DNA of 64,000 bases from Piedraia hortae CBS 480.64 (GCA_010093745.1 MU006002.1:62001-126000), one strand, 5' to 3'; counted from the first letter of the stretch, positions 1 through 64,000 are shown. Program-made: numbers and translations. Notes: generated by a model from the sequence alone, not told the origin.

Positions 1-2710
1 GATCGGCTGCGATGAGGCGTTACCAGGGCAATGTGCAGACTTTCCGAGAAAAGGACGGACATGAGCTGGTGTAAATCCATCGTTCCCACTCAAGTCAGTT
101 TGCCGTCCAAATGATCCTAAAGCCTGATTGAAAGGACCTATAGAAACAACTTTGCCAAAATCCTCGAATCTGCCTACGCGTACCCTATCATAGAACGAGT
201 GCTCCTTCACTGCATGGCCCTATGCCAGCCGATCCATCCCCTAAGGCGCTCCAACCCTTTGCCGTGACAAGAGAGCAGTGCGAGCCTTTTGTAGAACAGT
301 GTGAAAGTCATGTGCAGAAGTTTGCCGTGGGCCGGGCGGGATGTTTGTGCTGAATGTATTATTGTCTATGATACAGGGGTCAACGACAGCCGAAACCTCG
401 TCGTTTCCGAGTATACCCAAACCCTTATCACCAAACTGTTTCCATGCACGCTACACCGCCAGCGAAGAAAAGCCGTTTGACCGCGACCAGTGCACTGCCC
501 GCTTCCGCTCCAGCTGTAGCCTCTCGGCCGGGAGCTCAATGCGTACTCTTATGTCGGCTTCAAAAGTTTGCTCGATTTGTCCTTGTCGGCCTCGAGGACG
601 CTGCCCTCTGATGCGATCTCCTGCTCTGGGTGTGCGGTTACGCACTGCGTGGCTGTTTTGCGATGACGGGGCCTGCTCTTCTATCGGCGGCATTAGGGTG
701 GCGCGAACATCGGCGACTTCCTCGGGCCCCACTGGCACCTCAGCAGAGTCATTCTCTGCTTGCTCATCAGCAGAGACACTGGACTCGCTTGAGTCGTCGT
801 CTGGGCCTGGGGTTGTGCCTGATTGGATGCAGGGCGCTGCGACCTGTGGGCGGTTGCCCTCCACAAGAGCTTCCATACGTTTAAACCTGCAGATTTTGTT
901 CAATTTTGCGGTGATGGCTTCTTCTGGTGGAGGCTGCCCATTCCCTCGAACACCGGATCCGGTCTGGTTCTTCTAAGACGTGAAGTCTGGGACCAAAGGT
1001 ATGTGTAACTGTGTACGTCTCTACGTGCTAAGAGCTAACGCAACGTCTTCTACAGACCCACAGTTCGCCAGACCGCATTTGCCGAGACCACGCGATGACG
1101 TGATCTCGTCACAGAAGCAAACTCCTCTGAGGCAGAAAACCCTGCGAAGCCTCGGGCGTTCTAACTTCACCGATCTAACTCATCTGACACAGGGCTCACC
1201 GTGCTATCTTCTTGGCTTTGGCCGTGCGGTAAATCTTCATCCACGTGTTCAACCTCTGCTTGATCATTTTTATACGTCGTTAATTCTCCAATTCCCAGCC
1301 AACTCGTGTAGGCCAGGACCTAAGAGCTGGGTTTTGCATTTAGTGATGTTTGCGACTCTTCGCGGAAACGAAGGAGCTTGTTCAGTTTACTGTCGTCCCA
1401 GAAATCTCTGGTACGTGTCGACGGCCTGCCAAACTGTTTTTGATCCAGGGAAAATACTTTCTTCTCTAGCCGGTTCCTGGTAAACTTGACGATGAAATGA
1501 TCGTCTGCACTGCCGCATGAGGGTAGCTCGGAGTGTTAAAGAGATGTGGCTTGCTTCTTTCATTACTTTAATTTGCCTTCGCTCTGCATTCTCCGACTCG
1601 ATTTGCGCCTCACCTCCCCATCGCTATATAGAAGGGCTATAGAAGGGCTATTGATATGAAGAAGCTCAGATTTTGCTCGAGGTGACCAACGCGCACGTGG
1701 AGCTGGAGAATCTCGTCCTTGCGCTCGGCGATATTGTCCTTTACAATGCAGGTAGTCAAGCGCTGCTTCACGCAGTCCCTCTTGATCTCAGACAGGTTTA
1801 TTGACTTCTGAGCATTTGAGTCCTCAAACCGAGCTTCTTGGCCTCGTAGCCTGACTGCACAAGCTATGACCATCTTCCAGGAGCCATAATATCCAGTTGT
1901 GGCAAGCCTCCGAAACCTAGCAGAATATCTTTAACTCCCCGAGCTTGGATCTTTTCTGCCACCACACGTGCAGTCGATTCTCCAGCAACATAGCGTAAGA
2001 ATCCCTAAACTCAGATGTGTGATTCGTCGATTTTCACATTCTCTTCGCCTATGCTGTCAAAATCAAATACAGTTGAATTTTGAGCACCTCACATCCGGCA
2101 CAGGTGTTTCTTGCCAAAGTTTCAGCAGCGAGAGCAACCAGGCTCCAAACGAAGTTGCCACATGCCTCGCGTTTACCATATCAGTTACCTTGAGGATCTT
2201 GTGTACTTGAGGGAAACATCTTCAGTGGGACTTCACCCCCAAGCAGGGTGTGGTTGTACGGTGCGTAGCTTCCCCGACGGCTACTAATAGATTGTCCCAG
2301 AAATACAAAGACATCTGCATTTGTACATTTGCCGTCATTGCTATGTCAACTTTTGGTGTTGAGGCAAGGGGGAACGTCGATTGCCCCAACGCTGAATTTT
2401 CTCAGTATTCTTACAAGATACATCAAGTACGACCGACCATTCCAGGCCATACGTGCCCGTCGGAAGCTCAATAGCGTACATGAGCGGGGTCGATGAACTT
2501 TATTGTGCCTGAGGAAAGCAGGTAAACGTCCTCAGCCTGCGTGGCCCTTACCCACCCGAGGGCATTAAGGCATTTTTGGCTCCCTTGGCAGCTCGCTGGG
2601 CTGGTTGTTTAAACCCGGTTGCCCATATTGACCTGATGCCTTTACATTCACGAGAGTATTCGGTCTGCGCCGCCTCGTGTAAGTCGCGAGATGTGGAAGG
2701 TGATGTTTGC
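1..2710 (-). pseudogene. Unidentified degenerate coding relic (coiled-coil-like and acidic low-complexity segments)
   Basis: Chain of protein-like minus-strand fragments (2548-2760, 1637-1873, 451-903) broken by stops and frameshifts; an 11-bp tandem duplication (TAGAAGGGCTA x2, 1629-1650) lies at one break. No family recognised; boundaries approximate. Confidence 0.3.
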
Positions 2711-3294
2711 CATGAGTGGTGAAGCTGCAAATGAATATGAGTATGGCGTGGGCTTGGCAAAAGCGGGCCACCCTTACCCTACCCCGCGCTCAGGCAGTTC
2801 TTTGATTGACCGCTCCTGGTCAAATCATGTGATGTGGAAATTACCGCATCTGTCTCACACGGAAATGCTTCCGTATAGTTGGGAGGGCGGAAGGGGTTCC
2901 ACAAGACACGACAGTTTTCCACATGTGAAGTGTAGACTTGGGCCCATTATGTTTCTGCCCTCTGATAGCCTTGCGAGGTTCTCGCGGAAAATTTTCGAGA
3001 TTTTCAAGGTTGAAGAATTAGAAAGGTGTGTTTGTAGACGGTGGATGGGTTGTCGCAGAACGAATTAAAGCTAATGGCATTAGTCCTCTATGTGGAAAGA
3101 AACATACATTCTACTTTTTGCGTCCATCACTCGTTCCACGGTATTGATATTGTGCTGGTCTGAATTGTGCACTCGTAGCGAGCATGATCCTAGTTATCGT
3201 TATGACGTTTCATCGTGACCACGATACCACCATCAGCTCCCCCTCGCTCAAAGACCCAAAAATCCCAGCAGAAACACCACTCAACCCCGTTTTG

Positions 3295-4736
3295 TTAAGT
3301 CCAGGGGCGTGAATACTGGAGGACTCCTACCTGGCAAACTGACGGGACGCCGCTTGTCCGGCCGCCCCAAATGTCGTGGATTTTACCAAGGTCGAGGGAG
3401 ACGACACAAGGAAACAGAGGCGTCATGATGCAGCCGAGCAGCTCTAGAGTTGCAATCCCAGATAGCGTGCATGCCCTGGTGTTTGGGCAGGCGTGCCCGA
3501 GCGCAATGAGCGTCCTAGCTGTGAGGGCTGTAGCGCCGTCGAAGATGAAGACTTCTAGTTTTGGCGTGGCGGCAAAGAAATCAATCATATGATCTTTCTT
3601 GAGTTGACGGCCCCTGGGACCAGCGACGTGCCAGGACGGGATTACATCCAGGACGCCGAGAAAGTAGAAAGCTTTGAAGGATTGAAAGGCTGCGGGGATG
3701 ATGTGGTCGGTATCCCGGTCTAATCGGTCGGTCGTGAAGCTGATTGACAGAGCCGAATATTCGTTCAGGATGAGAGGGTACATGCGTGGGACTGGTAGGA
3801 CTAGCCTCTTGCATTGGCCGCCCAGTTTTCGGAAGCTGGACACTCTTCCATTCGCGGTGTCGATCTCACGGTGGGCATGGATGACTTTTTGACAAGCGAA
3901 GAGCACCGGGCGTTTGTCGATGGGGTCGTAGGAATGCCCGGAGATTGCATCCCGGAGAGTGGATTCCTTTGGAATGTAGCACGCGCGGCAGGCCCCAAGT
4001 TTTTGGAGTAGTCACGTAATCTTTTCTCTCATTTTCATTTTGACGCTAGACATCCAGCTCATAGCGTTGTTAACCCACAAACGCTTGTAATTCTTCTGCT
4101 GGGAAAGGCGAGAGGCGATAATGGCCATCTGATTGGCACCGTGTGCGTGATCATTCATATTAGACAGATGAAGTTAGACGGATTCAAGATCGGTAAAGCG
4201 GTCCAAGCCCGCCGTAAGCATGGCCCAGTCGCGGGAGCGACCCGCGAAAGACAGGCGCCGGATATTGCTTGGGAGTGTATCAAGGATATTCTCCTCATAG
4301 TCCTCCATGGATCCAAGAGAGACCTGGATGTTGAGGCATATACGTACAGCTTGAAGCCGACGAATGATCAAACGGTCGACATTGTTTCTAAAGATGTTTG
4401 CCCACCACAAGTCGGGCGCAAACAGCTGGACTTCTCCCACCCTGTTTATGTAAATGTCTATTGACGGGTCCGTGAGGGTTTGGGGCTGAACGCTACGACA
4501 TAGGACGCTCAAAGCAAGATCTGCCCACGCTTGGTTGATTATTATGATGTGGTAAAGAGCGGCGTTGTCGCCCGCATTGTCTCGATGATCTTAAGATATA
4601 CCTCCTCTGGGACATGAAAGCTCAGGGGGCGTTTGCTGCGGTGGGTAATTTTCGTGCGGTGCGAGGACCTGGCCGTCATGGGAATTTGGAGGTTGATATT
4701 TGGGGATGTCATGATGTTAGAAAGGACGGTAGACAT
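3295..4736 (-). pseudogene. F-box-like/LRR-like protein pseudogene, copy 1
   Basis: F-box-like FHVPEEVYLKIIETM...(frameshift)INQAWADLALSVL, followed by LRR-like segments (PKLEVFIFDG, LIALGHACPNTRACTL) split over ORFs 4542-4736, 4174-4512 and 3295-3906; paralogous relic at 47834-48870. Confidence 0.6.
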
Positions 4737-5320
4737 GATGTGATAGTTGCAGAAAAGAGGGTGTTTAGGGTGGGAGAATCAGAATCTTTTAAGATACCAA
4801 GTTGTCACGCGATCAAGATACTTTACCCTCATTATCTTGCCAGAATGTTGTTCGAAGGAGCTTTCAGATGTGGAAAAACGTTTGAAAATGCTCGTTCAAT
4901 ATGAGGGAATAGTGCCTATCAGGTGGTGGTCACATGGAAGTCGTCTGTCTTGTTAAGACTACAAGAACGCGCTTCATACTTGATCATATACATATCTTCG
5001 CATAACCCGCGCAAACATTTCGCGCCCAGATTTTCAGTGCCCAAACATACTCCTGTATTTTTCACACTACAACTAAACAACTCAGGTGGCGGTACTGTAC
5101 CTCTTGTTGGAAGACAATTGTTGCGTAGCGTAATCGTTCTGAAGATTGAGTTTTTAACAAAGTAGTATTTTCTGATGTTCAGCAGCGAGCTTAGATACAA
5201 CTAGCTTCTTTGTTCAGACAGTCTCAAGTATCACTCCATTGACCCACTGTCCTCTTTATTATGCCCTTTGAGAATTTTGCTATACAGGATTCTTCTTTGT
5301 ACAGTCTTTATCAGGCCGAG

Positions 5321-5626
5321 TGTCGGAGGGGTGAACCTCCGAGGACTAGAGCGGAGTGGATGTCAACGACGAAAGTTTTCACTCAACTTTTACTGAAAAA
5401 GGTGAAAATGTAATTGTCTCTCTCTATGAGGTGAGGTTCGAAACCTCCCCCACACTACCTCAGTCTAACCGCATTTGCCAGGACAACGTCAGCGAACCAT
5501 GCCCTTAAGCATGAACGAGACAATGACCCGTCTCAGGGAAAACTTCCTCTATAGAGGTAAAAACCCTGAGAAGTTTCGACTTCTATCTATGGTTCTAATC
5601 ATGGTGGGTGCTACATCCTTTTGACA
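5321..5626. mobile_element. Solo LTR, family B (306 bp), TSD CCGAG
   Basis: TGTC...GACA termini; perfect 5-bp direct repeat CCGAG at 5316-5320 and 5627-5631; second copy at 40526-40831 (about 94% identical by manual count). Confidence 0.9.
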
Positions 5627-6194
5627 CCGAGGTATGGCACTGATACCTCTCAACAACACCTCGTTCCTCTCTCTTTCCCCTTAATCAATCCACATGATCC
5701 GAAACACTACAATTTCAACTTCTCACCACAAAGCGTCCTCAACGCGAGATAAATTTCAGTCGGCAAAGTAGGGCTTGGAAAGTTTGTGGAAAAATCGCAC
5801 GCACCAAGTGCAAACTCTAATTCGTGACTTTCTTGTTCGATTATTCAAGGAGGATTGAGGTGAAGGCGCAGATGATATCGATATATTGAGATAATTGTTT
5901 GAATTGGACGATCCTCGTCTGTAAGTTACAGGGCAGGGATGACTTATCATAAAGTCTGCCATGACGTCATCTGATATCATTTCCTCTGAAACACTTTCAC
6001 ATTCTCAGTTTTTCATCGCAAAATCGTCGATTAAATGACACAGACGATCTACATTGCCCTTTGTACGAAAGAAAAGCCAACATCAGTACACGTCTGTTGC
6101 GGGTAATCACTGGCATTCATCACATCGCTATCAGTCTCCATATTCACAAAAGTGTTCATATTGCACGGGCATTTAGAAAATTATCTTTGACACC

Positions 6195-7719
6195 CTATGC
6201 CGTGTAGGTCGATGCAGAAACATCACCTCCCCGTCCAGTCCAGTTGACATGAATGTCCTTGCCTTCAGGATACTTCTGGCTGGCGTATTCAGGCTTGATG
6301 CGGAAAGTGTGCGCGCCGAAGTAGTCGCGCTGTGCTTGTAGCAAGTTTGCGGGGAGATCTTTAGTGCGAATACCGTCGTAGAAGGCCAGGGCTGTGGCAA
6401 AGGCCGGTGTTGGGATACCCCAACTGACGGCCTTGCTGACGGTGTCGCGCCAACCAGGTTGCGCCTTGTGGATTGCTTTGTTGAAAAAATCGTCGTACAG
6501 AAGGTTCTCTAGATCTGGGTTCGCCCGGTAAGCTTTGGTTATGTCCTTGAGGAATACTGAGCGGATGATGCAACCACCGCGCCACATAAGGGCAATCTCC
6601 GGCTTCTGCAACTTCCAGTTATATTCTTTAGCGGCCGCCTGCATCAACATAAAACCCTGCGCATACGAAATGATCTTGGAAGCGTAAAGGGCTTGCTCGA
6701 GGTTGGCCAGCGCCTCTTTCAGATCACCCTTGAAGTCGGGCTCAGGTCCAGACAATCGCTTGCTAGCATCGATACGCTCTCCCTTGAGGGATGACAGGCA
6801 ACGCGAAAACACAGCTTCACCAATCAACGTGACTGGCTGACCCATATCAAGGGCGTTGATGGCTGTCCACTTGCCCGTTCCTTTCTGACCGGCGCAATCG
6901 AGAATCTTCTCCACCAAGGGCTTACCATCGTCATCGTTGAAGTACAGGATATCGCGAGTGATCTCGATCAAAAAGGAATCTAGAACACCCTTGTTCCACT
7001 CCGCAAACGTGTCACCCATTTGCTTGTCACTCATCTTGAACCCACGCTTCATGAGGTCATATGCTTCACAGATGAGCTGCATATCGCCGTATTCGATGCC
7101 ATTATGCACCATCTTAACATAGTGTCCAGCGCCCTCATCACCAACCCACTGGCAACAGGGCTCACCATCACTCTTCGCCGAGATGCTCTGGAGTACGTCC
7201 TTGATGTACGGCCAGGCCTCCTCGTTACCACCAGGCATGATGGACGGGCCCCAGCGGGCGCCTTCTTCGCCGCCTGAAACGCCACTGCCGACAAAGCGAA
7301 TATGCTTCGAGGCCAAATACTTGGTGCGACGATTGGTATCAGGGTAGTGGGAATTGCCGCCATCGATTATAATGTCGCCTGGCTCGATACCGGCCTTGAG
7401 GAGCGTCTCGATGAAGTCGTCCACAGGCTTGCCGGCCATGACCAACAGCATGATGCGTCTAGGCTTCTTCAGCAGCTTGACGAACTCTTCAATCGAGTGT
7501 GCACCAATGATGCTCTTGCCTTTGGCCTCGTGTTGCAAGAACCGATCAACTTTGGACACGGTCCGATTGTAGGCAATGACGGTGAAGCCGTGGTCTGCCG
7601 CGTTAAGGATGAGGTTCTGCCCCATGACCGCAAGGCCAATAAGGCCGAAATCTCCGCTAACGAGTTTAGCATGCTAACAGGCAGTGAAAATCTCACACTT
7701 ACGGAGGCTGTTGAGACAT
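6195..7719 (-). CDS. GND1: 6-phosphogluconate dehydrogenase, decarboxylating
   Basis: GLIGLAVMGQNL, IIIDGGNS, GVSGGEEGA, VKMVHNGIEYGDMQ and QRDYFGAH motifs; exon 1 at 7719-7703 (MSQQP), GTAAGT...TAG intron 7702-7657, exon 2 at 7656-6195. Confidence 0.97.
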
Positions 7720-7832
7720 AGTGATAGTAGGTCAGTAAGTGTCAGTCAGTGTAGTATCACACAGGTAGGAGAGATGGAAGGTGGAAGAGTTTTAATGGTA
7801 GGAGGGGTGGACGTTTGAATGGTGGGGGTGAA

Positions 7833-7840
7833 TACGTCAT
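7833..7840 (-). promoter_or_regulatory. CRE-like bZIP (Atf1-type) site ATGACGTA in the divergent GND1/RRM promoter
   Basis: Motif match about 115 bp upstream of the GND1 ATG; short motif that could occur by chance. Confidence 0.25.
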
Positions 7841-8046
7841 TGAGGACTTCCTTTGTAATTGCTGAGAAAAAGCTAATCATTCACTCGGCCAAACTGACAG
7901 CAATCAATTGGCCGTGGCCAGACTCGCAGACTCGTTGTCGTGCATTGGTGACATCATGAGGGGCACGTTTGGCCGGGCCGGGCCGTGACCTGCCGTAATC
8001 GATCACATTACATAATCCGTTGCAAGCCAATACAATCCAATCGAAG

Positions 8047-8790
8047 ATGAACCATGACGCCTATGGCAACGCTGGGTACGCCTATCCGTCTGGTTATGCA
8101 GACCCTTATGCTCAACCACAACAGTATCCAGCCGCACCACTAATACAGAATCCCTTTGGGGCGACGCCGGCGGGCCCATCTAACACGTATAACCCGGAAT
8201 ACGAGGCGGCGATTGCGCAGTGGCAGTCGGCTTACGTGCCTACTGAAGAGCAGAGTCGAAGGGCAGCTGCGAATACAGCTCGCGGTGCGGCGGGGACCCA
8301 AGATGGCGCCCAGACCAAGGGAGAAAAGAAAAAAACCGTGATACGAAAGGGCGGCGGGCAGACGTGGGAAGACAAAACGCTTCTCGAGTGGGACCCAACG
8401 CAATTTCGCATCATGGTTGGAAATCTGGCCGGCGAAGTGACGGATGACTCCCTTGCTAAAGCCTTTGCGGCGTACGGCGTCTCTAAGGCGCGCGTCATAC
8501 GCGATAAACGCACAACAAAGTCAAAAGGTTATGGGTTTGTGTCGTTCTTAGACGGAGAGCAGGGATTCAAAGCAGCGCGAGAAATGGTGGGCAAATACAT
8601 AGGCAGTCATCCGGTCACGATACAACGAAGCAAGACGGATATCCGGCCGGTCACACTAAAGCAGGATAAGCACAAGAACAAGAGTAAAAAGCCAGACAAG
8701 GCAAAGAAAGGAGATGTCTTACGTGCAAATACTGGCTCTGGTGTAGAGAAGAAGACTGGCAAACAGTCTGGTATCAAGTTCCTAGGCTGA
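8047..8790 (+). CDS. RRM RNA-binding protein, RBM42-like
   Basis: KTVIRKGGGQTWEDKTLLEWDP followed by an RRM (IMVGNL, KSKGYGFVSF); first in-frame ATG at 8047. Confidence 0.88.
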   Translation: MNHDAYGNAGYAYPSGYADPYAQPQQYPAAPLIQNPFGATPAGPSNTYNPEYEAAIAQWQSAYVPTEEQSRRAAANTARGAAGTQDGAQTKGEKKKTVIRKGGGQTWEDKTLLEWDPTQFRIMVGNLAGEVTDDSLAKAFAAYGVSKARVIRDKRTTKSKGYGFVSFLDGEQGFKAAREMVGKYIGSHPVTIQRSKTDIRPVTLKQDKHKNKSKKPDKAKKGDVLRANTGSGVEKKTGKQSGIKFLG

Positions 8791-9238
8791 ATCTGTATCA
8801 ATACTTTATAAACGAGCCTATGCGAATAATGATTTGCTGAAGTGCTGGCCGGCACGTCTAAATTGCCAACCAACTTGGACGTGACATCAGAAGGGTGTGA
8901 GCCTGATTGACGAGGATTTGACTAGACGACGATGTAAGTGCAACTTGGCACGGCTGGTTGATTCCTGCATCGTGCTTTCATAACACGAAGTGATATGCCC
9001 CGTGGCCGAGCCCGAGTGAGCGTGAGCAGTATGTATCGTGATCGAACCTAACCACAGGGGCTTCGACAATTGTGGGACCACCGATTTTTGTGGTTTGGTG
9101 GCTAGCCACTAAAACCTGCACCCCGTGACAGTTGTCAGGCAAACTGACAGATAAAAGTTACGTTCCCCAGGCGGTTAGCGCACTTGTCAACTGCGACTGC
9201 CCCCGCCCCAACCAACGTGGGCAACAACAAGCGATACC

Positions 9239-10353
9239 ATGGCCGAAGATATGGCTACCAAAGCCCCCGAAAGCGATGCACAGGCAGTCAGCGGCATTCC
9301 AGGTGATACGAAGCCTGACCAGGGTGCTACGAGCATGGTCGTATGCTGTCACCCTAGTCACCATCCCTAACTAAGTCACTAAAAGGAAACAGGAACATTG
9401 CGTGACAGACAGGCCGACGCGTGAGTAGGGTTGACAAGGCAAGTTCAGGACTAACTAGAACAGCCGCTGGCGAAAAACCCACCGGGGTATGTGACATTGG
9501 GTAGGATGCATCAGGGCGCTAAGACATGCAGGACACAAGCAAACTCGGCGACGTTGAGGTCTACATCTCGAAGCCTGCCGACTATCCACATGTTTCTTCA
9601 AGACTGCTGCTTCTCTTGACTGGCGGGACAGGCGTCCACAGCGTTAACAACCAGCTCCAAGCGGACAAGTATGCCTCAGAGGGATTTGTTGTGGTGATGC
9701 CAGACCAGTAAGGATCTTCACCTGGATTCAAAAGAAGACCTAACATAATCTATAGGTTCGGTGGGGACTCTGCGCCTTCGACGAATACAACAGCAATGTC
9801 GTCGGCCGAAGAAAATTCTACCCTCATCGAACAGGTCAAACTCGGTGTTGCCACAGTTGCCAAGTCGTTCACCATCGACATGTGGCTAGCCAGGCAGACG
9901 CCTGAAAAGGTGCTTCCTCGCCTTCAAGCAGTGCTCAAATCAGCTCGCGAAGAGTTTGCCGATGCTGTGTCCCAGGGTGACGGTGTCTATGCAGTCGGCT
10001 ATTGTGTCGGAGCCAAATACGTCGTGCTGCTGGGCGCAGAAGACGAAGCTGAGAAGAAGCCGGCGATTAAGTGCGGTGCAATTGCTCATGGGTTGCAAAT
10101 TTCACCAGCTGAATTGAGCAGCGTCAAGGTGCCGCTAAGCGTGGTGGCTGTGGAAGGGGACCCCATGTTTCCAGATGATGTGAGAGAAGAAGGAATGAAA
10201 GCCCTGGAGAAAAGCAGTGTGGAGCACGAATGCTGTGTGTATTCGGGCGTTCCCCATGGGTTCGCCGTTGTTGGCGAGTATGAAGAGAGCCAGATCGTGA
10301 CAAAGCAGAAAGAGGCGTTTGAGCAGATGCTCAGTTGGCTGAAGAGACATTGA
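9239..10353 (+). CDS. Dienelactone hydrolase family protein (4 short introns)
   Basis: EHCVTDRP, VYISKPADYP, QADKYASEGFVVVMPD, nucleophile motif GYCVGA and HGFA; exons joined by GTATGC, GTGAGT, GTATGT and GTAAGG...AG introns. Confidence 0.88.
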
Positions 10354-10359
10354 GTATGT

Positions 10360-11102
10360 TCATATCAGCTCAACATCCCCTTTTTTTACCAACTGGACTA
10401 CTGAACTCCACCTCAAGACCCAGACGTCGCCTCGCTTCAGCTCGACCCGCACTGGGCCGGATTCTCCGTGTAGTCTCAGCCGCCCGGCATCGCGCATGAC
10501 GCGGCAAAAAACAACGCTGTCGCTTTCAGGAGCGTCAACCATGCTGATGCCGCCTGACGTGTCATCGAGCCTCTGCAATGCGGAGGGAAATGAGGAGAGG
10601 AAAGCGGCATTGTAATGTGCTGAGAGCAGAGCCTGATGAGTCTCCAAATACTGCTGCTCGAGACTGGAGAGTGCAGGGTCTTCTGAGGTCCTCGTACGGT
10701 AATAATGAGGGTACCGGTCGATCTGCTACATCAGCTCAACAGTTCGTTTAGTAGAAATAGTATCAACCTTTTGCAATCGAACACGCACAAACGATCGAAG
10801 CAGGAACTTGACCCTTTCCAGATCAGTCTGGAGAATGACGAGGGCAAAATGGTCCGTGGCCGCCACCTCCTCCAACGCATTTACCTGATGCCAATCAGCC
10901 TTCATTTCTAGGATTAGTAGGGTTGACCTGCATGTTGGCGCATCCTGGCCATGACGCGGTCGATCAGCTCAGAGGGGTAGGGAAGGAGATCGGGAGAGCA
11001 GCGCTCGTGCACCCAGGCACGCACCATCTCTTGCAAGTCGAGATCATTGTGAGGGCGGACAGGCGTGGAGACCTGATCGAGAATATCCTGTATGTCTTCC
11101 AT
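10360..11102 (-). CDS. SLD5: GINS complex subunit Sld5
   Basis: RAWVHERCSPDLLPYP, LQTDLERVKFLLRSFVRVRLQKID, VFCRV and GDVWVLRWSSV...GDVELI; introns 10931-10885 (GC-AG) and 10767-10723. Confidence 0.92.
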
Positions 11103-11321
11103 TGTGGGTGTAAATAACGGCGAATAATTATGGGGCTATTGCAGGTGGTCCCTGCGTTTGGGCCCCACGCTCGAAGTGAACGGTGCACACTTTCTGATTC
11201 ATCCACCGTTTTGATTTTAGGGCGAGAGTTAGGCGACTGACTAACCGGGTGAATTCCATTCGCGGGCTGGCGTTCAGCCATTCTTCACCTTGTGCGTGGC
11301 CGATAAACGCACAGAACCACC

Positions 11322-12031
11322 ATGTCTAAGTCGTCGTCTGCGGGCGGCGGGATGCCTGCAGATTCCATGGACACGCTGGTCAAGTCGATTGGCGCACGGT
11401 ATTTATTCCTTTTGAAGGTATCCGAGCTGTACTGACCTCGACCGCAGCTTGCAGATCACGACGGTGCCACCGCACTCGCAGACCTATGAGGGGACGCTCG
11501 TTAGCGCTTGTCCCTTGATGCCGACGCTGACCATCAGCACCAAAAACACCCCTGCCTCTCATCCTGGCGACTACCGCATCTTCACCGTCTCGAGTCTTCA
11601 GAACTATCAAATTATTGCGCCGGCCGAAAACCCCGAAGATGGTGTGCTGGCCCAGTTGGTGGCGGTGGACAGCAAACGATTGCGTCGGCGTGAAGAGCAG
11701 GCCATAAAGAAGCTCAAAGACGAGGAAAAGAATCGCGGTAAGGGAGTGACCAAGGAGGGTCAGGCTCTCTATGATTCGCTCAGAAGAATGTACGCTATCG
11801 CTCTCTATATTGCTTATTACAAGGCTAATGCGATGCAGCAATATGCCGATCAAATGGCAGAACCAGAATATGGTCGTTCACGAGGTGGTTGTCATCTCTC
11901 CACCGTATCGCCCCGAGGACTGTCGCGGTCCCAAGGAGAAGCAGGAGGCAATCAATCGTGTCAAGAAGGTGCTCGAGGGCGAGCGGCGCAAGCTAAAGGA
12001 GAGAGAGAAGGGAGAGCTCAAAGGGGGGTAA
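11322..12031 (+). CDS. Lsm12-like protein (LSM plus anticodon-binding-like AD domain)
   Basis: IGARLQIT...YEGTL, GKGVTKEGQALYDSL, MPIKW, VVISPPYRPEDC and RVKKVLEGERRKL; introns 11399-11447 and 11790-11838. Confidence 0.82.
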
Positions 12032-12322
12032 TGCATGTACGATTATCAGGCAGCCTTGATACCCATCAGCTACCAGTCTATCCTATGGCGGTAGCATATG
12101 TAATTGTACTGCTGAGCCCCAGTCCTTTGTCTCGATGAAAAAGGTATCTGTAAACAGCAGTAGTGGCGGTCGCCGGTCGGTTCCCCACGACATCGGCCGT
12201 TTGCTGTCAAGGCCATGCCGCTTGATGAGGTCAGAGCCCCACCCTGCCCCACTTCCATCTGTCATTGTCAAACAGCCAATCATTTGAGCACTGCACTCGC
12301 ACGGCATTCGTTCAGAACCGCC

Positions 12323-14660
12323 ATGGCTTCCTGCACGCACGTATCTAGTGCCAAGATCGGCCCTCCGCGTCCGTCAGATTCTGTGTACCGCGAGGATTGC
12401 ACCATTTGCTTCGATAACGTTGACCAGCCAGAGGGATTGGACGTAGGTCGCCGCACCAAGCATTTCAAGTGCCATCATCTAACAGCAACAGGTTTGTCTC
12501 CACTGCTTCAACGGTGGATGTGCGGGAGAACGGAATCATGGACAAGTCCATGCAAAGCTGGCACAACACCCGCTGGCTGTCAACATCAAGCGAAGGAGGA
12601 AGAGAAATGGCGTGCGAGAGGGTGAACCACCAGAAAAGATTTCCAAACTCTCCATAAAGGGAGAAACAGAGGAAGATCGCAATGACTTTCAGACGGACGT
12701 TCACTGCTTTGACTGTGGCGTCTCCGGCCTGGCAAAGGAGGGCAAGGTTTGGGAAGTGGTGGACGGAATCCTAAAGGCAAACACATATGCCACCAAGGCA
12801 GAGGTCAAGGCATGGGAGCAGGAAATGGTGCCGTGTGAACACACGCTGTGCCTTGAGCAGCAGCCGGGGCGACAGATCCCAAGCGGGGACTTGGGCCAGT
12901 GCACGCAGTGCGACTTGAAGGAGAACTTGTGGCTGTGTCTAACATGTGGAAACTTGGGCTGTGGTCGAAAGCAGACGGGTGGTTTGCCCGGCAACTCGCA
13001 CGCTAAATCACATGGTGAGGCGGAATCGCATACGGTTGCCGTCAAGCTGGGCTCCCTCACCGCAGACGGTAGTGCGGATATCTACTGCTACGGCTGTGAC
13101 GATGAGCGCATCGATCCAGAGCTGGTTGCCCATCTGGCTAACTGGGGCGTTGATATTGCTGGCCGTGTGAAGACTGAAAAGTCGTTGACCGAGATGCAGA
13201 TCGATGAGAATATGCGGTGGCAGTTCAGCATGACGACTGATGACGGCAAGGAAATGAAGCCCGTATTTGGTCCTGGCTTTACTGGTCTCAAGAATCTAGG
13301 CAACAGTTGCTACCTCAACTCTGTTTTGCAGTCTCTTTTCAGCATGCCTGAATTTGTGGATCGCTATCATAGACGTCAAGAGGAGCTTGACATTGTTAAT
13401 AAGCCCGCGGAGAACTTGGAGGTTCAGTTGCGCAAGATCGCAGACGGTCTCCTGTCTGGACGCTACAGCAAGGCTGAAGATGCTGCAGAGGACTCGCACC
13501 AATATGGTCTCGCTCCTACAATGTTAAAGCATCTCGTGGGAAAAGGCCATGCCGAGTTCAGCACGATGAGACAGCAGGATGCGTTTGAGCTGCTATTGCA
13601 CCTACTTAAACTCATAAGTCGTTCACAGCAGAAACAAAGAGATGGCGATCCGGTCAAGGCATTCAGGTTTGCCATGGAACAAAAGCTGCAGTGTCAAAAC
13701 TGCAAAAAGGTTCGATATCGGATAGATGAGATGGAGAACATTTCTGTGGCCGTTCCAATCAAGCGGATTGGGGAAGACAAGGGTGAATTTGAACCCGTCA
13801 CGTTGGAGCAGTGCTTTGACGACTTCACAGCCCTGGAAGTTGTTGAGCTCGAATGTCCCTCTTGCAGACACAAGAGCTTCACCAAGCAGCAGCTCTTCAA
13901 GACCTTTCCCACCATCCTCGCCGTAAATGCTCGACGGTTTGAGATCGTGAACTGGGTCCCGTCCAAACAAGACGTTCCAGTCATTGTAGGAGACGAGAAC
14001 GATATCAACCTCGAAGCATATCGCAGCAGAGGGCAACAGCCTGGTGAGGAGGTACTCCCAGACGAACCACCTGCGTCAAATGCATTTGTTCCCAATGCTG
14101 CAGCCTTGGAGGCCATGTCAGGTATGGGCTTCCCGCGCGTACGCTGCGAGCGAGCCCTACATGCTACGGGTAACTCGGACGCGGAGGCGGCGATATTGTG
14201 GCTGTTTGAACATATGGAAGACGCTGACATTGACCAGCCGGTCAACAGTGATGGGGGTGCGCCTTCAGCGTCTGTAAATGCTGAAAAGGTGGAGAACCTC
14301 GGCAACATGGGTTTCAGCGCGGCCGCTGCCCGACAGGCGTTGAAAGAGACTGACAATGACATGGAGCGTGCTGTGGATTGGCTGTTCAGCCATCCTGATG
14401 CTACAGGCATTGAAGAGGGCGCGGCGGAGCCAGAGGCCACGCCAGAGGCCAACCTGATTGATGATAAACCTGCCCATTACGCGCTCAAGTCCATTGTGTG
14501 CCACAAGGGAACTTCGATCCACGCGGGTCACTATGTGGCTTTTGTTAAGAAAGACGATGAATGGTTCCTGTTTAATGATGAAAAAGTTGCCCAAGGCGCA
14601 GATGCCGAGGAGATGAAGAAGTTTGCTTACATCTATTTTTTCAGAAGAAAGGCTAAATAG
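12323..14660 (+). CDS. UBP14: Ubiquitin C-terminal hydrolase Ubp14 (USP5/13 family)
   Basis: N-terminal VYREDCTICFD, ZnF-UBP (ENLWLCLTCGNLGCGR), Cys box GLKNLGNSCY, QQDA, two UBA domains, His box HAGHYVA; intron 12443-12491. Confidence 0.95.
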
Positions 14661-14810
14661 ATTCTGCGAGGGTTATAGACGCAGAACGCCGTCATCCTTC
14701 TTCACTTTCTATTCGTCTCCAAGGTTTAGCTTTGGAGTCACTTGAACTCGGCTTTCGCATCAAGTTTCGCATATATGCCCCACCTTTCATCCATCTCCAT
14801 TCATACTATG

Positions 14811-15440
14811 CTAGTCAATACCCAAACCTTTCAACTGCCCAACCAACTCATCGATTTTGTCAACTTTTGCCGTCTGCTCCGGTAACAGAGACTGCCCCAT
14901 ATCCCTCTTATTCAACAGCTCCCTAGCTTGCCTTAATTTCTTGGAGATGCGCCTTGCCTCTTTCTTCTCCCGTTCCTGTTCATCAATCACTTCCTCCCTT
15001 TCCTCCTCCTTAGAATTTGTCCGCTGTATAGCCGTCCCATTTAGCTCTCCTTCTGGTGCAACTTTGGGTCTATCATCTTCCGCACCATATGTCTTCTCCT
15101 TTGCCGTTGCAGCGGCAGAAGGAGTCTCGGTCCCGTTTGCCTTTCGACTGGGAGCCTTTTTCTTCTGTGCAGCCTTGACCTTTTCCGCGCCTGGAACCGT
15201 TTTCCCCTGCGCAACCTCGACCTTTTCTGCTCCTGGAACGGTTTTCTTTGCCCGTGATGTAGCCTGTGCGTGTTTGTGGCGGTATATCTCGATGTCCTCA
15301 GGCGGCACATAGCCCGCCCTCACCCGAATTTCTTTCCGCACGGAGCCATCTGGGCGAATGGACGAGGGGATTATGCTCTGTCCGTTGTTCAAAGTATGGA
15401 TCCCTGAGTTGGAAATTTTTTGGGTGTTGGTTGTGGACAT
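14811..15440 (-). CDS. PYM/WIBG Mago-binding protein
   Basis: IIPSSIRPDGSVRKEIRVRAGYVPPEDI Mago-bind motif and C-terminal KKLRQAREL...LLPEQTAKV; likely ATG at 15440. Confidence 0.85.
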   Translation of the reverse strand: MSTTNTQKISNSGIHTLNNGQSIIPSSIRPDGSVRKEIRVRAGYVPPEDIEIYRHKHAQATSRAKKTVPGAEKVEVAQGKTVPGAEKVKAAQKKKAPSRKANGTETPSAAATAKEKTYGAEDDRPKVAPEGELNGTAIQRTNSKEEEREEVIDEQEREKKEARRISKKLRQARELLNKRDMGQSLLPEQTAKVDKIDELVGQLKGLGID

Positions 15441-15662
15441 GTTGTAGAGAGTGCTGGAAGTTTGGAGGAGGTCGCGGGGAGGCTCGTTATTGTTCAGGAG
15501 ATTTCCTGCTGATAATGCCCGTGAGGTCGGCAAGCTCCGTGTCGCGGAGTATTTCCGCTTGTCACGGCGGAACTTGCCGAGATGTTGCTCCGTCCGCTCC
15601 GCCAACTCGACCCTCGCTCTTTGCCCAAACATCCAAAGAATCAGTCCTACAATCTGCCAATC

Positions 15663-16010
15663 ATGGCCGGCGTTCTCTCGGGCATCTATGGGTAGGGCTG
15701 CTCCGTCTGTGCTTGGCGTGATAACGCTGACGGGACAGCACGGTCATGCGCAGGAACTACACGTTCCTTACCGCCATCTTCGTTGGCACCTTCTTTGCGG
15801 AAATGTGAGGCAGACTTTGATGATACAAGCTACATGTCGAATTGACGTGTGGACAGTGCGTTTGATCAGAGTGCGAACCGCATCTGGGACCGGATAAACT
15901 ATGGGGTATGAAGGGATGACGAGTGTGTGGAAAGCAGAGCTAACTCGGAGTAGCGCCAATGGAAGGACATCAAGTATCGCTACGTAGAGCAGGCGGAAGA
16001 TGATGAGTAG
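15663..16010 (+). CDS. QCR9: Cytochrome bc1 complex subunit 9
   Basis: Exons 15663-15691, 15739-15804, 15857-15905 and 15954-16010 joined by canonical GT-AG introns give MAGVLSGIYGTVMRRNYTFLTAIFVGTFFAEIAFDQSANRIWDRINYGRQWKDIKYRYVEQAEDDE, with the typical W..IN.GRQWKDIK motif. Confidence 0.93.
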
Positions 16011-16215
16011 GGAATGATGTCTGAGACCGTGTACAGACGTGAATGTGTGACACTCTTTCACCAGCAACACCACCGTTATTTGTTTAGGATTTGGGTAGTT
16101 TCCTGCACACTGTACCTGTGCCAAACACTGTCCCTGTGACAATTGCGCATTAAGCGCGTGCAAGCCTCCTGTAAGCCTCGTCTACCAACACTTGAGCACA
16201 ACGCAGTAGCGCAAG

Positions 16216-19200
16216 ATGGAAGTGGCGCCCGAGGACGAGCACAACCTGAACCGCGCACTGCTCACTTTGCCAGCCCAATTCGGCTTCCGCTACAGCAACA
16301 AGGCCGACCGTGTGCTCAGACAGCATCTCTTCTACTCGCTTGCTGGTCATCGCGATGAAAACGTGCGGCTCCTCTTCCCCAATGGGGTACCGACAGACTC
16401 AATGCAGCCGTGGTCGCTGAAGGTGGCACAGAACGTAGATGCGGCACACTGTTCTGTCAAGGGCCAGGCGTGCGGTTACATCTTCAAGGCTGGGGACAGC
16501 ACATATCACTGCAAAACATGCGCGGCTGATGACTCGTGTGTCCTCTGCGCTCGCTGTTTCGAGGCCTCAGACCACCAGAGCCACCATGTCTACATCTCCC
16601 TCACTACGGGCAACAGCGGCTGCTGTGATTGCGGTGATCACGAGGCGTGGAAGCGGGAGGTCAACTGCAGTATTCACACAGCTGATAAGACCTCGTCGAC
16701 GAAACAGGGCAAGGCTAAGGTCCCCTTGGGATCATACGGGTCACAGCTGCCTTCTGAGCTAGTTGAGGCGATCCGCACGACCGTAGCCAGAGCTCTAGAC
16801 TATGTCTGCGATGTGCTGTCCTGCTCCCCCGAGCAACTGAGGCAAGCAAAGACGGAGGAGTCTGTCATGGAAGATGACAAACGGTCCAAGCTAGGAAGCG
16901 TCTACGGGGGGGAAGACCCGGAGTCGTTAGGCGGCAAACACGAATATGCCCTGGTGCTCTGGAATGATGATAAGCACACTATTGACGACGTTAAGAACCA
17001 AGTTGCCCGCGCCTGTACGGAGAAGAGGTCGGTTGCGGGCGTGAAAGTGGAAGAAGTGCAGGAGGTCGGCCGTGCTGTCATTCAATACTCTACCAATCTG
17101 CCCAATCTGCTGAGCATTGCACAGACACTGGAGCAGATCAGGCTCGTGGCAACTATCCGCTCCTCGCGAGATACATTTAGGGAGTACATGTGTGCTACCA
17201 TTGTGGAGTGGATTTTTGACCTAGTCGGGTGCAAGGTCGGAGACGATGCACAGCTGCTGCATAACGTCATTTGCGAAGAGCTGTTGAAACCCTGGCGAGT
17301 TGGAAGTCTGGCGTTTAACAAAGATATTGGTCAAGGCGGCATAGATGACTACGAAGAAGAGGACAGCAGAAAGTTGAGACGGCAATACCAGACGTACATG
17401 AGGCCGTTTCGTCCTGCTGCAACTGTTGTGCGCATGGCTGTGCAGGATGGCACAATGGAGATTATTGAAGAAGACGAGCTCGGTGTTGAAGAAAACGGCA
17501 ACGACGACACGAACACGGCGGTGGATGACATGGAAGTCGATATGATCGGTCCTCATGATGATGTGACAGAGGTCTCGGAGGCTACCTATGCTGGCTACCC
17601 TCAACCTCCTTTTCCTCCTGCATCGTCTTTTCCTCGTTCAGAGCATGAAGACTTGCACTCCCTGACTCATCTTGCCCCTTATGCAATCCTTCCTAAAACT
17701 CCACTCACACCCGCCCAGGCGCGTAAGCGTCCCAAAAGGCAGGCGCGTCCGCCTGGGTACTGGCTCGAGAAGCCTGAAGCATATGGCAGATCTGATGGCT
17801 GCAGTGATCCCTGCGACGACCTCTGGCAGAGGGTCCGTCTTGACTTTTTGATCCTCTACGACCTGCGGCTCTGGAGGCATTTGCGCGTTATGTTGCGGCA
17901 TTTGTACATGACCACCGTTGTAGTCATTCCTCGCTTCAAGAGAGTACTTGGCCTACGCTTTGCTTGCCTGTACACCGCTTTGGCCCAGCTTTACCTTATT
18001 GCTGACCGCGAGCCCGAATACAGTATCATCAACCTGAGTGTGCAGATGCTTACCACTCCGTCAATAACGCAAGAGGTGGTTGAGCGTGGCAATTTCTTGG
18101 CCAGTCTCATAGCTATTCTCTACACCTTCCTGACCACTCGTCAAGTGGGTCGTCCAGAAGAGGTCAATCCTCGAGCCACTCTGGATATCGAAGGTGGAGC
18201 TCTTACCAATCGCCGAATGTTCCACTTTTTCATGGACCTGCGGTGGCTGTTCCACTCCCAGTACATCCAGCACAAGATGCTCTCGGAGCCACGCTACCTT
18301 TTGCAGTTCCTCGATCTTGTGAAGCTGCATCAGGGCATCTGTCCCAACGAGCGTGCCATAGGAGAGCACGTGGAATACGAAATAGATACCTGGATCGGTG
18401 CGTCTGTCATCATGAAGGAGATTAACAGGCTCTGCAAGCAAGTCGCTGTGTCCTTCCAGCGGACGGATGTGAAAGACTACGAATTTCACCTGCAAAATGC
18501 TGTACGGACCGCAGCCAAAGTGACGCTGATCAACACACTGGGGTTCGAGCTGGCAAGGTTCACTCAGTCAGAGCTCAAGAGTCATATGCAATGGCACCTC
18601 GTGGGCCCCTTTGAAGACCATGGCAAGTTCCATAGCGTTCCTAACTTTGTTGTGCAGCATAGCCCCATGAGTTTCCACCATCCGCTGCACTATCTTCTGT
18701 CTTGGCTCCTGGAAAGTGCAAAGCATTTGTCAAAAGAAGGGATTCGCGCATTGCTCGAGTTCCATGAAGGAGACATCAAAGATCCTTTAGTTCTTTGGTG
18801 CTCAACGCCGGCGCTGCCCGGGATGTCGGTCGATAATCTGGTTTGTGCCATGTTCGACCCTCCGCTAAGAACATATGTCTGGCTTGCCCAAATGAAGACC
18901 GGTATGTGGGTCCGCAACGGTGCTACCTTGAGACACCAAGCATCTGGCTATCGCAGCGTTACCTATAGAGACGTTGGCTATCAACGTGACATCTTCCTCA
19001 TGCAGACCGGAATGGCCATTTGTGGTGCAGACAACGAGAGGCCCGGCGAACGCTACCTTGCCCAGATCATCGATCGTTTTGAAGCCAATAAATGGGTCAG
19101 AGGAGATTATGGGACCATCGAGGGATTCGAGGATGCACAGCAGCTGGACGTTTTCGAGGACATGATACACTTGTTGGTCATCCTCCTCAGTGAACGAGGT

Positions 19201-22200
19201 GATCTCATCAGCGAGAACCAGCATCAGTGGTCTATGCAGCATGAGATCATCCAGGCTCTCTGCTTCAAACCTCTGTCTTACTCGGACTTGTCCAGCAAGG
19301 TGACTGATAGGGTCGGCCAATCTGATGATTACGATGAGATCCTAGAGTCGATGACTGTCTTCCATCCGCCCGAGGGACTGTCTGACTTTGGCACGTTTGA
19401 GCTCAAACCGGAATACATTTTGTCGGTCGACCCTTATTTTGCCCACTACTCCAAGAACCAGAGAGAAGAGGCCGAAGACCTTTATAAGCGGCAGGTCGCT
19501 CGCACGACTGGCCAAAAAGTGGAAAATGTTGTATTGGAGCCCCGTCTGCCGGAGATTACGACGGGTTTCTTCACTGCGTTGCCGGCCTTTACGGGTACGC
19601 CGATGTTTGTTCAGCTAATCTGTGCGGCGTTGAACTTCGCTGCCACGGCCAACAACGACTTTCAAGGCACCAGAATCGAAGTTTTTTTGCACCTGGTTCT
19701 TCATCTCATTGTGATCTCAACCCTTGAGGATTGCGGATTCATTGAGCTCGTGGTTCAGCCCGTCACTAGGCTGCTGGGCGAACGTAACGAGACTGTGGTT
19801 TCTATCCTCGGCAGCTGCTACGAGGTAGAAGCTTTTGCTTCCTGTCGTGCCACTATCAAATATATCTTGGCCAAGTTAGAAGCGCGACGTCCCGAGATGT
19901 TGTGGTACATACTTGGTGAGCGGTACAGCTCCATCTTTGGCGTTGCGGGCACGCCGGAAGCCTCGTCGGGATCCGCGGAGGATAAGGACAAGAAGAAGCG
20001 TGAGGCTTTGGCAAGACAGGTAAGAGTCATGGCCAAGATGAAAGAGCAGCAGAACAACTTCCTGCTGACCCAAGGTCTGGAACCGTTTGGCGAAGAGCTT
20101 GACTACCTGTCCGCCACGGAGGAGACGGAGTCACAGAGACGTACCTGGACATACCCCAGCGGGACGTGCATTCTCTGTCAAGAAGAAACAGATGACCATC
20201 GACTATACGGTACCTTTGCTTTTCTCGGTGAGAGCAACATTTTGCGGGCTACGCCTTGCAAGGACGTAGAATTCGTGAAGGATGTTTTGGAAACTCCAGA
20301 AGAGCTGGATCGACCGGCTGCCAGGCCTTTTATGAATAAAGATGCCGCCGAGAGGGCTTCGGCCGATCGAAGAGTCATATCAAGATGCTTCCCGCGCACC
20401 CGTGTCCAGGCTGAGGGTGCTGTGGCGACAAGCTGTGGACATATTATGCATTACCACTGCTTTGAGCTATATCTGCACGCTACACAGCGTCGACAGTTCC
20501 AGCAGGTAGCACGCAGCCACCCAGAGAACCTGAAGTTGAAGGAGTTCATCTGCCCTCTGTGCAAGGCGCTCGGCAATGCATTCCTACCGATTGTCTGGAA
20601 GGCTGAAGAGTGCTTGAATGAAAACGAACTGCGTACGACAAAGTCCTTTGGAGAGTGGTTGAATGCATCTCCACGTCTAGCCAAAGTGGACTTGGTTGAC
20701 TACACGCCGACTGGAGTCCCGACTCTGTTGTCCCAAGAAGAGGCTTGGGCCGGTAGAGGCACTTCTTACATTCAAAGGACATTTACACCAGAGCTCGTGT
20801 CCAGCATGCACGATCAGCAACCATTCGAGGGAGTCGAGTTGCCGGCGTCCGTCCAGCCGCCAGTGTTAGGCTATAGGTGGAGGAACGGTACGTTCGAGCT
20901 GCAACGCAACCGTACTCCAGCTGCATATGAGTCACCGACACAGACCGAGCAGTTGCCCCGCATGGTGGAGTTGCGCAGAGCCTACAGCCGGATCGACGAC
21001 ACTGTAAAAGCGAATAATTTAGATCCGCACTGCGTCACACATTTACCAAACTCATTCCGAGCGCTTTCGAGGGCCTTTGGGATGACAATCAGCTCGATGG
21101 AGATTGCTCAGCGGGGAGCGGGCGACTTGACCTCGGCTTCTCTTTTGAGTGATATCCCTGAACAGCGCTTGATGCATATGCGGATACTATCAGAGACCAT
21201 GGAATCGCTACTTGCAATTGAGGTGCTGCATAAGCCGTCATCAAGTCAACCCATTAGAGAGGCCATCATTCGGCAAGAAATGATGAAAAGCCAGCTGTTT
21301 GGAAAGGAAAATGAGCTTTTCGGGGGCCGTCCAAGGGACCTTGCTGGTTTCCTCTGTCAGGACGATAGCTTCCTCTTCTTCTCAGACTGGCTCGCACTGA
21401 CACGTCCTGACATTGATGAAACATTGCAATACATCCAGCTCTGTCTTTGGGCAGAAGTGGTGAAGACGATTTACATCTACCGCGAAGTCACTCAGCAGTT
21501 CAAAAGCGAGCTCTCTTCATCGCCTGCCGCCGGAACAGCCACATCTCAGGCCTTTCAGAAGACCGTCCTTACTATGGCAGGACCCAATTCCATCACCGGA
21601 CCCCAATGTGGCCTCTTACGAACTCTTGTCCACCGCTACGCCATCGTCTTCCTCCGGAAATGCCTCATCCTGCTCCACATCCGCTACGGGATCGAATTCA
21701 CCGACACGGACCCCTCCCTCTCGGAAATGGACCGTCTAACCAACCTTCTCCACATCCCCAAACTCGAATCCCTCTTCAACCTCTACTCATACGGACAGTC
21801 CCAGCGCCTAGTTCAAATCACAGCCCGTTGGCTTGGACAGCTATCGCGAGTCCTGACCCAATACCCACCTACACTCCCGCACCCTTGCATCTTCGAACTC
21901 ATCTCCCTCCCGCCCGAGTACGACAAACTCACCGAACTAGCCACAACCCACCCTTGTCCCACAACCGGCAAAGAAATCACCGACCCAGCCCTCTGTCTCT
22001 TCTGCGGTGCCATATTCTGCTCCCAAGCAGTTTGCTGCAAATCTTCTGAACCAAACCGCCAAGACCCCGAACCCTCGCGATTCGTCGGCGGATGTAACCA
22101 ACACATGGCCACATGCGGGGGATCGACCGGCATCTTCATTTCCATCCGCAAATGTATGGTTCTATTCCTGCATCGGAATCGAGGAGGATGTTTTATCCCC

Positions 22201-22383
22201 GCACCGTATCTTGATCGGCATGGAGAGACGGATTCCATGCTCAAGAAACATCAGAGACTGTTTTTGAATGAGCAAAGAGTTGAGAGATTGCTTAGAGAGC
22301 CGTGGTTGGGACATGGGATCCCCACGATGGTCGCGAGGAGGTTGGATGCGGATTTGAATACCGGGGGTTGGGAGACGTTGTAG
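16216..22383 (+). CDS. UBR1: N-end rule E3 ubiquitin ligase Ubr1 (N-recognin)
   Basis: 2055-aa single ORF: UBR box (CGYIFKAG...CCDCGD), ClpS-like LWNDDKHT, RING (CILC...CGHIMHYHC...CPLCK) and C-terminal APYLDRHGETD. Confidence 0.96.
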   Translation: MEVAPEDEHNLNRALLTLPAQFGFRYSNKADRVLRQHLFYSLAGHRDENVRLLFPNGVPTDSMQPWSLKVAQNVDAAHCSVKGQACGYIFKAGDSTYHCKTCAADDSCVLCARCFEASDHQSHHVYISLTTGNSGCCDCGDHEAWKREVNCSIHTADKTSSTKQGKAKVPLGSYGSQLPSELVEAIRTTVARALDYVCDVLSCSPEQLRQAKTEESVMEDDKRSKLGSVYGGEDPESLGGKHEYALVLWNDDKHTIDDVKNQVARACTEKRSVAGVKVEEVQEVGRAVIQYSTNLPNLLSIAQTLEQIRLVATIRSSRDTFREYMCATIVEWIFDLVGCKVGDDAQLLHNVICEELLKPWRVGSLAFNKDIGQGGIDDYEEEDSRKLRRQYQTYMRPFRPAATVVRMAVQDGTMEIIEEDELGVEENGNDDTNTAVDDMEVDMIGPHDDVTEVSEATYAGYPQPPFPPASSFPRSEHEDLHSLTHLAPYAILPKTPLTPAQARKRPKRQARPPGYWLEKPEAYGRSDGCSDPCDDLWQRVRLDFLILYDLRLWRHLRVMLRHLYMTTVVVIPRFKRVLGLRFACLYTALAQLYLIADREPEYSIINLSVQMLTTPSITQEVVERGNFLASLIAILYTFLTTRQVGRPEEVNPRATLDIEGGALTNRRMFHFFMDLRWLFHSQYIQHKMLSEPRYLLQFLDLVKLHQGICPNERAIGEHVEYEIDTWIGASVIMKEINRLCKQVAVSFQRTDVKDYEFHLQNAVRTAAKVTLINTLGFELARFTQSELKSHMQWHLVGPFEDHGKFHSVPNFVVQHSPMSFHHPLHYLLSWLLESAKHLSKEGIRALLEFHEGDIKDPLVLWCSTPALPGMSVDNLVCAMFDPPLRTYVWLAQMKTGMWVRNGATLRHQASGYRSVTYRDVGYQRDIFLMQTGMAICGADNERPGERYLAQIIDRFEANKWVRGDYGTIEGFEDAQQLDVFEDMIHLLVILLSERGDLISENQHQWSMQHEIIQALCFKPLSYSDLSSKVTDRVGQSDDYDEILESMTVFHPPEGLSDFGTFELKPEYILSVDPYFAHYSKNQREEAEDLYKRQVARTTGQKVENVVLEPRLPEITTGFFTALPAFTGTPMFVQLICAALNFAATANNDFQGTRIEVFLHLVLHLIVISTLEDCGFIELVVQPVTRLLGERNETVVSILGSCYEVEAFASCRATIKYILAKLEARRPEMLWYILGERYSSIFGVAGTPEASSGSAEDKDKKKREALARQVRVMAKMKEQQNNFLLTQGLEPFGEELDYLSATEETESQRRTWTYPSGTCILCQEETDDHRLYGTFAFLGESNILRATPCKDVEFVKDVLETPEELDRPAARPFMNKDAAERASADRRVISRCFPRTRVQAEGAVATSCGHIMHYHCFELYLHATQRRQFQQVARSHPENLKLKEFICPLCKALGNAFLPIVWKAEECLNENELRTTKSFGEWLNASPRLAKVDLVDYTPTGVPTLLSQEEAWAGRGTSYIQRTFTPELVSSMHDQQPFEGVELPASVQPPVLGYRWRNGTFELQRNRTPAAYESPTQTEQLPRMVELRRAYSRIDDTVKANNLDPHCVTHLPNSFRALSRAFGMTISSMEIAQRGAGDLTSASLLSDIPEQRLMHMRILSETMESLLAIEVLHKPSSSQPIREAIIRQEMMKSQLFGKENELFGGRPRDLAGFLCQDDSFLFFSDWLALTRPDIDETLQYIQLCLWAEVVKTIYIYREVTQQFKSELSSSPAAGTATSQAFQKTVLTMAGPNSITGPQCGLLRTLVHRYAIVFLRKCLILLHIRYGIEFTDTDPSLSEMDRLTNLLHIPKLESLFNLYSYGQSQRLVQITARWLGQLSRVLTQYPPTLPHPCIFELISLPPEYDKLTELATTHPCPTTGKEITDPALCLFCGAIFCSQAVCCKSSEPNRQDPEPSRFVGGCNQHMATCGGSTGIFISIRKCMVLFLHRNRGGCFIPAPYLDRHGETDSMLKKHQRLFLNEQRVERLLREPWLGHGIPTMVARRLDADLNTGGWETL

Positions 22384-22869
22384 ACGGGACCCCTAGGGAT
22401 GGGGGATGCCATTAGATTGAGGGATGAGTAATGAGTAGATGACCGGTAGACTGGACAGTTTTTTAAGGTGTTTTTTCTACTTGCGTGTCTGGCTGGGGTG
22501 TGGGTTGTTGGAAGAGAGTATTTGTAGCGCACGCTGTGATAAAATAATGGGTCTATATCATGCCCAATGTTTTTATTCGCAATCTATCGGTAAAGCCTCA
22601 TTGCAGAGTGCAGATGAGTTATACTCCAATCCAACAAGCCATAACTAACATCCAACACTCCCAAAGTCCCTTCAACCACAACCATAAGTGATCACTTTTC
22701 TGACTCGCCAAACAGATTCAACGATCATAACACGATATATACTCTGCATAAAGAACTTTCCAGCCTCGGTCGAGCCCTCTGTCTAGAGCGTGAATTCAAA
22801 GTAGAGTCTCGAGCAAGAACACCCAGCAAGTCTACTGTCAGCTCGATGTAGAATGCCTCCACAGGAAGA

Positions 22870-23620
22870 TTGACGGGTCCCTGCAAGGCTTTATCAGTAT
22901 CTTGGATCCGAGTTACATACAAGGGTTGGGTCGTATGTTCCGCAAGGCGTCCTATCCCTGTGGTTGTGGTAGAGTTTTGGACTTCAGCTAGTGTTCCATG
23001 CCGGGGAAAGGTCTGTTCTGATGATTTCTTTTCGGATATCCAAGCGTACAACTCCATACCAGCGTTGTTCCTGCTGTAGGTCGCGTCCATCACGGTCCCT
23101 TGTGCCAACGGAACCGCGGGGCGAGCGACACGAGAGCGGATGTGGTGGGGTCCTCATGGAGAAGCCGCTCCTGCACTTGCTCGTCTCCACTGGCGATGGA
23201 CCTGATGTCGGGTAGCATTCACAAACCTCAGCAGATCAGTCTTGTGCAGCATTCTTCGGAGTGCAGCTGCTGGCGTGCTCTTCAGTGAAGAAAATGCAGT
23301 CTGGCGTCATGCCAATATCCACAGTATGTTCGTGGTTGGTATGGCGCTTTATCAGAACATCTAGCTCTCCAGGACGTCAGGAAACCTCCGTAATGGAGTT
23401 TAAGCCTGTACAGTTCCATGATGACGCTCACCGATTTCATGGGAGAAACGTGGATGGTCGAGATCTTGCGCACAGTAGAGCTCAAGGTGCCCCCCAGACT
23501 TCTATGGCGATGGATCACATACTTGCGTCCGGTAGTTGCCCAGATTCTGTCCCGAAAAATACGTACTGATTGCTCTAACTCAACTTCACACTCCTTCCAC
23601 AGGTCAAATGCCACCAGCTT
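22870..23620 (-). mobile_element. Mutator-like (MULE) transposase relic
   Basis: Frameshifted fragments ELYCAQ, HTNHEHTVDI, TRHQVHRQW, EDPTTSA, and MDATYSRNNAGMELYAWISE...DTDK resembling the first and second catalytic Asp motifs of fungal MULE transposases. Confidence 0.65.
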
Positions 23621-23884
23621 TGGTGCCTTTGACGAGCTCTAGATTACAGAGAGTAAGAACATGTGGTACGGACTGCACTCATTGAATTGTAAGCGAATAT
23701 TTGAGCATCATATGATGTGCAGTACTGCGTTTGCAGATGTGAGTGGCGTACTGACTCGATGGTAAGAGCACCTGGCTCCCTGAAAGTGTGAAACAAAATT
23801 GTGTGTTGTCACGTTTCACGCTAGCGGCCCGCCCCGTTGTAACGTGCATCCATCCTGAAACTTTCCAAACGTAAACGATAACCA

Positions 23885-24025
23885 TGTTGTGCAGGTCGCC
23901 ACGGAGCGATCCGCAGGTGATGACCCACACCCCTGACTAGGGTTCGAATACTCAGATATTTTCTTGTGTAGCTCTAGATACGCGTATATACTGACACCTG
24001 TGAGGTGCCGCTGCTTATTAGAACA
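23885..24025. mobile_element. Miniature solo LTR, family A (141 bp), TSD AACCA
   Basis: TGTT...AACA termini; perfect AACCA at 23880-23884 and 24026-24030; inverted second copy at 40378-40520. Confidence 0.88.
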
Positions 24026-24036
24026 AACCAGACAAC

Positions 24037-25177
24037 ATGGACATAATCACAATCCACGATTATCAGCCGCCCATCGGGATTACGTGACACAGGTGCGCGC
24101 ACTGCGTGTCTAAGAATGCTAAATTACTCCAGTGCAGCGGTTGCAACGTGTGCGGTACTGCAACCGGGTGCACCATGTTACGCACTATCCGAAGCACAAA
24201 GCAAAATGCAGCCAGATCCGCAAGTCGCGTGCCAAGGTGGCCAAAGAAGACCGACTGGTCTGCAACGCGGAAGAAGACTTCATGACGCCCGCCAACGCGT
24301 GTAAGACACGTGGGCTATTTCTGGGCCATTCTCAACACGCGCAACTACATGCGAGCGCGTTTCAATCTAGCCTACATGCAGCTCACAGCCACGTACACTC
24401 TGGACGGCATCCACGAGGGACTCCAGCACATGGAAGAATTGTTGACACTATGCCGTAGCGACAGTCTTGGCTTCTGCATGTACATCCCCGCCTAAACGCT
24501 CTGACTGGACCGCGACCGCGACATCTACGACATCATTAAATGGTGGGAGACGTGCGACCCTGACGGCCGCTACGACTGGGGCGACATGACCCTCCCCTAC
24601 ATCAAACATCCACGGCGCGAACGTATTCGAGGAACTCAACTGGCTTAAAGATAGATACAGCGACCTCTCCCACGCAGCTGCCATGCTCCTCCTCAATCTC
24701 AAACTCCTCATTGATATCCGCTCTATCCGCCTCACGTGTGCCCTCTTCGCCCATCTCAACAATCACTCCGTTGAACTAGTCCGTCTCGTCGAGATATTCG
24801 CAATCTGCAGCCCCATCTCGCGCACCTTTCTCAACCTCTCCCCAAACGAACTTTTGGCGATGCAGAAAAAACTCGCTCGCCGTGCATGCTTCATCGCGAA
24901 CGCCGTCAACAACCGCAATGAATACTTCCTCCCAGCCCTCCTCGATCCTGAGGATTCTCTTGGGCAGATGATGGAAATGTATACCAATCAAGGCCCTGAT
25001 GAGGCTGCCATGGCTGTGCAGATTGAGTATCCTGTCTGGTATTCCACCGCGGGCGCACTGGATCTGATTTATGCGTGTTTGGGGAAGTCGCGTGATAAGG
25101 ATCATGTTTGTGCGTGTTTGTTCAATGGACATGATGTTGCGGGTATGATGGAATTGTATCTCAATGACGTCGTGTAG
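24037..25177 (+). pseudogene. MYND zinc-finger protein pseudogene
   Basis: CAHC...LLQCSGC/VRYCNRVH...HKAKC MYND finger, then GYFWAILNTRNYMRARF, LCRSDSLG and DIYDIIKWW, with several in-frame stops and frameshifts. Confidence 0.8.
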
Positions 25178-26084
25178 AGAGGTTCGTCGTTGAAGAGGAG
25201 GGTGGTGAAGACTGAGCATTTTGAACGCGAGACGGGAAGACTAAGGAGTCGAAGGGTAGGGCTAAGAAGGGGAGGAGGTAGGATTTCATTGTTATGGGCG
25301 TTGTAGTGTGGGTATACCCTAGCTGGTAGCTCGGTAGTTGAGTTTGTCAATGAGAGGCTTGTTGTTAATCGTTGCGCTTCTGGACTGCCTTTGACGAGGT
25401 CATGGTGGATAGATAGCAAGGTAGCTGGGCACAGCATGCAACTGATAGGTTAAACTTCGTGCTGCACATGTACCTAGTCAGCAAAAGCATGCTTAATGTA
25501 AAGTGTTCTTGAATGAAAACTCGGCCGCGAAAGCTCAAAATAGATGTGACTTATATACGACGACGTGCGACTGGTAATCGTCCGTGGGGGAATGTGTGAC
25601 GCTTGACGTTTCAAGTTTGGATCGTGCACGTAGATACACATGCAACGGTTTATGCTTTCGTCCAGCACCAAAGTAGGTATATACCACTCTGTTTGCATCA
25701 TGTTTAACGGAGTCGTGCTGCGATATTTCTTCAAACTTGAGATTGCTCGATTCGATTCAGATAGAAACTCGTGAGAAATGGCTGTTTAGGTCTTTTGCCA
25801 GGGTCAATACTGGGTCATCTCCGCTTGATGTTTTTGTGTTGACGGGAGGCATACATGGTGCAAAAGGCAAGGTTCGGAGGTAGGTTAATCGATAAGTGCT
25901 TTTGTGACATCTCACCCGCTTCATGCAGTGCGATAGACGTGGTTGGCCACCACGAATGATTGGTATTTACCATGCACAAGTAGACGTTCTCGAACTGGGT
26001 GGGGGAGATTTAAGGCGATAAACGATAAAAATCATTGATTGACATCCTCCAAGCTGCATTACATGATAATCATAATTGTGATTG

Positions 26085-26785
26085 CTAACGGCCCCTTGCC
26101 CACCTTGCAAGTTGTGTATAAGTGCCGTAAAACCTGTCTTTGTCACCGTACGGGGTGTCCCGTGAGCCGTTATTCCATTTTGCATACTGAAAGATGGTAT
26201 ACCTCGGCCAACCACCTGGAATGGGTCCGATCTTCCCATTGTCGTAGTTGGAGAGCCAAAGCGGATTTGCATGGAACGCATTTGAATTTCCAATGCAGTC
26301 GCTCCAGACATTATACCGGGTGTTGATGACTGGATGGCGGCCAACAAGGCGGTAGTATTCGTCCGAGTAGCGACGAACCCAGTCTTCTGTAAAGAGTGTA
26401 CTACAATTCTCGATGTCCACAGCGCCGGGCATAATGCGACCACCAGGAGTCCAGCCCCCTCCATGGGCTACGAAAGTCCGTGCTGAAACCACTGGATCTT
26501 GAAACCCGTACACGAAATGGTAGGCGCCACGTATAAGGCCAGCCTCGCCTGCTTTGCGCCAATGCTCGTGAAATAGAGGATCCGGATCGTGGATACCGTC
26601 CAAAGCCTTGATGTACACAAATTTCTGATCGCCATACTGTTGAGCCGCGCTGTAATCAACTTTTTCAACGTACTCAGAAACGTCGAAGCCTTCAACCCCA
26701 GTTGGCTCATTAGGATCACCCGGCCCGGTTGGGCAGGAATAGCAGTAACAACTGCCACCAAGGCAAGAATAATATTGAGCTTCAT
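26085..26785 (-). pseudogene. GH25 (Chalaropsis-type) lysozyme/muramidase with a single frameshift
   Basis: Signal peptide MKLNIILALVAVVTAIP in one frame; GFDVS, FVYIKA, RGAYHF, PGAVDIE, NPLWLS, FQY and GDKDRFYG in another; a CCGGG duplication at 26719-26728 explains the shift. Confidence 0.85.
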
Positions 26786-27756
26786 GTCGAAGCGATTGGA
26801 ATGTTCGATTCACGGTGTCTGTTGGACACGGAGTTAAGGACTAAATAGTCGTTCTACCTTGATCATCACACCCCTCATCCTTCAAGCCATGAAATCACAT
26901 CCTTCCTACAATCTCAAGGAGCCCAGAAGCCATGAGTCTGGAAGGAAGGGTCGAGATCATACAATTCTGAAGATGGCCCCGGTCGATGTCCGAATCCGGC
27001 CAGGCTTAGTAAGGCTGAATGTTCACCGTTTCAGCCTCTTGGTAACGTTTAGTTGACGATAACTCAGTCTCGATGCAAGGCTGTGTGAACTGCACGCTGG
27101 GTGGTCGCCTGCGCAAGCTAATGCATGCTTACTGCAATGACCGTCCAGACAATATGATCAACTTATATTTGTTTTGATGGGGTTCGACGCCAAGGAGGGA
27201 ACTGCCTTGCAAGGCGCAGCAGCTGCTGTAAGGGCCCAGGGTTCAGTAGTAGCCTGTGGCGTAAAGTCTGAATTGCTTCTAGAGGATTCACGGGAATAGG
27301 GATCGTCCAATCTAGAAGTCACAATAAAGCGTTAAGCGATGGTGAACCGTGAGTGGTCGAGATAGTGATTAGAAGGCTGGCCTAAGCTGCGGAGGATCGA
27401 ATAGGGGTTCAATGCAGTGAAAGCCTGCTGTGATCAATAGGATTCAGTTAAAGGGGACGAACTGATAGTGTGAGTACACTAAGACATGAATAATCGTATT
27501 GTTATATATGCTGCATACATGAAAGGACGTTGTTCATGGTCATCACGTGACACATCCTTCAACTGATTCACTACCTCGGCCTGATTCGATCGGGTAACGC
27601 CAAACGGGAGGGTCGAGGTTCATTTCTAGGAAAGAGACAATCGCGCACTTTGTTTTTTTACCTTCAACTGAATTGGAACATACCAAGCAAATCTATAGGC
27701 AATCTAAGAGCTGATATCCGGAAATGACATGGATGCAGACATAACATGGGTGTGTG

Positions 27757-28203
27757 TAGGGCTGTTGAGACAGCAAATAGAAATGAATAGTAGGGCTTCC
27801 AGGCATCAACCCCAAACATCAAAGGCCGGCCCGACCCTGAAAATCACTGAAAGTTGGTGTTTGAGGAAGGTCAATTTGGATTATACCGTAGTAACTGGAG
27901 AGTAAGGCGTTTTAGTTAGCGTACTCCATCGAAAGTAGCGCCTTTTCGCAACTTCATGTATACGTCATAATGACTGAAGAATAGGGTAAACTTGTTTGCA
28001 TGCCTCACCAAGCATAGCGCCCGCTTCAGCCATTCAAATGGTACCAGAACCCATTTAAGAACGGGAGCTAGGCCTGATTAGACACGCTAACTAAAACGGT
28101 ATCAGCTGTTCCGCGTAATCCCGGGTCGGATCGATCCGTGAAGCCCGAAGAAGGTGCCTGAATGCCCCACTATTTATTCCTATTTACTTTCTTAACAGCC
28201 CGA
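27757..28203. mobile_element. Non-autonomous hAT-like element (MITE), 447 bp
   Basis: About 50-bp imperfect TIRs (TAGGGCTGTTGAGACAGCAAATAG... versus reverse complement TCGGGCTGTTAAGAAAGTAAATAG...), perfect internal 15-bp inverted repeat (27908-27922/28084-28098), and 8-bp flanks GGTGTGTG/GGTGCGTC (6/8). Confidence 0.8.
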
Positions 28204-28438
28204 GGTGCGTCAATACCGTCTATATCACGTCAGGTATCTAAATTTGGGAAACATGGGCACCCTCATCCACACAACAATTACAAATGCATATCCCAAGTCC
28301 GAAGGATGGTTCTCGCCAAGAACTGTGTCCCTTAAAATTCTGTAAGCAGCGTGAGTGGTCTAATAGCAATAATTTCATGCTTAAGTCGCAATTTAACTTT
28401 ACACCTCCTCCCCTATTCGCCACTTGCCCCTGAATCGC

Positions 28439-30820
28439 CTAAAAGCTGTGGTCTCTGCCTTTTTCTGCTCTATTTGGCCTAAGCATGGAAACAAGTGTAA
28501 ACACCGCCTTTGTCCTCGTCAATCTTTCAATCGGCCTGGAATGTGAGCCTGTTAAGCTACAGCTCGCGTCTTGGTTCGAAAGACTTTTCACTGTCAATAG
28601 TAGTGTGATGAACTTCTCATCTGCAGGATGCGTGGGTGTGTGTTTTCCCGCAATCGGGAGCTCAGGGCTTGATATGGCACGATGGAGCGGTAATACGAAT
28701 GTGTATCTTGGAAGAGGTAATGTAAAACTGAGGTTCAACGGCGGCTTCTCACCGCTCGACCGCAGAAGATCGAGATACTTTAGAAAATACCTCAAATTCA
28801 CATCGCGCCTTCGTCGATTGCCTGAACGTCGGAAGGTTGTGATAGAGGTACTCCAACACTGTTGTGCATGTATTCAATTCGAAAAGCTACACGAATGGGA
28901 AGATGACATGGCGAACTGATCTCAATCAATACTCCCCCTACTCTATATCCTAGCAGATCTTCATGTAGACCCGGTACTCTAGACCAAATAACATCAGAAA
29001 ACAAAGCCCAAAGCTTACAAGTGCATAACCCGCGCGACATCTTTCCTCTTCATAGTTTCCGCCACCTCGTTTGGAGGAAAGCCATCTGTACAGACACCAT
29101 CCAACCAATTACGTGAGGAAAAAGAGGCGTAAGAACATCAGGCTGTGCTCTATGGAAAGAAGTCCCACCAGACGGACGACGAGATCTGCGGCCATGAACT
29201 GAGTTTCCATGAAGGCAATTCACAGAAGTGTAAACATTTCGTGAAGTTGTGCTTGATGTAATGCTAGTGCACTCCAGAATTGGAGTGATTTGATTGGGCT
29301 TTTTGGAAAGAATTCTCATCAGACGGACGGGGAGACCTGCAGCCATTGACTGAGCCTATATGAAGAAAGTCTGCAGAGGAGGAAATTCATGGCGATAATG
29401 TGTTGGGTGCAATGCCACTGTGCTCCTGAACCGAGATAAATCGTGGAAGGCACGCCTTGATATAAATGGCGACTTCTGCAGCCACGATCTGAGAGTTCAC
29501 GCTGCAGCAGTCACGATATGGAACCTGGTGCCTTCGACATAGCTTGAATTTTGGAAAACGTTTGAAGCTGGTTGGGAATGCTGAACGAGGAGTTGAGAGT
29601 GAGAACAACGAGGAATTGCCTGAACGCGATGCGTCACGTCGCGGATTATGCTATCCTTATAACTGTTTTGTGCCTTACGGAAGAGCTAACTACGCTATGG
29701 GCTGGAGGTGAGGTGTTGGGTCACGTGGCTGCGATATGGTTCCATGACACGATGCAAGGTGCTAATGCCGTTCAGGATGTTGTACCAATGAAGCATTATG
29801 TGGATCCGCTAGTGAGTGTGGTGCCAGTGTACTCTTCGCAGAATCGGAAGAAGGCTGAATTCCGAAAAAATTTCCATTGGGATGGATTTCATGATGTGTG
29901 CTTCTTCCGATCATCGACCTAATAAACCGACTCGACCCAGGACGCATTAGCGGGTCAATATCGCCTGACTCACAATGGTCTCCTTCATGCCCTGTGTTGT
30001 CTTATCTTGCCGCTTGACATTTACGGGTCTTGCTCGTCACCTCGATTATGCAAAACTAATATTCAGTGCATCTTTCTGGGAGCAAAATTCAAGCAAAGCT
30101 TTCAGGGGATATGACGGGAAGAGTGCTCGTATAGCCTACACGTCGTAAACATTGAATGCGAGTGGGCGCGTCCCTTTTGGATAGCACGCACAGCTTGATG
30201 GCGTTCATGATGCCCTATTGTCCAGGGAACATCTCTTGCTTCATCTTATCGACGGTCTTCCATTGAAAGTAATCATCCGGCTTGACACGAGCTCGTGCGC
30301 GCCGCAACGCAATGCTTTTAGGAATAATGAGAGGATAGTTTTCCGTGTGCAGCCGGCTCTGTACGGAAAGACTGATGCAGCCGCCAGTGACGAGCATGTC
30401 CACACCGCTGTGAAGATAATGCCGATTATTGATATACTGGTCTCAACGTAAGAATGATTGCATGCACGTCTTCAGCGCTGTGGGTGCCAGGAGGTTGAGT
30501 CTTTGCCTCTGATCCTGTGGGGTGGAGCAGGCGTCTCCTTACCCTTCATCACCTGCAACAGACATATGACGGAGCTCATTTCATTACTTCCATTGTCACT
30601 TTCATTTGCGTGTTGTAGAGGAACTTGGAAGCCAAGCAGTACATATTGCGAAAGTTCCCCTAGTGTGGCTCGTCGAATCGAAAGTGGCCTCGCACAAGAT
30701 GTGAGCAACGATTGCATAAGCATAACAGATGAAGAGAGCTAGAAAACCCATCGGATGATTGAGGGAATAACTCTCGGTTAGTCCGTCTAAAGAGCGGGGC
30801 TTGCCTATGTCGGGAAGCAA
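28439..30820 (-). pseudogene. Unidentified degenerate coding relic
   Basis: Run of co-oriented protein-like minus-strand fragments separated by stops; no family recognised. Confidence 0.25.
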
Positions 30821-32308
30821 AGACCCAGCCAGACAAATAACGCTGCAGACAAGCGACTCCTAGTGAGTGCCTGCAGGTGGGAGAGACCGGACGCGGCCAT
30901 CTCCGATTGTCCTAACATTCTTTTCATAATTTATTGAAACTCGCAATGTTGTCGTGGAACATTGTTTATATAGTTGAATTTGAGTCGCGAAGTTTATAAA
31001 AGATGTGGTAACCTGCGACAGGGTCCATCATGTCAGTATCGATCTTCGACGTGGCTTTGGAGGAAGTTTGCCGTGGCGTTGCGTTTTATAGTCAATGCAC
31101 CAGAACGCTTGAAGACTGTAATTAGGGGAGAATGTGGCTCTTAAAGAGGGGAAGTTTTTGAGTGCGTGATTGACCAAATGGCAGCAGACATGTCACTTGC
31201 CTATCAATTTTTGTGTGTAGATGAGAGAGCAAACAAGGAAGGAGTACGGTCCTTTCCAACTTCTTTTGTTCTAGCTTTGCATGTTATCAGCGTTAAAGAG
31301 CAAAAGACTTCAAAGATTTGCTTGAGGACAAACGATGGACCACTTTTATAGATCCCTATGGTAGGATGTGAGTACCGAAAAAATATGCGCCTCACCAGCC
31401 TCGGGAAAGCCCAATAAAAAGCTTATTTGCGTACAAATAACTTATCAAACTTTCACCCTAAACACATCGTCTGGAACATTCTGTATGTCCGAGCTGTTCG
31501 TGTGGGAAACTATGGTCGAACTGCAGTGTACGCATTTCGTCATTAAGAAGGGCCCATCACAGGGGGTAAGTTGGCAAACCTGAACCAAGCTGTAAATTGG
31601 GGAAGGGCGTGCCATTGCTGGGAGAGTGAGCTTCTGCCTAGCTCGTATATGTGAATGTCTAATTAGTCTAAAAAACGCTATGATCTGCGGATATCCTAAG
31701 AGGCGTAAGCTATCATACGCCCTAAGCGTTGCGAATTACTTCCCTCGCCACGGGATCAATGCTGTGCAAGGGCATAGTACAATTTTGCCGTGCTGAAAGA
31801 ATCGCTAGATAAATAGCCCTCGTCTTTCCCTAGGGATTGCGCAAGAGTCATATCGCAACGTCTTGCTTTCCAAGTAGGACAACTTTAACAAATTTTCAAA
31901 GGAAAAAGAGAGGTCATACTAATTCCGCTAAAGCGTTGCGTCCGCTGCGGCAGAGTTCAGGAATTGATTGGACAACTTCCGGCGCCACGTTGATGATGAG
32001 CCGAACTAACAGATGCACGTCATTGGATTAACACTACCGCGTGAAATGTGGGATCCTGAAAGATTAGAGGATCTCTGAAAATAGGGCGTTCTAGATGCAG
32101 GAAGCAGCCCCTGAAATGACGTTTACGACGTTGATTGGCTTATGGAGCGGCCCGCTACCCGCTGCAACTGACATGCCGTCGCCGACGACGTAGCCAGGCG
32201 GGCGTTGATGGAACAAGAAGAGCTGCCTGCCGTGTAACTGCTACCCAAACTGCTGCACCGTGTTGAGCTGGCCGCTGACCATCCAAAAACACTTGAGAAT
32301 CTTAGCGC

Positions 32309-35250
32309 ATGTGGACGAGAGAAGCAGAGAGAGATGTTGAGGGGCGGCACCGGCGACTCTCGTCATCGGTCAAGCGGAACGGATCAGAAGTGAAGATGGA
32401 GAACGGCGGGCGGAGACAGAGCCGAGTTGCAAGCTTCGGTCATGCGCGGTGGTCCGATTCGAGCGCGTCGTCGAGTGGCGGTCCAAAGACATTCCTGCTG
32501 GGCGACGCGTCGCCATCCAAACATGTGGCGAGCAATGGCGGCGCCGCTGACATTCCGCCAGCACAGCCTGAGCTGTTCCGCGACTCGTTCACCGTCTCTT
32601 CCTCGTGGCACACGGCAGATGCGGCTGACTCGGTGCCTCCGACCTCCGTTCTTGCCACACCGCCAGCTCAGTCTCCACGGGCTCGGGACTACTTTGATGA
32701 AGACGCCTTCTCTCCGCACAGTAAGCGGCCGCTTGGCTCGCGGACGAACATGGCCGAGGCACCAGAACAGCAGGGCGTGAAAGGGCAGGTGAATGGGCAA
32801 AGCGCACAGCACCAGAATGCCATATATGAAAGGCGAAGAAGCTCACAGGTCACGCGACGCGGGTCGCGCGAGGCCAAAGAAGCTGTCAAGAAGGCGCTGC
32901 TATCCAAGGCATTACAGAAAGCGAACACAGCCGTCCTCCTCGACAATGCTCAAAACTTTCAAGGCGCGCTGGACGCTTACGAGGATGCCTGCAGACTCCT
33001 TGGGCAGGTCATGGACCGGACTTCGGGCCCCGATGACTTCCAGAAGCTCGACGATGTTCGCGCTACCTACCTGACTCGCATTGCCGAGCTGCACGAGGTC
33101 GAGCTGCAGCCATTCGATGTCGACGACAAAGTGCTTCCAGCCCGGCCTATGAGTGACGATAGCTTGGTCCCGAGCCTCAGCCACGCTAGCCCACCCGAAA
33201 TTGGTCTAGCCAGTCCGGCCGAGCTTGGTCGTGTGAAGCCAGAGGATGAGTGCGATTCGTTCTTCTCTTCGGGCAGCCCGGGGCAAAGGAAGACGTCGGC
33301 TAGCTCCAAACTGGACGATAGATTGGCACAGTCCCGTCCAACACAGCGTATACCGCGGAAACCCATTATGCCCCGACCTCTGGGCTGGTGCGAGGAAGAA
33401 CTCGAATTGGCTGAGCCGGGCTCCGCAGAATTCGGACAAGATGCCGGTACTTGGCTCGACACTGCGGAGAATCCCGCAGTGCAGGAGCCGGTGGTTGACT
33501 ACCAGCAAGTTTCGAAGCCGTCCATTGCCATGCCACTCGTAAAAGATTATGCCGAGGATGCAGTCAATGAACTGGATGAAGCCGACGAGGAAGAGCGCAT
33601 ACTTGACGACTTCACTCAAAACTACTCATCTGGCTTCAACCTTGACCTCTCCACCTCATTCATGACGCCAAGAAAGTCCGACTCAAGTGCTTTGTCCAGG
33701 AGTACATGGCAAAGCTCACAGGCATCCGCAGACCGTACCTTGGGTTCATCGTTGTCTACCGTAGCTGAGGATGCCCATCCTGTGCGGAATCCCATGCGTG
33801 GATCCATTGCGTCTATTAGAGAGCATATTTCGAATCTGCCTAATCGAGGTCCGGGAGTGCGGAATATAAGGGGCTCAGGCGGGTCAAAGGGTCATATTCC
33901 TGCAGTGTCTGGCCTAAGAAGATCATCTGTTGTGAGCGTGACCCGGATGGAAGACAACGAGACACCCAAGCCACAGCAGCCAGAAGCCTCCAAGCTCCTA
34001 TCGCCGCCCTCCCTTGATCTCCGTAGCGCGTCGTCAGATAATGGCCTCCGTCTTCGTACCTCTACCCTTCCAGGCGTGCGCCAGAGCTTTGAAGAGGTGT
34101 CTCTCCCAAGGGAAGTCATCCCTCGGCCTGGTCTGTTGAGGCAGAACAAATCATCCATTAACCTCCGGGAACAAAGTATTCCGCCCACATCTCCCGAGCA
34201 AGATGCCGTACCTCCGCTGGCGATGCCCATGGGCTCTGGCTTCCACGGCCTCAAGCAGCGCGGCAATAGCAACGCCGACTTTCTCCGCAGCGCCACCTCC
34301 CACGGCGACTCTCAGCCAACGGGGGGATCCTACCTCTTTGACACGTCCCTCAAAGCTCATTCCGCTCACTCCCCTTCCTCCTTCATGGCACCAGCCGCGT
34401 TGGAGCCCTGTCCAGAAAGCAGCCTTCTCAGGCCTTATTGGCTAATGAGGACTATTCTCTCCACACTGATCCACCCGCAAGGAGGCTTCATCACCACACA
34501 GCTCTTCATTCCGCGCGAGGCCTGGCTTACGCGGGGCGTTAAACTGAGGCATATTGAAGACAAAATCGCAAATATTGATCTTCTCACCGCTTCCCTCTCG
34601 CGACTGAACCCAAACGAAACTTCAGATGTGCAAACGATCATTGCAGAGCTCTCATCGGTAGAAGAGGTCATGGATCGCGTCCGTAGCGCTCTCACCAAAC
34701 GTCTCGGCAACGATGTCGGAGGCCGCACCGTCACCGCCGACAATGGTGAAGTCGCACCTACCACAAGCCGCGGCAAGAGCGGCTACGGCTACCTCTCCTC
34801 GTGGAAGAAGCTGCGCGGCAAGAGCTCGACCAAAGACCAACAGAGCGGGTTCAAGGAGAGGGGCGTCCGTATGGGAAGCGTGCCCATGATTGCTATTCCC
34901 GGCGCTGTCGTCACCCCTACGACCTCTGCAACATCTTCCTTTGAAGGCCCCCAGAAGGAATACATGGGCTCACTTGTCAGGCTATTCTCAAAGGTTCCGG
35001 TTTTAGGTAAGAAGTGTATTAGTATGCTTCGCTTCGGGGCTAGGCTGACGGTGACGGCACAGAAAATTTGGCAAGACAGGCAGAAGACCCAGATGCCAAG
35101 TTCCCGACATCAGTCGCGCTGGAGCTGGAGATTTCAGCGAGACATGCTGCCGAGTTCTTTGCGTTTTATATCTGTCGTTTCGTACTCAGTGATCTTGGTC
35201 TTCTCATGGATAAGTTTGTGAAGAGGGGCGGAGAGTATGTTCTCGCATAA
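32309..35250 (+). CDS. Fungal MIT-domain protein
   Basis: MIT helices KALQKANTAVLLDNAQNF..ALDAYEDACRLL; conserved-looking C-terminal RPYWLMR...HPQGGFIT..LFIPREAW; intron 35007-35062 joins last exon ending DKFVKRGGEYVLA. Start codon uncertain. Confidence 0.85.
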
Positions 35251-36290
35251 GAGAGAGGGCGTTTGGAGATATTTGGAGGAGGGTGAACTTCTTCGTCTAT
35301 GTGTAAATGTACAGAGGGCTTCCGACTTTTGTTAAGGGATGGAGGCGTAGAATTGTAGAGTACACGAATCAAATGGATCTGCATTGATCCCTGTCACGAC
35401 CATGGACGGGCTTGATCTACCAAAGTTGAGAATGAAGGTCGAGCAACCTGATTCGGAGCTGGTGGGCTAGTTCAAATGGAGCTCAGTGCTAACATGAGGA
35501 GGGCGATGGCGATATTCACAAGCTGTTCTCACACGGCTACGCTTCGGAAACCAAATTTTTAAGGGCGAATAAACGTTCAGCTCTTGATGTTGTGATAGCT
35601 ACAAGGATTTATCGAAGACGAGTTTCAATGGGAAGCATTGCATGCTACCGGGAACGCCCGTTCAAGGTGGGTGGGCAGAGCAAATTTGCTGTGCGGTTTG
35701 TGCACACTTAATACTCTTGATGGATGTATGATGCACCGCCAGTCTATAATAGGACCTCTCATCGGAAGTTTTCCGAAAGGTTGTCTCAACAAAGCTCCGA
35801 TCAAAACTTCAGCGCATCTCGCAATGACATGTGGAGTCACGATTCTCTCTTCAAACAATGTAGTTGAAATGACTCTCTTGAGTGCCTTCACAAGTCAAAG
35901 TGACGGCTCTCACCACCTATAATTAACTACCACGTGCGCGCATCGGCAACGATCATCATCGAATGTGGCTTAGTGCGGGGTTGGGATCGACGCTTACCGC
36001 CGTGGGCAGCTGCGCCTAATCGAACCCCGCTTCATCAGATGGCGATAGCAATAAACGATGATTGGAGGCTGTGTAGATTCCGTGTTCATTTCCCATGGCC
36101 GCCACCATACACAGGTCTATCCTTGAGCACCCCTGCACAGGGGTGCGCTCAAAGGCCTCGGCATCACGCCGCTTCCGTTCCGAGTGCCAATTGAACGGCG
36201 TCTAGAGAGTTTTTGTTAACGGTGGTCCTCAAGCCGCCACTCTCACGGTCCTAGCACCTCCGCTTGCTCAAAGTCTTGACAAAAAGGAAG

Positions 36291-38192
36291 ATGCTTTCAC
36301 TCGTCCAGCTGTGCCTCGCCGGCCTCGTGGTAGCTTATGCAGTGAACCATATTCGTTGCTTCGTCGTCAACCTTGCTGCTGCCAAGCGGTCTGGGCTGCC
36401 GTACATCTGTTAGTTGTCCTTACCCGTAGATGAGGTGTCTTGCTGAGCGGTGTTAGGTGTGCCAGTCTATACCTTTAATCGGGCATGGCTAGTTGTGCAT
36501 AGGCTCTTGATGCCGCTACTCTATAAGCTTCCCCAAAGCTGGACAGACCCATGGCTACAGTTTCTGACTCCAGATGTTGTCTGGAACACCAAGTATGACA
36601 TGTTCCGCCAGCGAGGGAGCGATGTCTTCCTCACCGTCACCCCGGGCGGAACCATGATGTATGTTGCAGATGCTGAGGTAATAGCCCAGATCACCTCGAG
36701 ACGCAACGACTTTCCCAAGCCAACGTGGATGTATGGCTCGTTGAACATCTTTGGTCAGAATGTAGTCTCCACCGAAGGCGCTGCCTGGCGCCATCACAGG
36801 AAGATTACCAGCCCTCCCTTCACAGAAAAGAACAATCATCTGGTGTGGGAGGAGTCATTGCATCAAGCAAAGGCCATGCTGGAAGGCTGGGTCGGTACGA
36901 GCGGCCATGATAGCGGAACCGTCTGGGACGTGGCTTCCCGAGCTATGAGACTGAGCCTTCACGTCATAAGTCGAGCAGGGTTTGGAGTAAGGCTAGATTG
37001 GCCTCACGAGAATAAGTCCAAACAAATTCCAGAGGGCCACACCATGTCCTACAAAGACGCTCTGAGCACCCTTCTGGAGCGTGTCGTAATGATAATGCTT
37101 ACGCCGAAGTGGATCCTGGCGCATTCGCCCTGGAAAGCACACAAAGAAGCCTGGGAGGCATATGTTGAATGGGGAAAATATATGAATGAGATCTACATGG
37201 CCAAACGCTATGAAATCCAACATGGAGAGAGCAGTGAAGGATTAGACCTCATGGGCGCCCTCGTCAAAGGCGCTGGAATTTCTGCCGAGTCGGCGAGCGC
37301 TGAAGTGACGCAGAAAGCACCCACCAAGCAGGTGCTCTCAAAAGAAGAAGTACTGGGCAATGCGTTCGCCATGATTCTGGCCGGACACGAAACCACAGCC
37401 AACACAATCCATTTTGCAACTGTATTCCTTGCCTTGCATCCCGAGTCCCAGCGCAACTTACAGGAAGACTTGGACAGAATACTTGGCGACCGACCAATAT
37501 CTGAATGGACCTATGACCACGACATGCCCCGTCTCTTTGGAGGCATGTGCGGAGGCGTGATGAACGAGCAGTTGCGCCTTATCCCTCCAGTAATCGGGAT
37601 CCCTAAATGCACCCTTGAAGGATCTCCCCAAGGCATTGACTTCAACGGCAGCCACATCACCGTCCCAGGCGACTGCAGCATCACAATCAACACCACTGCA
37701 ACGCACCTGAACCCCAAATACTGGCCGCACACCTCCGAAGAGGACCTCGCCACCTTTCGTCCCGAACGGTGGTTAAAATCTGAGGAAAACCGCCAAGGCA
37801 CCGAAGAAGAACACGAAAAGGTCGATCTCGAAGGACCAGACCGCCGCCCCGATACCGCAGCTTCCCTTTTTCGCCCTGCGCGAGGCGCTTATGTGCCCTT
37901 TAGCATGGACGCCCGATCATGTCTTGGCCGACGCTTCGCCCAATCGGAAATCCTGGCAGTCTTAGCGGTGCTTTTCAAGAACTATTCAGTTGAACTGGAC
38001 GTCAGCTTGTACATGAGCGATGCGGAGCTGGCGATCGCTAGCGTAGAGGAGAAGAAAGTTGCATGGAAAAAAGCTGAAGCTAGAGCCAGGGAGTTAATGC
38101 GCTCCGGTATGGGGACTGTTATCACCATCCAGATGCGTAAGGGGAAGGTTCTGCTGAGGTTTGTTAGGAGGGGGGAGGAGAAGTTCTCGTAG
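36291..38192 (+). CDS. Cytochrome P450 monooxygenase
   Basis: Hydrophobic N-terminal anchor in exon 1 (36291-36408), intron 36409-36456, I-helix AGHETT, EQLR, PERW and heme loop FSMDARSCLG. Confidence 0.93.
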
Positions 38193-40377
38193 CGAGTTCA
38201 TGGAGGCGTAGTGCGCTGTATGAGTGATGTTTGCAACTGCGATAAGTAAAGATCTCCAGAACTCATGGAAAAAAAGAATTTTCTCATGCTCAAAAGTCGA
38301 AGGTTTCTGTACCGTTTCATGCTGTCGTTATCTTGCGCCTTTGGGGAAAGGCACGGAAGTTTGAATTTGAACACCGGGTCCGTGCGGATTGTAGATTTAG
38401 CGTGGAAAGCTTCTTTGATGAGAGCAGGAAGTAGTATCTTAGCACAAGTGGAAAAGGGGACAGCTTGGTCGGAGGTTTTGGACAACGGAAACCCTGAAGT
38501 GGTTGTTGCTTTGGAAGGATTTTCTGCTCTGCAACGGAATAGTACGTACTGGCTGTTTCTGGTCGTGCCGTAGTTCATCAGTTTATACCGCCGAATAGAG
38601 CGGCCAATAGAATATCCTTTGTTACTAGGGAAAAAGCGAAAGTCTCTTGTTGGATTAATGTTGTGGAGTTGTGCAGCTGGGACCTGACGGCGATAATGTG
38701 TCTTCCCCACCACTTCCCTCAGGCATACCCGCATTCTGTTGATGATAGTCGGGAGCCAGTCCCAATAGCTTTAGTGCGACCGGTAATCTCACCTCCTATT
38801 GAGTCTTGGTAGGAAGGTAACAACAACAACATTGTCTTTCGTGTCGCCTCCCATTCCTATATTCATTACATTAGCGGTGTGACAAAAGCCTATCCTTACC
38901 AGGTGTCGACAAAGACTCCCTTAGAAACATTACAAATCCGGCATGCGTCGAATGAGAATTTCTTGTAAAACGATGACAGACCTGTTCATATACATTTACT
39001 CTGTACACATCATACAACAAGTATAAATCACAGCCTTGTATCATCCGCGTACCTTAGGTTGTGAGCCCGGGTGTACCTAAACTGATGGTCATCAACCACC
39101 ACAATGCCAACTGAGCCGAAATCTGCCGAATTGCACAGTTCAGGCAAAACCGATCACGTGGAACCCCCCCCAATTTAACAGCAAGGATGCTTCGTTCTAG
39201 AACTGGAAGAAGACTTGAAAGACCATCTGTGAATCCGATCATGTCCGGAACGTCTTCACTGCCACCGCCCCTAAGCGCGACCAGTCCCACACGCCGTACA
39301 CGCAGTGGAAGCCCAAAGACACAAAAGCAACAATGATGCTCCACAGTGCCGTGGAGAATGACATCACTCATCTTGTCTCAGCGCTTCAATTTTCTACGAG
39401 GCCTGGAGCAATCTATCGAAACGCTTCGATAGGGACACGACCGATGAAACCATCTTTTTGTCCAGATCGATATCCCAAATGCGTTTCGATAATGGCGAGG
39501 ATTGGCTTACTCGGAACTTCAAAAACACATCGATGATTTCCATACCGATGCAACAGACCTGTCCCGGGGCGGACCACATTGTCGCCCTTATTCGACATTG
39601 ATATTACTAAAGTCGCGTTTTCGAAATTTACGCTTCCTGAATCAATGGACAACTTCGTGGACGACTTGAACACCAAACTGACCTCTTCCTTTTCGGAGAT
39701 CCTCGATCCACCGCATGACATCATTGACAAAGACGCCCTGAAGAATCCCATGACGACGGATACATCGAGACGCAAGTACTTAAGGCCGCCAATGACATCC
39801 TCCAATAAATACCGTCTTTTCTGCGAACCCCGTGGTTTCTCTTACAGAATACGGGGGAGCCATGGCCTCTTGACCGTTACTGAGAAGGTCTGTAAGGGTG
39901 GCTTCCTCATCCAACTTGTAGGCCTTAGGGACATTGAAAATTTAACCTCCTACCATGAGGTCCACTGAGTCATTGGACACAGTTATGTCCCAAACCTTGC
40001 CAAGATCTATCAAGACAGCAATCAAATTCCATCCCGGCCAAAGGACTTTTCTGCAGAGACTGTGTGAAGTCCAAGTCTCTACCTGCCAGACGCTCCTCAA
40101 AACCCTTCGAGGTCATCCATTCCGCTCGGTCCGGAAGATTCTCAAACTGCCAATTGGCCAATCGCGATATTCCGTCTTTTTCACCGATGACTAGACCGCG
40201 GGTTGTTTTCCTGGAACTAGGAGAAGAGGAGGCATCGTTGCCAAATGACCAGCTTCCTACGCTGAATCCAGAGCAGCGTACCGCATACGATTCAATAGTT
40301 AACACCATCGACCACGATCCCGAAAACGTCCACTTCTTTCTGTAAGGCCCGGGAGCGGCAAAAATTTTAATAAAAGG

Positions 40378-40520
40378 TGTTCTAATAAGCAGCGGCACCT
40401 CACAGGTGTGTCAGTATACACGCGTATCTAGAGCTACACAAGAAAATTTCTGAGTACTCGAACCCTTGTCAGGGATGTGGGTCATCACCTGCGGATCGCT
40501 CCGTGGCGACCTGCACGACA
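40378..40520. mobile_element. Miniature solo LTR, family A (143 bp), inverted relative to 23885-24025
   Basis: TGTT...GACA termini; flanks AAAGG (40373-40377) and CAAGG (40521-40525); colinear with the reverse complement of 23885-24025. Confidence 0.88.
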
Positions 40521-40525
40521 CAAGG

Positions 40526-40831
40526 TGTCGGAGGGGTGAACCTCCGAGGACTAGAGCGGAGTGGATGGCAACGACAAAAGTTTTCACTCAACTTTTTCTG
40601 AAAAAATGTGTAATGTAGATGTCTATCTCTATGAGGTGAGGTTCGAAACCTCCCCCACACTACCTCAGTCTAACCGCATTTGCCAGGACAACGTCAGCGA
40701 ACCATGCCCTTAAGCATGAACGAGACAATGATCCGTCTCAGGGAAAACTTCCTCTATAGAGGCAAAAACCCTGAAAACTTTCGACTCCTATCTATAGTTC
40801 TGGTCATGGTGGGTGCTACATCCTTTTGACA
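40526..40831. mobile_element. Solo LTR, family B (306 bp), TSD CAAGG
   Basis: TGTC...GACA termini; perfect CAAGG at 40521-40525 and 40832-40836; same orientation as copy 5321-5626. Confidence 0.9.
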
Positions 40832-41626
40832 CAAGGCCTTATAGTTCTGCTCCGAGGGGGATATTGTCATCTGCATGGCATCCTCCGGCAATGCGGCTTT
40901 GCTGCTGCCCAATGGAACTAATGCACACTCCTGCTTCAAGACCCTTATCAAGTGTGATGAGGGATCTATCTGCAGCATCCCAGGAAGGTTGCAGTTTGTA
41001 GATCTGCTGCACCAGACGTCCCTGACATCTCAAAGTTCCATGATATCGTACGGTGGTCTTGAGACGTCGGCCGTCAGAAAGTATGAGAAGGAGAGGATGT
41101 AGTTGCCTGCATTCTGTGATCGATACCCCTGACCGGGATGTGGAGTACTCTTAGAAATTTTGATATTCTTGGAACTTTGCCGGAGCCAAGATTCAAGCCC
41201 AGTCCCAAACGAGTTAGTTGTTGGAGGTCGAGTAGACGGGTTAGGCTCGGCCGGAGAACGGGTGGCTGGCCTTCACTAATTTTGTCAGCTTAACGGCTGA
41301 CAACGGTTGAGCCCCAACCGTTTTGAAGGGGCATCCATCAGATCCATCACAGCAACAGAGTCATCTTCCGTAGTTTTTCCTTCCGTTTGTTCCATCTCGA
41401 ACTCACTTCCAACGAGGCTGACATCAGTTCCGGCTTGGAACTTTCGGCAATGACATATGCAACACCACGCAGACTTCAGGCGTCTGAACCTTCTACCGAA
41501 CGTAGTTCACGTCTTTGCCTATAGCGTACACGGGTCATCTTCCCGATATTATTGTAGCTAGAACTATCGCACCGTCCAGTTTTGACTGCTTCTGTCCCCT
41601 ATTTTGTTTTTGGGGTGTCGCACTCG

Positions 41627-44600
41627 ATGTCGCATAAGTGTATGCTTTGCCATACGCCAGTCGGGAATCTGCACGTTACCAACACCACCAGAAAGCTTGG
41701 AGCACACCTTGCCCGGGAAGATCACTTAAGGACAATGAGACGTACGCAGAACGAAGACCCTCAAAGGTATCAACAATACCTGGTCTGGGAGCAGGATTAT
41801 AGAGCCGATCATGCCCGGAGTGCCTATCTTACATCATTAGCCGTTATAGCTGGAGTTATGGCTTTGCAAGAGACTCAGCCATGCCAGTTTTGAGGATGAT
41901 ATGACGGAACTGGGCGTAATAGAGACTCTTTCACAGGCCTTTGCAGACGTTGATATATTGGACTATGATGAGTCTATGGATGTTGGTTACTCGGCCGGGA
42001 TCAACGTCGAAAATCAAATGATCAGCCGCCATTCCCACGAATCTCAAGAAGGTGGACCCAACATAGAGGGTGGACATGACAGTGACATGGAAAGTGACAT
42101 CGAAGATAGGGTGACAGTGGAGGAGAAGAAGAAGGTGAGGAAGAAGAGGGATGTGTAGATGACGGTATGGAAGAGGCGGGGAGTTGGGAAGACGAAGCAT
42201 ATGGCCAAGATAGGAGAGGTGATCAAGATGAAGCTGAAGCTGAAGCCGAAGAAGGCCATAGAGACGAAGATCGGAATCAGCCACACTATTCTTGCTCCCC
42301 GCGATCTGCACCACCAGGTCCCGCACTTATTGCAGAGCCTGAGCACGAATATTCCCCTTTCATATGCGAGATAGACGCTCTATTTTTCGCATTCGACGTT
42401 TCGACACATCATCAAGTCAGTAACAAATCTATGAGCTCTATCATCGAGTTGATGAAGGTGTATTGGAAATCGCACGGACGACACCTGATGGGACCATTTC
42501 CATCCCAAGTGTTTCAAAACTGAAGCGATACAAAAATGTGGTTCCCTCACCAGAAATTCAACGGCGAGTTCCCCCTGAAGCAAAGTCGTTCCATCAAATC
42601 AGCATCCTGGACAGCATGAGGATGGAGGCTTGCAAGCCCGGTATGAAACTGGTACAATATTCTGAGATATTGAAACCTGCACCGGCATTCTCGGGTGAAG
42701 GAAAAGTGGTTGCCAATCAAATGCGGCATGGCGACAAATGGAGAATGGAGCGACAGCTTCTGCGCCCAGTATATTGTTTGAGACTCCGCGAAGGACATCA
42801 AGATGTATGGATCAGTGATGTACTGGAGCTGTGTACGGGTGAGAATGCCATGTTCTATGGTTGCGAGATCCACACCACGCGAGGGCAGAGCGCATTGGTT
42901 GTTTGTGCTATCAAGCTGACTCTGGCAAGACCTATCGCGCCAAGCTCTGAGAAGGCGAGATTGCTCCTGCCAATAAAAGAAGGTGCATTGGATCTTTCCG
43001 AATAAACGGACCTTCTACTGGACGAGCGGGATACCGTCAAGGCTCAGAAAAGCAACCAAATTTAAGTTTGCTGCCCAAGACGGGGGTCATATCAACGCTT
43101 ACCTTGAGCAAATGCTTCGTACCTCACACCCGCAAGGCGGTGTGAATTAGATGTGGTCCAGTGCAACTCTTGCTTCTGGTCAGACGGTACCAGTGCTGTC
43201 AGAAGCTCTCGCTGAAACCACATTCAGGCCCTCTGTATAACACTTGCTGGAAGGTCCCAGAAGATAACTCGGCCAAATACTAGTCACATCTTCATTGTAG
43301 TAATGAATTGTCTAGCAGGAGAATTTTCATCCATCAGCACACATTTTCATAGCCGTTGGCGAGGATATCAAAGGCCACCACATGATTGGTGCGATGATAC
43401 CCGAAAAAGTCCACTCCAGCGTGAAATACTGGCGTTCAATCCTGCAAGTCGATCCAGACGAGTCCTTGTCGGCATCCCGGTGATGGTGCAAGCAGATAAT
43501 GCCGAGGCTTCAGAGCTTGGTAGCCATAAGATGTCCAGCAATCTTAACTGCCGGGTATGCATCTTTGATAAGAGAGGAATAGACAGGTGGGAAGACTTCG
43601 TCATCCCGTGTGCTATACGGGTGCTGCGGATCACGAAAAGCTAGGATGAAGAGGGTGGAAGGTCTGGCAATTACAAGGCCGATAGGGCGGCTATTAGACT
43701 CCCACTCACGGCCATGTACGAAATCCCTGGCTTGGATCCACACCAAAATCTACCATACGACAACCTGCATTGTGTCCTGCTGGGTTACGTGCAAATGCTG
43801 TGGACGGAGATGGTGAAGGACAGCAGGGTGAAGCCAGACGTGGAAGATCTTGACCTGCGAACGGCCGCCGCCAGTCGCGAAGGAGGAATCCAAAGCATGG
43901 TAGGTGGCAAGCGCATCACAAACTGGAGCAGGTCGCTACAAGGTGGCAATTTTGGCTCAATCATCCAGCTTTGGCCATCAAACCTCCTGTCCTTCTACGA
44001 ATCGAAAGGACGGCTTTCCGAAATGCAGGACCTGATCCACCTCTGGTCAACATCAGCCAAGTTAACGAAGCTATTGTACGCCACGAATCTCATGGATGTC
44101 GATGCATGGTCTGAGGAGGTTCAGCAGACATACGAAGAAATGATTTGCAACTGGGCGGACATGTGGGGCCTTGACTACATACGCAGCAAGGTCAAACTTC
44201 ACTTGCTTTGTCATGTGGTGATGTGGGTCAGAAGATTCGGGCCCATTATCGGTGCTCAGTGCAAGACGCACGAGTGCACGAACAAACACCTGCGCGGAAA
44301 CGGGGAGCACACCAACCGCCAGGCTTACTCTTTGGACATCGCAGGGAGGTACAGCATTTTCTCTGGAGCACTCCACTTGGCAGCGGGAGGCTAGTGGCCG
44401 GTCAATCAGACCCATATGACCTATTCAGGTCGAAGTCTTGTCGCTCTTTTCAGCTCCTCACTGGTTCAAGGATTTTGGGGGTTGCGGACAGTGCAAGGCC
44501 CGGGAAATTGCCAATTATGGAGGGAGAGGAACGTGAGCGATGATACAATTGATTCAGCTCTACATATCCACCTTCATGATCAATACGTGGTTCCCTGGGA

Positions 44601-45065
44601 ACATGGCCAATATCAAAGGTACCATCGGATGAGCGGATTACATCCCTGCCGTATTGGATCCTTCGTACAATCCGCCAACTAGGGCTAAGCTTTGTTCCGC
44701 ATCCGATTTTTCTTGCGTGAGACACTCCGAGGTGGAGGTATTGCGTTGTTGGAGGCCTTTCAGGAAGCCACCCCGCAGTCCGAGGCTGAAGAGTTCAGTG
44801 TGGTTGAAGGTCACAAGCTCATTGCACCTGCAGGATGGAACCTGACGTCCTTGCTGCCTGATATTATGGCTGTTCTCAACGTGCAGCATCTGTGCGGCAG
44901 CGGATGCTGATGGACTTGGGTGCCATCTGCACACCGTGTGAAGAGACGACACATTGAATGAGCTAAACGGAAGCATGACGAATCCAGGCACGATCGCTGG
45001 TTCATACATGCACACGTTATCAAGACGGATGTATGATTATATAGCAAGAGTTTCATGCAGTTAGA
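41627..45065 (+). mobile_element. Degenerate large transposase, CACTA/EnSpm- or Plavaka-related fungal family
   Basis: N-terminal CxxC...H...H finger, acidic tract, YSPF, FWSDGTS..S.R*NH, VQADNAEASELGSH..CRVC, GLDPHQNLPYDNLHCVLLG, KLHLLCH..WVRRFGP..HECTNKHLR..HTNRQAYSLDIA and LNVQHLC across frameshifted ORFs. Confidence 0.7.
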
Positions 45066-45826
45066 ATCGACATTATACCTTCACCCATTATCGAGACAGA
45101 ACATTACTCTCCATCGCATATGACGCGATAATGCTTAAACTTCCGTCAAAGTGATATATTTTCGGGCGATCTTCAGACAAATCGGGTTGGGGTAAAGGTA
45201 TATCCCCACAATAATGCATGAAACATAGCATGGAATATTGCGGGGATATAGGGTATTCCCGCAATATTGAGCGTGGTTAGCCGTGTAGGTAGTTATCCCA
45301 CTGCGTACATACATAGGTGCTTCTAGGTGATCTCTGAAATGCGCCAAAACACCATAGACAACGGCTTGGAATAGCCTAACATCAGTTGTCTCAGTAGTTC
45401 ATGCTTTGAAGATTCATAATATACCCTTCTTGATTGCTCATGAATCCATTAATAGCCAACATGTTGCGATCTATGGCAAAATGCACCATTGCGGACTTGG
45501 GTCAGAATTGTAGCGTTAGTGCTGAGTATAAAGAAACATACTCTCCGTCAGTGCCCCAAACATCAAGATTTATGAGCACTGATGGTCATATCTGTTTTCG
45601 ACACGACAGAAAAGCGATAAAGCTACCGATGTAGCGACAGTAGGGTGTTCTATACCCATTTGGGATCGGAACAAGCAACAGAGTAATTTATCCTGATCTA
45701 CACCTCCAACCAGAGACCAAACGCACCCTTATACATGATTCTCATGTCGGGGTCAGGGGACATTAAGACTAACAATGCGTGACATGGAGCAGAAGATATG
45801 AAATCGCTCATAGCGATGGGCATTCT

Positions 45827-46188
45827 TGTAGAGATTTAGATCTCGTGGGTGAGAGTGCACAGCGACTCGAAGAGGACGGAGCGATAGACGGAATCAGGGA
45901 CAGGAAAGATGTAGATGTATGTGAGTCAAAAATACCAGTTGCAGTATGGTAGTGTCAATTGACTATTTCAAATGAGGGGACGTTCGGAATGAAAATTCTG
46001 TACCGGTGGGCCGGTGACGTCGCGTCGTACACTAGCGGGGCGTATTCACCATGTCACATATGACATGACCCTGAGGGAAAACCTCTGTGAGGGAAAAACC
46101 TAGGGTGCAGCCGGTAGTGTAGGAGGTATCGCTGACTTGCTATGCAAGTGCCCTGCATACGCGCTAGCGGCGATGCTTGAATCCAACA
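45827..46188. mobile_element. Probable solo LTR, family C (362 bp), TSD ATTCT
   Basis: TGTAG...CAACA termini with ATTCT at 45822-45826 and 46189-46193; internal TGACCCTGAGGGAAAACCTCTGTGAGGGAAAAACC resembles a segment of family B. Single copy in the window. Confidence 0.6.
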
Positions 46189-46317
46189 ATTCTGACGGCG
46201 GCAAGCTGTACAGGTGACCGCACAAAGTGACAAACACTTATGGTCACCATTGAAAACCATATGAGAAGGGCAGAAAGATAATTTGGCAATGGAAATTTAG
46301 TTTGGAGCTACAACACT

Positions 46318-46860
46318 TTATCTGAACGGCAAAGTCACAGAGCATCTCAACTGAATGGTCACCACCTCTTCAGCTTCAACGTCCCCAAAATCCGTGGCGG
46401 ACTCATCTCTGACCCTCTCATGTCCCTCCACTGCCACTGTAATTCTATCCAACAGTCCCTGCAAAATGCCAATGTTCATCTTCCCGTACCCAATCAGGCC
46501 TCGAATCTTCACCCAATCCTCAGCATGCATATAACGCTGCGCATTAGTCATATTCTCCTCGACCGTCTCGAGTACAAAAGCACATGCGGGTAGTCCACCC
46601 ACAAACTCACCTACGCCCATGAACAGGTGGCCCGGCTCAAGGTCAGCGGACTTGAAAACCCAACGCGGCACGGCATGATACCGCGTGGAAAGCTGATCGT
46701 ATGATCGCCTAGCTGCGATGACGGAAGCGAGGAGAGCATGCAACTCGCGATAGATGTTAAGAAGATCCTGCTTGGCATCCAGCATTTCGATGAGCGGGAT
46801 ATAAGCCTCTTCCAGGTTTTTGACGACGGATACGATGATTTTTTGGTTCAAGTTTGACAT
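46318..46860 (-). CDS. Hypothetical 180-aa helical protein
   Basis: Uninterrupted ATG-to-TAA ORF with protein-like composition, AACATG start context and TATAAA at 46902-46897. Confidence 0.55.
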   Translation of the reverse strand: MSNLNQKIIVSVVKNLEEAYIPLIEMLDAKQDLLNIYRELHALLASVIAARRSYDQLSTRYHAVPRWVFKSADLEPGHLFMGVGEFVGGLPACAFVLETVEENMTNAQRYMHAEDWVKIRGLIGYGKMNIGILQGLLDRITVAVEGHERVRDESATDFGDVEAEEVVTIQLRCSVTLPFR

Positions 46861-47833
46861 GTTTTCATATGGAAGGCAGTGGAGAAGCAGCAGACATTTA
46901 TAAGAAGGGCTGTTGCTCTCGGAAGTTGGACGGGAATATATGAATTGTGAATGTTCGAGTGCTTTGTTGAGTGTGCCCCGTGGCTTTGTCCAATGTATAA
47001 ATGCATTGTTATTTTGCGGGAGGGAATAATAGCTTATACTCCTTGAAAAAATACAAAGATATTATCAAAACAACAATGTTTGCCATCGAAAACATTGTTG
47101 GGGTCATAATTGGCTTTACGTAACTCTTTGGTTACTGTAGGGGGTGAACTGTCAATTGCAGGGGGCCCCTGGCGTCGCCTTGCAGCATCCCCACATAAAC
47201 ACATAGTGTCATTGTTTTTCCAGACGGTCACGGACGCTCACATAACACTTTGGACTGTTCACTCGACAGATAAGCGGCACGATAGCAGTTCCGCGGTACA
47301 CTAGTAACCTTCGCGGCACATCTATAGCTGCACAGTACGTTAGCAACTAAGCAACACACCAGCTGTTAGATCGTGCATATATTATATTTTACGCAGATAA
47401 GGGGTACGTTGCCATCGTACAGTTCATCTGCTATAATGCCGCTTGGTGAAGCCGTCGGTCAACTGCTAAGCTGTTTTTCCAACGATGGCTGCTGCCTTTG
47501 TCTATCGTTTTACTGTGGTAAGCCGCTCTCATACGTTTAGCCGATTCCTCAAAACAGCGACTCTTGCATGGACCAAACGCTAAGTTACGTTGGTTCTAAA
47601 GCGCGCCTCAGGGCTGTTGAATGTGGCCGGAAAGAAGAATTAGTTCACTACAATCACGCTTGAGGAGCAAGTCAGCTATCCTACCTCAACGGAATCACTC
47701 CAGTACATACTCCGCTACATAAGAGTCCCTTCCCAGACTCACGATAATTCCCTCAGCTTTTCCTCACACACCATACCTCTCTTCATCTTTACAGTCTATC
47801 TACATCATTTTCTCCCTCATAGCAACCGCGAAG

Positions 47834-48870
47834 ATGCCTTCACGGTCAGGTAACCGCACCGCACGACGGTTCTCGCAAGCGCCCATTGAACTTCCTTATT
47901 CCTTTAGGAAGTCTACCTCGAGATCATCGAGAGGATGCCAACGCTGTCCTATACCACGTCATGACAATCAACGGGGCCCACTAAGTGTCTTATGTCACAG
48001 CGTCGAGCCCATTGCGCTCTCTGGCCTGGAAATAGGCATCTACGCTAACTAGGTCTAGGAACTGCGACTCTTTGCATACTGGATGGGGAGCGGTGAAATC
48101 CAAAAGGAACATTGTTGACCGTTCGGTCCGTTCACATCATTTTCAAGAACATATTCCTCACTCCAATAAATAAAATGAAGAACGTGCCCTCCCTGGCCCC
48201 GAGCAGCGTTCGGAGCTGCCGCACAAACCAGTGGTTCATGCTCACCAACATATCGCTTTCCTCAGCTAGAGTACGTCGACCAACATCAATACAATGGCTA
48301 TGATCGCGTCTCATCTTATCGAGCGTGACAACTGGGTCAACGAAGCCCAGCAATCAACCCTTCTTAGCAAAGCGATCAACGCTCCGTCTGCAATCGGAAC
48401 CACGGAAAAGGAAACGAGTTGCAAAATCTATCTAATGGGGGCGAAATGTCCACCGAATCCATCTACCTTCCAAGCCTGGCGGGCAAGTATCCGACTCTCA
48501 AACTCTCAGTGACCCATCGTCTGGACGAATTTACATCACCAAAACTCAAAGAACTACTCATAACCTTCACCAAGACGATAAAGTCTCCCATATCACCTCC
48601 GCTTTTAGGCCATTGGCGTTTCGGCCTGTACATCTTCGTCTCGGCGCTTCAGCGCTCCAGCGCACCAGGGTCAGTCAAATCACCGATACCGATATCCGCC
48701 GCGGTACCAAATTCCACACATCTATCTTTGACGTGAAGAGCAACATGGCGCTTGTTGCGCTTGGAAAGGTCTATCCGGCTTGCACGTTGGCGAGCGTAGC
48801 GAGCCCAGAGCTGCTGCGCAGCGTCACAAATCCCTTCTTCCCGCACCAATCCAATCTTAGGGGTTAGTGT
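47834..48870 (+). pseudogene. F-box-like/LRR-like protein pseudogene, copy 2
   Basis: Fragments EVYLEIIERM, LSVLCHSVEP..GIYAN*V*ELRLFA, MAMIASHL and IFDV..LVALGKVYPACTLASVASPELL..PFFP align in order with the relic at 3295-4736. Confidence 0.62.
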
Positions 48871-49120
48871 GTACGTGCGGTGGCCTTGCGAAGGGAACAC
48901 CGCCGAATGACGTGGTGGAATTTCATGATTTACATTCTCTCAGCCTCTGTCCGTTGGCGAATAATAACTTTCAAATGTGGGTCAGGTGGATGCTGTCTGG
49001 TGGTGAGAATGAAGTAGTAAGCCTATGATACGTTAGCTCCCATCAACCCACCCCGACAACTGCTTTCCCAAAAGAACAAGCAGACTTTGCTTTTTGTTGG
49101 TTGAATGTAAAAAAAATGAG

Positions 49121-49212
49121 CGACACCTGCAGGATTCGAACCTGCGCGTCCGAAGACACTGCCTTGTCGAACAAATAGCAGGGCAGCGCGTTAACCACTC
49201 CGCCAAAGTGTC
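49121..49212 (-). tRNA. tRNA-Ser(GCT) with 11-nt intron
   Basis: GACACTT/AGGTGTC acceptor stem, A box TGGCGGAGTGG, anticodon stem CTGCC/GGCAG with CT-GCT-A and intron TTTGTTCGACA, long variable arm, GGTTCGAATCC, and downstream T8 terminator (49109-49116). Confidence 0.95.
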
Positions 49213-49564
49213 TTACTTATCACACAATCTAGGATGTAATATACAAATACCACTAGATTAAGGCGTTAAATTCCATGCCAGTCTGTCACAACTTCCGTCA
49301 ATCTATGTCGTGTCAATCAATGTCCAAACTACCGTGTCAGTTTTCATCACAGTGAAATCATAATCCGTAGTCTTAAAATAGTAATATCGCAGGAAATCCC
49401 TAAGACTCAATGCATAATACAAACTTTTCCTCTACCCCTGCAAAGATCTCACCCAGACCCAACACCCGCTAGCTATACCCACAAAGTAATACACCCGCGA
49501 AGCATGCCTAACTTCTCTCCTTACGTCACCTTATGGTCCAAAACATCCCTACCGCGAAGTATCC

Positions 49565-52500
49565 CTACCCATCCATATACCCGAGCAGAACACGCCCCAA
49601 CTCTCCAAACTCGACCGGCTTGGTCAGATAATAATCAAACCCGACCTCAACGCATTTATCCTGCACATCGCCTAGGACATTCGCCGAGAGGGCGACAATT
49701 TTGAGTGGGTTCGCGAAGCGGTTCTCCCTCTCCCAGGTTCTGATTTCGGTACAGGTTTGATAGCCGTCTTTGTTTGGCATGAAGAGGTCGCAGAGGATGA
49801 CGGAGTAGTAATCATGAGGACGAGAGAAGAGGAGTTGAGTACATTGGACTCCGTCCGAGACGGTATCGAGTTCGATGTGGGATTTGGACATGAATTTCGA
49901 TATCACCTGGATGTTTGTTAGTGGGGATTTGGAGGGGGGGGGGGGGGGGATTGTCACCTAGGGATCAAGATGTCACTCACGGTCGGTTGGGACCTTTAGG
50001 TTGTGACATTTTGATTCCATTTGATGGTGACAATCGCGGATATAGGGACGACATACGATTTGATTGACACGATTATCCTCGACGAGGAGAACCCTCTTCC
50101 CTTTACCGCCCAGGCGGCGATTCATTTCCTCGAACACCTGCTTCTGCGTGAAGGCGACCTGCTGCGCACTATCCTGATTCCGATCGGTGCTCATTTCACG
50201 TTCGCGGTGGGGGTCAAAGACCACTGCGAAGCGGGAGGGCTTCAGCGGTTTAAAAACGAACTGTAATCGCCGAGAAGAGGAGAGTCTTTCGTAGTCGTAC
50301 TGTGGTGCCTGTTCCATGATTTTGCGTCTTTGGGCGAGGTCGGTGATTATGATGACAGATGTGCCGGAGTGGCGGGGTGAGGGGATGATGAGGTTTATGA
50401 GGGCGATGATTTCGTCGATATCTTTGAGGACGGCTACGATGTGCGTGAACCTTACAGGGTCGTCGCCTTGGAGCATTTCTTCACATTCCCGTAAATGTTC
50501 GCGGGAGGTGATTTGGTGGGGTATGCTTCTTGGTAAGGTCTTGTCGATATGTGTGACGGTTGCTTGACGGCTGTATTTCAATGGGCAGAGGATCATGATG
50601 GAGTACATGGGAGGCGTTTGTCCAGCGCTGAGTGGAACCAGCTCGGATTTTGGAGCTGGCTTCGCGTTAGACGGCATGGCCAATTCAATTCCGTCGCTGC
50701 TCGGAAGATACTGCGTAACAGATGACGCAGAAGAGCGGGTTGAGCCTACACTGCTAGTGGGCATCAGAGACAGACTGGAGCCTCCAGAAGAAGGCGCAGT
50801 TAACGCCGAATCTGGCCATGGATACGATGTGCGCGGAGATAATTCCTGCCGCGAAGGACGTAATGCTTGCACTGGCTCCGGAGATTGGAGCAAAGGCGGC
50901 GGAGTTGGCACCGCATAAGGCGGCTTGTCCTTATCAGACGGTACCGTGGTGCGGATATAAAACGCAAAAGTAGATCCTTTTCCAGGCGCCGATTTAGCAC
51001 TCAAATCACCGCCGTGTAGCTGAACCAACTGCCTTGATATAACCAGCCCCAAGCCAGTACCGCCGTGTTGACGAGTACTGCTACCGTCAATCTGACTAAA
51101 CCGCTTGAAAAGGTGATCGGCCTCCTTCTCGGTAAATCCACGGCCAGTATCGACGACCTCAAACTTGATGTACATGTCACTTGGCGGTAATTGACCACTT
51201 TTATCCGGCATCAAGCTACATCTGACGAAAACCTCACCCTCATCCGTAAACTTGATTGCATTGCCAATGATATTCAGCAACACCTGTCTGATCCTGAAGC
51301 GATCTCCCTTGACTTGCGCCGGGACGTCTCCCTCAACCGTGTAGTTCAGCTCTAGCCCTTTGTCAATAGCAAGAGCCGAAGTCAAGTCGTTGACTTCTTC
51401 AATCAGCGCGCGAATATACAGCCACTCGTAGCTGAGCTGAATCATGCCGGCCTCAGCCTTAGACAGATCAAGAATGTCATTGATCAACCCCCGCAAACCC
51501 TCTGTGCTGGAACGAATGATATTGACATGCTCCATCTGCTCCGAGCTGAGGTTGCTGTCAATGAGAAAGTTGACCATGCCCATGATTCCATTCAGCGGAG
51601 TTCGAATCTCGTGCGACATGTTGCTCAAAAAGCGCGACTTTTCATCCATTGCCGTTTTGAGATCGCGCTCGAGAGTTTTGTGATCATTAATGTCGGTGCA
51701 AGTCCCATACCAGATCTCCTCTTCCTTGGAATTCTGCAGCATCGGCTCAGCGAGAAGAACACGAACGAGAAACCAGCGATAGTCTCCCTCCTTGCCCCGT
51801 AGCCGAACCTCTGTAGAGTATGATGGCCGTCCGTCAGCATCTCTAGTGATTCTAGGCCTCTCAGGAACAGCGCGGTCGAAGCGTTTGCCGTCAGCTGTCG
51901 TTCCGGGACTCACCAGAGGCCGTTCAGTGTTTTCAGACGACACACTAGACGAGCTCGACACGGTTTCTGGTCGTTTGGACGGCACATTCAACTTACTCAC
52001 GTCATCCCACAAGGGAAGAGCGCACTTAGACAGATCCCCCGGGTGCACGTGGTTCATGAAACCAAGTCCCAGAGCCTGAGCCTCTGCCTGGTCTGAATAA
52101 TGCACCCACTGCGAGTTACAGAATATCACGCCCTTGGCTCGATTAACCGCAAAGACAATCTGCGGACTAGAATTTGCCAAAGCACGATACTTGGCCTCTG
52201 AAGCCGCCGTCTCTTGCTGCCGAGTTGCATTGAGCTCGGCAAGGTGCTGTTCGTGAAAGTCCATCATTGTGCCAATCCAGTGAACAATCCTCTGATTTCT
52301 GTCCTTGAGAGGAGCGGCCCGGACGTAAAACCAGCGAAAGCTCCCGTCAAATCTCTGCAAACGAACCTTTTGCTGCAGCTGCTGGGCGGATCGCAGTGAC
52401 CTGTTCCAACTCGACAGAAATTCCAGCCTATCATTAGGATGGATGGCTTGCCAAGGCTCCTTAAGCACTTGCTTGGGCTCTTGAGCTCGGTAGACGAGGA

Positions 52501-55258
52501 ACTTGGAATTCACCCACGAGATCTGACCTGTATTGGGCTTGGCTGTGAAGATCTGCACCGGCACAGCGTCAATGATTGTCCGCAACAGACGCTCTGAAGG
52601 CGGTGGCATGTCCTCGGAGAACGACTGGTTCCTCATATGGGCGCTGCTAATCGTACCAAACGACGCCTCAAAGTCAGCTCCGTACGAGTGCAACAGGGAA
52701 TGACGATGGGTTGGCTGATCTTGCTCAGTGACGTTTGATATCAGCGAGCGAAGGGCAGATCGCGGCGCTTTACCAACATCGGCATTGGAAGTTGGGCTGA
52801 TGTTCATGTCCAATGCATGCATCCTCCACGAGCGCTCATCCTTGGCCGAGCCGTTATTTCTGTGCTTTTGTTCGCTGTGTGGTGACTTTGCGTCATCTGG
52901 GTGACCCTTACCAGCAGACATGGGCGGTTTGGCTGGGGTCACCTGAGACACTGATCCACCGTTGCTGGTCCGTTGAGCCGCTCCTCGTTTCTTGGCCTCA
53001 AAGTAGCTGTCAACTATTTCCGACCCCGACAAAAGCGGAGTGCCGGCGCGAGACCGGTTTGCAGACCATCCAGGCGGGAGTGAATCCCAAACCGGCGTAG
53101 CAGGAACCGAGCCCATTGGGCTGTGTCTGGAGCGACCAGAATAGTCAGACGGGCTAGCAATGCTGCCCGACGTGGACGCATTGAACTCTTCGATGTGGAA
53201 GCGAGTAGGATAGTCCAGGGCTGTGGGTGCAATGACCATGGGAGCAGCGGTTGCAATATGGCCCGAGGTTGTGCGACGGTGTTTGATGGAGACATTTTGA
53301 ATGTGCATTGAAGAGAACTGCTGGGCAACGGAGAAAGACGTGGCAAGGTGCGGCGCCAGCAGTTCAAGAGCGCGGGTGAGATTACTGGGATACGGTACTG
53401 TCGAGCTCAGCAGCGATAGAATGGCTATGGGCGACTTCCTCTCAAGATCCAAAGTGTTGCTCAGTTGAGGCGGCGCATGGCGGTCCTTGGGCTGCTTCAC
53501 CCTAAACGACTGCATCGGCTGTGAGAGCGTGGGATGCACGAGTGGAATGTGAATGACGGTACTAGCCTTGTCCACGCCAATGGCTTCCACCTGGGCAAAT
53601 TGAGAGTAGTCCCTTGGCGTGGCGGTCGTCGGCGCAAATGAATCTTCAACCCGAGTATCCTCGACAGGGAAGAAGGGGTTCGCGTCCTCATCTATCTGAA
53701 TAGCCGGAGACGGCGCAGGCGATTGTGCCCAAGGTGAGGTTGGATACTGCTCATACTCTTCGTAACCTCTCCGACGCTCCCAGGGGAATTGCGGTCCTTG
53801 CGGCCCCAGGCTTGAACGACGGTCAGCTGAGCGGGTATCCCTCGAAGTGGAGATATCCTTAAAATCTTCAGTTTCTGGCAGAGGAGATGACTCGCTGGTG
53901 GAGTCATACTCCCTCGTAACCGTCACCACCCGCCCACGCTCGAGGACGCGAATGATACCACACGACCCGACCAGAGGACGCTCCTCGTGATCTAAAGAAT
54001 GCAGGGTCGCGAAGACTTCGGCATACGGCGCACCATCGCTGCTGTCTCCAAAATTGCTAAACTCTGGGTCGGTGGCAGCCGTATGGCGCGTACTGGCTGA
54101 AGACGCTGGACGTCGAGCCGGGGAGATTTCAGTCGCTGAAGGTGTGGGTACATGCGTCACTGTCCGTCGGGGCCCAGCCGGACGAACCGGTTCACTTGAA
54201 GGCTCTGTATGTCTCGATGGGAGCCTAGGTCGGCATTTCTCTGGCGCTTCATCTCCGGGCCGTTCCTGCAGGACGGATTCCCAGGATGGAAGGTGCACGG
54301 GCCGTTCGGGTGATGAATGGGTCGCCGAGTATTCCTCACGCCCATTCATACTAAACGTGGCTTTCTGGCCCCAGGGGACGTTCTCAATGTCAGTTGGATC
54401 TGACGGAACGACGAGAGAGACGCGATCAGCCTTGAATTCATCGTGCATCATGTTCACGACGGCAGTCCACCACTGTTCCATTCCAGGATCGCAGCTGAGC
54501 GCTAGAACGAGGTCATATAGGTTAGGCGTTGGGAACTGCGGGTTGTCCATAGCTTGATCGGCCTGGCCAGGCATAAAATCGTGTGAATGCGAACCAGGAG
54601 TACTCTGAAACGACCGGTTCGAGGCATGTTCTCCGGGAGTTCTTCCCAACACTGTGGGAGATAGGGTGGTGAAGGGTTGGTGGAATGCGGCAGACCAGGA
54701 TCGTGGAGTGCTGGGAACGGTAGGGAAAGGGTATGAAGGTGTTTTTAGAGGCCTGGGATCGGCCGGCGCTGATGTCCCCGACGGGCGAACGGTGCGAGAT
54801 GAATCAGTAGACTCGGTCGACTGGTGGGATTGCTGAGACTGGCCGGAGAAGGACGAGATCGCCGAGAGGGGCCGCGGCCAGGCTTCCACAGGTGGGGACA
54901 TGTGCGTCGATCCTTCGTCGGCCATAGCCATAGGCGAGGCGACGCGGGGGCTCCCCAGCTGGCCCGAGAAACGTCTCCCAATGCATTGTGTCGCCGAGAC
55001 TTTCTGGTGGACGGCCTCCTTAAGTATGGCCACCTTGGCATCGTCATGTCTCCGCTGTTCATACTGTCTCTGCTCGTCCATTTGCTGATCGTCCAGCTGC
55101 TGCTTGTCGTGTTCGCGCTCCAGCTCGCTTAGGCGCGCGGGTGGGGAGCGGATGAGCAACGGGCGCGACTTTCGGTGGGACCCATCGTCGGGCGCAAAGG
55201 CTTCGGCCAGGGACTCGTCAGTGGCATCAGCGACGACTCTTCCGTGGCTCGACTGCAT
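49565..55258 (-). CDS. Hybrid histidine kinase with PAS domains, HisKA, HATPase and receiver
   Basis: Two PAS/PAC regions, FLSNMSHEIRTPLNG, QVLLNIIGNAIKFT, DTGRG, GGTGLGL and receiver VLLVEDN...ILCDLFMP...LTKP; intron 50056-49907; first in-frame ATG at 55258. Confidence 0.95.
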
Positions 55259-55687
55259 CCCGCGCGCTACTGGCGTCTGCACCGTTCACCATACAGACCC
55301 TGGCTATCTTCCACCTCGTGACGTCACAGTAGTTCATCCTAAGCGACGCAGCTGCCGCCAATAACTAATCCGCGCTGCAATTACCAATTCCGTGCTGAAA
55401 TTATCACTCCCGCGCGCGCGAGACGTGAGTCAAAGACGGCCGTCGTGGTGGAGTGTCGTTGGACGTTGTGATTGCCTCAGGCAACATCCGATCACAACAG
55501 CCAATAAGCAAGACACATCTTGCAGCCGTTGACGCTAATGCAGTTTGTTCCATTTCGGTCGTCTCTACCCTAACGCCCGCTCAATCACATGCAAATCCAC
55601 CCAAACCACCATCACGCACTTCATCCCACCCCACCACCCTACTTCATCCCACCTTCGATATCCTGCTTACTCCCAGTATGTAGACCA

Positions 55688-56839
55688 CTAGCCCACGCAC
55701 TGCTGCGTCTGTCCCTCTGGCGGTCTCGCCCTTTGCAACGCTGCCGTCGAGTCTGGCAGACTCCCGATCGTCTTTAACAGCCAAGTCTTCTCGTCATTAA
55801 ACTGTTCATCATCCGTCCTGTTTTCCAAGAACCTGGGCAAGAATTTCAACAACCTGTCCTTATTCATAATCAAGAACTTCAAAACATCGTAGCTCTTGTT
55901 CGGATTCGCCACGAAGATCTTGAAAACATGAAAAGCCTCGTACTGTACCATCCTCCGTTCGTCTTTGAGCTGCCACATGATCAACTTCAAATTATCCCCC
56001 GAGTCCACGTAGAACGTCATGACCTCATAAAACTGCCGATCCAGCAACAACTCCCCAAGCAGTTTAATCGACTGCCTCTTGGTAACATAACTCTCCGACT
56101 TGATCAACACTTCATTATATTTTTCAAAAAACCTCTCCGCATTCGTCGCCACAAACTGCGACACCAGCGGCTTATGCTTCGTCAAGATCAACCTGAACGT
56201 ATCAAACGCATCTGCGCTGATCTCGAAACTCGAGCGATCGATCCACTCAAAGAACCTCCAAAACACCCCCTCCCCCGACGCCGGCTGCGAAACATCGATA
56301 TCTCCGTAGATGTCCACCGTCTTCGCGGGATCATCCCTCTCGTCATATAGAATCACAGCAGCGACAGCATCCCACTTCAACGCCTCTTTCAGCACCCCAC
56401 TGCATGCACTCGCGCTCTCCTTCCTCTCATACCCATGACACAGCTTAACCACAATCCCCGGCTGTCGGTGTAGGACCTCACTCAACGCATCGGGTTCCGC
56501 CGACGCTGAACTCCCGCTGCTCCTGTACCTAAACACCGCCGAAATCACAGCCTGCACATCCTTCCTCGCCTCAAACGGAATCAGCGAGATACACTCTACC
56601 AATTCTGGTAACACATCCTCCGCTAAAACAGCGTTAACAACATTGTAAACCTGCTCGGGGGTAGCGTCCACGTCAGGCGATCCCTGGAGACTAATCTTTA
56701 GTTGCATCAGGTTGCGGACGAGTTCTTCTTCGATTTTCGCGGCTTTGGGGTCGGAGGTCAGCCGCTGGACTAGTTCTTTTGTAGAGTGCACTAGTTCGTG
56801 CGTGGAGCGCGGTTTTGTGCGGCCGAAGAGGAAGGACAT
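55688..56839 (-). CDS. hymA: Mo25/Hym1 family scaffold (conidiophore development protein HymA)
   Basis: MSFLFGR start, FEARKD, SYVTKRQSIKLLGELLLDR, QYEAFHVFKIFVANP and DDEQFNDEK. Confidence 0.93.
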   Translation of the reverse strand: MSFLFGRTKPRSTHELVHSTKELVQRLTSDPKAAKIEEELVRNLMQLKISLQGSPDVDATPEQVYNVVNAVLAEDVLPELVECISLIPFEARKDVQAVISAVFRYRSSGSSASAEPDALSEVLHRQPGIVVKLCHGYERKESASACSGVLKEALKWDAVAAVILYDERDDPAKTVDIYGDIDVSQPASGEGVFWRFFEWIDRSSFEISADAFDTFRLILTKHKPLVSQFVATNAERFFEKYNEVLIKSESYVTKRQSIKLLGELLLDRQFYEVMTFYVDSGDNLKLIMWQLKDERRMVQYEAFHVFKIFVANPNKSYDVLKFLIMNKDRLLKFLPRFLENRTDDEQFNDEKTWLLKTIGSLPDSTAALQRARPPEGQTQQCVG

Positions 56840-56909
56840 TGTGTCCTGAGTGTTGGGTTGGTTGCGTGCAAAGGGGATGTGGGGGGAGTGTCGTTCCTGC
56901 CCCCGCAAC

Positions 56910-58217
56910 ATGGACAATGACGGGTTTAGGAGGTTATTCACAGAGACGCAGGATCAGATAGGAGGGGGTGGTGGGCCGAAGAATAGGGGGTTTTTGGGTC
57001 GCGCGACGAAGATGAATCAAGCGACAGAGGCTTTTGCGCCAAGGAGTGTGCAGCCTAAGCGCAGCGTGCAAACGAAAGCCGCGCAGCCAAAGGGGACGAA
57101 GCTTGCGAAAGGGTATACGGATCGCGCGGCGGCGAGGCAGCGGGAGACTTCTCCGGAGCCTGAAGCGGGGGAGGAAGTGGAAGGGGGCTCACTCGCGACT
57201 ACGCACCTCGTCAAGGGGTTGGACTGGAAGCTGCTTGAGCGGGTTAAGCGCGGGGAGGACGTTTACTCTAATACCAAAGATGATGAAGTCTCCAAGGATG
57301 ATGAGCTAGACGCTGAGCTAGATGCGCTGGCTGAGAAGGAGGTGGAACGCGCCCCCACGAGTGGAAAGCCACAGGGCAAGAGGACGAGAGATGAAATCCT
57401 CGCAGAGCTAAAAGCATCCAGACAGGGAGAGTTGAATGAGAAGTGGAGGAAGGTGACGGGCCGCAACCCTCCGGTACAGGTTGATAAGAAGGGGAGGGAG
57501 GTTAGGTATGTTACAATGAAGGATGGGAGGGTTAAGAAAGTTGTTAGGAAGGTGAAGCCTCAGGCAGATTCCGTGATGGACGATATGTCCAAGGCTGAGG
57601 AAGGCGATCGCGGGACTAGTCTGGGAGAGGAGCCTCCCGGAGAGGCTGTCCAAGCCGATGCCAAGGGCGGAGACGAGGATCCCATGCAAACCCACCCCAC
57701 TACCAACGACAAAGGGTCAAGTAACCCCAACGCTAAAATCGTAGACAAAGACGGCTCCGCGGAACCGCCCTCCCCCGACAAGGTTGACGACGACGACGAC
57801 GACGACGACGACGAAGACATCTTCACAGACAAAGGAAGAGACTACAATCCCCTCTCCTCGCCCTCTTCACCCGCAAACTCTGAAGGCGGAAGGGCAGTAA
57901 AGGTGCCCAACCCGAAAGAGCTCTTTTCAGAGCCCAAACCCTCTGAAAGAGCCCCCAAAGCGAACCTACCGAAGAACATCTTCCCAGACCGCAAAGCAGA
58001 GAATAAGCCCCCCCTCCCCATCCCCATCCCCCTCCCAGTCCCAAGACCTTCCAACCCGGAGAGAGAGCAGGAAGATGACACCCTTAAACGACGACAAGAA
58101 AAGTTACAGCAGCACCTTCGCGAAAGCGAGCGAGATAACATCGACGTTTACGGTGAGGATCACGTCTCCAAAAGCGAAGGCGAGTCGTCCAAGCGGAGGA
58201 AAAGGCGTCGAAAGTAG
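56910..58217 (+). CDS. RED-like (IK) N-terminal domain protein, putative splicing factor
   Basis: MDNDGFRRL, GYTDRAAARQ and GGSLATTHLVKGLDWKLLERVK motifs; basic NLS-like C-terminus. Confidence 0.8.
   Translation: MDNDGFRRLFTETQDQIGGGGGPKNRGFLGRATKMNQATEAFAPRSVQPKRSVQTKAAQPKGTKLAKGYTDRAAARQRETSPEPEAGEEVEGGSLATTHLVKGLDWKLLERVKRGEDVYSNTKDDEVSKDDELDAELDALAEKEVERAPTSGKPQGKRTRDEILAELKASRQGELNEKWRKVTGRNPPVQVDKKGREVRYVTMKDGRVKKVVRKVKPQADSVMDDMSKAEEGDRGTSLGEEPPGEAVQADAKGGDEDPMQTHPTTNDKGSSNPNAKIVDKDGSAEPPSPDKVDDDDDDDDDEDIFTDKGRDYNPLSSPSSPANSEGGRAVKVPNPKELFSEPKPSERAPKANLPKNIFPDRKAENKPPLPIPIPLPVPRPSNPEREQEDDTLKRRQEKLQQHLRESERDNIDVYGEDHVSKSEGESSKRRKRRRK
57786..57812 (+). repeat. (GAC)9 coding microsatellite (poly-Asp)
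   Basis: Direct reading. Confidence 0.95.
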
Positions 58218-58373
58218 TCCTGCCCCCAAAAAGAACGAATCCCTTCCCACCACACACCTGTAGACCAGCAAAGCTTTCATATCAAACACCCTCCCTAATA
58301 TATCCTAACACACGCTTACACCCTCATAGTCCTCCCCCACTAGTAATAATCATCCCAACCCCCCTTCTCTGAC

Positions 58374-61300
58374 TTATTGACCAAAAACCTCCCCCTCAAT
58401 CTTCGCCAAAATCGACGCATCAATCTCACACGTCGGCGATATTGGCGCGAGTTTCTCCAGAAAGCGTATCGTTCTGCGGAGGAGGGAATGATATGTATTC
58501 TTATCGATTAGGTGGTTTGTTGTTGGAGAGAAATAGGTCGCGGAGAGGACGACTAGGTTGCCGAATTGTCTGTCTACCAGTTAGTATGGGGTTGAGGGTG
58601 GGGTGACAGCGTGAAGTGTCCCCTCCGGTGGGGTTTGGGTTAGGTAGGGGTGACAAGTGTCACATCCTCCTTGAAGAAAGATTGGGATGAAGAGGCTGAT
58701 TATGAAGACGATGGGGAGTGTTAATGATAGGGAGGATGAATGATGAGTGGGATGAATGACAGGGGATGAAAGGCAGTGAGGATGAACGACAGGGTTGGGG
58801 GNNNNNNNNNNNNNNNNNNNNNNNNNNNNNNNNNNNNNNNNNNNNNNNNNNNNNNNNNNNNNNNNNNGGGGAGGGGGAGTGTGAACAACTTACGCATGCG
58901 CCGTCCCATGAATATTCGTCACAACGAGTCGTCCTGGAATTCCATCAAACGCGAGTGTACTCTTCACTGCCGCAGCAATACACCTCTCACACGCCTGCCA
59001 TATGTTCCTCTCCTCCATCGTTGAAATTGCCTCAAAGAGATGCACATCCGCGGCAGCTCTAGGCCTTCCCCTCCCATCCTTCGCAATCTCTTTAATCGAC
59101 TCCCCCTTTCCCAACCGTGGCATGATATGCAGTGCATAATCCAGGAATGGACGGTTCACGATGAATCTCGCGCCGTAGTACTTCCCCCTTAGACGTGCAT
59201 CGAGGATATTGGACGGGGGCTCGTCATCGTCGTTCCATGACAGTTCGGGCGGGAGACCCGCCCTCCATGCGTTGAGGATCTCCCCGTGCCCCTTGAGGAT
59301 AGCGCAGACTTGTTCAACCGTATGGTCGAGACAGTCGTGTCCGTACAGGTCACGGTGTACGACATTTAACCTCCTCCGGAGGAAGAGTTGTGCGTTGTAG
59401 TAGATCAGTGTTTGTTCGTCCTCGGGGTTTATGGGAGGGGGAACTTTTTCAGACTCCTCGTCTGACGACGCTTCGTCGAGACGGATTCCCTTCGGAACGA
59501 GCAAGATGCCCTCCATTTTGGGGATGTCGCTGGAGGGTAACGGCAGCTCGGCTAAGATGTCTGTTTCGAGTTGGAGACAGGTCCACGAGGCGAGAACGAT
59601 GAGGTTCGCGTGCTTGTCTTTGATTCGCGCGTGGCTGTCGCGGAGTTGTTCCTTGACGTCGCCGGATGCCATCCAGCCTTCTTCGTTGTACAGTTTGTGT
59701 CGGCGGAGGAGCATGGTTAGGGCCCGCCCGGCCATGGAGTACCAGCTCATACTTTCTTTGAGGCGCGCCAGTTGGCCTTTGTAGAGCCCTGCCAACAGGA
59801 ACATTTGGGCGTGCACGAGGTCGTTGCCATCGGCTTGGTCGCCCAAAATCTCGGTTGCTTTGAGGTAGTAGGCCATGCCAGGGATGCTTTCGATGTCGAC
59901 GGGTGTGGAGTCGTGCATCGAGTCGATGGAGTGGCCGTAACTGCGCGAGCGGCGGGATAGAGCTACGTCGACGGGGGAGTCGGGGGTTGCTGTCAACGAC
60001 ATGGGAGATGCTTTGATTGCGTGCATCCCCGATGGACTCGCTGTGATGGGCCGTCCTGCAACCGTGATTGCACCGTTGGCCTTATTTCTAGGTAGACACC
60101 CCGGCAGGCGCTGCCGATGAGCGCAGATCTTCCCCAACGCAAGCACCAGATAGACTACGGCATTTCCAGGCGACCTCTCCCCGGGGTACTTTCGTCGTGA
60201 ATTGGATGCATCTGCCGACCCCGATCTCTGCCGCTTCAACGGAGGTGGTGCATCGTGGTGTCTCTTTGTCGTTTGACCTGAGCAATTCCTCTCAATGAAC
60301 CGATCAAACGCCTTTCGCAGCCTAGATCGATCGAGGAACGGATGCATTGGGTGGATATAATGCATATAGTTGTCGTACAGCTCGTTCACAGTCGACTTAT
60401 CCAGGTCCAGGGCGCCATTTGCTTGAAGTCCGGACATTCCCGCCTGGCCGCCAATCTCTATGCCATCGTAACCCTCCAATATTGATCCCTCCAGACACAG
60501 CCGTATGGCGCCCTTCTCCTCAGCGTCCATGACATAATTCTCATCGTAGCGCACATCAGCCGCAACAAGCAACGGATGGAAGCTGGGCCACAGGGACAGC
60601 AAGTTATGTGCGCCCGTTCGATGTGAGCCTTTTCGCTGCTTCTTGCTCATCTTCACCACCGCCTGCTGTTCCGCCGCCGGCCTCATCTGCTCCAGCCTTC
60701 GAAGCCTCGAGTCCATCTCATCCAACTTCTTGCTGAGCATCGTCAGTCCGGCTGAGTGCGCCTCCATATACGACATCAGCTTCTCCATGTTCTTGTCTGT
60801 TTTAGCCGGCGGAGTGTCGCGATACTGGCAGATGAGGTTGCTTTCCTTGCAAAACGAACACGGCGAGCCCTCGTCGCACTTTTGCTTCCGCGACCGACAT
60901 TGTTCGCACGCCTGCGTTGCGCGCATCTGCCGTCGCCGGTGCTGCACGAACCCCGAGCCGGCCATGGCATGCTGGTAGTTTTGTTGCGGGTAGATGGGCT
61001 GCGAGGGTGGAAGCGGCACATAGTGCGAAGGCCCCCCCTCGAGACCCGGCGACGCGAAGGGCGTATGTTCTGGATGCGCCGGGCGCTGGCTTACAGTCGA
61101 TGACGGCGGCGCGGGCGGCGGCGGTGGCGGCGGCGGCGGGAGGCTGGTGGGCGCACCGTGGCTTGGATAGCCTTGTTCGGTCGCACGAGACACCTGGCCC
61201 TCGATCAGATGGTGCAGATGATGCTGCTGCTGCTCGGCGCCAAATGATCGAGCAAACGCCGGCAACGACGGCTCGCCCTGCTGAGCCTGGCTGTATTGGA

Positions 61301-61481
61301 ACTGCGGCGCTTCCTGTTCATGGGCTTCAAACATTTGCGGGTGTCGAAAGGGCGGCAGGCTCTCGGCGGCTGGAGGGACATATGGCTGCTGAAGAGGAGG
61401 CAGTTCTTTGCCGGCAAACACCGGTGGCTGCGCTTGGAAGGTAGTAGGACGGTATTGCGATGACTGTTTTCTGGAGTCCAT
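58374..61481 (-). CDS. Zn(II)2Cys6 transcription factor
   Basis: ACEQCRSRKQKCDEGSPCSFCKESNLIC cluster, fungal TF middle region (IHPMHPFLD), TNIHGTAHA|QFGNLVVL joined across intron 58893-58570; last exon ends with TAA at 58374. Confidence 0.92.
58802..58867. other. Assembly gap (66 N) flanked by G runs inside the transcription-factor intron
   Basis: Direct reading. Confidence 0.99.
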
Positions 61482-62457
61482 GGCCAGACGACTTCATGTC
61501 GATCCACCGCCGGAAAATCGGGAAAATCGATACGAGAATAAAAAAATGCCTCAGCTGGCCGGCAGCATGGTGGTCCAAAAGAGAGTTGCAGTCCTCACCT
61601 CCAACAGAAAAGCCTCAAAAAGTGTCGAGGTCCACATGTCCAGCGCACAGGCCGAATGCAAGCCGTCTCTCGCCATCTGCCGCAGGCGACCAGGGTAAGG
61701 GTCGATCTTGAGCCAAACTGCTCTGCACCGCCACGTTGTCCGGCCCGAGCCTTTGTTTTGCACGACATTCATCTGTCGGTCATTAGCTGCTGACTCGAGA
61801 GATGCACAACATCTTCTTTTGCTGATGCAGCGCCACCGTCGTGGCACCTATAGCTTTCTCCAGACCAATCCCTGCTAAGGCTAGCTTCTCTTCCCAGGTG
61901 GAGTGGAGAAACGCCATGTGTCGCCCGTCCGTCGGCCAAGACAAGGTTGACGCCGCCTCTAATCCTCTTCGACTCCTCCCCGGCCCAACTGGTAACATCT
62001 TGATTTCCTTCCCCGGTATTGCTTCGTCATTTCGTCATTTAAAACGTTCCGTCGCGGCAGCAATTACCATCATATATGATGCCCACCTGGCTGTTCGGCC
62101 GTGTCCCTGCTTCTGGAGTCTGCCCACCCCGGACTTGATGTGAACGGCGTCAACGGTTGGCTCCATGCATCTGCGGCACTTCATCAGTAGCCCCCCGACT
62201 TGACGGCACCTGCCGTTCAATCCATGTTGCATGCTCTTCTTTAGTCTCCCTGCCTAAAGCCACCACATGACGACCTTTTTTTTCCCTTCTCCCTTTTTGT
62301 GAAACAACGGTCCTGCATGTACATGACTCTATTCAGACTTTGTGCAACAAATCCCATGTCGCTTCCTTCATCAACGAAGGTGCCACAGCCTAATTGTCAG
62401 CACTGCACGACAATGATAAAGCAAAACACTATTTGATTTTAGTCACTCCAGAAAAAC

Positions 62458-63827
62458 TCACTCCGCAAACGCACACTTCCCCAAATTCCTCTTCTTTGCC
62501 AGTCCATCCGGCGAGATGTCAAACTCAAAGATATCCATCGGCACCCCAATCGTGGTGCACACGTTCGGCACATCCACAATCCCCGCTATATGTCCCTGGA
62601 TCGGCGCACACGATAGTAGAAGATAGATCTGGTAGTCATTGTACCCTACAACCGTTAGTCCTCCCATTCTCTGGAAACCATCCAACCCACCAAATCGTCG
62701 CAAATACTCCACAACCCTCAAACAAGTCTGTCTATACGCAACCGTAGCATCGAGATGATGCTGCTTCCCGTTCTCATCGACCGAGAAACCTTCAAAATAG
62801 ATATACCTCCCCGGTCCAAACTGCGGCTCGACCGGACCAGGGATATAAATCGGAGACTTCATGTCTAGATTCTTCATCCCGTCCTTCATGACGGAGAATT
62901 TTATGGTGATGCATCCCGCCATTTCGATCGCCCCACAGAAGGAAATCTCTCCGTCGCCCTGGCTGAAATGAAGATCGCCAACGGAGAATTTTGCCCCGGC
63001 GACGTGGACGGGTAGATAGACTTTGGAGCCCCGGGAGAGATTCTTGATGTCGCAGTTGCCGCCATGTTCGGGCCTGCCGGGGATTGTGCGTGCTCCTTCG
63101 TTGGAGACTTTGGTTTTGGTGGAGGGGTCTGCGGTGCCAGCGTGGGTGTTTTGGGGGCAAGGGGGTTGGGCGACTACGCGGTTCGAGTGAGTGTGTTCGG
63201 AGATTAGTTTTCCCTCACGTTCGTTCCAGGTGTTAAGGATTTCGGGGGATGGAGCACAGCCGAGGATTCCGGGATGGATGAGGCCAGGGAAACGAACGCC
63301 GGGGATGTGACGGGATGAGCAGTATATGCCTTCAAAGTCCCAGATGGCTTTTGCGGCTTTGGGGTAAAATTCATCGAGGAAGCCCCCGCCGTTTTCTTTG
63401 GCAAAGATGTCGCAGTAGCCCCATGGTGAATCTTCGAGGGGTTGGATGTCGACGATGTCGACGACTAATACGTCGCCTGGTTCGGCTGTTTCGATTTCAA
63501 AGGGGCCAGTGAGATAGTGGATCTTGGTTAGATCAACGTCTCGAATGTCGTTTGCGGAGTCGTTGTTCTTGATCTGCCCACCGGTCCAGTCGATGCACTC
63601 GATCTTGACCGACTCTCCGTTCTTTATGGTGCCGTAGCATGGAACTGCCAACGTCAGTCTGCCTATATAACCGTCTCAGAACCCACTGTCGGGATGCCAG
63701 CGATTCTAAACTCTGACGTCAACTAGGGACGGTACGATATGATAATACTCACATGCAAATAGGGCAGTGTAGCTGCATCTTTTGTCAAGTCGACCTTGGC
63801 TGCATATCTTATTCCTTTCTCCGGCAT
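62458..63827 (-). CDS. fmdS: Formamidase (FmdA/AmdA family)
   Basis: LHNRWHPDIP, IECIDWTGGQI, EHGGNCDIKNL and GDLHFSQGDGEISFCGAIEM; introns 63752-63706, 63686-63645 and 62690-62646; ATG at 63827. Confidence 0.93.
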
Positions 63828-63907
63828 GTCGACAATTGTTGGGAAAGGGGGAGCAGAGAATCCTCCAGTTATACCTACATGCGGGGAAACTCGTGCATGG
63901 AACGGCT

Positions 63908-63990
63908 GATAAGATATATTACAATAGCTGATGCATTACCCCACACATATGCATAGCTAGGTCCCATAAAGTCGTTGAGCATGTCTTATC
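63908..63990. promoter_or_regulatory. GATA sites (candidate AreA/Nit2 elements) upstream of formamidase
   Basis: GATAAGATA at 63908-63916 and CTTATC at 63985-63990; formamidase is nitrogen-regulated through AreA in Aspergillus nidulans. Confidence 0.35.
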
Positions 63991-64000
63991 AGGCGAATTG

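Follow-up and report, generated by a model that had tools for sequence, protein, structure and literature searches.

Two unrelated families of LTR retrotransposon, termed A and B here, appear to have inserted at one and the same five-base target in the fungus Piedraia hortae, where each is now present as a solo LTR. The two elements lie end to end at 40373-40836 of the window, the whole 64,000-nucleotide stretch of DNA that was analyzed, in the order AAAGG, A (143 bp), CAAGG, B (306 bp), CAAGG, and the sequence that they interrupt is a decayed helicase of the PIF1, or Helitron, type. Two integrations into the same five bases would be by far the simplest account and the best reading of this locus, because the spacer between the elements matches the flanks at 5/5 and 4/5 positions, both families produce duplications of 5 bp at other sites, and the two flanks form a contiguous sequence. 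The original prediction had proposed two successive integrations into the same five bases, and these three features support it. The whole account preferred in this report, with somewhat better than even confidence, is a double insertion of A and then B that reached the same site by coincidence, with no homing on LTR ends needed.

The preferred account would proceed in four steps. An LTR retrotransposon of family A would have integrated into AAAGG in a fragment of a Helitron-type helicase that was already dead, and the five bases would have been duplicated. The copy to the right of A would have changed from AAAGG to CAAGG. When the unrelated family B then integrated, its 5-bp staggered cut would have fallen exactly on the CAAGG copy, leaving CAAGG on both sides of B. 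Each element would have been reduced to a solo LTR through recombination between its own two LTRs.

Structure of the insertion site

The anatomy of the site was observed directly in the window sequence (Table 1), and the predicted layout of AAAGG-A-CAAGG-B-CAAGG was borne out there in both letters and coordinates. A and B have the same orientation and common end letters (TGT...GACA); in both window copies of each family, A has the termini TGTTC...CGACA and B has the termini TGTCGG...TTGACA. Local alignments of A with B scored 10 and 11, whereas the shuffle means were 10.6 and 10.3, so that the families have no similarity above the shuffled controls. The TG..CA ends and 5-bp duplications suggest that both elements are remnants of LTR retrotransposons that were inserted by an integrase.

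Table 1. Positions in the window of the paired LTRs, the target copies, the two helicase parts, and the second copy of each family

Feature	Position	Strand	Remarks
Left target copy, AAAGG	40373..40377	+	Probably the ancestral letters; this codon reads K or R in 9/13 relatives and Q in none
Solo LTR of family A, 143 bp, TG..CA	40378..40520	+	Contig loose ends at 40378 and 40520
Middle target copy, CAAGG	40521..40525	+	Serves as right-hand copy for A and left-hand copy for B
Solo LTR of family B, 306 bp, TG..CA	40526..40831	+	Contig loose ends at 40525/40526 and 40831
Right target copy, CAAGG	40832..40836	+	
Left helicase part, up to and through Walker A	40190..40372	+	tblastn: P0025 residues 904-973, P0012 477-538, frame 2
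Right helicase part, PIF1 profile positions 48-105	40837..41069	+	Pfam PF05970; relatives align; truncated after ~41024-41069
Second family A copy	23885..24025	-	94.4% identity; perfect 5-bp duplication AACCA (+ strand) at 23880-23884 and 24026-24030
Second family B copy	5321..5626	+	94.1% identity; perfect 5-bp duplication CCGAG at 5316-5320 and 5627-5631

The spacer between A and B is CAAGG, and its 5 bp are also the length of the duplications around the other copies of A and B. It is identical to the right flank (5/5) and differs from the left flank at one base (4/5). For a 5-mer unrelated to the flanks, the probability of a 5/5 match on the right together with a match of at least 4/5 on the left is about 1.5e-5 (hand arithmetic). 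The duplications AACCA/AACCA, CCGAG/CCGAG, and CAAGG/CAAGG are perfect, and AAAGG/CAAGG agrees at 4/5 positions.

The interrupted helicase

The sequence to the right of the insertions has a match to the PIF1 profile PF05970 at 40845-41102 (E 4.3e-10), which covers only profile positions 48-105 of 223. A comparison of this frame with 1.84 billion representatives yielded 306 proteins at E up to 0.001, and all 12 of the relatives that were aligned by tblastn match at 40845/40851-41024. For the left part of the helicase by itself, a word search among longer proteins returned no relatives and no solved structure matched; this part was identified only via tblastn with relatives of the right part. 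Residues 904-973 of P0025 align to the left flank and residues 979-1036 to the right flank; for P0012, residues 477-538 align to the left, where the last part of the alignment extends into the LTR, and residues 537-594 to the right. Since tblastn places adjacent segments of the relatives on both sides of the insertion, and the relatives aligned across it have 5-9 residues between the two flanks, the left and right flanks read as one helicase sequence that was continuous before the insertions.

When both elements are left out, the restored reading is GPGAAKILIKGLI; the reading GPGAAKILI-KAL, which the original prediction had given for the Walker A motif, could not be reproduced in its "...ILI-KAL" part. 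A TAA stop interrupts the reading frame of the relic at 40343-40345, its Walker A motif is reduced to GPGAAK, the frame shifts by +1 before FCSEGDIV, and the 3' part is truncated. On its sequence it is a pseudogene, and it was either already dead at the time of the insertions or is dead now. Helitrons have a 5' TC terminus and a 3' hairpin plus CTRR, and they insert between A and T. The assignment of the relic to a Helitron helicase is reasonable but indirect: the PIF1 match and the joint presence of Helitron_like_N and PIF1 in 7 of the 16 longer relatives scanned favor it, so that the label rests on relatives, whereas no Rep (Helitron_like_N) domain was found near the relic in the 51 ORFs scanned of the 129 at 38200-48500.

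Apart from the helicase fragment, the same 51 of 129 ORFs gave no confident Pfam match in the 38.2-48.5 kb region, and ordinary fungal genes are found on both sides of it. Just upstream of the relic, 39362-39601 (+) matches a copia-type gag domain, though very weakly (E 0.044); if this match is real, the region is a patchwork of transposon remains. At 41026-41300 the contig depth rises to 32-45 (vs ~12 in the flanks), one contig matches with 34 differences and 2 gaps, and the helicase relic is cut off there by another low-copy repeat. A 75-residue protein, P0003 (40875-41102, +), is identical to part of the relic; it is a public gene product, the sole member of its cluster, and most likely a gene call on a fragment of the pseudogene.

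Copies elsewhere in the window and genome

Each family has two copies in the 64 kb window, a density that agrees with a high copy number. Self-comparison of the window found only the A pair, the B pair, and one weak third pair. The second A and the second B each stand alone within a perfect duplication of their own, AACCA and CCGAG, respectively, just as had been claimed for them. No motif is common to the three target sites in the window, and no 6-mer is present at all three.

The weak third pair (47783-47972 vs 4738-4534, on opposite strands) is 67% identical over 206 bases and is perhaps the "family C" of the original prediction. A structural scan of the window for TGT...ACA with 5-bp duplications gave 14 candidates vs 9.35 in shuffles, which is too near chance to count further LTRs; candidates with TGT...ACA ends and perfect 5-bp flanking repeats include 45827-46188 (362 bp), 3702-4166 (465 bp), and 31212-31781 (570 bp). 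Neither reverse transcriptase nor integrase was found in the window ORFs scanned (25 of the 83 of at least 120 aa, and 51 of the 129 of at least 45 aa in 38200-48500). An assembly gap of 66 N is located at 58802-58867.

Copies beyond the window were sampled in one public DNA run, X1, which is kept as k=31 contigs and contains 83% of the sampled words of 39800-41400. X1 may come from the same sample as the assembly; agreement of its contigs with the flanks therefore provides no independent confirmation. At 80% likeness, 598 X1 contigs were placed on 39900-41300. Loose contig ends are found at 40378 (21 contigs), 40520 (12), 40525/40526 (9 and 30), and 40831 (17), and the continuations beyond the four LTR ends are unlike one another (flank agreement 0.36-0.44). 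Because loose ends pile up at these positions with unlike continuations, all four LTR ends are fixed from many other copies. The depth of X1 is about 12 in the flanks, 2275-5759 in A, and 2245-8706 in B; the ratios to the flanks (190-480 for A and 187-726 for B) correspond to about 200-700 copy-equivalents, a figure of summed contig depth and no true copy number. A and B are abundant dispersed families.

The outer junctions are found among the X1 contigs with 0 differences: record 1 passes out of the left flank and covers the first 29 bases of A, and record 6 starts 26 bases before the end of B and continues into the right flank. The middle CAAGG junction is present in none of the X1 contigs listed and rests on the window sequence alone; contigs of k=31 are unable to bridge the LTRs. 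Two X1 contigs have the 3' end of A (40520) followed by the 5' start of B (40526), a joint that "skips 5" (the summed depth is 28.3, and the shorter side has 52 letters); the contig record gives no distance between the two parts. Among the joints listed, this is the only one that links two LTR ends. The two contigs may represent further A-then-B abutments, with another spacer or none, or they may represent unique DNA that starts in an A copy and ends in a B copy, i.e., neighbors. On the neighbor reading, with 8 roughly equally likely neighbor types, the probability that 2/2 are of this type is about 1/64 (hand arithmetic).

Other searches with the inserted sequences gave little. The 70-aa ORF across the junction had no candidates among predicted proteins, the four ATG ORFs of the LTRs were absent from the protein collection by exact look-up, and the junction pattern and the conserved B core had 0 matches each in metagenome scans, as expected for a fungal isolate. 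The consensus sequences behind the 3' ends of the other A copies and of the other B copies both start with (G)AGAAGAC at low agreement (0.38-0.44), which could be a common internal start or primer site, or noise; the consensus behind the other A copies also contains the reverse complement of the first nine letters of A. The most length-variable part of family B is a T-run/A-run stretch at 40596-40631, with several gains or losses of 1-2 bases among the contigs.

Order of the insertions

The target codon encodes K in 4 of the 13 relatives, R in 5, N in 2, S in 1, E in 1, and Q in 0. Since K or R is present at this codon in 9/13 relatives and Q in none, AAA, and hence AAAGG, is probably ancestral, and the left copy is probably the unmutated one. 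A was probably inserted first. The original prediction had likewise considered A the older element, and that order stands as the probable one; the reason given for it, a mutated left duplication, does not, as the left AAAGG is probably ancestral and the copy right of A is the one that would have changed. Among the rows listed, the local B has about 7-8 private differences from the family majority in 306 bases, and the local A has 1 in 143. This excess in B fits an older A poorly, although substructure within a family can produce such an excess.

Probability of a shared site

According to the paper on 101 Dothideomycetes genomes, the Piedraia hortae assembly comprises 16.95 Mb and 7,572 genes (PMC7082219). 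The chance model assumed random placement in a genome of about 17 Mb and used depth-based proxies for copy number. The expected number of exact A/B stacks is 0.004-0.017 for random placement over the whole genome, 0.012-0.048 if 35% of the genome tolerates insertions, and up to 0.17 if only 10% does. For all LTR families, with an assumed total of 1000-3000 copies, the expectation is 0.06-1.5 stacks. Depending on copy number and usable genome fraction, the probability of an A/B stack is 0.4-16%. The locus was also picked from a scan of very many windows.

One stack does not reject chance; for the A/B pair alone, it is not "expected" either. The shared site is most likely a coincidence, which is made plausible by the hundreds of copies per family, by a small, compact genome that leaves little room for tolerated insertions, and possibly by a regional preference for dead DNA. 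The claim that such a coincidence demands base-precise targeting has so far found no support, since the families are very abundant, the chance expectation is small but not negligible, and the case was selected. If the two contigs joining 40520 to 40526 are further abutments, chance fails: the probability of at least 3 A/B stacks is at most 7e-4.

Alternative accounts

It is very improbable that the locus records anything other than two events, i.e., a single composite A+B unit that was inserted once or an assembly artefact that joined two loci. The middle junction is seen in none of the contigs listed, contigs of this word length cannot span the LTRs, and A and B may be directly joined at some other place in the genome. 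However, a composite or a misassembly would require the spacer to match the flanks at 5/5 and 4/5 positions by chance, and both were rejected. A and B each occur singly elsewhere, within duplications of their own; the flanks are single-copy DNA (depth ~12) from neighboring segments of the helicase; and a spacer equal to the duplication is not something that an assembler would invent. An opposite order of events, which appears doubtful, would start from a pseudogene that already carried CAAGG. B (or A) would have inserted, the other element would have followed into the CAAGG copy, and the leftmost copy would later have changed from C to A. The larger number of private differences in B among the rows listed favors this order, and the K-to-Q change could have preceded the insertions in a helicase that was already decaying. 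Yet this order needs two changes at one base (A to C, and back to A) where insertion of A first needs one, and none of the 13 relatives has Q at the target codon.

The remaining alternative, targeted stacking, is held to be rather unlikely and concerns the choice of site. The second integration would have been directed to the five bases that abut the CA end of the resident LTR, or this position would be a single-nucleotide hot spot. The cue could be an integrase that recognizes the LTR end or, as with Sap1 and Tf1 in fission yeast, a host protein in or beside LTRs. The low probability of a base-exact coincidence for A and B in the simple model favors targeting, as do the common TGT...GACA ends in the same orientation and the two contigs that join 40520 to 40526 when the joints listed include no other end-to-end combination. 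There is also a precedent in the single-nucleotide specificity of Tf1 with Sap1 (PMC7175516). Against targeting, only one case is seen directly, and the other A and B in the window each stand alone. The 12-30 other copies at each end have unlike flanks (agreement 0.36-0.44), so the majority are not joined to any one sequence. The two A-B contigs, for which no distance between the parts is recorded, could each consist of unique DNA that links one solo LTR to another; no motif recurs among the three target sites of the window, and the finding was selected from a very large scan. A more specific proposal, that LTR elements home on the junction between the CA end of a resident LTR and host DNA, cut exactly on the first duplication, and form recurrent A-then-B stacks of which the two extra contigs are further cases, is considered unlikely. 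Targeting to Pol III genes, as in Ty3, was rejected: no Pol III gene is near the site, and the only tRNA is about 8 kb away. This tRNA, the only one in the window, was identified by Rfam at 49121-49212 (-; 92 bases, 51.7 bits) and presumably has an intron; ARAGORN found no tRNA in the window and missed this one.

Implications

If the shared site is a coincidence only, as preferred here, the locus is still a clean textbook example of two integrases using the same five bases, and it calls for caution against a naive reading of target duplications in LTR-dense genomes. If stacking recurs, the cue for integration would be carried by the LTR ends themselves. In a very compact genome this would amount to a safe-haven strategy, and it would offer a way for dispersed LTRs to become tandem arrays. 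Homing on LTR ends, if true, would be a base-precise mode of integration that builds head-to-tail LTR arrays from unrelated families.

Relation to known systems

In budding yeast, the Ty1-Ty4 elements have left solo LTRs piled up upstream of tRNA genes. These Ty families reuse a very narrow window of targets, and the resulting solo LTRs are adjacent or nested. In contrast to the yeast piles near tRNA genes, the site described here has no Pol III gene within about 8 kb, and A and B are not nested but have the identical five bases in common.

Double insertions that share a target and retain its duplication in the junction have been described for Drosophila P elements and others, and the cases reported include some LTR-LTR junctions and an inverted Rover pair (PMC5932611). 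Such double insertions are described as commoner where the site is close to the target that is preferred (McGurk and Barbash 2018, Genome Res; PMC5932611). These cases resemble the one described here in having two insertions on one target and a duplication copy of the right length in the junction; they differ in that the cases presented there are of the same family, mostly full length, and from Drosophila (PMC5932611), whereas here two unlike families are present as solo LTRs in a fungus and one target base differs. Tandem R1 elements in Drosophila rDNA, cited in the same article, are separated by the duplicated target, which proves two insertions at one site (PMC5932611); the junction between A and B likewise keeps the duplication. 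R1, however, is a site-specific non-LTR element with one fixed target (PMC5932611), whereas A and B insert at many unlike sites.

The integration of Tf1 in Schizosaccharomyces pombe is single-nucleotide specific via Sap1, which, according to a review, binds within LTRs and beside retrotransposons (PMC7175516). Tf1 thus provides a known route by which an LTR retrotransposon can repeatedly use the same nucleotide and land beside resident LTRs, since its guiding protein binds LTRs (PMC7175516). The three target sites in the window, by contrast, have no common motif. In a full-text literature search, judged by titles and the starts of abstracts, none of the papers listed concerned two unrelated LTR families on one duplication, which argues only weakly that no such report exists. 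The locus adds an example to a known type of event, and its unusual twist is the involvement of two unrelated families.
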